Shown here in pieces: positions 1 through 64,000 of a stretch of DNA of 64,000 nucleotides. Origin of the DNA: an uncultured Gemmatimonadales bacterium (GTDB taxonomy: Bacteria; Gemmatimonadota; Gemmatimonadetes; Gemmatimonadales; Gemmatimonadaceae); contig CAWKMU010000003.1 in assembly GCA_963850905.1 (NCBI GenBank), forward strand, positions 2,240,001-2,304,000, given 5' to 3'. The first letter of the stretch is position 1. Each line of letters starts with the position of its first letter. Below the pieces are notes generated by a model. It had not been told where the DNA came from and made no database searches. It was given only the letters and a program-made list of their open reading frames with translations. The translations under genes and the position numbers were made by a program.

Positions 1-867
1 CACGAGGCCGAGACCGAGCTGGGTTTCGACGCGACGTTCTTCAAGTCGCGCGCACAGTTCAGTCTGACCGTGTATCAGAAGCGCATCAGCGACCTGCTGC
101 TGCAGGCCAACGTCTCGCCCTCGCTGGGCTATGACGAGCAATGGTTCAATGGAGGGGAATTCACCAACCAGGGGATCGAGCTGCAACTGACGGCGACGCC
201 AGTGCAGTTGCGGAACGGATTCACGTGGGTGTCGACGACGTCGCTCTACCGGAATTACAGCGTCGTGAATTCACTCCCGGTGCCCGCGTTCGTGCTCAAC
301 GCCAGTGGCGGCGGCAACCTGGGCACGGGCCTGATCCAAGTGGGGCGATCCGTTTCTCAGCTCGTTGGCGCGAACGCCGCTGGTGCAACCGTGCAAGTTG
401 GCGACGTGTACCCCGCGTGGGTCTCGAACTTCGACAACGAGTTCAGCTTTGGGCCGTTCCATGCTGGCGCGCTCGTGGTCTGGTCCAAGGGCGGCAATAC
501 CGGCAACTTCACCGACTTCGAAATGGACGTCAGCCAGGGATTGCTGGCAGATTCGGCGCTGAGTGCGAAGCGAAATGCGGAGAACGCGGCCGGCCTGACG
601 GCGTACCTCGAGTCCGCGACCTTCGTCAAGCTCCGCGAAGTTTCGCTGAGCTACATCCTGCCCCAGCGCTGGTTTGGATGGGCGTCCGGGCGGATCCACA
701 GCGTCCGGCTCTCGCTCGAAGGACGCGATCTGTTCCTCTGGAGTCCGTACACCGGACTCGATCCGGAAGTCAACTTCATCGGCAACACGCAGGTGGCACG
801 AGGACAGGATGTCACGCCGTATCCGCCGGCGCGTAGTTATTTCCTTGGCCTCGACCTGGGCTTTTGA
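1..867 (+). CDS. SusC/RagA-family TonB-dependent outer-membrane receptor, C-terminal part (5' end outside window)
   Basis: Frame 1 is open from base 1. Motifs TELGFD, NQGIEL, ATFVKLREVSLSY, YTGLDPE and YPPARSY, with a terminal aromatic residue (LDLGF), are typical of SusC barrels. Confidence 0.92.
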   Translation, partial: HEAETELGFDATFFKSRAQFSLTVYQKRISDLLLQANVSPSLGYDEQWFNGGEFTNQGIELQLTATPVQLRNGFTWVSTTSLYRNYSVVNSLPVPAFVLNASGGGNLGTGLIQVGRSVSQLVGANAAGATVQVGDVYPAWVSNFDNEFSFGPFHAGALVVWSKGGNTGNFTDFEMDVSQGLLADSALSAKRNAENAAGLTAYLESATFVKLREVSLSYILPQRWFGWASGRIHSVRLSLEGRDLFLWSPYTGLDPEVNFIGNTQVARGQDVTPYPPARSYFLGLDLGF

Positions 868-868
868 T

Positions 869-2467
869 ATGCCACTCACAACAGTCACCGAGACCGCCCG
901 TCCGCACATCCGCGACGGGCGTAGCAGCCGGCGCACTCTGTGCGTGGCCGTCGCAGCCGCCGTCGTCGTGACGGCCAGCTGCAAGGACAGCAACGTACCA
1001 TACCTGACCGCGCCGACGACGATCGCGAACACGACCACCGGCGTGCAGAATGCCGTGACCGGTCTCTTCAGCGCGTCGCGGAACGACGTCGTGAACTACA
1101 TCACGTTCCTGTCGACCTTTTCCCGCGACGCGGCCAACTTCACGAACACGGAGGCGCGGTATATCACCGAGGGACTGGCGATCATGCCGATCCCCAACAC
1201 GGACGGGTTTTTCTCAGCGAGCGTCTGGGACATCGAGTATCGCAATGCCAAGTACGCCAATCAAATCATGGCGTCCTTGCCAAATGTCGTTCCCCCGCTC
1301 TCGACCGATACGATCGCCGCGATCGTCGGGATCGTTCAAACCATGAAGGCACTCAACTTCATGATGCTCGCCGAGACGCGAGACACGTTGGGTGTGTCGA
1401 TCTACTCGATCGACGTGACCAACGGCGTGCCGGCTCCGATGCTCTGTAATAAGGACGTGTGGGCCTACATCGTCGCTCTGCTGGACTCGGGGAACGCGGC
1501 ACTCAACACCGCGGGCAGCCTCGCTCTCCCGGTTTCGCTGCCGTCGGGTTTCGGGTCGGTGTCGTCCTCGGCCGGACCCAGCACGGTGCCAGGGTCCTTC
1601 GCCGCGTTCAACCGCGCGCTGGCGGGCAAAGCGGGTCTCGAATACGCCTACGCGATCGCACGTCAATCCGGGGCGGGTCCGACGCCCACTTCCGCGGGCT
1701 CACCGAGCGCCGCGGCGCTCACTCGCGCAGACAGTGCACTCAAGGCGTCCGTACTGTTCGCGCCCACGTCGCTCACCCCGCCGGCACCCGGCGGTTTCGT
1801 CTACGGCGATGCATTTACTGTCTCCAACGCCTGGAGCGCGCAGTCGGGCGACCAGGTGAACCCGATCAACGGCGAGATCGGGACGCTGGCCGTGTTGTGG
1901 GATTTGGTCGTCGACGTCGACACCGTGCACGACGCCCGGTGGGCGGCCAAGTTCAGCGTCAATCCGAATTCGGTGCAACAGCTGGCCTTCAACGGCGTCG
2001 CTTCGCCGTATATCTACTCGTACTATGGCACCCCGAGCTCTCCGACACCCATCGTACGGGATGAGGAGTTGACGCTTGTGGATGCACAGATCCAGCTCGG
2101 GCTTGGCAACTATGCCGGGGCGATCGGATTGATCAACGACGTTCACCAAGAGGCTGGCGGGTTTACTACGCCGCTTTCGATCGCCGCTACCTACACGGCT
2201 GTCCGCGACACCCTGATGAAGGAGCAACGAATCTCGACGGCTCTCGAGGGGAGCGAAGATCGGGTGATCGCGATCCGCATGTACGGGATGGAGCCAGTCT
2301 CCGATACGACATGGAACGCGACCTCCGGTCCGGACGCAGCGGCGTATCAAGCGGCCAAAGGCTCCATCGGGCCGTTCACCGACTTACACACGACGGTGCT
2401 GCCGCCGCCCGCCAGTGAAGGGCTGGGGCGCGGCGGGAGTTATACGTTGAGCTGCAATTCGCCGTAG
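869..2467 (+). CDS. SusD/RagB-like surface lipoprotein
   Basis: ATG at 869 directly follows the SusC stop. Lipobox VTASC; SusD-like C-terminal motifs (PIVRDEELTLVDAQ, LINDVH, EQRISTALEG..R.I.IR). Confidence 0.85.
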   Translation: MPLTTVTETARPHIRDGRSSRRTLCVAVAAAVVVTASCKDSNVPYLTAPTTIANTTTGVQNAVTGLFSASRNDVVNYITFLSTFSRDAANFTNTEARYITEGLAIMPIPNTDGFFSASVWDIEYRNAKYANQIMASLPNVVPPLSTDTIAAIVGIVQTMKALNFMMLAETRDTLGVSIYSIDVTNGVPAPMLCNKDVWAYIVALLDSGNAALNTAGSLALPVSLPSGFGSVSSSAGPSTVPGSFAAFNRALAGKAGLEYAYAIARQSGAGPTPTSAGSPSAAALTRADSALKASVLFAPTSLTPPAPGGFVYGDAFTVSNAWSAQSGDQVNPINGEIGTLAVLWDLVVDVDTVHDARWAAKFSVNPNSVQQLAFNGVASPYIYSYYGTPSSPTPIVRDEELTLVDAQIQLGLGNYAGAIGLINDVHQEAGGFTTPLSIAATYTAVRDTLMKEQRISTALEGSEDRVIAIRMYGMEPVSDTTWNATSGPDAAAYQAAKGSIGPFTDLHTTVLPPPASEGLGRGGSYTLSCNSP

Positions 2468-2482
2468 GGCAGAACCGCCGTA

Positions 2483-2614
2483 TCAGGGGTCAGGGATCAG
2501 GGATCAGGGATCAGGGATCAGGGATCAGGGAATTAACAACGAAGGCCGGTTGCAGTGGGACGCGACCGGCCTTCCGATTTGTTCCCTGACCCCTGACCCC
2601 CGATCCCTGATCCC
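2483..2614. repeat. Heptamer tandem array (TCAGGGR)x7 plus inverted arm (YCCCYGA)x4.5 enclosing a hairpin
   Basis: 2483-2531 has seven TCAGGG(A/G) units; 2583-2614 has reverse-complement units. Confidence 0.9.
2541..2583 (+). terminator. Probable terminator hairpin after susD
   Basis: GAAGGCCGGTTGC / GCGACCGGCCTTC stem (2541-2574) followed by a weak T-rich tail (CGATTTGTT). Confidence 0.5.
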
Positions 2615-2646
2615 GTTCTTCTGGCCTACCTCTATCTTTCGCCCCG

Positions 2647-4836
2647 ATGCGCAGCATTGAATTGCTCACCGCCTCTCTCGTCGCGAGCGTGCTCGCGGCT
2701 TCGACTGCCGGTGCGCAGCTGTGCGACGGGCCCGTCGATACGCTTGCCGCGAGCCGAGACCTCTATTGTATGACGCTGATCGCCGTGCCCGGCTTGGACA
2801 CGGTGTCGGGTCGCGTGGAGCTCGGGCGGCTCGCCGGTCCGTTCACCGTCACCGTCACCCCCGACGGCCGGCCGGTCTACGCGCCGGTCGCGGATGTCTC
2901 GGGGTTACCCGCGCCGCGCGCGTTTGGCGCGTATACGACCTACGTCGCCTGGGCGGCGAGTCCGACCATGTACCCGATCGAAAAGCTCGGGCCCATCGGC
3001 AATGGCCGCACGCGACTGGCGCCGCTCGATCTGGACCCGTTCGTGCTGCTGATCACCGCTGAGCCGGCGGCCACGGTGGCCCAGCCGTCCGGCCGCGTGG
3101 TGTTGCGCGGCGGCTCGCCCAGTACGCGGCTCCAGCCGCCCGACCTCCTGCAGTTTTCGATCGGCGCCATCCGGGAGCCGCCGACCGCAGTCGGGGCGCC
3201 CGTGTCGAACGAGGCGCAGGTCGGTCGCGACTCGAACGAGCACGCCGACGCTGGTTCTTCCCAGACTGCTCGCTGGCTTGGCGTGCCTATGGTGCCGGGC
3301 GTAGCCATGCTGCCCGCCGAAATGGCGCTACGGCCGGCGGTCGTCCCATATCTCCCGTCGTCGCCTGCGGGTGAGCCGGCGCCCATCGTGCATCCGAGCA
3401 CCGTGCTGCGGCTCAGCAACGGCGATACGCTCCATCTGACCGCGGCGCTCGTACGCAAGCAGATCGCCGGCCATCTGGTCACCATGTATGCGTTCAACGG
3501 CCAGTACCCCGGGCCTGCCATTTCCGTCCCGCAGGGATCCGAGATCGTTGTCGACTTGTCCAATCATCTCGATCAGCCGACGACGGTTCACTGGCACGGG
3601 ATCCGGCTCGACGCGCGATACAATGGCGTGCCCGATCTGTCCCAGCCGGCGGTCGGCCCCGGCGGCCACTTCATCTACCACGTTCGCTTTCCGGACGCGG
3701 GTATCTACTGGTATCACCCTCACGTCCGCGAAGACGTCCAGCAATCGCTCGGTCTGTTCGGATCGATCGTCGTGCGCTCGGCTCGACGCGACTACTTCGG
3801 CCGTGCCAACCGCGAAGTGCCGCTCGTGCTCAACGACGTGCTCGTCGGCGACGCGGGGCTCGTGCCATTCGGTGCGAACGCAACAACACATGCCCTCATG
3901 GGGCGGTTTGGCAACGTGTTGCTCGTCAACGGCGAGCCACGCTATGAGCTCACGGTCCGGCGCGGTGAGGTCGTCCAGTTCGACCTGACCAACGCGTCCG
4001 CGGCCCGAACCTACAACCTCTCGTTCCCAAACGCGCGCATGAAGGTCGTCGGCAGCGATGCCGGCAACTTCGAGCGCGAAGCCTGGGTGACCAGCGTCGT
4101 CATTGCCCCGGCCGAACGGTATATCATCCAAGTCAGATTCGATCGTCCGGGCCTCATTCCGCTCATGAATCGCGTCCGCGGACTGGATCACCTGTTCGGG
4201 CGGTTCGTACGTCTTGCCGATACCTTGGGCGTGGTCCGCGTGACGCGGGACCCGGTCCGTGCGGACTATGCCGCGAGCTTCGAGTCGCTGCGCACGGATA
4301 CGGCGGCCCGAGCGAGTATTGAGCATTTTCGGCCATACTTCGACCGGCCGGTCGATCGGACGCTCGTGCTGACCATGAGGACGCACGACCTGCCATTTGT
4401 CTCCCACCAGCTCATGCTGATCGATTCGGCGTACTTCACGCCCGTGGAATGGGCAGGCACGATGCCCAACATGAATTGGGCGTCGACCACGGACCAGGTC
4501 CAATGGATCCTACGCGATCCGGCGACGGGCAAGGAGGGCATGGACATTGGCTGGCGATTTCGCCGCGGGGATGTCGTCAAGCTCCGTCTCGTCAATCAGC
4601 GTGGGGTGCTGCACGGCATGCAGCATCCGATTCATATCCACGGCCAGCGATTCCTGGTGTTGGCCGTCAACGGCGTTGCGAACGACGACCTGGTGTGGAA
4701 GGACACCGTCGTGGTCCCCGCCGGTGCTGCGGTCGACATCCTGCTGGATCTGTCCAACCCGGGTCCATGGATGCTACACTGTCACATCGCCGAGCACTTG
4801 GCGGCGCAGATGATGACCGTCTTCCACGTCGATTGA
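2647..4836 (+). CDS. Secreted multicopper oxidase (laccase/CueO-like) with an extra N-terminal domain
   Basis: All four Cu motifs are present (HWHG, WYHPH, HPIHIHG, HCHIAEHxxxxM), plus a signal peptide. Confidence 0.93.
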   Translation: MRSIELLTASLVASVLAASTAGAQLCDGPVDTLAASRDLYCMTLIAVPGLDTVSGRVELGRLAGPFTVTVTPDGRPVYAPVADVSGLPAPRAFGAYTTYVAWAASPTMYPIEKLGPIGNGRTRLAPLDLDPFVLLITAEPAATVAQPSGRVVLRGGSPSTRLQPPDLLQFSIGAIREPPTAVGAPVSNEAQVGRDSNEHADAGSSQTARWLGVPMVPGVAMLPAEMALRPAVVPYLPSSPAGEPAPIVHPSTVLRLSNGDTLHLTAALVRKQIAGHLVTMYAFNGQYPGPAISVPQGSEIVVDLSNHLDQPTTVHWHGIRLDARYNGVPDLSQPAVGPGGHFIYHVRFPDAGIYWYHPHVREDVQQSLGLFGSIVVRSARRDYFGRANREVPLVLNDVLVGDAGLVPFGANATTHALMGRFGNVLLVNGEPRYELTVRRGEVVQFDLTNASAARTYNLSFPNARMKVVGSDAGNFEREAWVTSVVIAPAERYIIQVRFDRPGLIPLMNRVRGLDHLFGRFVRLADTLGVVRVTRDPVRADYAASFESLRTDTAARASIEHFRPYFDRPVDRTLVLTMRTHDLPFVSHQLMLIDSAYFTPVEWAGTMPNMNWASTTDQVQWILRDPATGKEGMDIGWRFRRGDVVKLRLVNQRGVLHGMQHPIHIHGQRFLVLAVNGVANDDLVWKDTVVVPAGAAVDILLDLSNPGPWMLHCHIAEHLAAQMMTVFHVD

Positions 4837-4874
4837 CCCCGTACCCTCACCGAAGCGTTGCGGAGGACCGGCCC

Positions 4875-6320
4875 GTGCCCGTGTCTCGTCTCGTCTTAGC
4901 GATCGCGCTGCTGGCGTTCGCCACCGCCCAGCCTCGACTCGCGCTGGCCCAGCCAGCGGCGACCCTCGGGGACACGACGCGGCATTATGTCACCGTCAGT
5001 GAGCCCGTCGTCGCACTGACGCACGTGACGATCATCGATGGGACAGGCGCCGCACCGAAGGCGGACCAGACCATCATCATCCGTGATGGCAAGATCGCGC
5101 AGGTCGGGCCCGCCGCGAGTGTCACGGCCCCGGCGGGTGCTCGGGTCATGGCGCTCTCTGGCCAGACCGTGATCCCGGGCTTGGTCGGGATGCACGACCA
5201 CTTGTTCTACACGGCCGCCGGCGGCCGGGAGATGGTGTTGTCGTATTCCGGACCTCGACTGTACCTCGGGTCCGGTGTCACCACGATCCGCACCACCGGA
5301 GCGACTGAGCCCTACGGCGACATCAATACCAAGCACTCGGTCAATGGCGGGCAGACTCCCGGACCGCACATCATCATCACGTCGCCCTACATCACGGGGC
5401 CGGAGGGCGGCAGCAACATGGCCGTGTTGGCGTCTCCGGAGCAAGCCAGGCAGTTCGTCGACTACTGGGTCGGTGAGGGCGTACAGTGGATCAAAGCGTA
5501 CACCGATATTCGCCGCGCCGAGCTCAAAGCGGTGATCGACGAAGCCCACCGCCGCGGGATCAAGGTGACTGGGCATCTCTGTTCGGTCTCATATCGCGAG
5601 GCGGTCGAGCTGGGGATCGACAATCTCGAGCACGGGTTCTTCACGGCCACGGACTTCGACCCCACCAAGCAGCCCGACGTCTGTCCTGCAGGGAGTTTTA
5701 CGCGGGTGGCCGCAACCAATCCAAGTAGCGACATCGGGCGCTCGGTGATTCAGACAATGATCGGCCACAAGGTGCCAATGACCTCGACGCTGGCCGTACT
5801 CGAGCCGTTCTTCCCGAATCGACCGGTGACGGACAAGCGGACCCTCGACGCGATGGCCCCGGAGGTGCGCCAGGCCTATCTGCACATGCGCGCACACATC
5901 GACTCCGGCGCGGCCGTGAAGTGGCCGTTCACGCTGGACATGCTCAAGAACGCGATGACCTTCGAGAAGGAGTTCGTCGACGCCGGTGGGGTCCTGGGCG
6001 TCGGCGTCGATCCGACGGGAATCGGCGGCGCACTCCCGGGCTTCGGGGACCAGCGCAACTACGAGTTGTTGATCGAGGCGGGATTTACTCCCTCCCAGGT
6101 CATCCAATTCATGTCCGCGAACGGCGCCAAGATCCTGGGCCAGTACGACGAGTTTGGCTCGATCGAGTCGGGGAAGCGGGCGGATCTCGTCGTGTTGAAT
6201 GGGAACCTGGCGGCAGACCCGTCGACGATTCGGAAGGTGACGACCGTGTTCAAGGATGGCGTTGGATACGACTCGCCCAAGCTGATCGCATCGGTCGCCG
6301 GGCACGTCGGGATCAATTAG
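4875..6320 (+). CDS. Secreted amidohydrolase-family metal-dependent hydrolase
   Basis: GGAGG then GTG at 4875; signal peptide; PGLVGMHDH, GVTTIR, EHG and GSIESGKRADLVVL motifs. Confidence 0.88.
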   Translation: MPVSRLVLAIALLAFATAQPRLALAQPAATLGDTTRHYVTVSEPVVALTHVTIIDGTGAAPKADQTIIIRDGKIAQVGPAASVTAPAGARVMALSGQTVIPGLVGMHDHLFYTAAGGREMVLSYSGPRLYLGSGVTTIRTTGATEPYGDINTKHSVNGGQTPGPHIIITSPYITGPEGGSNMAVLASPEQARQFVDYWVGEGVQWIKAYTDIRRAELKAVIDEAHRRGIKVTGHLCSVSYREAVELGIDNLEHGFFTATDFDPTKQPDVCPAGSFTRVAATNPSSDIGRSVIQTMIGHKVPMTSTLAVLEPFFPNRPVTDKRTLDAMAPEVRQAYLHMRAHIDSGAAVKWPFTLDMLKNAMTFEKEFVDAGGVLGVGVDPTGIGGALPGFGDQRNYELLIEAGFTPSQVIQFMSANGAKILGQYDEFGSIESGKRADLVVLNGNLAADPSTIRKVTTVFKDGVGYDSPKLIASVAGHVGIN

Positions 6321-7822
6321 GCGCGCGCGACCGCCGCGGCGAGAGTCGTCGCGGCAGCTTCCTCTCTCCGCTGGTGCGCGGCCAGTGTGGCGCGCACCGC
6401 GACGAGCGCATCGCGATACTGCGCCAGGCTTCGGGTGAGCGAAGCCGGCGCCGGGCCGCCCGGCACGGTGCGAACGGCGATGAAGTGCTCCGGGGTGGCG
6501 AAGGCTCGGAATGTCGGCTCGTCCACGACGGGGGGACGTCCCGTCACTCCGGCGAAGGCATCGGCAAAGGTCTTGTACGCGACCGTCGCGAGCGTGCTCC
6601 GCGTCGGTGCCAGTGCTCGGGCGAGTCGTGCGCAGATCTCGTGCGCCTCGCCAAAGGACAGGCCTTCTGTGCGAACCAGGGAGTCCGCGACCTCGGTCAT
6701 CGTCACACACGACGCCTCGATGTCCCGGCGCACGGCGGCTTCGTCGATACGCACAGCACGCACAAAGGCTTCGAGCAGCTCCAGCACGCGCTGTGTGGTG
6801 TCGATGGCAATGTAGCCGACCTCGTGCACCGCGTAGTCGTTGTCGTTCATGTCGGTGAACGGCGTGTTGTGCATTGCCAGCACCACGGCGTCGCAGTGCC
6901 CGATGCCCGTGGAGCTGAGCAAGCGCAGATGCTCGATCGCGACGGGATTGCGCTTTTGAGGCATGATCGAGCTTCGCTGCACGAATCCGTCGGGGACCCG
7001 CAGGTGGCCGACCTCGAAGGCCGCCCGCTGCCCGAGATCCTGCACGAACCGGCCAATGTTGATGAGCATGACCTTGAGTGTCTCGAACGCCTCGGTGACG
7101 TAGTCGCAGGAGGCGATCGCGCCATAGGAATTGTCCTGTACCCGCTCAAATCCGAGGAGTGTCGCCATCCGATCCCGGTCGATCGGGAAACCGGTTGTGG
7201 TAATGGCCGCCGCCCCCATGCTGCAGAGATCTGCTGTCACGTACGCGTGAAGGATCCGGTCCGCGTCGCGGAGCAGGACCTCGATCATGCCGCCGAGGTA
7301 GTGTCCCCACGTCGTCGGTTGGGCCGGCTGGCCATGCGTATAGGCCAGCACGAGCGTATCGCGGTCGCGTGTCGCTGCTTCGATCAGCGCATCAATGACT
7401 CGTACCAGTGACTCGCCCACCGCGAGCAACCGCCGCTTGAGCGCCATCTTCAGGATTGTCTGATCCATGTCGTTCCGGCTGCGCCCCGTATGCAACCGGC
7501 CCGCGACGTGATTCCCCAGTCGCTCACACAGCTCCCCTTCGACCAGGAAAAAGAAATCCTCATGTTTGCCGCTGTAGCGCAGCGCCTCGAGGCCCGCCGC
7601 GAGCTCGGACTCGACCCGATCGAGGGCGCCCAGGATCGCGCGGGCGTCCGTCGCAGACAGGATGCCGCGCTCGGCCAGCATGACGGCGTGCGCGCGATCG
7701 ACGCGTATCAGGTCGCGCCAATGGTGACGCTTGATCGCCTCGAAGAGCGGTGCGAGGACGGTGTGGCTGTACGCGGGAGCGGGAAATCGATCGGCGCTGC
7801 CTGGTGGCGACCCTTCGGTCAC
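6317..7822 (-). CDS. argH: Argininosuccinate lyase (fumarase/aspartase superfamily)
   Basis: HTGRSRND, YTHGQPAQP and SSIMPQKRNP signature. GTG start overlaps the upstream stop (GTGA). Confidence 0.82.
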   Translation of the reverse strand: MTEGSPPGSADRFPAPAYSHTVLAPLFEAIKRHHWRDLIRVDRAHAVMLAERGILSATDARAILGALDRVESELAAGLEALRYSGKHEDFFFLVEGELCERLGNHVAGRLHTGRSRNDMDQTILKMALKRRLLAVGESLVRVIDALIEAATRDRDTLVLAYTHGQPAQPTTWGHYLGGMIEVLLRDADRILHAYVTADLCSMGAAAITTTGFPIDRDRMATLLGFERVQDNSYGAIASCDYVTEAFETLKVMLINIGRFVQDLGQRAAFEVGHLRVPDGFVQRSSIMPQKRNPVAIEHLRLLSSTGIGHCDAVVLAMHNTPFTDMNDNDYAVHEVGYIAIDTTQRVLELLEAFVRAVRIDEAAVRRDIEASCVTMTEVADSLVRTEGLSFGEAHEICARLARALAPTRSTLATVAYKTFADAFAGVTGRPPVVDEPTFRAFATPEHFIAVRTVPGGPAPASLTRSLAQYRDALVAVRATLAAHQRREEAAATTLAAAVARA

Positions 7823-8847
7823 GGAAGCCGACCTTCGAGGATCGTCCCGAGCGTCGACAAGTCGATACTGCCACCCGACACGACCGACACGATGCGCCGG
7901 CCAGGCACGACTCCCGACAATGCGGCAGCGACGGACGCGGCGCCGGCGCCTTCCGCGACTGTCCGGGTACGGCTCACCAGATATCGCATCGCCTCCGCGA
8001 TCTCGGCGAGACTGACGACGACTGTCCCGGCGAGCAGCGTGCTGGCGAGCGGCCACATCTCGGTCAGGAGGCCGCGGCCGCCGATGCCATCCACGAAGCT
8101 GGGCCGGTGATCGATCTGCACCGGGCCACCGGCAGCGAGCGCCGACTCGAATGCCGGCGCCGTCTCGACCTCACATGCGATGACGCGAGCCGTCGAGCCC
8201 AGCGCGCGGAGGCCAATCGCGATGCCGCACGACAGGCCGCCGCCCCCGAACGGGACGAGCACCGTGTCCATGTCTGGTGCATCCTCGAGGATCTCCCGTG
8301 CGATCGTCGCGTTGCCGGCGATCACCAACGGATCGGCAACCGGGTGGACGAACAGACCACCGAGCCCCGGATACGAGCGCTCGACCAACACCTGCCACCA
8401 TCGGGCGAACGGCACCTTCGTCACGACGCCGCCAAGGCGCTCGACCGCCGCAACCTTCGCGAGAGGGGCGTGCTCCGGCACGATGACCCTGCAGGACACA
8501 CCCATCTCGCGAGCGGTCCACGCGACGCCCTGCGCCATGTTGCCCGCGCTCGCCGTGTACACGCCTTCGGTCAGTCGCGCCCGTGGCGCCGCCCGCAGCG
8601 CGGCGCCGGCCCCCCGGATCTTGAATGAGCCGACCGGTTGCAACGTCTCGAGCTTGAGGCCGATGTCGGACCCGCCGCCGGGCGGCGCGCTGTACACCAG
8701 CGGCGTCCGACCCGCCAGCCCGCGCAGGTGTGCGCGGGCTGCCTCGATCAGCGTCGCTGAGATCTCGACGCCAGCCAGCGACGGCGGCGCATGGGCGCCG
8801 CCGTCGCTCGACGTCGTGTGTGCCTCATTCGCCGCGAACCGGGCCAC
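7819..8847 (-). CDS. PLP-dependent threonine/serine dehydratase-family enzyme (catalytic domain only)
   Basis: KLETLQPVGSFKIRG, SAGN, PFGGGGL, EGAGA and SGG motifs; no regulatory ACT domain. Confidence 0.88.
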   Translation of the reverse strand: MARFAANEAHTTSSDGGAHAPPSLAGVEISATLIEAARAHLRGLAGRTPLVYSAPPGGGSDIGLKLETLQPVGSFKIRGAGAALRAAPRARLTEGVYTASAGNMAQGVAWTAREMGVSCRVIVPEHAPLAKVAAVERLGGVVTKVPFARWWQVLVERSYPGLGGLFVHPVADPLVIAGNATIAREILEDAPDMDTVLVPFGGGGLSCGIAIGLRALGSTARVIACEVETAPAFESALAAGGPVQIDHRPSFVDGIGGRGLLTEMWPLASTLLAGTVVVSLAEIAEAMRYLVSRTRTVAEGAGAASVAAALSGVVPGRRIVSVVSGGSIDLSTLGTILEGRLP

Positions 8848-8853
8848 TGTCTG

Positions 8854-10284
8854 CTAGAACAGATTCCACAGAAACTGGTTGTACACTTCGTGGTGATATT
8901 GCACCTCTGGTGCCTTGACGAACGTCCCCAGTTGGCGCGGGCACCGATCGGCGGACGCTTGCTTGAGGTCAGCGTAGCGTGCCTTGACGTCCGCGCCCAG
9001 GAGTTTGGTCGCCCAGTTTGCACCCCGGAAATGCTCGAGCGCGGTGTACACGTTGTCCGGCAGATAGCGCTCGGCCTGTCGCAGGTTGCGGATCTTGGCC
9101 GTCTCGCCACTGAGGCCCGATTTGAAGATGGCGTACATCACCATGTACGGATTCGCGTCGGGTCCGACCGAGCGCACCTCGACGCGTGAGCTTTTCTCGT
9201 TGCCAATCGGAATGCGGATCATCGACCCGCGGTCGGTGGGCGACGCCTTGATCTGGTTCGGCGCCTCGAAGTGCGGATCCAGCCGACGATAGGCATTGAC
9301 GCTGGCGTTGAGGAGCAGGCAGATGTCGTTCGCATGGGTGAGGATGCGGTCCGCGAAGGCCCAGGCGACCTTGCTGAGCTTCTCCTCCCCTTTGGGATCC
9401 CAGAACAGGTTCTTCCCATTCTTGCTGATCGATACGTTGGTGTGCATGCCATTGCCGTTCACGCCCACGACCGGCTTCGGCAGGAACGACGCGGTGAGAC
9501 CCATCTTCGTGGCCACCTGGCGGCAGATCAGCTTGTACAACTGAATCTGGTCCGCGGCGGCGACGACTTCACCATAGGAGTAGTTGATCTCGAACTGCGA
9601 CGGCGCGACCTCGGGATGGTCCTTCTCGTTCTGGAAGCCCATGGCGCGCTGCACTTCAGCGGTCGTGTCGATGAAGGTCCGGAGCGGATCGCCGGGGAGC
9701 GAGTGATAGTACCCGCCTGTGCTCACGTACTCGAACCCCCGCGTTTCATGGTATCGCTGCTCCGCATCCGAGCCGTTGAACAAGAAGCCTTCGATCTCGT
9801 TCGCGGCGTTGAGGGTGAACCCTTCGTCTTTGTGCAGCTTGTCCGCATAGTTCTTGAGCACGCCCCGCATATCGGCGCTGTAGGGGGAGCCGTCCTTGTC
9901 GATGACTTCGCCGAACACCAACACTTTCCCGGCACCGAAGATGTCGGCGGGCGCCCAATAAAAGGCGCCCCAATCCATGGCGAGACGCAGGTCGCTCTCG
10001 CGCTGCGCCGTGAAGCCCCGGATCGATGATCCGTCGAACGTCAGGTTGTCCGAGCTCTTCACGAGGAACTTCTTGTCGTAGTCCAGCATGTGCAGCCGGC
10101 CTTCCAGGTCGCTGAACAGCACCGTCACCGCCTTGATACGCTTCTCATCGCTGAGATACTTGATCCGCTCTTCCTGGATCGTGGCCGCGCTGACCCGACG
10201 AAGGCGCTGTTCCTTCGCTTGCAGATTCAACGATTCCAACTCGTCGTATGGAAGCGCCAGATAATTTCGAAATTCGGTTGCCAT
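8854..10284 (-). CDS. glnA: Glutamine synthetase (type I-like)
   Basis: FDGSSIRGF, HPEVAPSQFE, FLPKP, NGNGMHTN, YRRLDPHFEAP, RVEVRS and ANPY motifs. GAGGAG RBS before ATG 10284. Confidence 0.92.
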   Translation of the reverse strand: MATEFRNYLALPYDELESLNLQAKEQRLRRVSAATIQEERIKYLSDEKRIKAVTVLFSDLEGRLHMLDYDKKFLVKSSDNLTFDGSSIRGFTAQRESDLRLAMDWGAFYWAPADIFGAGKVLVFGEVIDKDGSPYSADMRGVLKNYADKLHKDEGFTLNAANEIEGFLFNGSDAEQRYHETRGFEYVSTGGYYHSLPGDPLRTFIDTTAEVQRAMGFQNEKDHPEVAPSQFEINYSYGEVVAAADQIQLYKLICRQVATKMGLTASFLPKPVVGVNGNGMHTNVSISKNGKNLFWDPKGEEKLSKVAWAFADRILTHANDICLLLNASVNAYRRLDPHFEAPNQIKASPTDRGSMIRIPIGNEKSSRVEVRSVGPDANPYMVMYAIFKSGLSGETAKIRNLRQAERYLPDNVYTALEHFRGANWATKLLGADVKARYADLKQASADRCPRQLGTFVKAPEVQYHHEVYNQFLWNLF

Positions 10285-10382
10285 GAACTCCTCGTCAGGG
10301 AAGTGGTGCTGGTCGGCCCGCACCCGGTGCCGAGCCACCCGGGCGGAATTTATTCCCCCCGGCCGTGGGGCGCACCGCCAAT

Positions 10383-12848
10383 TCAGTTCACGGGCGGGCG
10401 ACCGCTGGCCGACTGAGCCGGAGCGCCTTTCACGTACAGGTCCAGCCAGCGCACCATCTCCCACAGGGTGTGGCCGACACTCTCGCGCGCACGGTAGCCG
10501 TGGGCCTCTGCCGGCAACATGACCAGCCGCGTCGTCCCTCCATTGCCAGCCAGAGCCGCATAGAATCGCTCAGACTGGACCGGAAAGGTGCCCGTATTGT
10601 CATCGGCCTCTCCGTGTATCAACAGCAACGGCGCCGACAGGCTGTCGGCGTAGGTGAAGGGTGACATCCGCATGTAGGTATCCCGCGCCTGCCAGAAAAG
10701 CCGCTCTTCCGCCTGGAACCCGAATGGCGTGAGCGTGCGGTTGTACGCCCCGCTGCGCGCGATCCCGGCACGGAACAGTTTGGAATGCACGAGGAGGTTG
10801 GCGGTCATGAACGCACCGTAGGAGTGGCCGCCGACACCGATTCGAGAGCGGTCCGCGACGCCCATCGATACGATCTTGTCGATGGCCGCCTGCGCACTCG
10901 ACACCAATTGCTGAACGTACGTGTCGTTCGGCTCGTGATCGCCCTCCCCGATAATCGGCATCGTCGGGCCATCCAGCACGCCGTACCCCTGCGTCACCAG
11001 AAAGAGCTCCGATGGACCCGTTGGACGCACGAAACTGTAGGGAGAGCCCACGACCTGGGCTGCAGCCGCGGCGGTCTTGAACTCCTGCGGATACGCCCAG
11101 AGCAGGAACGGGAGCGGCCCCTGTGCGGGCGTGTACCCGGCCGGCAGGTAGAGTGTGGCCGAGAGCAACACGCCATCGGATCGCGTGTAGGTGATGAGCT
11201 GCTTCGAGACCCCGGCAAATTGGGGGGCAGGATCAACGAACTGCGTCAACTGATGGAGCGCCCCACCGGGCAGCTCCCGCACGAAATACTGCGGCACGTC
11301 ACGCACCGACTCGCGGCGCGTCAGCGCGCGCCGCCCAGCGGCGTCGAGCACGCGCACGACGTATTCGTAGTACGGGGCCGACGACCGCCACAGGCGTATC
11401 GTGTGGCCCGTCGACAGATCGATTCGATCGAGGAATGGCTGGTCTCCCTGGGGCGACGCGCCCGCTCCCGTGAGGTATGCCGATCGACCGTCCTGTGTGG
11501 TCAACAGAACCGCCTCACCGAACGACCCACCCGTCGTCACGAAGGCACCGGGGTCGCCGTACCGGTCCTCGTACGACCGGTCAAACACCAGACGCGGAGC
11601 GGTAGCTGGCTGCGCCGGCTGGATCGCCCACGTCCGGGCGCGACGGGTCTTCCACCACCGCTCGGTTACGACCGCGAGGTCGTCCCGCGACCAGACCACG
11701 TCGACGACACGATAGCCGAAGCCCCCGATCGCGACCGGTGCCGAGAACGGGGCGATCGATTGGAAGAGGCGATCACGAACGTTGTCCACCACCGCAGCGT
11801 TGGGGTCTCCACGGTCGTTCGCCTCGACCCAGGTAAGAACGGCTGGTTGGTCGGTCCGCCACGCGACGTGGCGCGGGCCGGTAGGCACCGCATCGAATGA
11901 GATGGGGACCGACTCCTGGAGCGGTACATTGGCGATGCGCGCGACGCTGGTGCCGGTGCCTGCGTCCCACACGTCTATGCGAGTGGGAAAACGGGAGCGC
12001 GGTACGTGATACGAGTACGGGCGGTGCACGGACTCGACGAGCACATATCGACCGTCGGGGGACGGCGCGCTGGAGACAATTACCGCCGCCGACCCCAGTG
12101 GTGACACGGCCCCGGTGAGGGAGACCCGAGCGAGCTGGGAGCGATAGTAGTAGTCGAAGGTGGCCTCATCGTCCGCGTTGGCGAGCAAATCCTCATACGT
12201 CGGATTGGGAATGGCCTTCCCGCTGGATTGTTCGATCGTCGGGCCGGTTGGCGTCGCGGCCGGTTGCGGTGGCTCACCTCCGTCCGTCGGCCGAAACCGG
12301 CACACCAGTCCTTGATCGCCGGGCAGCCACCCACACGGAGGTCCAGCGGCCGCGTTGAGCGGCTGCGACGTCAGCTGGTGCGCAGCACCCGTGGCGACAT
12401 CGGCCACCCAGATCGTGAGGGCGCCATCTGCACCCTCGAGCGTCGCAGCAATGTGCCGTGCATCGGCGGACCACCAGACATGGTGAATCCGTGCGCCGGA
12501 TGGCAGCTCGACGCGGCGTCCTGCGTCGCCCGCGACGGATTGCAGGCGGAGGCCGGTGAGTGTCGCGTGACGCGGGTCATCGCTTGTCCGGGGATTGATG
12601 CGATCGCCTGCGAGTCGCAGCACCGGCGCAGCCACTTCCGCGATCGAGGGGAGTGCCGGGCGCTCGAGCAGCAGCAGCCAATGGCCGTCAGGACTGGGCT
12701 CGACGGCCGGCACCGGCGGCGCGTCCAGCATTTGGGCAATCGGGGCCGGAGGCTGTTGGTACGGCGTCTGGGCCGGCAGCTCCCTCCACAGACCAACGAT
12801 GCCAAAGACGAGTGCCGCGTGCCGTGCCGACGCAGGGAGTCCCGCCAT
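10383..12848 (-). CDS. S9-family (prolyl oligopeptidase/glutamyl endopeptidase-like) serine peptidase
   Basis: GGHSYG nucleophile elbow, ARSGAYNRTLTPFGFQ, IHGEADDN and EAHGY; beta-propeller-like N-terminus. Confidence 0.92.
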   Translation of the reverse strand: MAGLPASARHAALVFGIVGLWRELPAQTPYQQPPAPIAQMLDAPPVPAVEPSPDGHWLLLLERPALPSIAEVAAPVLRLAGDRINPRTSDDPRHATLTGLRLQSVAGDAGRRVELPSGARIHHVWWSADARHIAATLEGADGALTIWVADVATGAAHQLTSQPLNAAAGPPCGWLPGDQGLVCRFRPTDGGEPPQPAATPTGPTIEQSSGKAIPNPTYEDLLANADDEATFDYYYRSQLARVSLTGAVSPLGSAAVIVSSAPSPDGRYVLVESVHRPYSYHVPRSRFPTRIDVWDAGTGTSVARIANVPLQESVPISFDAVPTGPRHVAWRTDQPAVLTWVEANDRGDPNAAVVDNVRDRLFQSIAPFSAPVAIGGFGYRVVDVVWSRDDLAVVTERWWKTRRARTWAIQPAQPATAPRLVFDRSYEDRYGDPGAFVTTGGSFGEAVLLTTQDGRSAYLTGAGASPQGDQPFLDRIDLSTGHTIRLWRSSAPYYEYVVRVLDAAGRRALTRRESVRDVPQYFVRELPGGALHQLTQFVDPAPQFAGVSKQLITYTRSDGVLLSATLYLPAGYTPAQGPLPFLLWAYPQEFKTAAAAAQVVGSPYSFVRPTGPSELFLVTQGYGVLDGPTMPIIGEGDHEPNDTYVQQLVSSAQAAIDKIVSMGVADRSRIGVGGHSYGAFMTANLLVHSKLFRAGIARSGAYNRTLTPFGFQAEERLFWQARDTYMRMSPFTYADSLSAPLLLIHGEADDNTGTFPVQSERFYAALAGNGGTTRLVMLPAEAHGYRARESVGHTLWEMVRWLDLYVKGAPAQSASGRPPVN

Positions 12849-13018
12849 AGAATCTCCGAAGAATGGACTACGTGGTATCGTAGCCCCGACGTGCGAAGCC
12901 GGCGAGTCCCGCCCAGGGCGTACCCGTTCCACCGGGCTTCGCTGTAGTTTGGTTCACTGCACGATACTACCGATTTGACCGCGGTGTGGCTCGCGGACGC
13001 ATCCCACCAACCAGTGAC

Positions 13019-13972
13019 ATGTCCGATTCCTTCACGCTTGCCGATATCGAAGCCGCTCGGGTCCGCGTGGCGCCGTTCGTCCACCGCACGCCGCTGACCC
13101 GCAATCGCACCTTGAGCGAACGACTCGGGACGAACCTCTACCTCAAGGCAGAAGTCTTCCAGAAGACCGGATCCTTCAAGGTGCGCGGAGCGTTCAACAC
13201 GATGTTGAGCCTCGGGCCCGAAGCCCGGGAGCGCGGCGTCGTCGCCATGAGTGGTGGCAATCATGCGCAGGCCGTCGCTTACGCCGCACACGCGCTCGGC
13301 GTTCGCGCGCTCATCTTCATACCCGAAGCGACCCCGAAGAACTACGTGCGCGCGACGCAGGGTTATGGCGCCGAGGTGTGCATCGTGCCGACGCCGGCCG
13401 ATGGCTTCCGCGAGATGTACGAACACGGCGAGCGAGGCTGGATCGTGGTGCACCCGTTCGATGATCCGCTCGTCATGGCGGGGCAGGGAACGGTCGGACT
13501 CGAGATCGTCGATGATGTACCCGCCGTCACCGATGTATTCGTGAGCATTGGGGGCGGGGGGCTCATGGGTGGCGTCTCGACGGCGGTGAAGTCCCTCCGT
13601 CCTGGCGCGCGAGTCTGGGGAGTGGAGACAGAGGGCGCGGACTGCATGGCGCAGGCACTGGCCGCCGGCACCGTTGTCACCCTGACGGCGATCACGTCGA
13701 TCGCTCGGACGCTGGGAGCGCCTGCGGCGTCCGAAGCGACGCTGGCACTGGCTCGCAAGTACCTCGAATCGGTGACCGTCGTCAGCGATGCCGAAGCGAT
13801 GGTGGCGTTGCGTCTCTTGCTGGAGCGGACCAAGATCTTGACCGAACCTGCGGCATCGTGCACTCTTGCCGCGGCTGAGCGGCTGCGATCCCGCTTTGGC
13901 CCCGACGAGCATGTGGTCTTGGTGCTTTGCGGTGGCAACCTGGCCCTGGACGACCTGTGCCGGCTTGCCTGA
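13019..13972 (+). CDS. PLP-dependent threonine/serine dehydratase (serine racemase-like), catalytic domain only
   Basis: KAEVFQKTGSFKVRG, SGGNHAQ, HPFDD, GQGTVGLE, GGGGL, EPAA and CGGN motifs. Confidence 0.9.
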   Translation: MSDSFTLADIEAARVRVAPFVHRTPLTRNRTLSERLGTNLYLKAEVFQKTGSFKVRGAFNTMLSLGPEARERGVVAMSGGNHAQAVAYAAHALGVRALIFIPEATPKNYVRATQGYGAEVCIVPTPADGFREMYEHGERGWIVVHPFDDPLVMAGQGTVGLEIVDDVPAVTDVFVSIGGGGLMGGVSTAVKSLRPGARVWGVETEGADCMAQALAAGTVVTLTAITSIARTLGAPAASEATLALARKYLESVTVVSDAEAMVALRLLLERTKILTEPAASCTLAAAERLRSRFGPDEHVVLVLCGGNLALDDLCRLA

Positions 13973-14019
13973 TGCTGAGCAGGTGTGTGACGAGGGGGCG
14001 CGCCCCTCCGTCCTAGTCA

Positions 14020-14373
14020 ATGTCCAATGATGCCACCGGGGATCCAACCGTGAGCGCCCCACAGACCCCCTCCGAAGGCGGGTCGGCGCCGGAGCGCCGG
14101 AGCGGCTCGAGTCGCCGGAGTGCGCCAGAGCGGCGGGTGGTGACGATGGCCCCGTCGCCGTGGCGGCGGCGGAAGCGCATCCGGCCGTGGATCTTCCTCA
14201 GCAACACGACGAACGTGCTCATGATCCTGGCCTTCACCGGGCTCGTGGCGTTCGCGTGCTGGGAAGCCGAGGCGCGCGACAGCGCACACAAGCCGCGGGT
14301 ATACCACGCCCGGGTGCGTCCAGGCACCTCGGTGCTGCCATTGCCAGAGGCGCCGGAGCCCGCCAAGCAGTAG
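14020..14373 (+). CDS. Small hypothetical single-pass membrane protein
   Basis: Fills the gap between two + strand genes; basic stretch followed by a hydrophobic segment (VLMILAFTGLVAFACW). Confidence 0.5.
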   Translation: MSNDATGDPTVSAPQTPSEGGSAPERRSGSSRRSAPERRVVTMAPSPWRRRKRIRPWIFLSNTTNVLMILAFTGLVAFACWEAEARDSAHKPRVYHARVRPGTSVLPLPEAPEPAKQ

Positions 14374-14426
14374 GGGAGCGGCGCGTTCGGCCTGGACAAC
14401 TCCTGAGCCGCAGTCATGATTACCGC

Positions 14427-15384
14427 ATGCCACGCACCGATGAGGCGCCGTGCGCGATCGGCCGGCGCGGATTCCTGCATTGGCTCGCCGGTGCGACTGT
14501 CGTCGGTGTTGCCGCCCCCGTTGCCTCGCCGCTGGATCTGCTCACTAACGGCCCGGGCTTCACGCGGTCGGCGGTAGAGGGCGACGCATCGCGTCGCCCC
14601 TACACCGATCACGCGCCGAAGGGTTCGTCGATGCGCGTCCGCACGCTCGGACGCATTGGCATCCAGGTGTACACGGTGCGACGCCTCATGCCGCAGGATC
14701 CCGACGGGACGCTGGCCGCACTCGCCGCGATTGGCTACACCGAAGTCGAGTTGGCCGGGTTGTACGGCAATACGCCTTCAGCGATGCGACAGATGCTCGA
14801 TCGACACGGACTCGCCGCGGTGTCCGGGCATCTCGTCACTCACCGACATGCGGCGCGACTGGCCTCGATCGCTCGACGATGCGGCAACGCTCGGCCAGCA
14901 CTACATCGTCTGCTCATTGTTCGCGGAGTCGGAGCGGTCGATAGACGCTTTCCATCGCAACGCGCACGAGATGAACGAGCTCGCGGCGATCGCTCGACAG
15001 CATGGCATCCAGTTCGGCTACCACAACCACATGTACGAGTTTGCGCCGGTCTCCGGTGTCGTGCCTTACGACATCCTCCTCACGGAATGCGACCCCCATC
15101 TGGTCCAGATGGAGGCCGATCTCATGTGGATGACGAAAGGCGGTGGCGACCCGGTCGCGTACTTCAATCGGTATCCCGGCCGGTTTCCCATGGTGCACGT
15201 CAAAGACATGACGAAGGACGGCACGATGGTCGACGTCGGGCAAGGCTCTATCGACTTCGCACGCATCTTCGCACAATCGGATCTCGCCGGCATCAAGCAC
15301 TATTTCGTGGAGCACGACGAGCCACCGAACCCGATTGCGGACGCTCGACGATGCTACGATTATCTGCGCCACCTGACATTTTGA
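14427..15384 (+). pseudogene. Tat-exported sugar phosphate isomerase/epimerase (xylose-isomerase-like TIM barrel), interrupted by a +1 frameshift near 14832-14841
   Basis: Frame A: GRRGFL Tat motif, GIQVYTVR, IGYTEVE, VSGH. Frame B (ORF 14656-15384): FGYHNH, MEADLMW, VHVKD, GQGSIDF, YFVEHD. May be a sequencing indel. Confidence 0.8.
14574..14603. repeat. GTAG-family REP palindrome within coding sequence
   Basis: GTAGAGGGCGACGCATCGCGTCGCCCCTAC matches the REP copies at 16694, 20460, 56664 and 58408. Confidence 0.8.
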
Positions 15385-15457
15385 GGTCGGCGGCGGGATT
15401 GCCGTCCAACCGCGCGCGCCAGGAAGTCGGGCGCATGCGCGATCCCGAGGAGAGTCG

Positions 15458-16672
15458 ATGAGCGTCGTGCGCGTGAAACTGTCGACGATGATGTTCCTGG
15501 AGTACTTCATCTGGGGAGTCTGGTCCGTCACGCTCGGCACGTACCTGGGACACACGCTCAACTTCCGGGGCACCCAGATCGGGTTCGCGGCGGGCGCGGT
15601 GGCGGTCGGCGCGGTGGTGTCGCCGTTTTTCGTGGGGATGGTCGCCGATCGATTCTTCGCGACCGAACGGGTGCTGGCGGTGCTGCACCTCGTGGGAGGG
15701 GCACTGCTCTTCCTCGCCTCGTCGCTCACCAGTTTCGTCCCGTTTTATCTCGCGCTGGTCGGCTACGCGCTGTGTTACATGCCTACATTGGCGCTGACCA
15801 ACTCACTCTCGTTCGACCACCTCGAGGACCCCGCCCGCCAGTTCCCCGCGATTCGGGTGTTGGGCACGATTGGCTGGATCGTCGCGGGTCTCATCGTCGG
15901 GCAGCTCCAACTCGAAGCCACGGCGACCCCACTGCGTCTCGGCGCGGCGGCTTCCGTGTTACTGGGGGTCTGTGCGTTCGCCCTGCCGCACTCGCCGCCG
16001 CATGCCGCAGGCAAGCCGTTCAGCGTTCGCGACGCACTGGGCCTCGACGCGCTCGCGCTCATGCGAGACCGGTCATTCGCGACGTTTCTGATCGGATCGT
16101 TTCTCGTCTGTATCCCGCTGCAGTTCTACTACGCATTCACCAACCTGTATCTCAACGAGATCGGGCTGCCTGAGCCGGCCAGCAAGATGACGCTCGGCCA
16201 GGGATCGGAAGTCGCGTTCATGCTCTTGCTGCCGTGGTGCTTGGCGCGACTCGGCGTCAAGCGCATCCTCCTCATCGGTATGGCGGCGTGGGCTCTGCGC
16301 TTTCTCGCCTTCTCTGGCGGCAACCCCGGCCCGCTCATGTGGATGCTGTACGCCGGGATTCTGCTGCACGGCGTGTGCTACGACTTCTTTTTCGTGACGG
16401 GTCAGATCTACGTCGACCAACGCGCCAGTGTGCAGATCCGCGCGGCCGCGCAGGGGCTACTGGCCTTCGTCACGTTCGGCGCGGGCTGGTTCATTGGTTC
16501 GTGGCTCGCGGGCCGTGTGGTCGATGCCTATCGGACCCCGACCGGCCACGATTGGCACGCGATCTGGCTCGTACCCGCCGCTATCGCCGGGACGATCCTC
16601 ATCGCATTCGCGGTCCTGTTCCAAACCACCGCGCGACAAACGACGGCGGAGGCTGCCGTAACGGTCACCTGA
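15458..16672 (+). CDS. Nucleoside:H+ symporter-like MFS permease (NupG/XapB/YegT family)
   Basis: [42 protein letters not shown] and [16 protein letters not shown] motifs; ~12 hydrophobic segments. Confidence 0.92.
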
Positions 16673-16693
16673 CTTTGTGCGGACCGAGATGGA

Positions 16694-16781
16694 GGGCGAC
16701 GCAAAGCGTCGCCCCTACCGGTCCAAAGCCGGTTTGTCGTGGTCTACGTTCTACTTTCTGTGGTTCTACTCTCTCGGGCGC
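16694..16781. repeat. Left copy of ~88-bp inverted repeat (REP at 16694-16718 plus tail)
   Basis: Manual alignment to the reverse complement of 20398-20484 gives about 8 mismatches and 1 gap. Confidence 0.88.
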
Positions 16782-18034
16782 TGCAGCGCCCGCGGCCAGC
16801 GCCATTCTCCGCGGGCAACCTGCGGGACGAAGCTGTCGAGTCCGGGCGGGGGGAAGGACAACGTCCGCTCGTGCTCGGCGCTCATGTAAGCACACATGAG
16901 CAGACGCACGACGTCGACGCCTTCGTCGAAGGTGTACGCTGGACGCGTCCCCTGAAGAAACGCCTGCACGAAATGCCGGTTCTCGGCTTCATAGCCGTAC
17001 GCCGCCGCCTCGCCCGCGACCACCGGCATGAGGCCCACTTCGGCGTTCTGCTTCTCGACGAGGTCCTCGCCGCTCTTTCCACGGACCTCGCGGCTGAAAA
17101 AGAGCTTGAGCCCCGCGTCGAGCGTGTTCCACGACATCGAGTATTCCGGGCCGAACAGCTCGGCCGAGAGGCGGAGCCCCGCGCCAACGAAACTCCATGA
17201 CGTCGTCGCCTCGCCCAGCACATGACGGCCGTCGGAGTCGACGAACTCCACCATCATGCTGGCGAAGTCCTCGGAAGGCGCCTTCGCGTAATCCACCTCG
17301 CGGCCCATGGTCGTGGCGAGTCGGCGTGCATACTCGGGCTGCGACCACTTGAGGCTCGCGATGTGGGCGGTGACGCGCACGGGTCGGATTGTGCTGACCA
17401 ATTGCCCGGGCTCCGTGAGCAGATGGCGCACGAGCAACGCAGAGTGGCACATCATGTCGTTGAGCACCCCGCCGCCCTGCAACCGTCCCTGCCAGAACCA
17501 CGGGCTGTGCGGACCACCGTGCTCCTCGGCGGCTCGGGCGAGATACGGGCGGCCGGTGAGCCGGGCCCCGCGCGCCCAGGTAATGGTGCGTCCGTGCTCG
17601 ACTTGCGGCGCGAACACCTGGTTCTCCAGATACCCGTGGTTCAACCCAGCCCCCGTCACCAGCTCGGCCACACGCTGTGCTTCGGCGACAGTCCGGGCCA
17701 AAGGCTTCTCACACGCGATGCCGAGGAGCTGACCGCGGCCGCGCCCGAGCGCGTCGACGATCTCCTCCACGTTCTCGACGCGGGAGAAGTTCGGTCCACA
17801 TAGCCAGATCGCATCGATCGCGGGGTCCGCGACGAGGTCGCCGATCGACTTGACCGGGCGGGCCTGCCCGACACCGAGCGTGCCAGCCAGTGCGGCCGTT
17901 TCAGCGGCGCGCTCGGCGTGCGGGCTCCACACGCCAACGACGTCCGCGTCGCGCACCCCGACGAATCCGTGCAGGTGAAACTTCGCGTTGAACCCACTGC
18001 CGATCAGACCGATGCCGAGTCGCCGGGCTGCCAT
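16766..18034 (-). CDS. Gfo/Idh/MocA-family NAD(P)-dependent oxidoreductase
   Basis: GLIGSGF Rossmann start, ACEKPLA, and GGGVLNDMMCH motif. Confidence 0.9.
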   Translation of the reverse strand: MAARRLGIGLIGSGFNAKFHLHGFVGVRDADVVGVWSPHAERAAETAALAGTLGVGQARPVKSIGDLVADPAIDAIWLCGPNFSRVENVEEIVDALGRGRGQLLGIACEKPLARTVAEAQRVAELVTGAGLNHGYLENQVFAPQVEHGRTITWARGARLTGRPYLARAAEEHGGPHSPWFWQGRLQGGGVLNDMMCHSALLVRHLLTEPGQLVSTIRPVRVTAHIASLKWSQPEYARRLATTMGREVDYAKAPSEDFASMMVEFVDSDGRHVLGEATTSWSFVGAGLRLSAELFGPEYSMSWNTLDAGLKLFFSREVRGKSGEDLVEKQNAEVGLMPVVAGEAAAYGYEAENRHFVQAFLQGTRPAYTFDEGVDVVRLLMCAYMSAEHERTLSFPPPGLDSFVPQVARGEWRWPRALQRPRE

Positions 18035-18080
18035 TGATGGGAGGAGAGAGACCGAGTGGGGTGCGTGGTGCCGGTGATGA

Positions 18081-18668
18081 TCAGTAACTGACGCCCAGCT
18101 TGTCCAGAGCGGCCTGCGGACACCCCGTCCACTCGTGGACAGCCGTGTTGCCCAGATACCGCAGGTCCGCCACGCCCATTGGGCTGCTCCAGAAGCCGGA
18201 CGCCGTCAGATCGCGGAAGTGCGTGAAGAAGGCCACTCCCTGGCTCATCTCGGGGCGCCCCCGCTCGGGCCACGCGATCGCGTCCAGGGTACGCGCGCGA
18301 TCCGCCGCTGCGCAATCCGCGAACGCTGCCCTGAACGTGGCGTGGCAGTAGGTATCCAGCCAGCGCAACCCACCCCGGATTGGCGTTTGGAGATCGGCGC
18401 GATCGACCACGATGAAATCCAGGAACTCGGGCACGCCCGCGTCGGTGGCGCTGCCAGACCGTTCATCCCGCGGAATCACATAGTCGGCGAGCATCCGGAC
18501 CGTGCGCCATTCGTGCGGGGTGAAGAATCGCGGCGTGGCGGGCGGCACCAGCGCTCGGGTGAAGTAATGCCGGGCGCGTTCGACCAGGGCCGCCCGATCG
18601 AGCACGCCAACGGGAAGCACGGCCAACGCAGCGAGCGCCTCACGGCGCGTGACCATGGAGTCGCTCAT
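18081..18668 (-). CDS. Gluconate 2-dehydrogenase subunit 3-family protein (Tat-like signal)
   Basis: TRREAL N-terminus, FFTPHE, IPRD.RSGSATDAGVPEFLD, FF..FRDLT.SGFWSS..G...L.Y.GN; coupled to the GMC gene. Confidence 0.88.
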   Translation of the reverse strand: MSDSMVTRREALAALAVLPVGVLDRAALVERARHYFTRALVPPATPRFFTPHEWRTVRMLADYVIPRDERSGSATDAGVPEFLDFIVVDRADLQTPIRGGLRWLDTYCHATFRAAFADCAAADRARTLDAIAWPERGRPEMSQGVAFFTHFRDLTASGFWSSPMGVADLRYLGNTAVHEWTGCPQAALDKLGVSY

Positions 18669-20366
18669 ATCGCCCGGGCACGGCGCTGCGCCGTGATGTA
18701 ATCGCTGGTACGCATCGCGAGAGCCAGTATCGTCCAGGTCGGGTTCTTATCGGCTTGGGAGACAAACGGCCCGCCGTCCGCCACAAATAGATTCTTCACG
18801 TCGTGAGCTTGACACCATCCATTGACCGCCGATTGCGTCGCGTTAGCGCCCATGCGCGTCGTACCGAGCTCGTGGATGATGCGGCCGCCGGCGGCAATCC
18901 CGTACCCGTCCTCGGCGGAGGGCATTGGATCGAAGACCGTGCCGCCCATCTCTGTCGATGATCGCTCGACAGGTCTCCTGCATGTGCTTCACCTGCTTGT
19001 ACTCATAATCGCTCCACTGCCAGTGGAAGCGTAGGACGGGGATGCCCCATCGATCGACCATGGCCGGATCGAGCTCACAGTACGAGTCGGCGTTCGGGAT
19101 CATCTCGCCCCTCCCGGAGAAGCCGACGACCGTGCCGTAGTAATGGCGATAGTCCTGTTTGAGGGTGGCGCCATATCCGCCCGAGCCGAAGCGTTCGATC
19201 CCCGACATGAAGCCGTAGGCCGGCGCGTGCAGCCCGCCCCACGGCTCGATGTGATAGCCGCGCGGAAAATCGAGCGTCTTGTTGTCGACCCACCACGGCA
19301 TGTAGATGTGCATGCCGCCGACGCCGTCCTCGTTGTGCGGCACGTGGTCGGCCAGCCGCGGAACGAAGCCTTCCACGTCCGTGCCAGTGGTGTCCGTGAG
19401 GTATCGGCCGACCACCCCGCTCGTGTTGGCCAACCCGTTCGGGAACCGCGAGGACTTGGAGTTGAGCAGCAAGCGAGCCGACTCGCAGGCGCTCGCAGCG
19501 AGTACGACGACGTCCGCCATGACATGCTCGTCGCGTCCGGTCTGCTTGTCGATGTACGCGACACCGGTCGCGCGTCCACTCGCGTCCGTCGTCACCTCGC
19601 GCGCCATCGCGTTGGTCAACAATGTCAATCGTCCGGTTTGACTCGCAGGATCGATGAGGACGCCAGGGCTGGAGAAATTGGAATTCGTCTTGCACCCGCG
19701 AGAGCATTGCGCGCAGTAGTGACAGGCGGCCCGCCCGTTCAGTGGACGGGTCAGAATCGACAATCGGGACGGCAGGCACCGCACGCCCAATGTGCCACAC
19801 GCCTGCTTGATGAGCAGCTCGAAGCACCGTGGTCGAGGCGCCGGCAAGAACAGGCCGTCGGGATCGTTGGGCAACCCCTCGTTGCTGCCAAAGACGCCGA
19901 TCAGCTGATCGATCTGGTCGTAGTACGGTTTGAGATCGTCGTACCCGATCGGCCAATCGTCTCCGAGACCATCGAGACTCTTCCGCCGGAAGTCGTCCGG
20001 CCCGAAGCGAAGCGAGATGCGCCCCCAGTGATTCGTGCGGCCGCCGAGCATCCGCGCGCGCCACCAATCGAACTGCTGACCGGCAGCGACGGTGTATGGC
20101 TCGCCGTCGAGGCTCCAGCCCCCAATGCATGCATCGAACTCACCGAACGGTCGCGTGGGTGTCGAGGCGCCGCGCCGGGGTGACTGGTACGGCCACTCGA
20201 ACATCGCGCCGTTGACGATCGCGTTCCAATACGGCCCGGCCTCGAGCAGCACGACGCGCGCGCCAGCCTTGGTCAGCGCGTACGCCGCCATGCCGCCGCC
20301 TGCGCCGGAGCCGACGATGGCGACATCGTACTGCAATCGTCGCGGTTGAAGATTGGCAGACTCCAT
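18665..20366 (-). pseudogene. GMC-family FAD oxidoreductase (glycoside 3-dehydrogenase-like), +1 frameshift near 18953
   Basis: GSGAGG FAD motif, LGGRTNHW, CHYCAQCSRGC, ESARLLLNS. The C-terminal HELGTTRMG/NLFVADG/NPT block is in another frame (ORF 18665-18949). Junction reads ATC GAC A GAG ATG. Confidence 0.85.
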
Positions 20367-20397
20367 GGACGTAGATTATACGGGCGACGGGCGCTTC

Positions 20398-20484
20398 GCG
20401 CCCGAGAAAGCAGACCGACAGAAAGTAGAAAGTAGACCGCGACAACCGGCCTTGGACCGGTAGGGGCGACGCATTGCGTCGCCC
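20398..20484. repeat. Right copy of ~88-bp inverted repeat (REP GTAGGGGCGACGCATTGCGTCGCCC at 20460-20484)
   Basis: Reverse complement of 16694-16781; contains TAGAAAG heptamers. Confidence 0.88.
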
Positions 20485-20511
20485 GAACGAAGGGCACAGG
20501 AGAATCGGGCA

Positions 20512-21492
20512 ATGGAACAGCGATCACTCGGCACGCAGGGCTTGCGCGTGGGCGCGATCGGCCTCGGCTGCATGGGAATGACGCACGGATATGGCGGGGG
20601 CGAGGAGACCGAGTCGATTGCGACGATCCACCGCGCGATCGATCGCGGCGTCGCCATGCTCGACACGGCCGAGATGTACGGGCCCCACACCAACGAGGAG
20701 CTGGTGGGGCGGGCTATTCGCGGCCGTCGAGAGGCCGTGATTGTCGCGACGAAGTTCGGATACCAAATCGATCCGGCGGGCAAGCGTCTCGGCCTCGATG
20801 GGACGCCGGAAAACGCGAAGCGTGCGGCCGAGGGATCGCTGCGGCGTCTCCAGGTCGACGTCATCGACCTGTACTACCTCCATCGGAAGGACCCTACCGT
20901 GCCGATTGAAGAGACGGTCGGTGCGATGGCGGAACTGGTGACCGAAGGCAAGGTCCGCTACCTCGGCTTGTCCGAAGTGAACGGTGAGACCATGCGGCGC
21001 GCTCATACCGTGCATCCGATCAGCGCGCTTCAAAGTGAGTTCTCGGTGTGGGAGCGCCGCATCGAGGAGACCATTCTGCCGGCCGCGCGGGTGCTCGGTA
21101 TCGGGTTCGTGCCATTCAGCCCTCTCGGCCGCGGCTTTCTGGCAGGATCGATTACAGGGGCGGGAGAGTTGCCGACGACGGACTTTCGCCATCACATCCC
21201 GCGGCTCAACACCGAAAACGCCCCGAAGAACGCGCGCATCGTCGCAGCGCTGAAAGTCATCGGCGATCGCCACGGGGTCGCGCTGTCACAAGTCGCCCTG
21301 GCCTGGGTGTTGGCTCGGGGCGCCGACATCGTGCCGATTCCGGGCACCACGCGGCGCACGCACCTGGATCAGAACCTCGATGCCGCCGACCTCCGTCTGA
21401 CCGACCAGGAATTGTCGTCGCTCAACGGACTGGCTGCGCTCGTGTCAGGCGAGCGATACACCCCGCAGATGGCGAGCACAGTCGAGTACTGA
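20512..21492 (+). CDS. Aldo/keto reductase
   Basis: IGLGCMGM, LDTAEMYGPHTNE, ATKFG, SLRRL..D.IDLYYLHR, GLSE, FSPLGRGFL and PIPGT motifs. Confidence 0.95.
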   Translation: MEQRSLGTQGLRVGAIGLGCMGMTHGYGGGEETESIATIHRAIDRGVAMLDTAEMYGPHTNEELVGRAIRGRREAVIVATKFGYQIDPAGKRLGLDGTPENAKRAAEGSLRRLQVDVIDLYYLHRKDPTVPIEETVGAMAELVTEGKVRYLGLSEVNGETMRRAHTVHPISALQSEFSVWERRIEETILPAARVLGIGFVPFSPLGRGFLAGSITGAGELPTTDFRHHIPRLNTENAPKNARIVAALKVIGDRHGVALSQVALAWVLARGADIVPIPGTTRRTHLDQNLDAADLRLTDQELSSLNGLAALVSGERYTPQMASTVEY

Positions 21493-21502
21493 GGCGCGGC
21501 CA

Positions 21503-22003
21503 CTACTCGAAGCTGGGCTCGTACTCCTCAGGCGCAGGCTGATGTGGTTGGCCCGTGCGGCTCAGCATGCGCGCGCAGGTATTCCACCGCAGGATCGCCT
21601 CGTCGTTGTCCGCCGGACGGATCGCTTCAGCAAGGCTGTAATGGTGCATGGCCTCGCGCAGCCACCCGGCTGCGACCTCCGCTGCACGCGGGGCGCGTTG
21701 GCGCGATTGTGCCTTGCCTCGTCGCTCGCAGATGATGCCCGCGTAGTAATGCTGGTGGTATGCGTCGTGTAGACGCGGCAGCACCCCGCGCGCTCGCGTG
21801 ACGCCCGCGCTCAGCTCATCGCCAATCTGGTCCGTGATGGCCAGCAAGAGGGTGATCAGCGCCTGCTGATGGCCGGGCTCTACCTCGAGGACGTCGAGAC
21901 AGATGCTCTCCGCCGCCGCAGAATCGTTGAGGAGCCGATAGTGCTCCGCCTTCTCGAGGGCCGCCGGGATCGCGGTGCGGGCGATCGGTTTGAGCGAGTA
22001 CAT
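21503..22003 (-). CDS. Hypothetical helical (TPR-like) protein downstream of sdhB
   Basis: Starts 4 nt after the sdhB stop on the same strand; helical-repeat-like sequence (ALEKAEHYRLLND..AESICLDVL; YYAGIICERR; AILRWN). Confidence 0.7.
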   Translation of the reverse strand: MYSLKPIARTAIPAALEKAEHYRLLNDSAAAESICLDVLEVEPGHQQALITLLLAITDQIGDELSAGVTRARGVLPRLHDAYHQHYYAGIICERRGKAQSRQRAPRAAEVAAGWLREAMHHYSLAEAIRPADNDEAILRWNTCARMLSRTGQPHQPAPEEYEPSFE

Positions 22004-22007
22004 CGGG

Positions 22008-22850
22008 TTAGCTCCCGTCGGTCGCCCCGCTCGAGCCGAGTCGACGCCGCGAAAACAGCTTCACGAGGCGGCCGAGCGGGTCGTAGAACTCGTCGACGAC
22101 TCGCTCCTTGAGCGGGATGATCGCGTTATCGGTGATCGTGATGCTTTCCGGACACACCTTGGTGCAACACTTGGTGATGTTGCAGTATCCGATCCCTTGC
22201 CCTTGCTTGACGTCGGGAATCCGATCGGCGACGTCCAGCGGGTGCATCTCGAGCGCGGCTGTGTACACGAAGTGGCGCGGACCCGCAAATGACTCCTCTT
22301 TGTGATGCTCGCGCAGCACGTGACACACGTCCTGACAGAGGAAGCACTCGATGCACTTTCGGAACTCCTGCGCGCGGTCCACGTCGCTCTGCTGGATGCG
22401 CCAGGTCCCGTCCGGCGCGTCCGGCGGACGCGGAGTGAACTTCTGGATGCGCTTCTTCGCCCGGTAGTTCCAGGACACGTCCGTCACGAGGTCCTTGATC
22501 AACGGAAAGGTCCGCATGGGTTCGACGGTCACTGGTGCGTCGAGCGACAGGTCGCTCAACCGCGTCATACACATCAGTCGCGGCTTCCCGGCGACCTCTG
22601 CGGAGCAGGATCCACATTTACCGGCTTTGCAGTTCCAGCGAATGGCGAGGTCGTTCGCCTGTTCGGCCTGGATCTGGTGGACAGCGTCGAGGACCACCAT
22701 GCCGGGTGCGACAGGCGTTCGGAAATCCTCGAATGCACCACCCGCAGCCGTCCCGCGCCAGATTCGAAAAGTCGCCGTTCGCGGCGCTTCGGCCGCCGCG
22801 CCCTGACTGGCGGCCACCGCGGGCGCCTTATCGAGCTGTGTGGTAGCCAC
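22008..22850 (-). CDS. sdhB: Succinate dehydrogenase/fumarate reductase iron-sulfur subunit
   Basis: CKAGKCGSC..C [2Fe-2S], CIECFLCQDVC and CNITKCCTKVCP clusters. Confidence 0.93.
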   Translation of the reverse strand: MATTQLDKAPAVAASQGAAAEAPRTATFRIWRGTAAGGAFEDFRTPVAPGMVVLDAVHQIQAEQANDLAIRWNCKAGKCGSCSAEVAGKPRLMCMTRLSDLSLDAPVTVEPMRTFPLIKDLVTDVSWNYRAKKRIQKFTPRPPDAPDGTWRIQQSDVDRAQEFRKCIECFLCQDVCHVLREHHKEESFAGPRHFVYTAALEMHPLDVADRIPDVKQGQGIGYCNITKCCTKVCPESITITDNAIIPLKERVVDEFYDPLGRLVKLFSRRRLGSSGATDGS

Positions 22851-22929
22851 TACTCGAGATCCCCCTGTGGACGTGGAGCCGCCGGCTCCCGTCGATGGAA
22901 ACGGTCAGCAATGACGCGCGGCGAAGCCA

Positions 22930-24741
22930 TTAGCCCATCTCCGCAATGATACTCTGAAGCTCGGGTGGGGTGGCAGCGATCGCCTCCCGACCAAGCTCCA
23001 TGCGGCCGTCAGCCCCCTGCCGGATGACCAGGTTGTAGGTCCCCGCAGATGCGTCCTTTTTTGGGTAGTCGTCGCGGAAGTGCCCGCCACGGCTTTCACG
23101 CCGCTCGAGCGCGGACCGTGCGATGGCTTCGGCGACAGTCAGGAGATTTCGCAGGTCGAGGGCGGTGTGCCATCCGGGGTTGTATTCCCGGTGACCTGTC
23201 ACCGACACGCGGCTTGCGCGCCCCTGGAGCTGGAGGATCGTATCCAGGGCGCGGCGCATCTCTTCTTCGCGTCGGACAATGCCAACGAAATCCTGCATCG
23301 TCGACTGCAATGCGTGCTGGACATCGTACGGACTCTCGCCGTTTTCTCGGCCGAACGGCTCGAGCGCGTGTCGCGCCGCGTCGTCGACAGCGCCGCCATC
23401 GATCTTCGTCGGGCCGTGTTGGCCAGCGAACTGCGCAGCATAGTCGCCGGCTCGCTTGCCGAAAACGAGCAGGTCAGACAGCGAGTTGCCCCCCAATCGG
23501 TTCGCTCCGTGCAGGCCGGCCGCGCACTCGCCGGCAGCGAAGAGTCCTGGCACACTCGCCATCTGCGTGTCACCATCGACCCGGATGCCGCCCATGACGT
23601 AGTGAGTCGTCGGCCCGACTTCCATCGGCTCCGCCGTAATATCGATGTCGGCAAGCTGTTTGAACTGGTGGTACATGCTCGGCAGCTTCTTTCGAATGTG
23701 CTCGGCGGCATGAGGGAGCCGTTCCTTGATCCACGCGATATCCAGGTACACCCCGCCATGGGGACTCCCACGCCCCTCTCGCACCTCGCGCACGATACAA
23801 CGCGCGACGTGATCGCGAGTGAGGAGCTCCGGAGGACGACGCGCACTCTTGTCGCCCTGAGTGTACCGCCAGCCCTCATCCGGTGTGGTGGCCGTCTGAG
23901 CCTTGTAGTTGTCCGGGATGTCGTCGAACATGAAACGGCGCCCTTCGCTGTTCTTCAGGATGCCGCCCTCGCCCCGGACGCCCTCAGTCACGAGAATACC
24001 GCGCACGCTCGGTGGCCACACCATGCCTGTCGGGTGGAACTGCACGAACTCCATGTCCTGAAGCGTGGCGCCAGCGCGATAGGCGAGTGCCTGGCCGTCA
24101 CCCGTGTACTCCCAGCTATTGCTCGTGATCCGGTAGGCTCGTCCAATGCCCCCCGTGGCAAGGACCACGGCCTTGGCACGGAAGACGTGAAACCGCCCCC
24201 GCTCTCGGTCGTACACAAACGCGCCGGCAACGCGCTCCCCATCCTTGAGGAGCGTGACCACGGTGCACTCCATATGCACGTCGATGCCCTGATGAATTCC
24301 GTGATCTTGGAGGGTCCGAATCATCTCGAGCCCTGTCCGATCACCGACGTGGGCAAGCCGGGGGTACTTGTGGCCTCCAAAATTCCGCTGCAGGATGCGC
24401 CCATCGGGGGTGCGGTCGAACAGCGCCCCCCAAGCCTCGAGCTCCCGAACGCGATCAGGCGCTTCCTTCGCGTGGAGCTCGGCCATACGCCAGTTGTTGA
24501 GGTACTGGCCACCGCGCATCGTGTCGCTGAAGTGCACGCGCCAGTTGTCACGGTCATCGACATTGGCCAACGACGCCGCGACACCGCCTTCGGCCATGAC
24601 CGTGTGGGCCTTGCCGAGCAGCGACTTGCACACGAGGCCGACCGACACGCCGTGCGACGCTGCCGCGATCGCTGCCCGCAAACCGGCGCCGCCGGCGCCG
24701 ATCACGAGGACGTCGTGAGTGATTGTTTCGTACTCAGCCAT
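22930..24741 (-). CDS. sdhA: Succinate dehydrogenase/fumarate reductase flavoprotein subunit
   Basis: GAGGAG, KAHTVMAEGG (FAD His), QFHPTG, EGVRGEGG, HYVMGG, HGANRLGGNSL and ESRGGH motifs. Confidence 0.95.
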   Translation of the reverse strand: MAEYETITHDVLVIGAGGAGLRAAIAAASHGVSVGLVCKSLLGKAHTVMAEGGVAASLANVDDRDNWRVHFSDTMRGGQYLNNWRMAELHAKEAPDRVRELEAWGALFDRTPDGRILQRNFGGHKYPRLAHVGDRTGLEMIRTLQDHGIHQGIDVHMECTVVTLLKDGERVAGAFVYDRERGRFHVFRAKAVVLATGGIGRAYRITSNSWEYTGDGQALAYRAGATLQDMEFVQFHPTGMVWPPSVRGILVTEGVRGEGGILKNSEGRRFMFDDIPDNYKAQTATTPDEGWRYTQGDKSARRPPELLTRDHVARCIVREVREGRGSPHGGVYLDIAWIKERLPHAAEHIRKKLPSMYHQFKQLADIDITAEPMEVGPTTHYVMGGIRVDGDTQMASVPGLFAAGECAAGLHGANRLGGNSLSDLLVFGKRAGDYAAQFAGQHGPTKIDGGAVDDAARHALEPFGRENGESPYDVQHALQSTMQDFVGIVRREEEMRRALDTILQLQGRASRVSVTGHREYNPGWHTALDLRNLLTVAEAIARSALERRESRGGHFRDDYPKKDASAGTYNLVIRQGADGRMELGREAIAATPPELQSIIAEMG

Positions 24742-24816
24742 CGATGAGGGGCTAGACGTTAGACGTTGGAGAGCTAACCGAGCGGCCGCTCGCGGGGCAC
24801 CGTGACGACCCTCTGT

Positions 24817-25617
24817 TCAGAGGATTCTCCAGTCGTGCCAGATGCCCATGGAGCAAAGCCGGACGTAGAGGTCGGCGAAAGCGACGCCGAACAGGCTCAT
24901 CCACGCCCACCGCATGTGCCATCGGTTGAAGCAACTCGCGCAGTCATACAGGGTGCGCTGCACCGGCCGACCCGCCATCCGATCCAGGTACCCGCCGACG
25001 ACGTGACGGAGCGAGTGGCATCCGAAGGTGTAGCTGGCGAGCAGTACGACGTTGAGGGCAAGGACCAACGTGCCGACACCGATGCCGAAGGAGACGTGCC
25101 CAGCGCCATCGGTAAACCACAGCGCATCCCACACGTCATGCGCGAGGATCACCAGGAACACCAACGCCACGTACAGGAAATACCGGTGGACGTTTTGCAT
25201 GATCAACGGAAAGCTGTGTTCACCATGGTACGTGGCTCGGGGCTCGCGAACCGTGCAGTTCGGGGGGTCGGCCCACATCGCCTTGTAGTATGCCCCGCGG
25301 TAGTAGTAACAGGTGACCCGGAACAGCCCCGGAAAGGGCAGGATCAGGAGCGCAGGGGAGAAGGGTAGCCACGCCGGCCAGGCCGCGGGCTTCGCCCCGA
25401 ACCACGCCGTCGCCGGGTCTCCGAAGAGTTCCGGCGAATAGAACGGGGAGAGGTAGGGTCCAAACCGATAGTGGGCGTTCTGAAACGCAGCCCAGGTGGC
25501 GTAGACGATGAAGGCGGTCAGGAGGACCGCGACGACGGCCGGCTGCACCCACCAGGCATCCCGCCGCATGGTGAGCGTGTGAGGAGAGTCCACAACCGGA
25601 AGCTGCACATGCGCCAT
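24817..25617 (-). CDS. Succinate dehydrogenase membrane anchor, mycobacterial Sdh1 (Rv0249c)-like
   Basis: YLSPFYSP, FRVTCYYYRGAYY, QNVHRYF, YTFGCHSLRH, N.WHM.WAW.SL; several TM segments; first gene of the sdh operon. Confidence 0.82.
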   Translation of the reverse strand: MAHVQLPVVDSPHTLTMRRDAWWVQPAVVAVLLTAFIVYATWAAFQNAHYRFGPYLSPFYSPELFGDPATAWFGAKPAAWPAWLPFSPALLILPFPGLFRVTCYYYRGAYYKAMWADPPNCTVREPRATYHGEHSFPLIMQNVHRYFLYVALVFLVILAHDVWDALWFTDGAGHVSFGIGVGTLVLALNVVLLASYTFGCHSLRHVVGGYLDRMAGRPVQRTLYDCASCFNRWHMRWAWMSLFGVAFADLYVRLCSMGIWHDWRIL

Positions 25618-25751
25618 GATCGAGTCTCGCGCTGCCCAGGGGCGGCGTCTGGTGGCTGACGAGTGGTGATGGTGTCTATCGGTCCGGATATTCTTCCGCG
25701 CGGCGGGGGCTGTCAACGGCCGCGGTGCAGAAACGTAGATTTTACGCTCAT

Positions 25752-28700
25752 ATGCTCCTGGTCAATACACGAGTCACGCCACCCCGATTCTCCGTCGACG
25801 AGGCTGCGGCGGTGCTCGCCGAGTGGTACGGACTGAGCGGTACCCTCGCGCCGCTTCCGAGTGAGCGCGATCAGAACTTCCACGTCGTCACCACCGCTGG
25901 CGACCAGGTCGTGCTCAAGATCGCCGACACGAGCGAGGACAGGAGAACGCTCGACTGCCAGGCTGCAGTCCTCGAGCGGCTCTCCTCAGCGGGAACGCGC
26001 TTCCAGTTCCCGAGCGTGCGCCCCGCCGTAGACGGGCGGCTCATCGTGGAGGTCGACGGTCCAGACAGCGGGCGCCATTTGGTGCGGGTGCTGCGGTATG
26101 TCCCGGGCGAACCGCTCGCGAACGTTCGGGCGCACACGCCCGCTCTGCTCGAAGAGGTGGGAACGCTCATGGGCACGATGGCGCGGATTCTCGACGGTGT
26201 CAGCGTGCCATGCGTCGACCGAGGACTGCGCTGGGACCTGCGACTCGGCCGACGAGTCGTCGGCCAGTGCCTGTCGGCCGTCACCCGGGCGGATCAACGC
26301 GGGCGCATCGAACGGTTCCTGGCCGCGTTCGACCGTGACGCGGTTCCCCTTCTGTCGACGCTGCGGACCAACATCGTCCACAATGACGCCAATGACCACA
26401 ACGTGCTGGTGTCGAGCGCCGACCCCGACGATCCGCTGCGGACGCGCCATGTCACGGGGATCGTGGACTTCGGTGACCTCGTCGACTCGTATGTGGTCGG
26501 CGAGGCGGCCATCGCCGCAGCCTACGCCATGTTGCGCAAGCGTGACCCCGTGCAGGCTGCAACGCACGTGGTCCGTGGCTATCACGCGGTGCATCCGCTG
26601 ACGGATCGCGAGCTCGCCGCCCTGTACTCGCTCGTGTGCTTGCGCCTCTGCACCAGCGCGGTGCTCAGCGCACACCAACGGGCCCAGGATCCGGACAATG
26701 CCTACTTGTCGGTCAGCGAGACGGCTGTCTGGACCTTGCTCGCACGGCTCGAGCCGGTCGACCCCGACCTGGTGCAGTACCAGTTGCGCGCCGCATGCGG
26801 GCTGGAGCCGTGTGCACACGCGGCGGACGTGCGGCGGTGGCTCGTCTCCCACGCGGAACGAGTTGGCCCGGTCCTCGATCCCGATCCCCGCGCATCGCCG
26901 CGGGCGACTCTCGATTTCAGCGTGGCGAGCGGCGATTGGGCGGCTCGCAGCGGCCGTGAGGATGTGTCGTCGTGGAGCGCTGCCATTGCCACCCGAATGC
27001 ATGCGGATGGCGCGTCGGTCGGCGTCGGGCGGTACGGGGAGGCACGCCTGTGGTACACGGCGCCGCAGTTCCGCACGGCCACCGACTCGGGCGACGAGTG
27101 GCGGACCGTCCACCTGGGTGTGGACCTTTTTGTGCCCGCCGGCACGGCCGTGCTCGCACCGATCAATGGCACGGTGGAGAGCGTACGCAACAACGCCGGG
27201 CGCCTCGACTACGGCCCGACTGTCGTGTTGCGCCACGAGATGCCTGGCGCGGACGCGCCCTGGTATACGCTGTACGGGCATCTCGATGAGGCGGCCCTCG
27301 CCCTGCAGCCAGGTCTCGCCGTTCGCGCGGGAGACCGGATCGGCGGCGTCGGCGCATCGCGAGTCAACGGCGGCTGGCCCCCCCATTTGCACCTCCAGAT
27401 CATCGCGGATCGCGTGGGCTGCGACGGAGACTTCCCAGGCGTCGCTCGCCCGAGCGACCGTGCCGTCTGGATGTCGATCTCTCCCGACCCGAACCTGATC
27501 CTCCAGTTTCCCGAAGGGGACAGGGCGGACGACGGTCCGGGCGATCGCGTGTTGCTCGCCGCCCGGCGGGAGCGGCTGGGGCGCTCGCTGAGTATCGCCT
27601 ATCAAACGCCACTGACCATCGTGCGCGGTCGGATGCAGTTCCTGTTTGACGGGGATGGACATCGCTATCTCGACGGCGTCAACAATGTCGCGCATGTCGG
27701 CCATTGCCACCCGCACGTCGTTGCGGCACTGCAACGCCAAGCCGCAGTGCTCAACACGAACACGCGATATCTCCATCCCGCGATCCTTCGCTACGCCGAG
27801 CGTTTGACGGCGCACCTTCCGACTCCCCTGTGCGTCTGCTTTTTCGTGTGCAGTGGGAGTGAGGCCAACGAGCTCGCGCTCCGACTGGCTCTTGCCCATA
27901 CGCAACGTCGCGATGTGGTCGTGGTCGATCACGCGTATCACGGCAATACGACCTCGCTCGTAGCGCTGAGCCCCTACAAGTTCGACGGGCCCGGCGGCAC
28001 CGGCGCGCCGCCACACGTGCACAAGGTCTCGATGCCCGACCCGTATCGCGGCGTCCACCGAGGGTATGCCGCGGACGCAGGTCGCGCGTACGCGGCCGAA
28101 GTGGGCGAGGTCGTGGCGGCGCTCGGCCGGTCAGGCCCGGGCGTCGCCGCCTTCATCGCCGAAGCGGTCAGCAGCGGCGGCGGGCAAGTCGAGCCGCCCG
28201 CCGGATACCTCGCCGAGGCCTATCGGCACGTGCGCGCTGCTGGCGGCGTGTGCATCGCCGACGAGGTACAGATCGGGTTTGGCCGGGTCGGGACGCACTT
28301 CTGGGGGTTCGAGACGCAGGACGTGGTGCCCGACATCGTCACGCTGGGCAAGCCGATCGGGAATGGGCACCCGCTTGGTGCCGTCATCACCACCCCGGAG
28401 ATCGCCGCGTCGTTCGCAAATGGCATGGAGTACTTCAACACCTTTGGCGGCAACCCGGTTTCGTGCGAGGTGGGGCTGGCGGTCCTCGATGTCATCGAGC
28501 AGGAAGGACTGCAATCCCGCGCGCATCGGGTCGGCGAATACCTCACGCGCGGACTGCGCGCCGTCGCGGAACGCCATGTGCTCGTCGGCGACGTTCGGGG
28601 GCGCGGGCTCTTTCTGGGCGTGGAGCTCGTGCGGGACCGCGATGCGCGGACCCCTGCGCCCCGCCATGCGGCCTACGTCGTCGAGCGCATGCGAGAGCGT

Positions 28701-28829
28701 GGGGTGCTGCTGAGTACCGAGGGACCGTTTCACACCGTCATCAAGATGAAGCCGCCGCTCGTGTTCTCGGAGGACGATGCCGACACGGTGGTTCAGTCGC
28801 TTGCGGAGGTACTGTCCGAGCTCGATTGA
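25752..28829 (+). CDS. Three-domain fusion: APH/choline-kinase-like phosphotransferase + M23 peptidase-like domain + class III PLP aminotransferase (phospholyase-like)
   Basis: Kinase: [21 protein letters not shown]23: HLGVD, LYGHL, HLHLQ. Class [50 protein letters not shown]. Confidence 0.9.
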
Positions 28830-28854
28830 GGTCCCGCGGATTGGGCCGAGCGAG

Positions 28855-29043
28855 TCAGGGCGAGGTGGCGTCCGGTCGGTGGAGAGTCGGGTCGGCGGCC
28901 GCCTCCAACGCGTTCAGTCGTGCGACCCGTTCGCGCGCGTCTCGGGAGGTTTCCGCGGCTTCCTCGATCGCATCACGACGCAAGTCGGGAACGTCTCGGG
29001 GGACGGGGTGCAGCTCCGTACTGTCGAATCCTGTGTCCGTCAT
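28855..29043 (-). CDS. Small hypothetical protein (62 aa)
   Basis: GAGGGA RBS 7 nt before ATG 29043; fills an otherwise empty gap. Confidence 0.4.
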   Translation of the reverse strand: MTDTGFDSTELHPVPRDVPDLRRDAIEEAAETSRDARERVARLNALEAAADPTLHRPDATSP

Positions 29044-29109
29044 AGCTGAGTCCCTCGTCGAGAGGACGCCAGGGTGGCTTGCACGATTCATTCCGGCGAG
29101 GGCTGCGAC

Positions 29110-29391
29110 GTGATTGAACACCGCCCGCTCGAACATCGCTTTGTCGCCGAGTTCGCCTCAGGCGACGCGGAGTTGACATACGCGCTGCCGGTTCCCGGCG
29201 TGATCGATTTGCAGCACACGGCGGTGCCGGAGGGCGAGCGCGGGCATGGTGTCGCCGAGGCGTTGGCCCGGGCCGCCTTCGACTACGCACGGGCCCACAA
29301 GCTCCGCGTCATTCCGACGTGTCCATTTGTTCGCTCATGGCTCACGCGCCATCCCGAGGAACAGGATCTGATCGATAACTCGGTGCGCTGA
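29110..29391 (+). CDS. Small GNAT acetyltransferase (YjdJ/Acetyltransf_CG type)
   Basis: HTAVP...RGHGVA..L....FDYAR...LRVIPTCPFV..W..RHPE. Confidence 0.9.
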   Translation: MIEHRPLEHRFVAEFASGDAELTYALPVPGVIDLQHTAVPEGERGHGVAEALARAAFDYARAHKLRVIPTCPFVRSWLTRHPEEQDLIDNSVR

Positions 29392-29694
29392 TCGGCGGAT
29401 TGACCGACTTCGTCTCACGATTTGCGCGGCGCCAGCCACTGTTGCCGGGCGCAATCGAGGCCTAAGCGTCAGTCGGTCTCACAGAAATAGCGGTTTGTGC
29501 GGTCGATCACAGGTTGCCGCTCCCCTCAGTGTCACGCCTGGGCCGCTGGCTCCACAAGATGTGCGGCTTCGTGTCCGCAGCGTGATAGTTGCCGCCACGC
29601 CGCACCCTAGCTTGTCCCTCGCATCCAAAGATGCCAAGCGGCGCCCGTGCTTCCGACTCGGACCGCCGGCTCGGCCGAAAGCCAGGATCGACCC

Positions 29695-30270
29695 ATGAAC
29701 CGCACTATCCAGAATTCGCGACGTGGCGTCACGCTGATCGAGATGATGATCGTGGTCGTGCTATTGAGCCTCGTGTCGGCGTTGGCACTGCCGCGACTCA
29801 ACTTCGCGCAATTCAAGAGCGACGACTCGGTTCGCGCCGTGCGGACGACCCTCCAGAACGCCGAGCGACTCGCGATCACGCGTCAGTACGACGTGATCGT
29901 GAGCTTCGATACGGTGAATCAGCAGCTGCGCATCGCTGAAGACCTGAACAACAACTATGTGATCGACTCGGGTGAGCGGGTGACCTATGTGCCGCTGGAC
30001 CAGGGCGTGAAGTTCGCCAACCCCCCGCAGGGCGGCGTCGTGGGCCCCACGGGCGCGAGCGTGGTCGGCACCAACATCATGTCGATCGGCAGTATGCCGA
30101 GTGTCGTATTTCTACGCAGTGGATCGGCCAGCAGCTACGTCGAGGTCTACTTGACCGCGAACGGCAACAACGGTGAGACCGAGTGGCGGGGTGTGCAAGT
30201 TACCCAGTCGACCGGACGGACCGTCTGGTATAGATGGCTCACTACTCTCTGGAACAAGGCGTCGGTATGA
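29695..30270 (+). CDS. Type IV minor pilin, FimT/GspH-like (cluster 1)
   Basis: Prepilin motif RRG|VTLIEMMIVVV; C-terminal F..SGSAS and V.V...TGR. Confidence 0.88.
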   Translation: MNRTIQNSRRGVTLIEMMIVVVLLSLVSALALPRLNFAQFKSDDSVRAVRTTLQNAERLAITRQYDVIVSFDTVNQQLRIAEDLNNNYVIDSGERVTYVPLDQGVKFANPPQGGVVGPTGASVVGTNIMSIGSMPSVVFLRSGSASSYVEVYLTANGNNGETEWRGVQVTQSTGRTVWYRWLTTLWNKASV

Positions 30271-30722
30271 CAACGCGATCGCTGAAGCGGCGGACGTCGA
30301 TGCGGCGGCTCGTGCCGCGGCGTTCGACGCGTGGAGGGATGACGCTGATCGAGGTGGTCATCTCCCTCACGATCATCACGAGTGCGCTCCTGGGCTTCGC
30401 AGCGTTCATCGCGCGCTTCATGCATATGACCTCGCAGGCCAACGCGGCGTCGGCGGCGATGGACCTCGCGGTCAGTCGGGTGGAGCTGATCAAGGCATAC
30501 CCGACATACTCGGCCCTCGAGGCGACCTTCAACGGCACGCAATCGGGGTTCTCCAACTGTCCCGGGTGCGTCTTGACGACGCACATCACCAAGGACTCGA
30601 CCGCCCTTCAGAACTACAAGACGGTGTCGGTCACTGTCACCGTCCCTGCTCTCTCGTCCTCGTATACCGCGGCGCCGGTGCTGGTGCCGTTCGAGAAGAC
30701 CACCGTCATCGCCGCGTTCTGA
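30267..30722 (+). CDS. Type IV minor pilin, PilV/GspI-like (cluster 1)
   Basis: RGG|MTLIEVVISL; ATGA overlap with the upstream gene. Confidence 0.86.
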   Translation: MTTRSLKRRTSMRRLVPRRSTRGGMTLIEVVISLTIITSALLGFAAFIARFMHMTSQANAASAAMDLAVSRVELIKAYPTYSALEATFNGTQSGFSNCPGCVLTTHITKDSTALQNYKTVSVTVTVPALSSSYTAAPVLVPFEKTTVIAAF

Positions 30723-30733
30723 GGACAACGACC

Positions 30734-31945
30734 ATGCGCCAGCGACTTGCATCGATACGTGAAAGCGGAGGCAGCCCGCGCCCGCTGCGCCTGCACACCA
30801 CGCCGCGCCGCGGCTTCACGCTCGCGGAAATGATGATCGCCGTGACGTTGATGCTCTTCATCTTCGCCATGGTTGTCCCGTTCCTGCAGACGCAGATGCA
30901 CGAGCTCGGCCAGAATGCCGGGAACCTGGATGCCCTCCAGAACGCGCGCTTCTCGCAGAACGCGATCGACCGCGAATTGCGTGTCGCGGGGGCGGGGGTT
31001 GTGCCGCAGCAGAGCTTCATCGTGCAGGCCGCGCCCCTCGCCGTCACCTTCAACGCGGACCTCGTGACCGCGGATTCGACGGACCCGCTGGCGGTCTATT
31101 TCGACCCCAACGTCGACACGTCGACCACCCACGCACTCCCCGCGGCCCAGGCCATCACCCTTCCCAACTCCGCGAACACCTATCCGGGACAGGATTACGT
31201 CTCGGCACCGGGCGTGTTGAGCACGGCCGAGACGATCTCGTACTATCTGCTCCCCGATTCGTCGCAGCCGATCCCGAACATGTACGCACTGTACCGTCGC
31301 GTAAACGCGGCGGCGGCAACCATTGTCAGCACGGGTATCTACGTCGCTCCGGGCACGGCGTTCTTCCAGTACTACAAGATCGACGCGGTGACCGGCGGCC
31401 TCGACTCGATTCCCAACGCGAGTCTGCCGCTCTACCACGTCGCGGTCGTGCATTCGAGTCCAGCCGATACGGGGCAGAGTGCGCAAACCGACAGCATTCG
31501 CGCCGTGCAGATGAAAGTCACGGGCATGTACGACGATCCGACCAAAGGGCCGATCTATCGTACGGTCTCGACCATGACCAAGCTGCTCAACGCCGGCCTG
31601 CTCTACGCGTCCGAGTGCGGGCAGCCGCCGATCGCGGTCACGACGCCGGCCGCCACGTGGTACGGTAGCAGCACGACCGACTCGGTGACCGTCACCTGGA
31701 CCGCGTCACCCGATCAGGACGGCGGCGAGAAGAATGTGATGTTCTACATGGTCTATCGCCGGCTGGTGGGCGGCAGCACCTGGGGGAACCCGGTTGTGTC
31801 CGTCACGGCGGGCTCACCCACGTACGAGTTCAATGACCCCTCGGCGCCCAATCTGCACGGCAACTACCAGTACGACGTGCTGGCGCAGAACTGCACGCCC
31901 TCGAACTCGGGCGACGCCATCAGCAACTCTGTCACGCTCCCGTAA
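30734..31945 (+). CDS. Type IV minor pilin, PilW/GspJ-like, with C-terminal FN3-like domain (cluster 1)
   Basis: RRG|FTLAEMMIAV, ELRVAG. C-terminal VTVTWTASPD..YMVYRR..YEF.D..YQYDV.A is an FN3-like pattern. Confidence 0.86.
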   Translation: MRQRLASIRESGGSPRPLRLHTTPRRGFTLAEMMIAVTLMLFIFAMVVPFLQTQMHELGQNAGNLDALQNARFSQNAIDRELRVAGAGVVPQQSFIVQAAPLAVTFNADLVTADSTDPLAVYFDPNVDTSTTHALPAAQAITLPNSANTYPGQDYVSAPGVLSTAETISYYLLPDSSQPIPNMYALYRRVNAAAATIVSTGIYVAPGTAFFQYYKIDAVTGGLDSIPNASLPLYHVAVVHSSPADTGQSAQTDSIRAVQMKVTGMYDDPTKGPIYRTVSTMTKLLNAGLLYASECGQPPIAVTTPAATWYGSSTTDSVTVTWTASPDQDGGEKNVMFYMVYRRLVGGSTWGNPVVSVTAGSPTYEFNDPSAPNLHGNYQYDVLAQNCTPSNSGDAISNSVTLP

Positions 31946-31954
31946 GGACTCCCT

Positions 31955-34006
31955 ATGCGACGACCCGTTCGACCTCAAGCACTCGTCGGCCGCCTGATGC
32001 CCGCGCTCCGCGCGCGGCGCGGCAGCGCGATCATTCTCGTCATGCTGACGACAGTCGCGCTGGCCGCGCTGGCCCTCTCGGCCATTTTCATGTCATCGAG
32101 CTCTGTGCTCATGACCAAGTACTACGACAAGGAGCGCGACTTCCGCTACGCCGCGGAGCAAGCGATCCAGCTCGGCATGAGCCAGATGCAGCAGGACACG
32201 GCGTTGCACCTGCCCGACAGCGGCTTCGTGACGCTCCTGTCGAACGCGCAGCTCATGGACGCGTACAACAACCCAATCCCAACGGTCCGCGTGAACCTCT
32301 ACGCCGGCCAGAGTGGCACGAACACCGGGCAGTTCGGCGCTTTCGCTAGCCTCGTGGCGCAGGCGCAGGACTCATTGGGCAACACGCGCTACGTCCGGCG
32401 ACTGGAGCTCATGGAGGACAACTTCGCCCGGTTTGCGATGTTCATCAACAATTTCCCAGGTGGCATCTGCTACGCAAACGGCGAGTTCATTAAAGGCGTC
32501 GCCATGAGCAACACGAGCTGGTACTCCTGCCAGTCGCCTGGGCCGACATACTACGACACCGTCTCTGCCCATGGAACGGTCAGCGGGACGGCTACGTACA
32601 TGAAGGGGAGTAAGAACGGTGTGCCGATCATCCCGTTCCCGACGGTCGCGAGGCTGGCGGCGCTGCCGGGATACGCAGCCGCTGCGAACAACAGCTTCAC
32701 ATCGGTCACGCGGGGCACGCGCCTCGAGTTCGTCGCGGTCAACATGAATCCATCGGCCACGGACACGACCGAGGACGATCCGAATGAGGGCTTCTTCCGC
32801 GTCTTCAATGACACGGCGGGCAATACTTCGGGCGAGGGTGTGCAGGGCTCAGGGTTCGACCGCGCGTTCGGCTATTACTATGACTCGTCGACGGTCAATC
32901 ATTGGGCCGTCTACAACGACCAGTGTGGTGACTGGCACACGGTTGGCGGACGCGTGGAATTCTTCCCCGTCGCGGTACACAACCAGGCGTGGTTCAAGGC
33001 GGGCGTGTCGGGCGGTTCTCCGACCATCACGCAGCCGTGGGCCATCGATTCGATTCACACCAACGCGACCGGCGCGAATCGGGCGACGATCATGGGCCAC
33101 ACCACACCACGACAGGCGCGTTGCTACCCTGCAGGCGATCCGCACCTGGTAGCTGTCGAGCGCAATACCGGGTCCGGATACCTGGCGACGGACACCGCGA
33201 AGGGCGGGGAAGACTCGACCTTCACGCCGGTCAGCCGAAGCGGCTATTGGTCGGTCTGGACAGGGGGCGTGCCAGCTGGGCTGGCACCCGCGACGACCTG
33301 CGGGCAGCAATCGATCGGGAATACGTCGCTCTGTCCGCCGGGCATCAACACGGTCGAGGAGACGTACCTTTTCCCCCTCTACCGCGCGTACAACCCGAAC
33401 ACCAAAGGCGTCATCTACTTCAATGGCAGCGTCGGGATGAGTGGTTACTTGCGGGGCAACGTGACCGTGTACGCGTCCGGTAACGTGTACTTCACCGACG
33501 ATTTGTTCTACACGCAGGACCCGACCGTGAACGTCTGTGCGAATGAGCTCGGTATCATCGCCGGCGACACCCTCTACCTGGCAAACACGGCGATGAACCG
33601 GCCGCAGAACCCGACCACGCCCAGCAGCCCGACGGGGCCCGCGAACAGCGTGTTCATGAGCGACAACAAGAACTTCTATCTGGACGCAGTGACGCTGTCG
33701 CTGACGGCCGCGTTCGACGTGGAGAACTGGAACGGCGGCGCCTTGGGCATGGCGAACTGCGACGGGTTCAACGTCGGCGGTGGGTGCCTGGCGCAGACCG
33801 GCGGCGTGATCTCGCAAGGCATTGGCGTCACCTGGAACGGCTCAAACTCTGGGTTCCCGGAAAACCGCGCGGTTGACCCGTGCCTCTCGCAACAGTCGCC
33901 ACCCTATTTCCCGGTGACGGGCAAATACACGGCTAATCGCTACTACGAGCTCGATCCGGCCCAGTTCAACGTCGACTCGCTGTACAAGGGCCTACAGACG
34001 CAATAA
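31955..34006 (+). CDS. Large PilX/GspK-like minor pilin with Cys-containing C-terminal domain (cluster 1)
   Basis: RRG|SAIILVML (no Glu5, as in PilX), YAAE; about 550 aa of extracellular-type domain. Confidence 0.8.
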   Translation: MRRPVRPQALVGRLMPALRARRGSAIILVMLTTVALAALALSAIFMSSSSVLMTKYYDKERDFRYAAEQAIQLGMSQMQQDTALHLPDSGFVTLLSNAQLMDAYNNPIPTVRVNLYAGQSGTNTGQFGAFASLVAQAQDSLGNTRYVRRLELMEDNFARFAMFINNFPGGICYANGEFIKGVAMSNTSWYSCQSPGPTYYDTVSAHGTVSGTATYMKGSKNGVPIIPFPTVARLAALPGYAAAANNSFTSVTRGTRLEFVAVNMNPSATDTTEDDPNEGFFRVFNDTAGNTSGEGVQGSGFDRAFGYYYDSSTVNHWAVYNDQCGDWHTVGGRVEFFPVAVHNQAWFKAGVSGGSPTITQPWAIDSIHTNATGANRATIMGHTTPRQARCYPAGDPHLVAVERNTGSGYLATDTAKGGEDSTFTPVSRSGYWSVWTGGVPAGLAPATTCGQQSIGNTSLCPPGINTVEETYLFPLYRAYNPNTKGVIYFNGSVGMSGYLRGNVTVYASGNVYFTDDLFYTQDPTVNVCANELGIIAGDTLYLANTAMNRPQNPTTPSSPTGPANSVFMSDNKNFYLDAVTLSLTAAFDVENWNGGALGMANCDGFNVGGGCLAQTGGVISQGIGVTWNGSNSGFPENRAVDPCLSQQSPPYFPVTGKYTANRYYELDPAQFNVDSLYKGLQTQ

Positions 34007-34099
34007 TCCGCGCCGGAGCGACGCGGTCGGTTTCCGTCCCTTCGACACGGGCGTCCATGAAGCAATGGACGCCCGTGTTCGCGCTTCGCCCGGTCCGGA

Positions 34100-34873
34100 G
34101 TGGTCGTGGGCCTGATCGCCGCCCTCGTGCCGGCGCAGGCCTGTCGCACCCGACTGGAGGCCGCAGTTCATGGAGCGCATACGGTGCGTTTCTGCGACGA
34201 CTGGGTCACGCTCACGCGGGCATGCGAGTCAGAACCGGTGCATCTCGCGGTGTTCGACCTCTACGCTGCGGGTCACACCAGCTTTGATCAGGTGCGGCTT
34301 CTGCATCTCCGTTTCCCCCGGGTCGCGCTGCTCGGGTACGTAGCACTCGAGGCGCGACACGCACGCGACATGTTCGATCTGGCTCGATGCGGAGTCGACG
34401 ATCTCGTGGTCGCCGATGTCGATGATAATCCGACCTCCCTTCGGGCGCACGTCGACAAGGCCGAAGCGCGGAGCGCCGCAGCGGTCGTCCGTCCAGCCGT
34501 CGGCGGGTTGCCTACGCTCGTGCGGGATGCCGTCCTCGCGGCGGTCGCGAGAGCCCACGAGCGACTCACCGCCGAAACGCTCTCACGCCGCCTCACGACG
34601 ACCCGGCGCGAGCTGACAGAGGCGCTCGCAGGCGCCGGCCTGCCCCCGCCCAATCAGCTGCTCACGTGGGGCCGCTTGATCGTGGCTGCCCACCTGCTGG
34701 AAGAGACCGAGCAGAGTGCCGAAGGCGTCGCCGGCATTCTGGACTTTGCTTCGCCGAACGCCTTTCGCAGTGCCTGTCGGCGCTACCTGGGTGCCACGCC
34801 GCACGAGGTCCGCGCGCGCGGCGGAGCGGCACACGTCGCCAGCCTGCTACTGGGGGCGGCGCCGCGCAGTTAG
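34100..34873 (+). CDS. AraC-type HTH regulator with a degenerate receiver-like N-terminus
   Basis: C-terminal AEGVAGILDFASPNAFRSACRRYLGATPHEVR; N-terminal LAVFDL receiver-like strand. Start codon uncertain. Confidence 0.78.
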   Translation: MVVGLIAALVPAQACRTRLEAAVHGAHTVRFCDDWVTLTRACESEPVHLAVFDLYAAGHTSFDQVRLLHLRFPRVALLGYVALEARHARDMFDLARCGVDDLVVADVDDNPTSLRAHVDKAEARSAAAVVRPAVGGLPTLVRDAVLAAVARAHERLTAETLSRRLTTTRRELTEALAGAGLPPPNQLLTWGRLIVAAHLLEETEQSAEGVAGILDFASPNAFRSACRRYLGATPHEVRARGGAAHVASLLLGAAPRS

Positions 34874-34883
34874 ATCTCTGGAC

Positions 34884-35432
34884 ATGGATGGTGTGACCGC
34901 AGGAAACCCCAGCACCGTACGCATCCGGGATGCCGTCGCATCGGATGCGCACGCACTCTCGAGGTTCGCAGCCACGCTCTTTCGCGAGACCTATCGGCCG
35001 ACCGCTACCGCTGTCGACCTCGAAGCGTATGTCGCCACGCACTTCCGGCCCGAGGTGCAGGCAATGGAGATAGCCGCTCCCGATGGACGCACGCTCATCG
35101 CCGAAGTCAATGGGGAGCTGAGTGGCTATGCACAGCTCCAGACCGGATCGCCTCCGCCAATCGTGCAGGAACCGGGTGGGGCGCCGGCGCTGGCCGTGGA
35201 GATTCGTCGATTCTACGTCGCCCCTCAATGGCAAGGGCGAGGCATCGCACAGCAGCTGATGGCCGCCTGTCTCGAGACACGCCAGGACGGTCGTCCTGTC
35301 TGGCTCGGCGTCTTCGCGCACAATACGCGGGCGATCGCGTTCTACTCCAAATGCGGGTTCCGTATCGTCGGCGACACCACGTTCTATATGGGAGCGACGC
35401 CGGAGCGGGACCATGTGATGGTAAGGGGCTAG
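34884..35432 (+). CDS. GNAT N-acetyltransferase (PaiA-like)
   Basis: FRETY, EIRRFYV...QGRGIAQ.LM, WLGV..HN.RAIAFY.K.GF. Confidence 0.9.
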   Translation: MDGVTAGNPSTVRIRDAVASDAHALSRFAATLFRETYRPTATAVDLEAYVATHFRPEVQAMEIAAPDGRTLIAEVNGELSGYAQLQTGSPPPIVQEPGGAPALAVEIRRFYVAPQWQGRGIAQQLMAACLETRQDGRPVWLGVFAHNTRAIAFYSKCGFRIVGDTTFYMGATPERDHVMVRG

Positions 35433-35448
35433 CGTCAGCGTCCAGCGT

Positions 35449-36360
35449 CTACGGGAAAACCGTGACCGTCGCGGATCCCGTGACACCATCTGGCGTACGT
35501 GCCGTGATCTGTGTGCTGCCGCCGGTGGTCGTGACTGCAGTCACCAGTCCGTGCTTGTTCACAGTCGCGACGGTGGGATCAGCGCTCGACCACGAGAGAG
35601 TCCGCTGGCCAGTCACGTCGTTGCCAAAGGTGTCCGTGAGCGCAGCGCTGAACTGCATCTGCTGCGCCAGGAGAAACGAGCCGCTCGTGCTCAAATAGGT
35701 AAACTGGGGACTGACTGTTACGCCCGAGATGTGACCGATCACCTTGACCGTCGCGCTGCCCGAGGGGAATCCCGAGTCGGGACTGGTAGCGGTGATGGTC
35801 GCCGTCCCGGTGCCGCTGTTCGTTCCGATCACCAATCCACCAGTGACGGAGACCAGCGCGCTATTGGTCGACCAGAACAACGGGCTGCTGGCGATCACAT
35901 GTCCCGCGGAATCGTAAGCGGTCGCCGCCAGGTGAGCGGTGTCACCAGGATGGCCCGCGTAGATGCTGTCGGCGGGTGGGGCGATCCTCACAGTCTTGAT
36001 GATCGGTTGCACGACAATGACACGCGCAAAGCCGTTGAGCCCTTGCGCGCTGGCGCCGACCTGTGCCACACCCGGTTGATGTGCGGCCACGACCCCAGAT
36101 TGGCTCACGGTGGCGACCAGGCTGTCGCTCGTCGACCAGTAGAACCTCTGGCGGGGCAGGGTGCTGCCCGAAACGCTGCGGGCGAGCGCCGAAAGGTCTT
36201 CCGAGTTGCCCGTAGCCAGGGAAACCGAATCCGGTGTCACCGAGATAGTGGCGATCGCGTCGGTGCTCGGAGCTACGGCGCCGGGTCCGCAGGCAGACAG
36301 TGCACCCGCCAAAGCTGTGGCAGCGACGGCAACACGACAGCCCGCCCGGAGAAGTTGCAT
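35449..36360 (-). CDS. Lipoprotein with tandem Ig-like (Big_2) domains
   Basis: Lipobox LSAC; repeated W.S.D..VATV...G.V.A...G...I.A motifs. Confidence 0.85.
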   Translation of the reverse strand: MQLLRAGCRVAVAATALAGALSACGPGAVAPSTDAIATISVTPDSVSLATGNSEDLSALARSVSGSTLPRQRFYWSTSDSLVATVSQSGVVAAHQPGVAQVGASAQGLNGFARVIVVQPIIKTVRIAPPADSIYAGHPGDTAHLAATAYDSAGHVIASSPLFWSTNSALVSVTGGLVIGTNSGTGTATITATSPDSGFPSGSATVKVIGHISGVTVSPQFTYLSTSGSFLLAQQMQFSAALTDTFGNDVTGQRTLSWSSADPTVATVNKHGLVTAVTTTGGSTQITARTPDGVTGSATVTVFP

Positions 36361-36524
36361 ACGTGCTCCGGGGTCTGGGGTGTTGTGCGAGCCTGTCTGC
36401 CCCGCAGCGAGCGCGGCCACGCGGCCCAGATCCGCAGAAGCTGTGCCGGTAACCGGCACAGCCATCAAACCCTTACATCGGCTGAAGTACTGCGGCGCGC
36501 GTGCTGCAGCACTCGAGAGACGGT

Positions 36525-38405
36525 CTACGGGCTATTGCCGTGTGGGAAAGACCCGGCCGGGGATTTCGCACTCGTCGGGCGGGACCGCACACCCGCGCTT
36601 GGCACGATCGGCGAAATGGACTGAGGTCCGGCGGGCCGCGCCATCCCCTCGTCGGCACCTCGATCGGCGCCGTCCGAGGCGGGAGTCGGTTCGGCCTGGG
36701 TCTGCCTCGAGGGGGCAGGTGCCTGGCTTGAATCCGCAGGCGAGTTGCTGGGATTAGGGGCCGCGCTCGACTGGGACTGAACCGTCGTGTCCGAGTCGGT
36801 GTTGCCAACGGAATCTGCGCCCGTGGATCCAGGCGCGGGTGCTGCGACCGAGGCCGTCGAATCCGTATCGTCAGGTTCGCCCTGCCCGGTACTCGGATGC
36901 GATCGATGGTGGGTGGCCGCAACGGCGATGAGCCCCACAACAACGACGGCAGCGATAGCAGCCGCAATGCGTCGCGCTCCTGGCCGGTGCCACCAGGGCA
37001 AGAATGAATCGGAGTCGAAGCCCCCGTCCAGCGCCGCGACGTCCGAGGTGAGCACGAGATCGGCTCGCGGGAACACCTTGGGCCGAGACCGAATGGGTCC
37101 GGTCAGTGCCGCGGCCTCGGGGAACTCTGACTCCCATGTCGGAACGCTGCTCGTAGCCTCGGGATTCTCTACGTTGCCCGTGGCCGTGGCCTCCGATGCG
37201 GTGGGACGTGTGACCTCGTCGGGGGCTGCGACCGGAACGGTGTCGATCGGTTCCGCCGGAGGCGTCTCGATGACCGAGTGGTCGTGCGGCTGCGTGTCGG
37301 GCTCCTCGTGCACGAGACCGAGCGTGATCGGAGCCGGACGATCGTCCGGCTCTGCCTCGACGTCGAGGAACGGCAGCATTGGCAGCACCGAGTCTTCGGT
37401 CTTTGCCGGCACCAGCGGGCTCGGGTCTTCAGTGGCGTAGAATCGCTCGGATGGTGCTGGCTCCCCCCGTAGGCGCGTGTCGATCGGCTCGCGTAGGTCA
37501 GCCGGCTCCGGCTCGTTGACTCGCCCAGGTATGGCGGCGGGCTGCGATCCATCGACCGGCTCCAAAGTGTCGGCCGCCTCGAGAGCGTCGGCCGGCTCGA
37601 GAGCGTCGGCCGGCTCGAGAGCGTCGGCCGGCTCGAGAGCGTCGGTCGCCTCGAGAGCGTCGGCAGCCACGAGAGCGTCGACCCGGTCTTCGGTCTCGAC
37701 TGGGGCCACTGTGCCGAGCGCCTCCGGGTCGTCGGGGGCGAGGCCCTGCCTGATGGGCGGCGCCGGGTCCCGCGTTTCGGACCCACTCGTCCCACTCGGG
37801 GCGGGCAGATTGAGCTCGATATCGAGGCCAATGTCGATTGGGAGATATGACGGCGTGGCATTTGGCTCGAGGTCAGCGGGATCGAGGTCTGACCCTGTTT
37901 TTGGGCGCACCTCCACGGCCCCGTCTTCCCTGGTGTCTCCAGGCGCACCTTGCCCCGCTTGATCTGGCCTCGGCCAAGTGTCTGAGGTCAGCCACGAAGG
38001 CTTGGAGACGGCACTCTCCTTTTCGGCCCCGGTTGGGTCAGCGGTGGGAGCATCGCTTGGCGGATCTGCAGGTTGTCCGGCGAAGGGGCGCCGCGCGCGC
38101 TCCAGTTCCTCCCAGGTCGGATCGCGCCCGTACATATAGGCTTCGAGGACCGTCGGAAGCGAGATTCGCTCCCCGGATTCGTACAGCCGGACATGCCAGT
38201 CATCGCCGGGCGGGTCCTCGGTGACGTCCCGTGGAGACGCGTAGTAGTCGAGATAGTCTCCGCGCGCATCCTGGCCGAAGTTGAAGCGCACACTCCAGCC
38301 GGCGTGCTGGATCAGCCCCGCTCGGCGGGTTGCTGCCGCGTCGGCCGGAAGGTGGAGGTCCCACCGTGCAAAGTCGTTTTCAAAAGCCTCCACCGCTCGG
38401 TCCAT
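36525..38405 (-). CDS. Hypothetical bitopic membrane protein with a folded N-terminal domain and long acidic Pro-rich linker
   Basis: GGAGGG RBS before ATG 38405; one TM segment (IAAAIAAVVVVGLIAVAA); internal ADALEP repeats. Confidence 0.68.
   Translation of the reverse strand: MDRAVEAFENDFARWDLHLPADAAATRRAGLIQHAGWSVRFNFGQDARGDYLDYYASPRDVTEDPPGDDWHVRLYESGERISLPTVLEAYMYGRDPTWEELERARRPFAGQPADPPSDAPTADPTGAEKESAVSKPSWLTSDTWPRPDQAGQGAPGDTREDGAVEVRPKTGSDLDPADLEPNATPSYLPIDIGLDIELNLPAPSGTSGSETRDPAPPIRQGLAPDDPEALGTVAPVETEDRVDALVAADALEATDALEPADALEPADALEPADALEAADTLEPVDGSQPAAIPGRVNEPEPADLREPIDTRLRGEPAPSERFYATEDPSPLVPAKTEDSVLPMLPFLDVEAEPDDRPAPITLGLVHEEPDTQPHDHSVIETPPAEPIDTVPVAAPDEVTRPTASEATATGNVENPEATSSVPTWESEFPEAAALTGPIRSRPKVFPRADLVLTSDVAALDGGFDSDSFLPWWHRPGARRIAAAIAAVVVVGLIAVAATHHRSHPSTGQGEPDDTDSTASVAAPAPGSTGADSVGNTDSDTTVQSQSSAAPNPSNSPADSSQAPAPSRQTQAEPTPASDGADRGADEGMARPAGPQSISPIVPSAGVRSRPTSAKSPAGSFPHGNSP
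37568..37680. repeat. 18-bp coding tandem repeat, about 6 copies (GTCGGCCGGCTCGAGAGC)
   Basis: Directly visible; encodes (ADALEP/A)n on the minus strand. Confidence 0.88.
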
Positions 38406-38541
38406 GCACCCTCCGCCCTCGACGGGCCGCGGGCCCCGGCGGCCGCCCCCAGGGGCGGGATGCGGATGGGCCCGAATAGGGACGACCGACACATCGGACG
38501 CGGAACGAGGAGAACCGAACAGAAGCCGGCATTTTCGATGA

Positions 38542-39693
38542 CTACATCTGTTCCGTTGCCGCGGCGAGGGCGACGAAGAACGCTTCCAATTCATCGTCGG
38601 TCGTGTAGAAGTGCGGCGACACTCGAATGCCGGCACCGGGCCGATAATCCACAACCACGTCTCGTCGGGCCAGCGTCTCGACAACCGCGTGCCCGTTCGG
38701 GACGTCGAGGGTGACGGTCCCGCCACGGACCGCGGGATCCCGCGGACATGCGACAGGTATGCCCGCCGCGTCGGCGAGCTCGATCAGACGTTGCGTCTGC
38801 CGAATGGATTTGGAGCGAATGGCCGGTACCCCAATTTCGCCCACGATCTCGTACCCCGACCGCGCCGCGTATAGGGCGGGCACGGCTGGTGTGCCGTTGA
38901 GAAAACGGTAGGCGTCATCGGCATACGCGATGGCCCCGTCCTCAAAGGCAAATGGCTGGCGATGGGCCATCCACCCCGTCAACCGCGGTTCGAGAGTCGG
39001 CCACAACTCCCGCCGCACGTACAGGTAACCAGCCCCCGGTCCCCCGCACAGCCATTTGACCGAGCCGCCCGTGGCGAAGTCCACCTGTAGCGCGCCAACG
39101 TCGACGGGAACGGTGCCCGCGGACTGGTACAGATCGACGAGCACGAGTGCTCCGACCTCATGCGCACGTCGGACAATGGCTGCCAGGTCCTGGACAAAGC
39201 CACTCCTGAACACGACGTGCGAGATCGAGACGAGCCGCGTGCGCTCGTCGATAGCCTCGAGCATCGGGCCCAGCGGAACCGTCATGCCGTCCTCGGACGC
39301 AACACCGGTGATGCACGCGCCCTCTCGCTCGAGCGCATGGAAGAGATAGAGGTTCGAGGGAAAATTGATCTCTTCGGTGACGAGACGATTACGGTCGGCC
39401 GGCCAGTCGAGCGCTGACAGCACCGTGGCTTGAGCGATCGACTGGTTCTGATGCATGACGACCTCGCCCGCCCCCGCGCCAATGATTCCGCCGATGAGAT
39501 CTCCCACGGTTCGCGGCATTTCCCACCACCCTTCGCTCCAGGCCCGCACCCCGCGCGAGGCCCAGACGTCGGTGAACTCCGACAGGCGTTCGCGCGTGCG
39601 CCGCGGCATCGCGCCGAGTGAATGGCTTACGAGGTAGACCGTGCGGTCAACAATTGGAAACTCCTTCCGCCAATTCAACAGATCGTCAGTCAT
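38542..39693 (-). CDS. kynU: Kynureninase-like class V PLP enzyme
   Basis: YL.SHSLG.MP, W...GVRAW, NFPS, DLYQSAG, GG.VKWLCGGPG, GW..H..PF and GTP motifs. Confidence 0.75.
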   Translation of the reverse strand: MTDDLLNWRKEFPIVDRTVYLVSHSLGAMPRRTRERLSEFTDVWASRGVRAWSEGWWEMPRTVGDLIGGIIGAGAGEVVMHQNQSIAQATVLSALDWPADRNRLVTEEINFPSNLYLFHALEREGACITGVASEDGMTVPLGPMLEAIDERTRLVSISHVVFRSGFVQDLAAIVRRAHEVGALVLVDLYQSAGTVPVDVGALQVDFATGGSVKWLCGGPGAGYLYVRRELWPTLEPRLTGWMAHRQPFAFEDGAIAYADDAYRFLNGTPAVPALYAARSGYEIVGEIGVPAIRSKSIRQTQRLIELADAAGIPVACPRDPAVRGGTVTLDVPNGHAVVETLARRDVVVDYRPGAGIRVSPHFYTTDDELEAFFVALAAATEQM

Positions 39694-39868
39694 GTCTCGG
39701 TCCTTGATTCGTATCTCGATGCGACTGCGCGAGTTGGGATATCACCCGCTAGCCTCCTGGCCCTGCCATACTTATGTTACCTCCGTGTCGCAATAGGCTG
39801 GGCCCGTCGACTAAGGTGGTCACATAATGCAGGTGGGAAGGAACGCCCCATCCGGACTCCGGACGGAA

Positions 39869-41041
39869 GTGGATATCTTACGGGGCGTGCCCCCGATTCT
39901 TCTGGCGGCGCTCATGGTCGCGGCGTGCGCAAGCGTGGGCGCGGCGCAAATGCCGGCTCCTCAGGCGACGCTACGATATACGGTCGACTCCGTGCACCGG
40001 GAGATCGTTGTCGAGTTATCACCGCTCAACCTGCCGGCGCATGCATCCCACCACGACATCGCACAGTTGCCCCCACAGGCGCTGGTGATCCCGGTGACGG
40101 GTTGGTTCGAGGGGTACGCCGGCGAAGTCGTCGACTCCGCCGGACGTCCCATCCCGCAGACGGTGATACATCACCTCAATTTGATCGTGCCGCAACGTCG
40201 CGAGCTCTTCAGCACGATCATGCAGCGAATGGGAGCCGCTGGGGCAGAGACGGCTCCGGTCAACCTGCCAGCGGTGTTTGGCCACCCGGTGCTGGGCTAT
40301 CCCGTTCATCAGGGGGATACCCTGCTCATCACGATCATGCTGAACAACCCGACCGCGGTGACATACCACGACGCGCGCCTCCGTGTGCGCCTGCCGTATG
40401 TCCCCCGCAGCGAGTGGCCGCGCCCGATTTCGATATTTCCCTTTTACGTCGACGTGACGCCGCCCGCGGGGCAACACGACTACGATCTGCCGCCGGGTCA
40501 TTCAGAGAAGAGCTGGGAGGGCCGTCCAGCCGTGTCGGGCCGAATGCTGGCGGTCGGTGGCCACTTGCACCAGTACGGGGTTGGGCTTCGATTCGAGGAC
40601 GTCACGACCGGTCGAGTGCTCTGGCAGACTGCGCCGATCACCGACGGAGCGGGACACGTGATCGGGTTCCCCACGAAGAAGTTCTGGTGGCGGTTCGGAG
40701 TGCCGCTATTCCCTGACCACACGTATCGCTTAACGGCGGTGTACGACAATCCGACGGGTCATACGATTCCTGACGGCGCGATGGGGACGCTGGGCGGAGT
40801 GTTTTTGCCACACGACATGGATCGATGGCCACCAGTCGATCGGACCACGGCGGAGTACCAGCGAGACGTAGTGGTGACGTACGACACCCGGATGGCAGAC
40901 ATGGATGACATGCATGGCATGGATCGATCGCCGAGGACGCAGCCCGCGGCACCGGGCGCGGCCGCGGAGACGCACGCGGGCATGCGCGAGGGCATGCTCA
41001 ACCCCAGCATTCCCACTCGACGCCCAGCCCAGACCCCGTGA
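39869..41041 (+). CDS. Secreted PHM/DBH-like copper type II monooxygenase-like protein
   Basis: Signal peptide; VIHHLNL, GGHLHQYG and YDNPTG...GAMG motifs; Met/His-rich tail; stop overlaps the next gene's GTG. Start approximate. Confidence 0.6.
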   Translation: MDILRGVPPILLAALMVAACASVGAAQMPAPQATLRYTVDSVHREIVVELSPLNLPAHASHHDIAQLPPQALVIPVTGWFEGYAGEVVDSAGRPIPQTVIHHLNLIVPQRRELFSTIMQRMGAAGAETAPVNLPAVFGHPVLGYPVHQGDTLLITIMLNNPTAVTYHDARLRVRLPYVPRSEWPRPISIFPFYVDVTPPAGQHDYDLPPGHSEKSWEGRPAVSGRMLAVGGHLHQYGVGLRFEDVTTGRVLWQTAPITDGAGHVIGFPTKKFWWRFGVPLFPDHTYRLTAVYDNPTGHTIPDGAMGTLGGVFLPHDMDRWPPVDRTTAEYQRDVVVTYDTRMADMDDMHGMDRSPRTQPAAPGAAAETHAGMREGMLNPSIPTRRPAQTP

Positions 41042-42312
41042 AATCCAGCGCCCAGCCCGCCGCTCCCGCTGCGGCTTTCCAGCGACCGCGATCGGCCGAG
41101 ACCGCGGAGACGCCCCAGTCGATCGCGCACGCGGGCGACGTGTTCACGAAGGCCCAACAGTTCACTCGTCTGCGCGAAGTGCAGGCGATGGGGCTCTACC
41201 CGTATTTCGTGCCAGTGCACGCCTCGGGCTCGACCGAAGTCATCATCAACGGCAAGCGCGGCGTGATGGTCGGCTCGAACAACTACCTGGGCCTCAGTCA
41301 CGACCCACGGGTGGTGGCGGCTGCCCAGGACGCGATCACCAAGTACGGGACCGCGTGTACCGGTAGCCGCTTCCTGAATGGCAACACGGAGTTGCACGAG
41401 ACGATCGAGTTCCGCCTGGCGAAGTTGACCGGGAAAGAGGCGGCGCTCGTCTTCTCCACCGGCTTCCAGACCAACCTCGGCGTGATTTCGGCGCTCGTCG
41501 GTCGCGACGATGCGGTGTACATCGATAAGCTCGACCACGCGAGCGTCGTGGACGGGTGCCGTCTGGCGGCCGGCGACACTGTCCGCTTCCGGCACGGCGA
41601 TCTCGACGAGCTCGAGACGAAGCTGCGCCATGCCCGTTCAGGCGGGAAGTTGATCGTCGTGGACGGCGTGTTCAGCATGGAAGGCGATATCGTCGATCTG
41701 CCGCGGGTGGTCGAGCTCAAAGAGCGCTACGGCGCCCGGCTGGCTGTCGACGATGCCCACGCGATCGGCGTGTTGGGAGCGACGGGTGCCGGCACGGCGG
41801 AGCATTTCGGCCTGACCGACCAGGTCGATCTGATTATCGGCACGTTCAGCAAGTCGTTCGCATCGATCGGCGGCTTTGTAGCGGGTGAACAGGTCGTGAT
41901 CGACTACCTCAAGCATCACGCGCGTGCGTTGATCTTCAGTGCGTCGATGCCCCCGTCCGCCTGCGCCGCCGTTTTGGCGAGCATCGACATCCTCGAGCAG
42001 GAGCCCGAACGCCGGCTCGCGCTGTGGAAGAACGCGGCTCGCATGCAGGAAGGGCTGCAATCGCTCGGATTCGACACCTGCGGGAGCGAGACACCGATCG
42101 TGCCGGTAGTGATCGGCGATGATCTGCTGACGTTCGAGTTCTGGCGACAGCTGTACGACAACGGGGTGTTTGCCAACCCGGTGGTCGCGCCCGCCGTGCC
42201 GGCTCATGCCGCGCGGATTCGAACGTCCTACTCGGCGACGCATACGCCGGAGCAGCTCGACTTCGTGCTCGACGTCTTCGCGCGGGTCGGGAAGGGGCTG
42301 GGGGTCATCTGA
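41038..42312 (+). CDS. spt: Serine palmitoyltransferase-like alpha-oxoamine synthase
   Basis: LYPYF, MVGSNNYLGL, GSRFLNG, FSTGFQTNLG, DHAS, DDAH and GTFSKS (PLP Lys); next to bCerS- and CerR-like genes. Confidence 0.75.
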   Translation: MKSSAQPAAPAAAFQRPRSAETAETPQSIAHAGDVFTKAQQFTRLREVQAMGLYPYFVPVHASGSTEVIINGKRGVMVGSNNYLGLSHDPRVVAAAQDAITKYGTACTGSRFLNGNTELHETIEFRLAKLTGKEAALVFSTGFQTNLGVISALVGRDDAVYIDKLDHASVVDGCRLAAGDTVRFRHGDLDELETKLRHARSGGKLIVVDGVFSMEGDIVDLPRVVELKERYGARLAVDDAHAIGVLGATGAGTAEHFGLTDQVDLIIGTFSKSFASIGGFVAGEQVVIDYLKHHARALIFSASMPPSACAAVLASIDILEQEPERRLALWKNAARMQEGLQSLGFDTCGSETPIVPVVIGDDLLTFEFWRQLYDNGVFANPVVAPAVPAHAARIRTSYSATHTPEQLDFVLDVFARVGKGLGVI

Positions 42313-42349
42313 GCGGTCGACGCGCCGGGCCTCTCCGTCGGAGGCTCCG

Positions 42350-43477
42350 CTGATCGACGTCGCCCCAGTCCGCTCCGGTGCAGAGCGGCGGGAGTTTATA
42401 GAGCTGCCATACCGGCTCTATCGCGATGATCCGCTCTGGGTGCCGCCGCTGCGGCGCGACGTGGCAGATCTATTGAACCCCCGCCATCCCTTTCATCAGC
42501 ACGCGCAGGTCGAGCTATTCCTCGCGCGTGACGATCGGGGACGCATCGTCGGCCGGATTGCTGCTGCAAAGAACGACGCCCATCTGGCTCAGCATCACGA
42601 CGGCGCGGGATTCTTCGGCTTCTTCGAGACGGAGCGAGATCCCGCCATCTCACCGACGATGTTCGACGCGGCCGCCACGTGGCTGCGTGAACGTGGCCTG
42701 ACCGTCATGCGCGGACCCGCCAGCTTTTCGGTGAACGAGGAGTGTGGGCTGTTGGTCCGCGGGTTCGATACGCCTCCTGCCCTCATGATGCCTCACAATC
42801 CGCCGTGGTACGCGGACGTTATCGAGGGCTATGGCTTCGCCAAGGCGAAAGACCTGATTGCGTACTGGCTACCTGATGCGCAGGTGCCCGAGCGCGTGGA
42901 ACGCGTGGCTGACGCGCTCGCGAAGCGGCATGAGATCGTGATTCGTCCGCTCAACATGAAGGATTTCGACGCCGAGGTTGCGCGCATCCGGTCACTGTAC
43001 AACGAGGGGTGGCAGGCGAACTGGGGCAACGTCCCAATGACGGATGCCGAGTTCACGCACATGGCGAAGCAGTTCAAGCCTGTCGCGGTGCCTGGAATGG
43101 TGCTCTTCGCTTATGTCCGAGGCAAGCTCGCTGGGTTCGCCTTGGCCCTGCCTGACTTCAACGTCGCGTTGCGCCACATGAAGGGCCGCCTCCTCCCCTT
43201 CGGGTGGGCGCTCGCTCTGTGGTACCAGCGAAAGATTGACCGGGGCCGCGTACTGACCCTCGGCGTGTTGCCGCAGTTTCAACGGACCGGCGCTGCCGAT
43301 CTCCTCTATCTCACGCTCATCAAGAACGCGAAGGCCAAAGGATTCGTCTGCGGCGAGGCGTCGTGGATTCTCGAGGACAACGCGCTCATGCGGGTGCCGA
43401 TCGAACGGGTGGGCGGCGAGGCGTACAAGACGTACCGCTTGTACGACAAGGCGATCGGAGCTCCGGCATCGCGTTGA
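42350..43477 (+). CDS. Bacterial ceramide synthase-like GNAT protein (bCerS/YghO family)
   Basis: FI.LPY.LY..DP.WVPPL, GRI, FGFFE, RGP, GLLV.GFD.PP...MPHNP.WY, W..NWG.VP and SWILEDN motifs. GGAGG at 42340-42344 precedes an in-frame CTG at 42350. Confidence 0.75.
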   Translation: MIDVAPVRSGAERREFIELPYRLYRDDPLWVPPLRRDVADLLNPRHPFHQHAQVELFLARDDRGRIVGRIAAAKNDAHLAQHHDGAGFFGFFETERDPAISPTMFDAAATWLRERGLTVMRGPASFSVNEECGLLVRGFDTPPALMMPHNPPWYADVIEGYGFAKAKDLIAYWLPDAQVPERVERVADALAKRHEIVIRPLNMKDFDAEVARIRSLYNEGWQANWGNVPMTDAEFTHMAKQFKPVAVPGMVLFAYVRGKLAGFALALPDFNVALRHMKGRLLPFGWALALWYQRKIDRGRVLTLGVLPQFQRTGAADLLYLTLIKNAKAKGFVCGEASWILEDNALMRVPIERVGGEAYKTYRLYDKAIGAPASR

Positions 43478-43489
43478 TCACCCGCGCCC

Positions 43490-44470
43490 GTGAATGATGT
43501 GCAGCCAGTCGAGGCGGTCGTCACGGGCGCGACCGGGTTTGTCGGCAGCCATCTGGTCGAGGCGCTCCTCGCTCGCGGTGATCGAGTCCGATGCCTGACG
43601 CGCCCCACGAGCGACCGTCGTTGGCTCCCGCCGCAGGTCACGCAGATTCCCGGTAGCCTGGACGACGTCGACACACTCGCGAAGGCGGTCGCCGGCGTCG
43701 ACGTGGTCTACCACTTGGCGGCCGTCACCTCGACCGCACACCCCGCGGACTACGACCACACGAACCGCGGCGGGGTCGTCCGCCTCCTCACAGCGCTCGC
43801 CGCGCGGGCGCCTGCCGCCCGGCTCGTGTTCTGCTCCAGTCTCGCCGCCGGAGGCCCAGCCCGCGCGGGACGTCCGCTAACGGAAACCGATCCACCGTCG
43901 CCCGTCGGTCCCTACGGCGTCTCGAAGGCTCGGGCTGAGCAGGAGATCGCAACGGCTCGCATCGACGCGGTGATCATCCGCCCTCCGGCCGTCTATGGTC
44001 CCCGTGACCGCGATGTGCTCGCGGCGTTTCGCCTGGCATCGCGTGGTCTTGCGGTGCGGACTGGCCCGCCCGCGCAGCAGCTCGCGCTGGTGCACGTGGC
44101 AGACCTGGTGCGCGCGCTCGTGAGCGCAGGCTACACACCTCGTGCGAACGGCCTCTATTACGTGAACGGCGGAAATCACAGCTGGGAGGACATCGTCTCC
44201 GCAATGGGCGATGCGGTCGGGCGGCGCCCTCGCGTCATCCCGGTGCCGGCGCCGTTCGTGCGCGGTGCCGGGCACGCCGCCCGGATCTGGGCGCGCATCA
44301 CGGGCGCAAAACCGTTGCTGACCCCGGAACGCTCGTGGGATCTCGTCCAGCAATCCTGGACATGTGATGATGCCCGCGCGCGCGGCGACCTGCACTACCA
44401 ACCACAGGTCGGACTCGCCGAGGGAATGCGCGTGACCGCTGCGTGGTATCGCGAGCAGGGCTGGCTCTAG
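43490..44470 (+). CDS. NAD-dependent epimerase/dehydratase-family SDR (candidate ceramide reductase CerR)
   Basis: TGATGFVG, YHLAA, SSLAA, YGVSK and RPPAVYGPRD motifs; third gene of the spt operon. Confidence 0.8.
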   Translation: MNDVQPVEAVVTGATGFVGSHLVEALLARGDRVRCLTRPTSDRRWLPPQVTQIPGSLDDVDTLAKAVAGVDVVYHLAAVTSTAHPADYDHTNRGGVVRLLTALAARAPAARLVFCSSLAAGGPARAGRPLTETDPPSPVGPYGVSKARAEQEIATARIDAVIIRPPAVYGPRDRDVLAAFRLASRGLAVRTGPPAQQLALVHVADLVRALVSAGYTPRANGLYYVNGGNHSWEDIVSAMGDAVGRRPRVIPVPAPFVRGAGHAARIWARITGAKPLLTPERSWDLVQQSWTCDDARARGDLHYQPQVGLAEGMRVTAAWYREQGWL

Positions 44471-44486
44471 GGCCGCGGTTGCTTCC

Positions 44487-45533
44487 TCACGATTCCGTCG
44501 GGCTACCGCGGGCTGGCTGCGGCTTGGTCGGTTGGCCGCGTTTGAGTACCAATGCCACGGTGAGACCGATCCCGATCCAGGCCAGCTCCCGGAGCCGCGT
44601 GATCACGCCGGTATAAACTCCCAGTGCTGGTGACAGCCCCAGCAACGAGTACGCGAAGGTGATGCCGCCTTCTCGAGATCCGAGCTCGAAGGGCACGAAG
44701 ATGAACAGGATGATGGCCAGCTGCGAGATCGCACCGATGAGAAAGGCGGTGGCGTAGCTGATGCGAAGGCCTTCAGTGTGTGCGACGATGTAGAACTCGA
44801 GCATCGCGATACATCGCCCGAGGACCTCGAACAGCACCGCCACGATGAGGCGAGGTCGCTCGCCAACCGTCAGTTCCGCCATCTGCTCATCGATGTGCGC
44901 GAGCGTATGACGAAAGCGTTCGGCGCGCGGCGCCAGACGTCGGAGCAGTGGGAGGTGGTGGAGTGCGTCGAGCGCTCGCTCCACGAATCCATGGCGAAAG
45001 AGGAGGAGGAGGAAACAGCACACCCCGATGAGCACGAGCCCCGTCACGAGCAGCACCACCCGTACGGCCACCGTGTGCGGCAGCAGGATCCACCCGATGG
45101 GAAGTGCGAGGAGCCAGAAGATCATCTGTCCGAGGGTGTGCGTCACCCGGAAGCTGACAACCGAGGCTGCCGCGCGGTCGGGTCCAATCCAATCGGCGGC
45201 TTGCGCGAGCTTGAGCGGCTCGCCCCCGAGCGCCACAAAGGGCGTCGCGTAGTTGATCGCGAAGCTCGCGACGCTGATGGCGTACGCCTGAAGAAAGGGG
45301 ATGCGATCGTGGGTTCCGCCGCGGCCTTGTCGGGCGGCCGTCGCACCGATGAGCGCGGACCACGCGATCGTATTGCTGACGTACACGACGGCCCAGACAC
45401 CCACGATGGCCAAGAACGCCCATCGGGCATGCTGCAAGGTCGCGATGAGGCCACCGACACCGGCCTGTAGGACCAGGACGACGAAGAAGATGAGACCCGC
45501 GACGAGAATGAGCAGTCGCGCCGCGCGGCTCAT
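44487..45533 (-). CDS. Lysylphosphatidylglycerol synthase TM / flippase-like membrane protein
   Basis: Multi-TM protein; INYATP...GGEP.K, P..LG.REGG and R.REL.W motifs. Confidence 0.82.
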   Translation of the reverse strand: MSRAARLLILVAGLIFFVVLVLQAGVGGLIATLQHARWAFLAIVGVWAVVYVSNTIAWSALIGATAARQGRGGTHDRIPFLQAYAISVASFAINYATPFVALGGEPLKLAQAADWIGPDRAAASVVSFRVTHTLGQMIFWLLALPIGWILLPHTVAVRVVLLVTGLVLIGVCCFLLLLFRHGFVERALDALHHLPLLRRLAPRAERFRHTLAHIDEQMAELTVGERPRLIVAVLFEVLGRCIAMLEFYIVAHTEGLRISYATAFLIGAISQLAIILFIFVPFELGSREGGITFAYSLLGLSPALGVYTGVITRLRELAWIGIGLTVALVLKRGQPTKPQPARGSPTES

Positions 45534-45542
45534 CGGCGTGTG

Positions 45543-46625
45543 TTAGTCGAGGGTGACTCGGGTGCCGGTCGCGGCGGCGGTGTACGCGGCCTCGAGCACG
45601 CGCGCGACGCGGTCGATTTCATCGAGCGCTTCCGGGGCGCCGCCCCGGTCGAGGGCATCCGCGAAGGTTCCGAAGAGCGCGGCAAACCAACCGGCGTAGG
45701 ATCGTTTGTCCAGCTGCGATGAGAAATCGAGTGGCTCGCCCGGGTGCCCGGCGCGTTCCAGGGTGAGGACCCCACCCTGCCAGTCGATGCTGCCCCGATC
45801 GCCGATGAATCGCACGCGATTCTCGCGGTGTGTGGCGGCCCACGTCAACATCATCGTCGCGATGCGGTCTGGAAACTCGATGATGAGCTCCGCCGTGTCC
45901 TCAACACTATACTCACGATGGCGCAACCGGCCGGTCCATGCACGAACAGCCGTGGGCATCGCACCGGCCGCGTCGAGCAGCGAATACAGCAGGTGTGTGC
46001 CGTGGTCGAGCAGGATCCCGCCGGCTCCCTCGGCCGCGACTGTGCGCCACGGGCGCGCCGCTTCGCTGCGCCCCGCATCCGCCGCAGGGCGATACACCGA
46101 GAGTTCGGCGAGGTGCCAGTGCCCAATCACACCGTCGCGCAGCCAGCGTTGCATCTGTTGCCAGGCTGGGTTGAAGCGGTGCTGATGACACGGTATCACG
46201 ATGCGCTGTGCCCGACGGGCAGCCACCGCGATCGCACTTGCCTCGGCGCGTGTGGTCGCGACTGGCTTCTCGCACAACACGTGCAGCCCATTGTCCAGGG
46301 CCCATAACGTCGTGGCGAGATGGAGACCGGTCGGCGTGCATACGTCGACGAAATCGATCGGGGCAAACGCGTTCAGGCCTCCCCGATCCGGGATGACCGG
46401 GATATCCGCGTCGCCCTGCGCACCCGGGGCCGGGTCGACCGCGACCACGATCGCCAGCCGCTCTCGCAGGCGAGGATCCTGGCGCGCGCCCGGAAGGTGG
46501 GAGTTGCGCGCCACCCCTCCAAACCCGATGAGCGCCCCACGGTACACGTCGCGCGTTACCGCCGAACGGTGAACCGCCCCGCTGCGCGGCGCGGGCGCGG
46601 ACGCGCCCGCGACGGCATCACTCAC
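45543..46625 (-). CDS. Gfo/Idh/MocA-family oxidoreductase (inositol-dehydrogenase-like family)
   Basis: IGFGGVA, VCTP..LH, HVLCEKP and GGILLDHGTH motifs; GTG at 46625 overlaps the upstream stop. Confidence 0.86.
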   Translation of the reverse strand: MSDAVAGASAPAPRSGAVHRSAVTRDVYRGALIGFGGVARNSHLPGARQDPRLRERLAIVVAVDPAPGAQGDADIPVIPDRGGLNAFAPIDFVDVCTPTGLHLATTLWALDNGLHVLCEKPVATTRAEASAIAVAARRAQRIVIPCHQHRFNPAWQQMQRWLRDGVIGHWHLAELSVYRPAADAGRSEAARPWRTVAAEGAGGILLDHGTHLLYSLLDAAGAMPTAVRAWTGRLRHREYSVEDTAELIIEFPDRIATMMLTWAATHRENRVRFIGDRGSIDWQGGVLTLERAGHPGEPLDFSSQLDKRSYAGWFAALFGTFADALDRGGAPEALDEIDRVARVLEAAYTAAATGTRVTLD

Positions 46626-47616
46626 CGCCAATGGCGCGAGCGGGAGCCGCCGGGGAGGCGGACCGGGTGCGATCCAAGACACGCAGCGCGTTGTCCGCCC
46701 CGCGTTCCTGCGCGTGAATCAGCCAGAGCAAGATCGCGTTCATCGGTGCGATGGTCATCCACAGCAAGCCGGCCGGCCATCCGGCAACTGCAGTGACGCC
46801 CAGAATGATGAACCGGAAGTTCTGACCGAGCCACGCGCAGTGTCTGAGCAGCGGCGCGACCTCGGCCCGGTAGTAGCCGGCGGCCGGTCCCCGACCCTCT
46901 TGCCGCGTGGCGCGCAGCAGCGCGACGGTGCGGGGAAACATGCTCGCCTGTCGACGGTTGTACGTCTCGTATATCCGTACGCCGACGCGACGCAGCCACG
47001 ATCCGTTGCCGAACTGCCTCGTCGCGCCTTCCATATCGAGCTCGCTGCCCCGTCCGACGGCCAACGCCAGGAAAGCGTGGCGGATGAAGTCGATCGCCGA
47101 GCTCTGAAAGGACTGGCTGACCGCTGCCGCAGTGACCAGTGCAGTCGCCCCGAGCCAGCTCCAGTGCTGCGCCAGGACGAGGCGAATGAGCAGGTGCACG
47201 GCTAGATTGATGAACCGCGCGGCGTCCGAGGTGCCATCCAGGATGCGACCGAGTGGCGTCGACGTCCCCCGGAGGCGTGCAAGCTGCCCATCAGCGCTGT
47301 CAAAGATGTCGGAGATGATGAAGAGCACGAACCCGGTCGCATTGAGCCAGGGACTCGCGTACACGAACAGATGGCCGGCGACGAGGCCAATGAGGAGACT
47401 CAGGAACGTGACCTGATCCGCCGTGACCCACGTCCGCGACAACCGGTGCGCGATGCGGGCACCGATGGGGCGGAAGAAGTGAAGATCGAGCCACTCCTCG
47501 ACCTCGTCGCCCTTCGTCGCGAGGGGATTGGCGCCCGGACCGGGTAACCGCGGGTCTGGGCGGGTATGAAGCGCGGGGCGGCGGGACCGGCCCGACGCCG
47601 TCGAGCAATGCGTCAT
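46618..47616 (-). CDS. CDP-alcohol phosphatidyltransferase
   Basis: Signature DSADGQLARLRGTSTPLGRILDGTSD; EE..D..FFRP; TM helices. Confidence 0.92.
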   Translation of the reverse strand: MTHCSTASGRSRRPALHTRPDPRLPGPGANPLATKGDEVEEWLDLHFFRPIGARIAHRLSRTWVTADQVTFLSLLIGLVAGHLFVYASPWLNATGFVLFIISDIFDSADGQLARLRGTSTPLGRILDGTSDAARFINLAVHLLIRLVLAQHWSWLGATALVTAAAVSQSFQSSAIDFIRHAFLALAVGRGSELDMEGATRQFGNGSWLRRVGVRIYETYNRRQASMFPRTVALLRATRQEGRGPAAGYYRAEVAPLLRHCAWLGQNFRFIILGVTAVAGWPAGLLWMTIAPMNAILLWLIHAQERGADNALRVLDRTRSASPAAPARAIGGE

Positions 47617-49004
47617 GCCCCGATCCGCTCCGCCGTTTCCTGCAGGACCTGCTTCATCGTTGCAAGCGCTTCCATCGCCTCAGCCTCGCGGATGACCAGC
47701 GGCGGATTGATCCGCACCTCTGGATTGTAGATCATCGCCAATACCCCGCGACTCAGCAGCGTGTCGAAGATCCACCGCGTCTGATCCTTGGGCAGTAGTC
47801 GGTCGGTCCCTGGAACGACCAGATCCATCCCGATCATGAGACCGCGCCCGCGCACGCCGTGCACGATGGGGATCGTCCGTTCCCACGATTTCATCTCGGC
47901 GAGCATTCGCGCACCGAGGGACCGACTGTGCTCGACCAGTCCTTCCTCGAGAATCGTCTCGATGGCCACGCGCGCAGCCGCGGCGGCGAGCGGGTTGCCG
48001 CCATAGCTCGACGAGCTCCCGCTCGGATTGGCCCACGGCTTCGCGTGGGCCACGGTCTCGCGGGCGATCAGTCCGGTCATCGGGAAGCCGCCGCCGAATC
48101 CCTTGCCGATCGTCATGATATCGGGCACGATCGCGTCATGCTCGACCGCGAACATGGTGCCGGTGCGACCGAATCCCGTGAGCATCTCGTCCGCGATGAG
48201 CACTGCACCGATCTTGTCCGCGAGTGCCCGGAGGACGCGCAGATAGCCGGGCGGTGGCACGATGTTCCCGGCGGTACCCTGAATCGGTTCGACGATGATC
48301 GCCGCGACGTCGTTCGTCGTCTCGAGCTCGATCTTGCGACGGAGAAACTCGACGCAGTGCCACTCGCACGACGGGAACGTCTTGTCGAAGGCACACCGAG
48401 CGCACGACGCGTACGGCGCGCTGTACTCTCCCGGCATGAGCGGCCCGAGCGCGTGCTTGAAGTTCGATCCGAGCAAAGGGAGCACGCCCGCCGTCTTGCC
48501 GTGAAACCCGCCCCAGAAGCCGATGACCTCGGTCTTCCCCGTATAGGACTTTGCCAGCCGCAACGCGGATTCGACCGCTTCCGCTCCGCTGCTGTACAAC
48601 TGAGTGCGCGAGAGGTCGCCGGGCGTCACCTCGGCGATCAGCTTGACGAGCGCCGCGCGGTTCTCCGACGTGAAGCTGCCGACGTGGATCCGCGCCACCT
48701 GCCGCTGGACCGCGGCAACAAATTTGGGGTGGGCGTAACCCAGGCTCGCCACGCCGACGCCTGCGAGCAAGTCGATGTACCGCTTGCCGTCCACGTCAAC
48801 CAGCACCGCCCCCTCGCCGTGGTCGATGCACAGCTTGCTGAAGAGCGCGACGCTCTGGGTGCCCGGCGCGAGGAACTCCGCCTCAGCATCAAACAGGGCT
48901 ACGGACCGGGGACCGGCGGCACGCGGCGGTGTGGGCGGGGTCGTCGGGCGAAGTCGGGGCTCGGCGAGCGCCGTCGGTTGCTGCGTCACGTTGCGGATAC
49001 TCAA
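47613..49004 (-). CDS. Class III PLP-dependent aminotransferase
   Basis: G....D.DG..YID, SSGAEAVE, FHGKT, EPIQG, DEMLTGFGRTG, GKGFGGGFP, YGGNP and RGRGLMIG motifs. Confidence 0.92.
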   Translation of the reverse strand: MSIRNVTQQPTALAEPRLRPTTPPTPPRAAGPRSVALFDAEAEFLAPGTQSVALFSKLCIDHGEGAVLVDVDGKRYIDLLAGVGVASLGYAHPKFVAAVQRQVARIHVGSFTSENRAALVKLIAEVTPGDLSRTQLYSSGAEAVESALRLAKSYTGKTEVIGFWGGFHGKTAGVLPLLGSNFKHALGPLMPGEYSAPYASCARCAFDKTFPSCEWHCVEFLRRKIELETTNDVAAIIVEPIQGTAGNIVPPPGYLRVLRALADKIGAVLIADEMLTGFGRTGTMFAVEHDAIVPDIMTIGKGFGGGFPMTGLIARETVAHAKPWANPSGSSSSYGGNPLAAAAARVAIETILEEGLVEHSRSLGARMLAEMKSWERTIPIVHGVRGRGLMIGMDLVVPGTDRLLPKDQTRWIFDTLLSRGVLAMIYNPEVRINPPLVIREAEAMEALATMKQVLQETAERIGA

Positions 49005-49900
49005 GCGGGAGAGTGGGACAGATGGGACGCGGCGTAGGCCGCGATATGACGGGCGGCTTCCGCGCGGAAGGGCGCGAAACTCGGCCAGTCGTTGAGATCG
49101 ATCAGCACCGGCTCATCACGTGCCGGCAAGGCGACATCGCCGCCAAAAACATCGAGTCTCAGCTCCTGCGCCGCCGCGAAAGCTAGCGCGCGCAAACGCT
49201 CCTCGTCGACGTCGGGACGTGGACCGCCGGGACCGGCGTCGGCGCCATAATACTGGAAGAACTGCCCGTCGGCGACTCCATAGAACTTGACAACGGGCCC
49301 CGGGACATGCTCCTGCAGCGCAACGCGCGCAATGCCGCGACCCCCGAATGCCGCGATGGCGTGGCGCAGGTCGTCGCGCGTCACCGCGACGACGTCCGCC
49401 GCGCATTCGGCGTGGACATCTCCGCGCTTCACCCAGACTGCCCGCCCGTCGGCTCCGAAGCCATCGAGCTCCGGATCGCCCGCCGTAGCGACGACCGCCG
49501 TGCGTGGAAAGGCGACCCGTCGGTGGGCGAGGATATTCACCAGGCGGTGGCGATGGCACCCGAGCACGCTCGACGGGCGATTGATGAGGCGCACCCCCGA
49601 CGCTTCGGCCTCGAGGAGGCGCTCGGAGGCATCCGGACCCTGGCACATGTTGAGCACGACGTCCGCACCGCGAAGCACATCCGCGGACAGAGTCCCTCGG
49701 ACGACGTCGGACTCGGATGCGCGGGTGGTGAGCCAACCCAGTTCCTCGAGGCACGCGACCGTGGCGTCCAGAATCGCCTCATCGTTCGCGCGGTGTTGAT
49801 TGGGCGAATATGACGGCTGACGGTACAGCGCGACCGCTCGCTGGCCCGTGGCCATCACGGGCTTCGACCCGGGCGAGCCGTCCAAATTGCGCTCACTCAT
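49001..49900 (-). CDS. ATP-grasp-fold protein (inositol tris/tetrakisphosphate kinase-like motifs)
   Basis: WVKRGD, LQEHVPG..VKFYGV, FGGDV and LIDLNDWPSF (DxN metal motif). Confidence 0.7.
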   Translation of the reverse strand: MSERNLDGSPGSKPVMATGQRAVALYRQPSYSPNQHRANDEAILDATVACLEELGWLTTRASESDVVRGTLSADVLRGADVVLNMCQGPDASERLLEAEASGVRLINRPSSVLGCHRHRLVNILAHRRVAFPRTAVVATAGDPELDGFGADGRAVWVKRGDVHAECAADVVAVTRDDLRHAIAAFGGRGIARVALQEHVPGPVVKFYGVADGQFFQYYGADAGPGGPRPDVDEERLRALAFAAAQELRLDVFGGDVALPARDEPVLIDLNDWPSFAPFRAEAARHIAAYAASHLSHSPA

Positions 49901-50633
49901 CCTCTGCCCCGAGCCATGCGTTTGCGAGCTCCAAGTCCTGTCGGCGGTCGACGTCGACGATGCGTGTCACCTCGACCGTCGCGACGCGTGCGCCTTCGTC
50001 GACGAGCCGGCTGAGGAAGCCGCGCATTCGGCTGATGCCTTCACGCCGCGCACGAGCTGCCTCTGCGCGCGCAGCGACGCCGAAGGCGTAGACGCCGCCC
50101 GTCACGCACGGCGGTGACGCGGGCGCGTCGCCGAGGCGTCGCACGATACCTGCCGGGTCGCGCTCGACCCACAACGGTCGTTCGTCGTCGACGAAGGGGG
50201 TGACGGCAAGGACGGCGTCCGCACCGGCGGCGAGCAAGTCGGTCGCCGCCGTGTACACGACATGCCAATCCCGGTTTCGCATCACGGTGTCCACCATCGT
50301 GCAGAACACGTCCCCTGGGGGCACGGTCGCCAACCCGTCGACGAGCGTATGCAGCGAGGATGGCGTGCGGCATAGCACCACACGCACCGCGGTCGACCCG
50401 AGCTCCGCCACCCCATCGAGCAGGGCCCGCATGCCATGCGCCGCGCTCGCGCTGGCGTCCCCGGCGCTGTCGCGCAGCATGCAGGTGATCGTCGGGCAGC
50501 CCAGGTCGTGCAGCGTCCCAACGAGACGTACCAGCTGCGGCCGACCAGCGATCGCGACCGCGGCTTTGGGTCCATCGACGCCGTCGGCGGCAAGGCGCGA
50601 CCCCGTGCCCCCGGCCAGAATCAAGCCATGCAT
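49893..50633 (-). CDS. NTP-transferase (sugar/cyclitol-phosphate nucleotidyltransferase)
   Basis: LILAGGTGSRL....PK, TPSSLH, VDTV, VT.FVDDE.PL.V and DVD...DL..A motifs. Confidence 0.86.
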   Translation of the reverse strand: MHGLILAGGTGSRLAADGVDGPKAAVAIAGRPQLVRLVGTLHDLGCPTITCMLRDSAGDASASAAHGMRALLDGVAELGSTAVRVVLCRTPSSLHTLVDGLATVPPGDVFCTMVDTVMRNRDWHVVYTAATDLLAAGADAVLAVTPFVDDERPLWVERDPAGIVRRLGDAPASPPCVTGGVYAFGVAARAEAARARREGISRMRGFLSRLVDEGARVATVEVTRIVDVDRRQDLELANAWLGAEDE

Positions 50634-51379
50634 CGCTGTCGTCCCGCGTGGGTCGACGCGCCAGCCGTCTCGAGGACGGCCGTGAGCTGCGCTAAGGATT
50701 CGAGTCGGACTGTCGGGGGGACACCCGGCGGCACCGCGCGATCAGCCGGTGTCAGCCACGCGGTGCGCATGCCCAACTGCTGCGCCGGTCGAATGTCGGC
50801 CTGGAAATTGTCGCCGACCATCCAGGCTCGGTCAGGCGGTACGCCCAACGCCTCCAACGTGGTCGTGAACGGGAGCAGGTCGGGCTTCGCGGTCCCGAGG
50901 ACCCCCGAGTCCGTGACGACGTCGAACAAATCGGCGATCGCCACCTCTTCGAGGCATGGGCGCAGATTTCCAGTGAAGTTCGACACCACGCCGAGGCGAT
51001 AGCGCGTGCGCAACGCGGCCAGGATGGGTCGGTTGCGCGCGATCACCGCTACCGCGTCGCCGTGAACTCGATCAGCTATATCATGCACATCCATCGCGGA
51101 TCCGTCGGGAAGCAAGGTACAGAGAATCGCGGCCTGAGCGTCGATCATGCCGCGCAGGCCGAGGGCACGAATGCCCGTGTGCGTCTCGAGACGGCGGTCC
51201 GACAGGCTGAACAACGGATCAAATGCCTCAAAACTGAGGCGACCGCCGCCGCGCGCGTATGCCGCGTGGAATCGGACACTCCAGCGCACGCCATCGGCGT
51301 CCAGCGTACCGCCAAAATCGAATAACACCGCACCGCGAGAGTCCCTCGCGCGCTCATCACCAGCATCGACCAGGACCAC
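50621..51379 (-). CDS. HAD-superfamily hydrolase/phosphatase
   Basis: VLFDFGGTLD, VSNF, KPD and VGDN...DI motifs. Start approximate. Confidence 0.88.
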   Translation of the reverse strand: MVLVDAGDERARDSRGAVLFDFGGTLDADGVRWSVRFHAAYARGGGRLSFEAFDPLFSLSDRRLETHTGIRALGLRGMIDAQAAILCTLLPDGSAMDVHDIADRVHGDAVAVIARNRPILAALRTRYRLGVVSNFTGNLRPCLEEVAIADLFDVVTDSGVLGTAKPDLLPFTTTLEALGVPPDRAWMVGDNFQADIRPAQQLGMRTAWLTPADRAVPPGVPPTVRLESLAQLTAVLETAGASTHAGRQRCMA

Positions 51380-51933
51380 TCCGGGCGAACACCACAATAC
51401 TGTATCGTAACCGTAACATCCGGGCAAGCGCTTCCGGCGTCGAACTATACACGTGAGTAGGGACGATCGGCCGGCCACCCAGCGCACGTCGCCGTTACGG
51501 AAGCCGGTTTCGTCGTTACACGGCGCCGCGGGATCGTGCACGATCGACCGGCGCCGACGGCGAGCGCGATCTCGGCGTGCCGGCGCCTGATTCGGGATCA
51601 CGCCGAGCTGCGGCGCAACCCACGGCGTGCCTGCGTCGGCGGCATGCCACCACGCAAGCTCGCCGCTGTTTCACCACGCGCGCCCGATCGCACGTCGTAA
51701 CACGTGTCGTCCGGGGGGGTGATACGGATTGCGGCGTCCGTGCCACAACGGGCGTCAGTAGCTCTCGCAATCCGCGTGAGCCTGGGCAGCCTGCAATGTA
51801 TGAATTGGCGACAGCGTCGGGGACCCCGGCCCGTAGACCCGCGGAATGGGCCTTCGCTCAAAAAGCGCTTTCGGCGGCTCGCGTTTCCTCGGGTCAACTC
51901 GCCGCCCTCCCGGACGGCCCCGTTGCTGCAAAA

Positions 51934-52022
51934 GGGAGGGCAAAACCGGCGCGAGCCGGGTGTGGCACAGGAGGGCTGGCGTGGACGGCTGGCTGTCCGT
52001 GCTGGCAATCCCGCTGTCCCTC
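51934..52022 (+). ncRNA. Candidate structured leader RNA resembling a c-di-GMP-I (GEMM) riboswitch
   Basis: GGCAAAACCGGC-GCGA-GCCGGG (GNRA-capped stem), then GGCACAG and a 13-bp stem (CTGGCGTGGACGG/CTGTCCGTGCTGG), with GAGGG/CCCTC closing. Lies 60-80 nt before a pilin operon. No canonical tetraloop receptor seen. Confidence 0.35.
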
Positions 52023-52099
52023 GAGACCGCGAGCGATATGGCTCGCGTTGTTGTCGGAACCCTCACACCGCGAGCGTTGGCATGACACGGTGCACAACG

Positions 52100-52672
52100 A
52101 TGGCACGTCGGGCTGCGGTGACGCTGGTTGAGGTCATGATCGTGCTCACGATCATTGGGATCGGCTCCGCCGTCGCGCTATGGAAACTCGACATCGCGTC
52201 ATACCAAACCATGGGTGACATGCAGGCTATTGGGTCGGCGTTGATCGCGGCCCAGCGGCAAGCCATCGCGCATCAATGCAACGTGATCGTCACGTTCGAT
52301 ACGACCGCGCGGGTAGTCCACTTGATCGTGGACGCGAATAACAACGGGTTGCAGGACCCGGGCGAGCACGAGACGGCGTATGCGCTCGGCGATCGCGTGC
52401 GATTCAGCATGGGGGCGACGCCAGTCGGTGACGTCGGCGCCGGGCCGATCACCTTCAGCAACACGACGAACGGTCTGCCCTCGGTGACGTTCTTCCGCAA
52501 CGGGGCCGCGAGCCAGGCTGGCGGCGTCTACATCACGTCAATGCGTGAGGCGATCACCAACGATCCGCAGTATGCTGGCCAGACACACATGGTCGAGGTC
52601 GCGCGCGCCACCGGCCGCGCCGACTGGTGGCACTACGACCCCGGCACCGCCGTCTGGGTGAGGGGGTTCTGA
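52100..52672 (+). CDS. Type IV minor pilin, FimT/GspH-like (cluster 2)
   Basis: RRAA|VTLVEVMIVL; shares VIV.FDT, D.NNN..D.GE, F..NG.AS and TGR..W with 29695-30270. Alternative start at 52082. Confidence 0.85.
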   Translation: MARRAAVTLVEVMIVLTIIGIGSAVALWKLDIASYQTMGDMQAIGSALIAAQRQAIAHQCNVIVTFDTTARVVHLIVDANNNGLQDPGEHETAYALGDRVRFSMGATPVGDVGAGPITFSNTTNGLPSVTFFRNGAASQAGGVYITSMREAITNDPQYAGQTHMVEVARATGRADWWHYDPGTAVWVRGF

Positions 52673-53076
52673 TGACGACGACACAGAATCGCTCCGGCTT
52701 CTCGCTGGTCGAGGTGATGGTGGCGCTGGTCATTCTCACCATCGTCGTCGCCGGACTCGCGGGCACGACGGTCACCTTCCAGCACCAGATGTCGCTCGGT
52801 CAGATCGAAGCGCGGGCCCAGGCCGTTGCCAACTCGCAGCTCGCGCAGATTCGCGCGTATCCGGACTACACCCAGCTGGCGACGTTCGCGGGCACGCAGA
52901 CCAACTACCCGACGACCGGGTGGTCACTGCAGACGCAGGTGATTCGTGACACGTCTGCAGTCACCGACTGTGTCACCCCGCCATGCGCCAACAACAATGT
53001 CACCCGCATCATGGTGAGTGTGACGGCGCCTGGGCTGTCGTTGCCCGTCGCGCTGTCGTACTCCATCGCGCCGTAG
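52672..53076 (+). CDS. Type IV minor pilin, PilV/GspI-like (cluster 2)
   Basis: RSG|FSLVEVMVAL; I.AYP.Y..L..F.GTQ shared with the cluster 1 paralog; TGATG coupling. Confidence 0.87.
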   Translation: MTTTQNRSGFSLVEVMVALVILTIVVAGLAGTTVTFQHQMSLGQIEARAQAVANSQLAQIRAYPDYTQLATFAGTQTNYPTTGWSLQTQVIRDTSAVTDCVTPPCANNNVTRIMVSVTAPGLSLPVALSYSIAP

Positions 53077-53108
53077 TGGCTCGAGCCGTGAGCATCCTGG
53101 AGGCCGTG

Positions 53109-54275
53109 ATGTCGGACCACCCACTCGATCCGCAGGGTCGCTCGGTACCTTCCGTGCGTCGTCGCGGTATGACCCTGATGGAAGTCATGATCGCCATGGT
53201 CATGATGGGGCTCGTGCTTGGCGCGGCCATGAGCTTCTTCGTGAGTCAGTCGCGATCCTACAGCGCGGCAGCCAAGGCGTTCAACCAGGTGCAGAACGTG
53301 CGCTTCGGTGCTGATCTCCTCGACCAGCACCTCCGCGCGGCCGGGGCGAACACGACGCCGGGCCAGCCTCCATTGGTGTATCTGGGCCCGAGCGCATTCG
53401 CATTCAACGCCGACTACTCCTCCAACATCTCTGGGACGACGGCGATCTTTTACAACCCCGGCGCGCCTTCGCTCGAGACGGAAGGCGTGCTCTCGGCCAA
53501 CCAGTTCAACCTGCCGGGTGTGGCACCCGCGTACGCCTATCCGACGGTGGACTACGCGATCGCGCCCGGCGTGCCTAGCCCGGCCGAGCTCATCACCTTC
53601 TGGTTCCAAATCGACAGCACCTCGCCGGTGCCGGGGACGTACGCGCTGTATCGTGAGGTGAACAACGGCACGGTAGAGGCGGTGGTTCGAAACATCCTGC
53701 CCGACAGTGTCCCGTTCTTCCAGTACTACAAGCTTGTGACCAATGCCGTCACCGGCTTGCAGTCGCTGGCACTCGTGACGCCGGCCGAGCTCCCGGCTGC
53801 GTACACGACCACGCTCATGATCGACAGCATCCGCGCCGTCCAGGTGACATATCGCGTGTCCAACGGCGACACGGGCTCCGCTCAGCGGATTCAGTCGTTC
53901 AGTCTCACGTCTGCGCTTCCGAATCTCGCGAACCCCGCGCTGGCCACATGCGGTGACGCACCGCAACCGGTGCCCTCAGTCACCGCGGTGGCGTCGGGGA
54001 TTCCTCACACTGACAGTGTGACCGTGTCCTGGCAGCCCAGCCCCGACGAGTGGAGCGGTGAGCGCGACATCATGCGCTACATCGTCTGGCGTCGGTTGGC
54101 GACCGACTCGACGTGGAACAACCCTTTCACGTCCGTACCGAACGGACTGACGTCGTACACGTTCGTCGACCTGACCGCTCCGGATAGTGTCGGCGTCGAG
54201 TATGCCGTCTCAGCGCAGGACTGTACGCCGTCGTTCTCCAGCCCAGTCAGTAGCAGCATGGTGACGCCGCCGTGA
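53109..54275 (+). CDS. Type IV minor pilin, PilW/GspJ-like, with FN3-like C-terminus (cluster 2)
   Basis: RRG|MTLMEVMIAM; QN.RF, FNAD, S.AE.I, YALYR.VN, FFQYYK, DSIRAVQ and AQ.CTPS shared with cluster 1. Confidence 0.87.
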   Translation: MSDHPLDPQGRSVPSVRRRGMTLMEVMIAMVMMGLVLGAAMSFFVSQSRSYSAAAKAFNQVQNVRFGADLLDQHLRAAGANTTPGQPPLVYLGPSAFAFNADYSSNISGTTAIFYNPGAPSLETEGVLSANQFNLPGVAPAYAYPTVDYAIAPGVPSPAELITFWFQIDSTSPVPGTYALYREVNNGTVEAVVRNILPDSVPFFQYYKLVTNAVTGLQSLALVTPAELPAAYTTTLMIDSIRAVQVTYRVSNGDTGSAQRIQSFSLTSALPNLANPALATCGDAPQPVPSVTAVASGIPHTDSVTVSWQPSPDEWSGERDIMRYIVWRRLATDSTWNNPFTSVPNGLTSYTFVDLTAPDSVGVEYAVSAQDCTPSFSSPVSSSMVTPP

Positions 54276-54316
54276 CCGGCGTCGCTCGTCGTGTTTTCTC
54301 GAACCGGGATCTCGCC

Positions 54317-56497
54317 ATGATCCGACCCACATCACCGTTCCCGCGCGACAAGCGCGGCGCGACGCTCGTCGCGGTGCTCCTCATTGCGCTGGTGGTCGCC
54401 GCGATTGTGGTCCTGGCGGCAGCTACCACGGCCAACGCGGGGCTGATCGCGAAGAACAGCGCTCGCTCGGGCGTCCTCTATGACGCCGCGGAGTCCGGCG
54501 TCGCGGAAGCGCAGAACTGGATCAACACGCACCCGAACCAGCAACCGTTCCGGTCGGCGGATAGCGGCGAGATCGCGCTCGAGAACAACGTGCAGGTGAA
54601 CGACGCCCTCGGGAACCCAATCGCGGGGATGTACCGCACGACCTGGATCGGGAAGGGCGGAAGCCGCACGGGCGAGTTCGGCATCTTCGGCGCCATCATC
54701 AGTCAAGTCACCGATGCGGTCGGGAACACGGTCGTTCACCGTGCGGCGATCTATCAAGACACTTTCGCCAAGTACGCCTACTTCTCAAACAGTGAAGGCG
54801 GCATCTACTTCGGCGGTGGCGACCAGATCTTCGGGCCGGCGCACTCCAATGACTTCATTCGCATCGCGCCGTCAGGCGTGGAATTCCACAGCCAGCTGAC
54901 GACCTCGCAGACGATCACTACAGGTCTGGCCTATGGCATTTTTGACCAAGGCTACCAGCAGCACGTGCCGGTGATCCACCTCCCGAGCGTGTCGTCTCTC
55001 ACGTCGCTCAAGGGTTTGTCTGACGTCGGCAACGTCACGGTGCTCGGGAGTGGCACCGTCGGCAATGGGTACCAGGCCACCACCCGCATCGAGTTCGTCT
55101 CGCTCGATCTGAACAATGACGGGGATTCGACCGACCCTGATGAAGGATTCATGCGCGTCTTCCAGAGCACGGACCCGCGGTATGTCGTCGCCGGCACCTT
55201 CGGATCGAACGACTATGGCGACGTCATGAATCCCGGCAACACGAATTGCGGTTCGTACTACGCGGGGGACTCGTCCTTCAAGCTCGTGAGCACGCTCGTG
55301 GCCAACGGGGTGACGGGTGCGCAACTGGAAGACAGCCTGGGCAACGGGCGCGGGCAGTGCTATCTCGGTGGCGACGAGCACCTCAACAGCCCCATACACG
55401 TAGGCCCCACGTTCCAGGCGACTGGCTGGCCGGGCGGCGGTCAGTGGCTACCAAATCCAATGGCGTACGATCCACGCCTCGGACAAGCTGGCGCCAAACG
55501 ACAGGATTCGCTCTACCTCTGGCCGATCACTCACGCCGAGAATCTCAATTTCAAGGGCGTTGTCTTCGTCGACGGCAAGGTGGCCGTCAGCGGGAAGTTG
55601 CGCGGCCGACTGACGCTCGCGTCGCCGTACAACATCATTTTCGTCGGCAATACGAAGCTGCAAACCGACCCCGCAGTCGGCACGTGCCCGGACTACCTCG
55701 GTGCGTTTGCCGCTGACGACGTCGTCGTGGCGGACAACATGTTGCTATCGCCTCAGGCGGCATCCTCGACGCCAGGCGACTCGGTCTGGCGGTTCCAGCC
55801 CCCCGCGCCGACGCAGTCGACCTATTTGCAGGTCTCGCTGCTCGCGTTGAACAAGTTCCAGGTCCAGAACTACACGGGCGGTGTGATCGGCGCTCTGCCC
55901 TGTCAGACCGTGCCCGCTGGACGTGGTTGTCTGTATCTCACCGGCGGGATCATTCAAGGCACCCGCGGCGCTGTCGGGACCATGTGGCCAGGCGGCGACA
56001 GCGGGATGACCGGCTACATCAAGCGATATCAGTACAACATGTGCGGGCTGACGCTGCCGCCGCCGTATTTCCCGACAACGGGTCGCTTCTCGGAGGACCG
56101 ATCGTTCGAGATGGACCCCGTCAACTTCAACGAGCACGCGTGGTTCGTGATCCCGTCGTTGGCCGCGCAGGATTCGTTGTTGATGCTGCCCGTGCCGCCC
56201 CCGCCCCCGCCGCCGGTGACGCCGCCGACGAGTCCTCCGCCCCCGGTGACGCCGCCCCCGGTGACGCCCCCGGTGACGCCGCCGCCGCCCCCGCCACCGG
56301 TGACGCCGCCGCCGCCGCCGCCCCCACCGGTGACGCCGCCTACGGGACCGCCGACGACGCCTCCGCCGCCGCCGCCCCCGCCCCCGCCGCCGCCGCCACC
56401 GCCGCCGCCGGCACCGCCGCCACCGCCACCGCCGCCGGTGACGCCGCCGCCGCCGCCGCCGCCCCCGGCGCCCCCGCCGGTGCCGATCGTAGACTAG
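54317..56497 (+). CDS. Large PilX/GspK-like minor pilin with C-terminal polyproline tail (cluster 2)
   Basis: KRG|ATLVAVLL (no Glu5), AAESG; conserved blocks with 31955-34006; ~100-aa Pro-rich end. Confidence 0.82.
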   Translation: MIRPTSPFPRDKRGATLVAVLLIALVVAAIVVLAAATTANAGLIAKNSARSGVLYDAAESGVAEAQNWINTHPNQQPFRSADSGEIALENNVQVNDALGNPIAGMYRTTWIGKGGSRTGEFGIFGAIISQVTDAVGNTVVHRAAIYQDTFAKYAYFSNSEGGIYFGGGDQIFGPAHSNDFIRIAPSGVEFHSQLTTSQTITTGLAYGIFDQGYQQHVPVIHLPSVSSLTSLKGLSDVGNVTVLGSGTVGNGYQATTRIEFVSLDLNNDGDSTDPDEGFMRVFQSTDPRYVVAGTFGSNDYGDVMNPGNTNCGSYYAGDSSFKLVSTLVANGVTGAQLEDSLGNGRGQCYLGGDEHLNSPIHVGPTFQATGWPGGGQWLPNPMAYDPRLGQAGAKRQDSLYLWPITHAENLNFKGVVFVDGKVAVSGKLRGRLTLASPYNIIFVGNTKLQTDPAVGTCPDYLGAFAADDVVVADNMLLSPQAASSTPGDSVWRFQPPAPTQSTYLQVSLLALNKFQVQNYTGGVIGALPCQTVPAGRGCLYLTGGIIQGTRGAVGTMWPGGDSGMTGYIKRYQYNMCGLTLPPPYFPTTGRFSEDRSFEMDPVNFNEHAWFVIPSLAAQDSLLMLPVPPPPPPPVTPPTSPPPPVTPPPVTPPVTPPPPPPPVTPPPPPPPPVTPPTGPPTTPPPPPPPPPPPPPPPPPAPPPPPPPPVTPPPPPPPPAPPPVPIVD
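56191..56490 (+). repeat. Coding (CCG)n-rich polyproline/VTPPP repeat
   Basis: Repeated CCGGTGACGCCGCC units and CCG runs. Confidence 0.9.
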
Positions 56498-56531
56498 GCC
56501 GAGGGGGAGTAGCAGGGCAGGACCTGAAGAC

Positions 56532-56567
56532 GAAGGGCCTGTGGCAGAACACCGCCACAGGCCCTTC
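56532..56567. terminator. Strong hairpin after pilin cluster 2
   Basis: Perfect 14-bp stem GAAGGGCCTGTGGC / GCCACAGGCCCTTC; no clear U tract. Confidence 0.55.
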
Positions 56568-56657
56568 TCCTGTGAGGACCTAACGGCAGGAGGATCGGCG
56601 GGTAGGGGTCCGGGCGGACGTGCACCAACCAACGCTGACCGCACGGAACCGGTTGAT

Positions 56658-56765
56658 CGGCGGGTAGGGGCGACGCATGCGTCGCCCGCCGTCGGTGGCG
56701 TTGCCACGATACCGACGGTTGCATTGGGCGCGGCCGCGCCAACGTTGCGTCGCCCCTACCCGCCG
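56658..56765. repeat. REP doublet (REPIN-like)
   Basis: 20-bp perfect inverted arms CGGCGGGTAGGGGCGACGCA / TGCGTCGCCCCTACCCGCCG around an internal hairpin. Confidence 0.85.
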
Positions 56766-56786
56766 GGTTGCCCGTGTTGTGGTTGT

Positions 56787-56814
56787 TCCCTCACCCCTGA
56801 CCCCTGACCCCTGC
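56787..56814. repeat. Heptamer array (CCCCTGA-like)x4
   Basis: TCCCTCA CCCCTGA CCCCTGA CCCCTGC; same family as 2483-2614. Confidence 0.75.
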
Positions 56815-56826
56815 TGTTTTCGCCCC

Positions 56827-57426
56827 CTACAGCGAAAACGGCAGCTCGACCCTCTCGCCGCCACTGCGACGGCCGGGACGCTTTAGCCAGTGCCACTGGC
56901 GGGCGGCATGATCGACGGCCGCGGCACGCGCGGCGTCGGCCTGGGGGTCCAACGTGCTTGATTCACAATAGCGGCACACATCCCTGGGAGCGGCGAATTC
57001 CTCGACGCTCGTGGCGAGTTGGGCCACGCCGTCAGCCGTGTGCGTCTCGATGCGCTCGAAGACCACGTAGTCGCCGCTCTCGGAGAACATGATCTCGACT
57101 TCGACCGCCCGAGACCCTTGACCTCGCTCATCGACCGATTCGGCTCGGCTCGAGCCGATCGTCCACCCCATGAACGACAGCGCTGGCCCACTGTCGCTCA
57201 GCAGGACCAAGTGTGACGGGCCGCCGAACAGCCGATCCGCTCTCACGAGGGGATCGGCGTCGGCCGCAACGGCAGCAGCCTGCCGCGCTGACGGCGCGGC
57301 CGGCGACCCTGGCTTGGATTGCGCGAGCTTCAGAGAGCGCATAGGGGCGACGCGGAGACCGGAAGACTCGGGCGGGCCGCCAGGCTCACGAAGTGTGAGA
57401 AAAGGACCTCGCCGTGCATCGGTCAC
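56827..57426 (-). CDS. Hypothetical protein
   Basis: Fills a gap; C-terminal half looks globular (L.F.G..IG...VEI..SESG.YVV). Start uncertain. Confidence 0.55.
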   Translation of the reverse strand: MTDARRGPFLTLREPGGPPESSGLRVAPMRSLKLAQSKPGSPAAPSARQAAAVAADADPLVRADRLFGGPSHLVLLSDSGPALSFMGWTIGSSRAESVDERGQGSRAVEVEIMFSESGDYVVFERIETHTADGVAQLATSVEEFAAPRDVCRYCESSTLDPQADAARAAAVDHAARQWHWLKRPGRRSGGERVELPFSL

Positions 57427-57727
57427 AATGGCAAACGACGGGCCGCTGCCGAGTCTGCTGTCCTCGGTGTGCTCGTTTTGCTAAGTCGCAGCGGGATTTA
57501 GAGTTATAATGGTCGAGCCAGCGCGATTTTCCAGGACCGCGCGGGCGTGTGGCGACGCAACGCCGCATTGTGAGAAAAGTCTCGCCAATCGCCGACCGAC
57601 CCCGGGGTCGCCAAGCTTGCCTGGCAGAAACGAGACGGCGGCGCTAGACCAACCGCTCCCGGCGGCGTCTTCTCTCTACGTTGTGCTGTCCTACTTACCA
57701 GCGCCCGCGGGCGCCCGGGGGTCCACT

Positions 57728-58334
57728 GTGAACCAAACGTGGCACACGATTCTGCAGGACATGCTGGTGCCTGGCGTGCCGCTTCTCGAAAAAGTGCTCC
57801 GGACCTTGGCGGTGTACGCCTTCCTGTTGGTTGGTCTCCGGCTCGCCGGCAAACGGGAACTTGGCCAGCTCAATCCGTTCGACCTCGTCGTGTTGCTGGT
57901 CCTCTCGAACACGGTGCAGAACGCGATCATCGGCAACGACAACTCGCTGGTCGGGGGATTGCTTGGCGCAGCCATTCTCCTGGTCGTCAACTACGGCGTG
58001 GTCAAGTTTCTCTACGGCCACCCGGCGCTCGACCGACTGATGGAGGGCAATCCCAATGTCCTCGTGCAGGATGGCCGGATCAATCGGCATCGGTTGGAAC
58101 GCGGAGATGATTACCCAGGCGCAGCTCGAATCGGCGGCGCGGCGACAAGGCATCGAGCATTTGCACGACGTGAAGGTCTGTCGACTCGAGACCGGGGGCG
58201 CGCTGACGTTCGTCGCGCGCGAGCAGACCATCGACGACCACCGGCACCGAGCGATCCTCGATCGACTCGCCGCGATCGAGACACGCCTCGGCGTGGCGTC
58301 CCCAGGCGCTCAATCGACCGACGGCGCGCGGTAG
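57728..58334 (+). pseudogene. DUF421/YetF-family membrane protein, +1 frameshift near 58103
   Basis: Frame A: LRLAGKRELGQLNPFDLVVLLVLSNTVQNAI, EG.P..LV.DG. Frame B: EMIT..QL..AAR.QGI......RLETGG.LTF. Junction reads CGC G GAG ATG. Confidence 0.82.
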
Positions 58335-58407
58335 ACGACACTGCGGCCACGGACGGTCGCGACTCCATCGTCATCGTGCCACTATGGCTTCCTGGGAACC
58401 TCCGGGA

Positions 58408-58431
58408 GGGCGACGCGTGCGTCGCCCCTAC
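58408..58431. repeat. GTAG-family REP palindrome
   Basis: GGGCGACGCGTGCGTCGCCCCTAC between convergent genes. Confidence 0.82.
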
Positions 58432-59690
58432 TAGTCCCCCGACGGTTGCTCCCCGGGCACTAGCTCCGCGACGACGGCGCTATCGAGTGGACCCAACCGG
58501 CGCAGCGTTGGCCAGCGCCACGCAACGGCCGCCACCACCAGCAGCGTGCCAATTGCTCCCGACACGACCGACGCCACCGGGCCGAACGCGCCGGCAACTG
58601 CTCCCGACTCGAAACCACCGAGCTGATTCGATGTACCGATGAACAGATTGGCAATGGCGCCGACTCGGCCACGCATCTCGTCCGGCGTCAGGAGCGGTAC
58701 CAGCGTGGCACGGACCACGACGCTCACCATGTCGAAGGCGCCCAGCGCCATCAGCATGGCGAGCGACAGCGGGAACGATCGTGAAAGGCCGAAGACGAGG
58801 GTTGCGACGCCGAACCCTGCCACCGCCCAGAGCACCGTTCGACCCGCCCGCTGCATGGGCGGCCGCGACGCCAGCAAGGCCGCCATGATGACCGCGCCCA
58901 GCGAGTCGGCTGCGTTGAGCCAGCCGAGGCCAGTCGGTCCTACACCGAGGATGTCTTTGGCGTAGATCGGTAGCAGCGTCGTTGCGCCGCCCAGTAGGAC
59001 GGCGAACAGATCGAGGGTGATCGTGGCGAGAATCATTGGCGTGTTCGCCACGAACCGCACGCCAGCGGCGAGCGCCTTGAGCGTCAACTCCGAGTGCAAG
59101 CGCGCGACCGGCCGGGGTCGAATGGCCGCCGCGAGAAACAAAAAGACGGCTGATCCCGCCGCTGCGCAGCCGTATACCACCACTGCTCCACCGAGAGCAG
59201 CGATCATTGCCCCGCCGATAGCCGGGCCGACGACGGCGGCCAGCTGCCACCCGCCGCTGTTCCACGTGATCGCGTTCGCGAGGATGTCGGCTGGCACGAG
59301 CGATGGGAGCAGCGCATTCCGAGCGGGAGCCTGAAAGGCGCGCGCGATGCCGTTCACGAGGATGCAGCTGTACAAGGCGATGATCGGCGCGTGCCACCAC
59401 GACACGAGCGCGAGACCGAGTGAGCTGGCGATATATGTCGCTTGGGCGGCCATGAGCACGTGCCGGCGATCGCGCGTGTCGACGACGTGGCCAGCGGGCA
59501 GCGCGAGCGCGACGAGGGGCACGACGCCGACGAGCCCGAGCATCCCGAGGGCGTAGGCCGAGTGAGTCCGCTCGTAGAGCTCCCACCCGATCGCTGTGGT
59601 CTGCATCTGCAGACCGACCGTCGAGACGACGTTCCCGACGAGCAGTAATCGGTAGTCGCGCCACCGCAGGGCGGCTGACGGTACATGCAC
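58431..59690 (-). CDS. MFS transporter (EntS/transmembrane secretion effector-like)
   Basis: W.LYERT.S, AG.V.D..DRR, LDLFAVLLGGAT.LLPIYAKDIL and MRGRV......FIG.SNQLG.FESG motifs. Confidence 0.9.
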   Translation of the reverse strand: MHVPSAALRWRDYRLLLVGNVVSTVGLQMQTTAIGWELYERTHSAYALGMLGLVGVVPLVALALPAGHVVDTRDRRHVLMAAQATYIASSLGLALVSWWHAPIIALYSCILVNGIARAFQAPARNALLPSLVPADILANAITWNSGGWQLAAVVGPAIGGAMIAALGGAVVVYGCAAAGSAVFLFLAAAIRPRPVARLHSELTLKALAAGVRFVANTPMILATITLDLFAVLLGGATTLLPIYAKDILGVGPTGLGWLNAADSLGAVIMAALLASRPPMQRAGRTVLWAVAGFGVATLVFGLSRSFPLSLAMLMALGAFDMVSVVVRATLVPLLTPDEMRGRVGAIANLFIGTSNQLGGFESGAVAGAFGPVASVVSGAIGTLLVVAAVAWRWPTLRRLGPLDSAVVAELVPGEQPSGD

Positions 59691-59712
59691 CCGGGCAATC
59701 TAGCCGGTACCT

Positions 59713-59759
59713 TGGACGCTGGACGCTGGACGCTGGACGTTGGACGTTAGACGTGAGAC

Positions 59760-59761
<2 letters not shown>
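59713..59761. repeat. Heptamer array x7 (TGGACGC/TGGACGT/TAGACGT/GAGACGT)
   Basis: Fills most of the 69-bp divergent intergenic region. Confidence 0.88.
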
Positions 59762-61799
<2,038 letters not shown>

Positions 61800-61825
61800 A
61801 CAGGAACGCTCAGATCGGGGGACGA

Positions 61826-62950
61826 ATGGCCACGCAGACTGCTCCAGTCGCTCGCGAAGCGACCGACACGTTTCCAATCAACGGCACGGACTACGTAGAG
61901 TTCTACGTAGGCAATGCCAAGCAAGCCAGTGTGTACTACCGCACGGCGTTCGGCTTCCGCCTCGTGGCCTACCGCGGCCCCGAAACGGGTGTCCGAGACC
62001 GGGCGAGCTACATCATGGAGCAGGACAAGGTCCGCCTTGTCCTGACGACCCCGCTGCGGCCGACCGGTACGGTCGCTGCGCACATCGCCAAGCATGGCGA
62101 CGGCGTGCGGGACATCGCGCTGTGGGTTGACGATGCGCGCCGGGCCTTCGAGTTGGCCGTCGAGCGAGGGGCGACCGCGGTGCAAGAGCCGACCGTGCTC
62201 CGCGATGACGACGGGGAAGTGGTGACCGCCGCGATTCAGACGTACGGCGACACGATCCACTCGCTTGTCGAGCGACGGAACTATCGGGGCGCCTTCATGC
62301 CGGGGTGTCAACGGGTGGAGTCGCGATACAATCCGCCCTCGGTCGGTCTCAAGTACGTCGACCATTGCGTTGGCAACGTCGAGTTGGGCGCGATGAATCG
62401 ATGGGTCGAGTTCTACGAGCGAGTGCTGGGGTTCTACAACCTGATCTCGTTCGACGACAAGGCCATCTCCACCGAGTATTCGGCGCTGATGTCCAAAGTG
62501 GTCGCCAACGGGAACGGGCGGATCAAGTTCCCACTCAACGAGCCCGCGCAGGGGAAACGCAAGTCGCAGATCGATGAGTACCTGGAGTTCTACGACGGAC
62601 CGGGCGTCCAGCACATCGCCATTGCGACCGACGACATCGTGACGACGGTGCGCGCGCTCCGTGATCGCGGTGTCGAGTTTCTCCGTGTGCCAATGACCTA
62701 TTACGACACGGTGCTCGACCGCGTCGGTCGCATCGACGAAGACATCGCGCCGCTTCGTGAACTCGGTATCCTGGTCGATCGCGACGATGAGGGGTATCTG
62801 CTGCAGATCTTCTCGAAACCCGTGGAGGATCGCCCGACCCTCTTCTATGAGATCATTCAGCGAAAAGGTGCCAAGAGCTTCGGCGCTGGCAACTTCAAGG
62901 CGCTGTTCGAGGCGATCGAGCGCGAGCAGGCCCTGAGGGGCAACCTCTGA
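61826..62950 (+). CDS. hppD: 4-hydroxyphenylpyruvate dioxygenase
   Basis: DYVEFYVGNAKQA, HGDGV, DHCVGNV, SQIDEYL..Y.GPGVQHIA, YLLQIF and FGAGNFKALFEAIE motifs. Confidence 0.96.
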   Translation: MATQTAPVAREATDTFPINGTDYVEFYVGNAKQASVYYRTAFGFRLVAYRGPETGVRDRASYIMEQDKVRLVLTTPLRPTGTVAAHIAKHGDGVRDIALWVDDARRAFELAVERGATAVQEPTVLRDDDGEVVTAAIQTYGDTIHSLVERRNYRGAFMPGCQRVESRYNPPSVGLKYVDHCVGNVELGAMNRWVEFYERVLGFYNLISFDDKAISTEYSALMSKVVANGNGRIKFPLNEPAQGKRKSQIDEYLEFYDGPGVQHIAIATDDIVTTVRALRDRGVEFLRVPMTYYDTVLDRVGRIDEDIAPLRELGILVDRDDEGYLLQIFSKPVEDRPTLFYEIIQRKGAKSFGAGNFKALFEAIEREQALRGNL

Positions 62951-64000
62951 TGCCGATCTACCACACACTCGGTCAGATTCCACGCAAACGACACACGGTG
63001 TTTCGCCGGCCCGACGGCGGCCTGTACGCCGAAGAGCTCATGGGGCACGAGGGGTTCACGGGAACGTCGTCGCTCCTGTACCACACCCACCCGCCGACGA
63101 CGGTCAAGTCGGTGCGCCGGATTCGCGACATGGCGTACGAGGCCGACGGCGACGAGGCGCTTCGGCATCGCCATTTCCTTACGTCGCGACTGCGCCCGGG
63201 TGGGAGCCCGACACTCGACCGCACGCCGCTGTTGTTCAATCAGGATGTGGCGATGCTGTTCGTCGAGCCAGACGAGCAGGATCCGCACTTCTACAAGAAC
63301 GGCCAGGCCGACGAGTTGGTGTACGTGAGCAAGGGCAGCGGTGTGTTGGAGTCGGTGTTCGGCGATCTGCCGTACCGCGAGGGCGATTACCTGGTCATTC
63401 ACCGCGGGATCACCCACCGGTTCAAGCTCGATATTGCGGCCGGGCCGACGAAGTTCCTCGTGATCGAAAGTCGGGGACACGTGCGGTGGCCCAAGCGCTA
63501 TCGCAACGAGTTCGGCCAGCTCCTCGAGGGTGCTCCGTACTCGGAGCGTGACATTCGGCGCCCCGCCGAGCTGCGCACGGTCGATCAGATGGGCGACTTT
63601 CGGATTCTCGTCAAACAATACAACGGGCTGAGCGAGATCATTCTCGATCACCATCCGTTCGACGTCATCGGATGGGACGGATATTTCTACCCGTGGGCCT
63701 TCAACATCCACGACTTCGAGCCGATCGTGGGTCGGGTACATCAACCGCCGCCGGTGCACCAGACCTTTCAGGGCGACGGGTTCGTGGTCTGCTCTTTTTG
63801 TCCGCGGCCCTTCGACTTCGATCCGAACGCGGTCCCGGCACCGTACAACCACAGCAACGTCGACTCGGATGAGGTGCTGTACTACGCCTCCAGCGAATTC
63901 ATGAGCCGCAAGGGCATCGAGTTCGGGAGCATCACCCTGCATCCCGACGGGATTCCCCACGGCCCCCATCCGGGTCGGGCCGAAGCCAGCATCGGCGCCA
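62950..64000 (+). CDS. hmgA: Homogentisate 1,2-dioxygenase (3' end outside window)
   Basis: ATG 62950 coupled to the hppD stop. Manual translation: MPIYHTLGQIPRKRH..., HPFDVIGWDG, HQPPPVHQTF, PYNHSNVDSDEV, TLHPDGIPHGPHPG. Confidence 0.92.
   Translation, partial: MPIYHTLGQIPRKRHTVFRRPDGGLYAEELMGHEGFTGTSSLLYHTHPPTTVKSVRRIRDMAYEADGDEALRHRHFLTSRLRPGGSPTLDRTPLLFNQDVAMLFVEPDEQDPHFYKNGQADELVYVSKGSGVLESVFGDLPYREGDYLVIHRGITHRFKLDIAAGPTKFLVIESRGHVRWPKRYRNEFGQLLEGAPYSERDIRRPAELRTVDQMGDFRILVKQYNGLSEIILDHHPFDVIGWDGYFYPWAFNIHDFEPIVGRVHQPPPVHQTFQGDGFVVCSFCPRPFDFDPNAVPAPYNHSNVDSDEVLYYASSEFMSRKGIEFGSITLHPDGIPHGPHPGRAEASIGA

Follow-up and report, generated by a model that had tools for sequence, protein, structure and literature searches.

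The closest described counterpart of the locus reported here is the 'alternative inositol lipid cluster' of B. vulgatus and Prevotella, the pathway of which is unconfirmed (Heaver et al. 2022, Nat Microbiol, PMC9246714). Its genes encode a protein with an NTP-transferase domain, a CDP-alcohol phosphatidyltransferase in which the catalytic motif is complete, and a HAD hydrolase, and an LPG-synthase-like membrane protein is encoded nearby. B. vulgatus and P. veroralis, which have this cluster type without the BT-type genes, make inositol-phospho-dihydroceramide; the published putative pathway uses three core genes, with diacylglycerol proposed as the first acceptor, and the passages outlining it give the ATP-grasp gene no role (PMC9246714). 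T. forsythia makes inositol ceramides from exogenous inositol only; inositol-phosphate synthase (MIPS) is absent, and no candidate for the kinase was known (PMC4587543). The CDP-inositol pathways (archaeal and Thermotoga IPCT/DIPPS; Rhodothermus marinus CDP-inositol ether-lipid synthase, as cited in PMC4587543) likewise employ a cytidylyltransferase acting on a cyclitol phosphate and then a membrane CDP-alcohol phosphotransferase. The PIP-synthase route of B. thetaiotaomicron and mycobacteria (MIPS, PIPS, and PIP phosphatase) also produces an inositol lipid from the MIPS product, but CDP-diacylglycerol is the donor and a head-group NTP transferase is unneeded. In the Caulobacter ceramide (di)phosphoglycerate pathway (CpgA-D; PMC12275187), a sphingolipid head group is built from a CDP donor made by a cytidylyltransferase whose fold family is that of the inositol-phosphate cytidylyltransferases, but the donor is CDP-glycerate, a ceramide kinase is used, and the passages describing the pathway mention no CDP-alcohol phosphotransferase, amination, or ATP-grasp protein. 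Hygromycin A biosynthesis (Hyg18, Hyg25, Hyg17, and Hyg8; PMC10949010) leads from glucose-6-phosphate to inosamine by way of MIPS, a phosphatase, an NAD-dependent inositol dehydrogenase of the PF01408 family, and an aminotransferase. According to the sections on this route, only Hyg17, the PF01408 myo-inositol dehydrogenase, was shown in vitro, and the aminotransferase step is proposed (PMC10949010). The route is a precedent for inositol oxidation and amination to inosamine, which there is a soluble antibiotic precursor, neither CDP-activated nor a lipid head group.

The operon examined here is tightly packed and lies beside ceramide genes in a soil Gemmatimonadota bacterium (Table 1); the window is the whole 64,000-nucleotide stretch of DNA that was analyzed. 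In agreement with an earlier note on this DNA, the open reading frames, families, and junctions describe seven co-directional genes, each overlapping its neighbor or separated from it by at most 9 nt. The overlaps are 13 nt (HAD/NTP transferase), 8 nt (NTP transferase/ATP-grasp), 4 nt (ATP-grasp/aminotransferase), 4 nt (aminotransferase/CDP-AP), and 8 nt (CDP-AP/dehydrogenase, from the in-frame GTG; 65 nt with the longest ORF), followed by a 9-nt gap between the dehydrogenase and flippase-like genes. The last gene's stop codon and the end of cerR, which converges on it, are 16 nt apart. Families were named using Pfam and NCBIfam profiles with a reporting limit of E ≤ 0.001.

Table 1 Features of the operon (44487-51379) and of the neighboring ceramide genes, in window positions
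Feature	Position	Strand	Basis
404-aa predicted lipoprotein, just upstream of spt	39827-41041	+	signal/lipobox-like N-terminus
spt	41038-42312	+	Spt model NF047600, 520 bits, best match, under cut-off 640
bCerS, GNAT-like	42170-43477	+	weak Acetyltransf_1 match
cerR, SDR	43490-44470	+	Epimerase match
Flippase-like membrane protein, last operon gene	44487-45533	-	PF03706 LPG_synthase_TM, 91.8 bits
Gfo/Idh/MocA NAD-dependent dehydrogenase (gfo)	45543-46625 (longest ORF to 46682); probable GTG start 46625	-	PF01408, PF22725, PF02894
CDP-alcohol phosphotransferase (CDP-AP), 332 aa long form	46618-47616	-	PF01066 CDP-OH_P_transf
Class III (omega-type) PLP aminotransferase (at3)	47613-49004	-	PF00202 Aminotran_3, 318 bits
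ATP-grasp protein, unnamed family	49001-49900	-	predicted fold
MobA-like NTP transferase (NTP_transf_3), presumed cytidylyltransferase	49893-50633	-	PF12804, 36.3 bits
HAD-family hydrolase, first operon gene	50621-51379	-	Pfam HAD_2/Hydrolase, PF13419/PF00702; GTG start 51379 read from sequence

The CDP-AP has a complete motif (D106-x2-D109-G-x2-A-R...G123-x3-D127-x3-D131) and an insert of ~55 residues between TM4 and TM5 (AF2 model, pLDDT 83). All of its top NCBIfam matches, which fall far short of cut-off, are to inositol-type enzymes (PIPS, 40 bits versus 170; IPCT/DIPPS, 35 bits versus 580). AF2299 is the best solved relative (E 2.3e-12), the nearest solved structures also including PIP synthases and IPCT-DIPPS, and the nearest named relatives (AIPS, PIPS, DIPPS, and AF2299) all handle inositol phosphate or CDP-inositol. 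The insert, the ATP-grasp gene, and the predicted amination step set the present system apart from the IPCT/DIPPS and Rhodothermus pathways. The NTP transferase presumably makes the CDP-activated head group, and the flippase-like protein scored 63.7 bits on the HpnL model, under the cut-off of 195.

The ORF called an ATP-grasp protein in the earlier note matched no Pfam or NCBIfam profile at E ≤ 0.001, but its AlphaFold2 model (pLDDT 94), with D-Ala-D-Ala ligase as the best Foldseek match (E 1.6e-14), confirms the predicted fold. The fold leaves kinase and ligase undivided: VIA-align Z scores were 20-21.5 for ligases (ArgX, 21.5; RimK, 21.2; Ddl, 20.3) and 18.6-18.9 for inositol-phosphate kinases (PPIP5K2, 18.9; ITPK1, 18.6), and weak Pfam matches among 42 members were to ATPgrasp_ST (11), RimK (9), and Ins134_P3_kin (8). 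The family comprises 855 representative clusters, and natural fusions among relatives (NTP-grasp, HAD-NTP-grasp, and grasp-CDP-AP) connect the core enzymes with one another. Because T. forsythia needs exogenous inositol and has the ATP-grasp gene in its locus (ntp-grasp-cdpap-had), a kinase role is suggested, and the protein is a candidate (amino)cyclitol kinase. T. forsythia also retains the HAD gene, whose proposed inositol-freeing role would be superfluous there. Motif I of the HAD protein is DFGGT, with Gly in place of the usual second Asp; at this Asp+2 position, 65 of 66 aligned homologues have Gly, one has Ala, and none has Asp. Classical HAD phosphatases have their general acid, an Asp, at this position; since it is missing here, the phosphatase role is uncertain.

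The solved structures nearest to the aminotransferase are GABA and putrescine aminotransferases, and its translation contains the motifs DEMLTGFGRTG and TIGKG. It is the best-conserved gene of the cassette (69-90% identity among Gemmatimonadota; 55-59% with other phyla). The translated dehydrogenase contains the motifs EKP and D-x3-H. Its best NCBIfam match is UDP-GlcNAc 3-dehydrogenase (61 bits), and it scored 55 bits on IolG (cut-off 355); that it is no closer to IolG was counted against the reading favored below. Known inosose aminotransferases belong largely to the DegT family rather than to class III, which likewise speaks against that reading. Near PF01408 genes, 1,236 class III and 15,139 DegT aminotransferases are reported in the survey concerned (PMC10949010).

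The other five genes (HAD, NTP transferase, ATP-grasp, CDP-AP, and flippase-like) are homologous to the Bacteroidota cluster described above, all listed components of which are paralleled here; the likeness to Bacteroidota inositol-lipid loci named in the earlier note is real. The match is one of gene content in loci of taxa related to B. vulgatus, with protein identities of just 24-36%; here, the CDP-AP gene lies between the inserted dehydrogenase and aminotransferase genes, and MIPS is unlinked. The comparison covered the best 80 loci related to the CDP-AP, of which 33 belong to Gemmatimonadota and 47 to other taxa. Among the latter, 41 are without the dehydrogenase and aminotransferase; the ATP-grasp gene is beside that of the CDP-AP in 39 of these 41, MIPS is present in 19, and spt in eight. 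Their usual order, ntp-grasp-cdpap-(flip)-had, is found in the homologous loci of Bacteroides, Parabacteroides, Tannerella, Prevotella, Sphingobacterium, Runella, and Dyadobacter. In Gemmatimonadota, the seven-gene order is identical in 26 of the 33 loci and the other seven end at a contig edge exactly where the missing genes are expected, which makes the cassette more than chance. Conservation of at3 and gfo with the other five genes, on which the earlier reading depended, was found in all 33 loci and in six of the 47 others (Ignavibacteriota, Acidobacteriota, Aminicenantes, and an uncultured Bacteroidetes). MIPS directly follows the HAD gene in four of those six (L041 and L050 checked with Pfam). 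As a correction to the earlier note, most Gemmatimonadota relatives have two further genes after the flippase-like gene: a small ORF and a second small inositol-type CDP-AP (22/33 loci), which in the window's genome are on another contig, adjoining CdsA (CDP-diacylglycerol synthase).

By this comparison, the dehydrogenase and aminotransferase form a module inserted into the core cassette; the five-gene core is already known, and the added amination module is what differs. In a tree of 72 ATP-grasp proteins, two changes suffice to explain the amination label, one of them being the mislabelled L026, against a shuffled mean of 24.2 (0/500 shuffles as low), and Ignavibacteriota are found on both sides of the split. 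Otherwise invariant residues specific to the cassette class occur in the ATP-grasp protein (Q87 in 34/34 amination-type cassettes, R in 38/38 others), the NTP transferase (L207 in 34/34, Q in 35/37 others), and the CDP-AP (S102 in 29/31, A in 36/37 others), although they may be historical rather than functional, as each type of cassette forms a clade of its own. No class-specific residue was found in HAD at the thresholds used for these three, a pattern that fits a different late substrate and a shared HAD substrate.

MIPS is absent from the ORFs of the window, and the search for ino1 suggested earlier located the genome's single copy ~70 kb from the operon (C3:2361037-2362257), paired with a PIP-synthase-like gene (C3:2360301-2362312 for the pair; 166.9 bits versus a cut-off of 170 for the latter). 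MIPS was present in 173 of 201 sampled Gemmatimonadota and in 26/26 cassette-positive ones, a co-occurrence that says little because MIPS is so frequent in the phylum.

Here, we tentatively propose, at somewhat less than an even chance, that the operon encodes an amino-inositol phospho-head-group pathway acting on ceramide. That it is a pathway for a lipid head group, with homology to the Bacteroidota core, is very likely; the head group is probably inositol-derived and, if so, is likely to be aminated, and ceramide is the mildly favored acceptor. We infer the substrates, step order, acceptor, and HAD and ATP-grasp roles. MIPS would provide inositol phosphate, from which the HAD enzyme may free inositol. 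One ring hydroxyl would be oxidized to a ketone by the Gfo/Idh/MocA dehydrogenase, and the ketone converted to an amine by the class III aminotransferase. The cyclitol may then be phosphorylated by the ATP-grasp protein and coupled to CMP by the NTP transferase. The CDP-AP would move the amino-inositol phosphate onto ceramide from the adjacent spt-cerS-cerR, and the flippase-like protein would carry the lipid across the inner membrane. The predicted product is a zwitterionic amino-inositol (inosamine) phosphoceramide.

The identity of the head group bears on two alternatives, both of which we consider improbable. The product could be ordinary inositol-phosphoceramide or phosphatidylinositol, with at3 and gfo serving some other end, such as a change in inositol stereochemistry, salvage, or a side product. 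The five-gene core is reportedly enough in Bacteroidota making inositol-phospho-dihydroceramide, and the dehydrogenase is without a strong IolG signature. However, at3 and gfo are embedded on either side of the CDP-AP gene with 4-8 nt overlaps and are kept in every Gemmatimonadota locus, one of them as the best-conserved gene; moreover, the genome already has, for ordinary inositol lipid, a separate MIPS and PIP-synthase-like pair, and the three late enzymes have class-specific residues. Alternatively, another polyol or sugar phosphate, such as a kanosamine-like amino sugar phosphate or a serinol-type amino alcohol, could be CDP-activated and transferred to a lipid. In kanosamine synthesis, a trio of Gfo-family dehydrogenase, aminotransferase, and HAD phosphatase acts on sugar phosphates, and this analogy, the best NCBIfam match of the dehydrogenase, and the position of MIPS (within 10 kb of the cassette in just 1/33 Gemmatimonadota loci and unlinked in 32) are compatible with such a substrate. 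An inositol-derived head group is favored by the adjoining MIPS in the amination-type loci of other phyla, its presence in core-type loci, and the named relatives of the CDP-AP.

As to the acceptor, the same aminated head group could be placed on a glycerolipid, of the diacyl- or ether-glycerol kind, or on some other membrane alcohol, with the ceramide genes merely marking a general lipid neighborhood, which we regard as unlikely. The linkage to spt raised in the earlier note was found in part: spt-cerS-cerR is within 10 kb of the cassette in 13 of the 33 Gemmatimonadota loci and spt is not in the other 20. The second small CDP-AP after the cassette or beside CdsA hints at a glycerolipid branch, and diacylglycerol is the first acceptor in the published proposal (PMC9246714). 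On the other hand, the CDP-AP was found in 26 of 201 sampled Gemmatimonadota genomes, all with bCerS, though the genomes are related and hence not independent in such counts, and a bCerS homologue (41-52% identity) was found in 10/10 tested cassette genomes without adjacent spt. In the sister family, bCerS is near-universal (94/96 genomes) and co-occurrence is uninformative, whereas in the window's own family it is rare (5/38), both CDP-AP carriers being among those five. In Runella and Dyadobacter, the core cassette directly follows spt-cerS-cerR. A search of the genome (82% complete) gave no clear squalene-hopene cyclase (best match 22-27 bits). A soluble phosphodiester of the di-myo-inositol-phosphate type is far less likely still. 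DIPPS is similarly a membrane CDP-AP working with an NTP transferase and a phosphatase, and the CDP-AP matches the IPCT/DIPPS model, but far under its cut-off. The flippase-like gene in the operon and the linked Mla genes (MlaE, MlaF, and MlaD inside the operon in L041 and L050; Mla genes downstream of the cassette in five Gemmatimonadota loci) indicate a lipid rather than a solute, as do the linkage to ceramide genes and the inositol sphingolipids reported from core-bearing Bacteroidota. The 404-aa predicted lipoprotein encoded upstream of spt has no Pfam match; a homologue is present in 15/33 Gemmatimonadota loci and moves together with both operons, and an Atlas match to Cu2_monoox_C (score 0.89) is a lead only.

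Taken as a whole, the earlier interpretation is partly supported. Its statement that no such pathway is described holds for the seven-gene set, of which the literature search found no description, but not fully for the five-gene core, which is partly described (three genes, putative; Heaver 2022). If the amino-inositol phosphoceramide pathway proposed here is true, its product would be a membrane-lipid type so far undescribed.

The ORF listing of the window, which has a GC content of 63–69% and lies within contig C3 of a 4.49-Mb host genome (82% complete), contained seven minus-strand ORFs in succession. In the order of transcription, Pfam and NCBIfam scans identified a HAD hydrolase, a MobA-like NTP transferase, a 299-aa protein, a class III aminotransferase (318 bits, Pfam), a CDP-alcohol phosphotransferase (CDP-AP), a Gfo/Idh/MocA dehydrogenase, and an LPG_synthase_TM (flippase-like) membrane protein; the 299-aa protein had no family match in either scan. 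The genes overlap by 4–13 nt at all junctions except for one 9-nt gap, and 16 nt separate the final stop codon from the SDR gene that converges on the operon. The tight seven-gene operon described in the earlier note is present as claimed, with a family or fold for each of the seven products. The proposed start of the HAD gene, GTG at 51379, is in frame and places motif I at residue 21, and ATG at 51366 is out of frame. With the in-frame GTG at 46625 as its start, the dehydrogenase gene overlaps the stop-codon end of the CDP-AP gene by 8 nt. The Rfam scan of the window gave no match, and the promoter and terminator scan of 44000–52000 gave no signal above shuffles. The features located in this study are listed below.

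Locations of the operon, of related genes elsewhere in the host genome and in homologous loci, and of other features of the window (locus coordinates refer to the locus sequence)
Feature	Location	Strand	Remark
Seven ORFs of the operon	window 44487–51601	−	
HAD hydrolase gene	window 50621–51379	−	motif I at residues 21–25
Lipoprotein-like ORF	window 39827–41041	+	404 aa, no Pfam family; upstream of spt
Three genes diverging from the operon	window 51704–56497	+	
Fusion gene	window 25725–28826	+	1034 aa
Sugar-oxidation-like cluster	window 14656–20366		
PIP-synthase-like CDP-AP	C3:2360301–2362312 (L003 9301–11312)		CDP-AP of 231 aa, directly upstream of the sole MIPS; coordinates span the pair
Small ORF and small CDP-AP, host genome	C4:385648–387592 (L087 9026–11093)		followed by CdsA
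Small ORF and small CDP-AP, homologous loci	L029 12817–13820; L041 6729–7839		
MlaE, MlaF, and MlaD	L041 4227–6706; L050 5263–7781; L029 17042–19496		inside or just downstream of the cassette
Alpha/beta hydrolase, GT4 glycosyltransferase, and polysaccharide deacetylase	L015 13927–15964; L029 13824–16443		one Gemmatimonadota subgroup

On the plus strand, three genes follow the lipoprotein-like ORF: one Spt-like, one GNAT-like, and then the SDR gene. The best NCBIfam model for the Spt-like protein was SerpalmtaseCFB (NF047600) at 520 bits, which is below the cut-off of 640; the GNAT-like gene has a weak Acetyltransf_1 match, and the SDR gene has an Epimerase match. These genes are candidates for spt, bCerS, and cerR, the names being those of the Caulobacter literature. 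In 15 of the 33 Gemmatimonadota loci considered below, the predicted lipoprotein is conserved next to either the head-group operon or the ceramide genes. Its HH, HxH, and Met patterns resemble those of copper monooxygenases, and the ESM Atlas pointed weakly to Cu2_monoox_C (score 0.89). Across a gap of ~320 nt, three genes diverge from the operon; the first two encode prepilin-type N-terminal methylation motifs, and the third encodes a 741-aa protein with no Pfam match. Elsewhere in the window, the fusion gene combines APH-type phosphotransferase, peptidase M23, and class III aminotransferase-like domains, an arrangement reminiscent of kinase and phospho-lyase pairs for amino alcohols. The sugar-oxidation-like cluster comprises a xylose-isomerase-like TIM barrel, a nucleoside/H+ symporter-type MFS transporter, a second Gfo/Idh/MocA dehydrogenase, gluconate 2-dehydrogenase subunit 3, and a GMC oxidoreductase.

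The operon CDP-AP is a polytopic membrane protein that matched PF01066 with 43 bits (cut-off 22). Its catalytic motif D-x2-D-G-x2-A-R...G-x3-D-x3-D is complete, and Asp106, Asp109, Gly110, Ala113, Arg114, Gly123, Asp127, and Asp131 are invariant in all 17 aligned relatives. The protein fell short of the models for PIP synthase (NF045883, 40.1 versus a cut-off of 170), archaetidylinositol-phosphate synthase-type enzymes (NF040950, 56.5 versus 180), and IPCT/DIPPS (NF041135, 35.4 versus 580). Unlike the arrangement that defines IPCT/DIPPS, the NTP transferase and CDP-AP genes are neither fused nor adjacent but two genes apart. The dehydrogenase can be placed only in the Gfo/Idh/MocA superfamily because its domains and the EKP and D-x3-H motifs are present, whereas its score with the model of IolG, the myo-inositol 2-dehydrogenase, is far under the cut-off (TIGR04380, 55 versus 355). 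Among solved structures, the NTP transferase sequence gave marginal matches (best E-value, 7.9e-4), none of them an inositol-phosphate cytidylyltransferase. Long fusions of the aminotransferase were absent at E ≤ 1e-100 among proteins of 812–2315 aa, which is weak evidence. Motif I of the HAD protein reads D-[FY]-G-G-T. In classical HAD phosphatases, the Asp two residues after the first serves as the general acid. At this position, 65 of the 66 aligned homologues have Gly, one has Ala, and none has Asp; because this replacement extends to all 66, the cassette HAD may not be a classical phosphatase.

To survey the distribution of the cassette, 17 CDP-AP homologues were aligned, and one genome per species was scanned. 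The scan yielded 590 relatives, the best 80 of which were analyzed with 10-kb flanks. Window proteins were compared with the 80 loci by tblastn (E ≤ 1e-6, at least 40% of the query covered), and genes in GC-rich loci were chosen by GC3, as choice by ORF length gave antisense artefacts. The aminotransferase and dehydrogenase genes stand beside the CDP-AP gene in 33/33 Gemmatimonadota loci. All seven genes occur in the window order in 26 of these loci, and the remaining seven (L007, L013, L018, L021, L032, L034, and L035) are truncated by the end of a contig at the point where the absent genes are expected. Of these, L032, with part of the cassette, comes from a Gemmatirosa MAG. Among the 47 loci from other taxa, 41 have neither gene (core-type) and six have both (amination-type: L041, L042, L047, L050, L051, and L080). 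The core-type loci are from Bacteroidota, including Tannerella forsythia, Parabacteroides, Bacteroides, Prevotella, Sphingobacterium, Runella, and Dyadobacter, and some Ignavibacteriota. They keep the gene for the 299-aa protein, designated ATP-grasp below, in 39/41 cases, mostly in the order NTP transferase, ATP-grasp, CDP-AP, (flippase-like), HAD. The six amination-type loci belong to Ignavibacteriota, an uncultured Bacteroidetes, Aminicenantes, and Acidobacteriota, with the order ATP-grasp, aminotransferase, CDP-AP, dehydrogenase, flippase-like, HAD. Thus, the two genes that the earlier note interpreted as an oxidation–transamination pair are conserved with the other genes of the set. The linkage to spt that it envisaged holds in part: spt, cerS, and cerR lie within the flanks of 13/33 Gemmatimonadota loci and are not found within 10 kb in the rest. 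In the core-type loci, spt was found in 8/41 and the inositol-phosphate synthase (MIPS) gene in 19/41; in Runella and Dyadobacter, spt-cerS-cerR is immediately upstream of the core. The MIPS gene directly follows the HAD gene in four of the six amination-type loci from other phyla; among the 33 Gemmatimonadota loci, one has it within 10 kb.

Several loci carry additional genes. After the flippase-like gene, 22/33 Gemmatimonadota loci carry a small conserved ORF together with the gene for a second CDP-AP, which is small and of the inositol type. L041 and L042 also have this pair, there within the operon. In the host genome, the pair is unlinked and located on another contig (C4). Five Gemmatimonadota loci continue with genes for an alpha/beta hydrolase, a GT4 glycosyltransferase, a deacetylase, and Mla proteins. 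The hydrolase, glycosyltransferase, and deacetylase of one subgroup may further decorate the head group. The small CDP-AP pair, CdsA, and the extra downstream genes hint at a branch toward glycerolipids or at additional decoration beyond the operon of the window. Pfam matches in L041 and L050 confirmed MIPS and revealed genes for MlaE, an ABC ATPase, and MlaD that separate the NTP transferase gene from the other genes of the operon. Mla genes were not found near the operon in the window.

The likeness to Bacteroidota inositol-lipid loci that the earlier note pointed out proved right, as the core is homologous in the Bacteroidota loci. The “putative alternative” cluster of the Bacteroides vulgatus type places genes for an NTP transferase, a CDP-alcohol phosphatidyltransferase, and a HAD protein next to that for MIPS and has an LPG-synthase-like gene close by; its carriers produce phosphoinositol dihydroceramide but lack the genes of B. 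thetaiotaomicron (Heaver et al. 2022, PMC9246714). In the relevant passages of that paper, the enzyme functions are called unconfirmed and an ATP-grasp gene is not mentioned. The core families are found here in one operon (Pfam), their homologues share one relative order in 39/41 core-type loci of Bacteroidota and allies, and the match rests on gene content in loci of related taxa; the cluster of Heaver et al. lies beside MIPS, whereas that of the window is ~70 kb away from it. As far as that account of the cluster goes, the five-gene core is of an already known, uncharacterized kind, and the earlier claim of novelty does not extend to it. As to the amination module, the hygromycin A route provides a precedent: it includes MIPS, a phosphatase, a PF01408 inositol dehydrogenase demonstrated in vitro, and a proposed aminotransferase (PMC10949010). 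According to the same source, class III aminotransferases are far rarer near PF01408 genes than those of the DegT type. The CpgD protein of Caulobacter is a cytidylyltransferase that supplies a ceramide head group (PMC12275187).

The 299-aa protein was searched against 1.84 billion representatives with HMMER (E ≤ 0.001), giving 855 clusters, 42 of which entered the alignment for an AlphaFold2 model (pLDDT 94). The top Foldseek matches of the model were D-Ala-D-Ala ligases (Ddl; E-value, 1.6e-14). VIA-align against 48,161 chains gave ArgX (3vpb; Z score 21.5, rmsd 2.9 across 256 residues), RimK (21.2), and Ddl (20.3), and the inositol-phosphate kinases PPIP5K2 (18.9) and ITPK1 (18.6) scored below these ligases. 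The model leaves us certain of a three-domain ATP-grasp fold. Weak Pfam matches among the 42 family members were to ATPgrasp_ST (11), RimK (9), and Ins134_P3_kin (PF05770; 8, best E-value 0.0036, with none for the protein of the window itself). Nine long relatives were scanned for natural fusions: five were NTP transferase–ATP-grasp, one was HAD–NTP transferase–ATP-grasp (802 aa), and one was ATP-grasp–CDP-AP (700 aa). T. forsythia was shown to lack inositol synthesis genes and to form inositol ceramides solely from exogenous inositol, and the account of this pathway names no kinase candidate known at the time (Megson et al. 2015, PMC4587543). In its locus (L044), the gene order is NTP transferase, ATP-grasp, CDP-AP, HAD. 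From this inositol use, the gene order, and the NTP transferase–ATP-grasp fusions, we infer that the ATP-grasp protein is a candidate kinase feeding the cytidylyltransferase.

The ATP-grasp tree contained 72 proteins: that of the window and 71 of 74 extracted ORFs, three shorter than 220 aa having been dropped (the amination-type locus L051 is not among the rows). The label “amination” changed twice on this tree, as compared with a mean of 24.2 for shuffled labels (0/500 shuffles as low), and one of the two changes is due to L026, a locus mislabeled “none” at which tblastn finds both genes. The 38 core-type rows formed a single group (SH-aLRT 91), and Ignavibacteriota appeared on both sides of the tree. 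Residue 87 of the ATP-grasp protein is Gln in 34/34 amination-type and Arg in 38/38 core-type sequences, and residue 207 of the NTP transferase is Leu in 34/34 and Gln in 35/37, respectively; two more positions in each enzyme behave likewise. In CDP-AP, residue 102, four residues ahead of the catalytic motif, is Ser in 29/31 and Ala in 36/37. No class-specific residue was found in HAD at the thresholds used for the other three enzymes. This pattern fits a pathway in which the ATP-grasp protein, NTP transferase, and CDP-AP would handle an aminated head group and HAD would act before amination. It may also be plain history, given that each of the two cassette types is a clade of its own.

As to the supply of inositol, the search for ino1 elsewhere in the genome found a single MIPS gene, ~70 kb from the operon. 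The CDP-AP encoded next to it scored 166.9 bits with the PIP-synthase model (cut-off 170), and from this pair the genome is predicted to encode a separate, ordinary inositol-lipid route. Among 201 evenly sampled Gemmatimonadota genomes, that of the window included, 26 had the cassette CDP-AP (2/38 in the window's family, 23/96 in a second family, and 0/66 elsewhere). MIPS was present in 173/201 genomes (a tally that includes the unpublished genomes G067, G167, and G192, none a cassette carrier). All 26 carriers have it, but so do 147 of the 175 others; therefore, co-occurrence with MIPS does not discriminate and was rejected as a test of the substrate.

The acceptor was considered in the same sample. 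A bCerS homologue was present in 125/201 genomes (including the unpublished noncarriers G067, G107, and G192), with 5/38 in the window's family and 94/96 in the second, and all 26 carriers have both bCerS and MIPS. This co-occurrence is discriminating only within the window's own family, and related genomes are not independent. In 10 tested cassette genomes without adjacent spt (five Gemmatimonadota and five from other phyla), a bCerS homologue with 41–52% identity was found in 10/10. For hopanoids, squalene-hopene cyclase had no clear match in the host genome (best 22–27 bits in a genome 82% complete), and the annotated flanks of L011, L015, L029, L033, L037, L041, L050, and L080 contained no hopanoid genes. 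A hopanoid acceptor was set aside for this genome on these two grounds; other phyla may differ. Ceramide is, from the gene content, the most likely acceptor.

Taken as sequence, the operon represents a conserved form of a head-group pathway whose kind is known but uncharacterized, and its extra aminotransferase and dehydrogenase are best explained by a putative amination of an inositol-derived head group. The original interpretation is supported in part, including the homology of the core to Bacteroidota inositol-lipid loci and the conservation of the putative amination module. Here, we propose tentatively, with slightly less than even confidence in the full statement, that the operon makes and flips an amino-inositol phosphate head group on ceramide. 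A broader proposal is more speculative, and we consider it unlikely as a whole: Gemmatimonadota and some Ignavibacteriota, Acidobacteriota, and Aminicenantes would make amino-inositol (inosamine) phosphoceramide, an unknown zwitterionic class; the ATP-grasp protein would be the kinase of the unphosphorylated cyclitol, and its family would also provide the inositol kinase that is missing from the CDP-inositol pathway of Bacteroidota, T. forsythia among them; and the Arg/Gln switch at position 87 would set inositol versus inosamine.

Gemmatimonadota are a common soil phylum with few cultured members. Our literature searches, some of them loosely framed, found no report of an aminated inositol lipid or of Gemmatimonadota sphingolipids, yet more than half of the sampled genomes have a bCerS homologue. 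A paper on Black Sea sphingolipids mentions neither inositol nor the cassette-bearing phyla (PMC11334938). The comparison offers candidate roles for the ATP-grasp and flippase-like genes of the alternative inositol-lipid cluster of Bacteroidota, which is relevant to gut and oral commensals. If the proposal is true, the lipid would be a new class that could be found by untargeted lipidomics at 0.984 Da below inositol-phosphoceramide. An anionic inositol sphingolipid would become zwitterionic, altering the surface charge and probably also interactions with cationic peptides.
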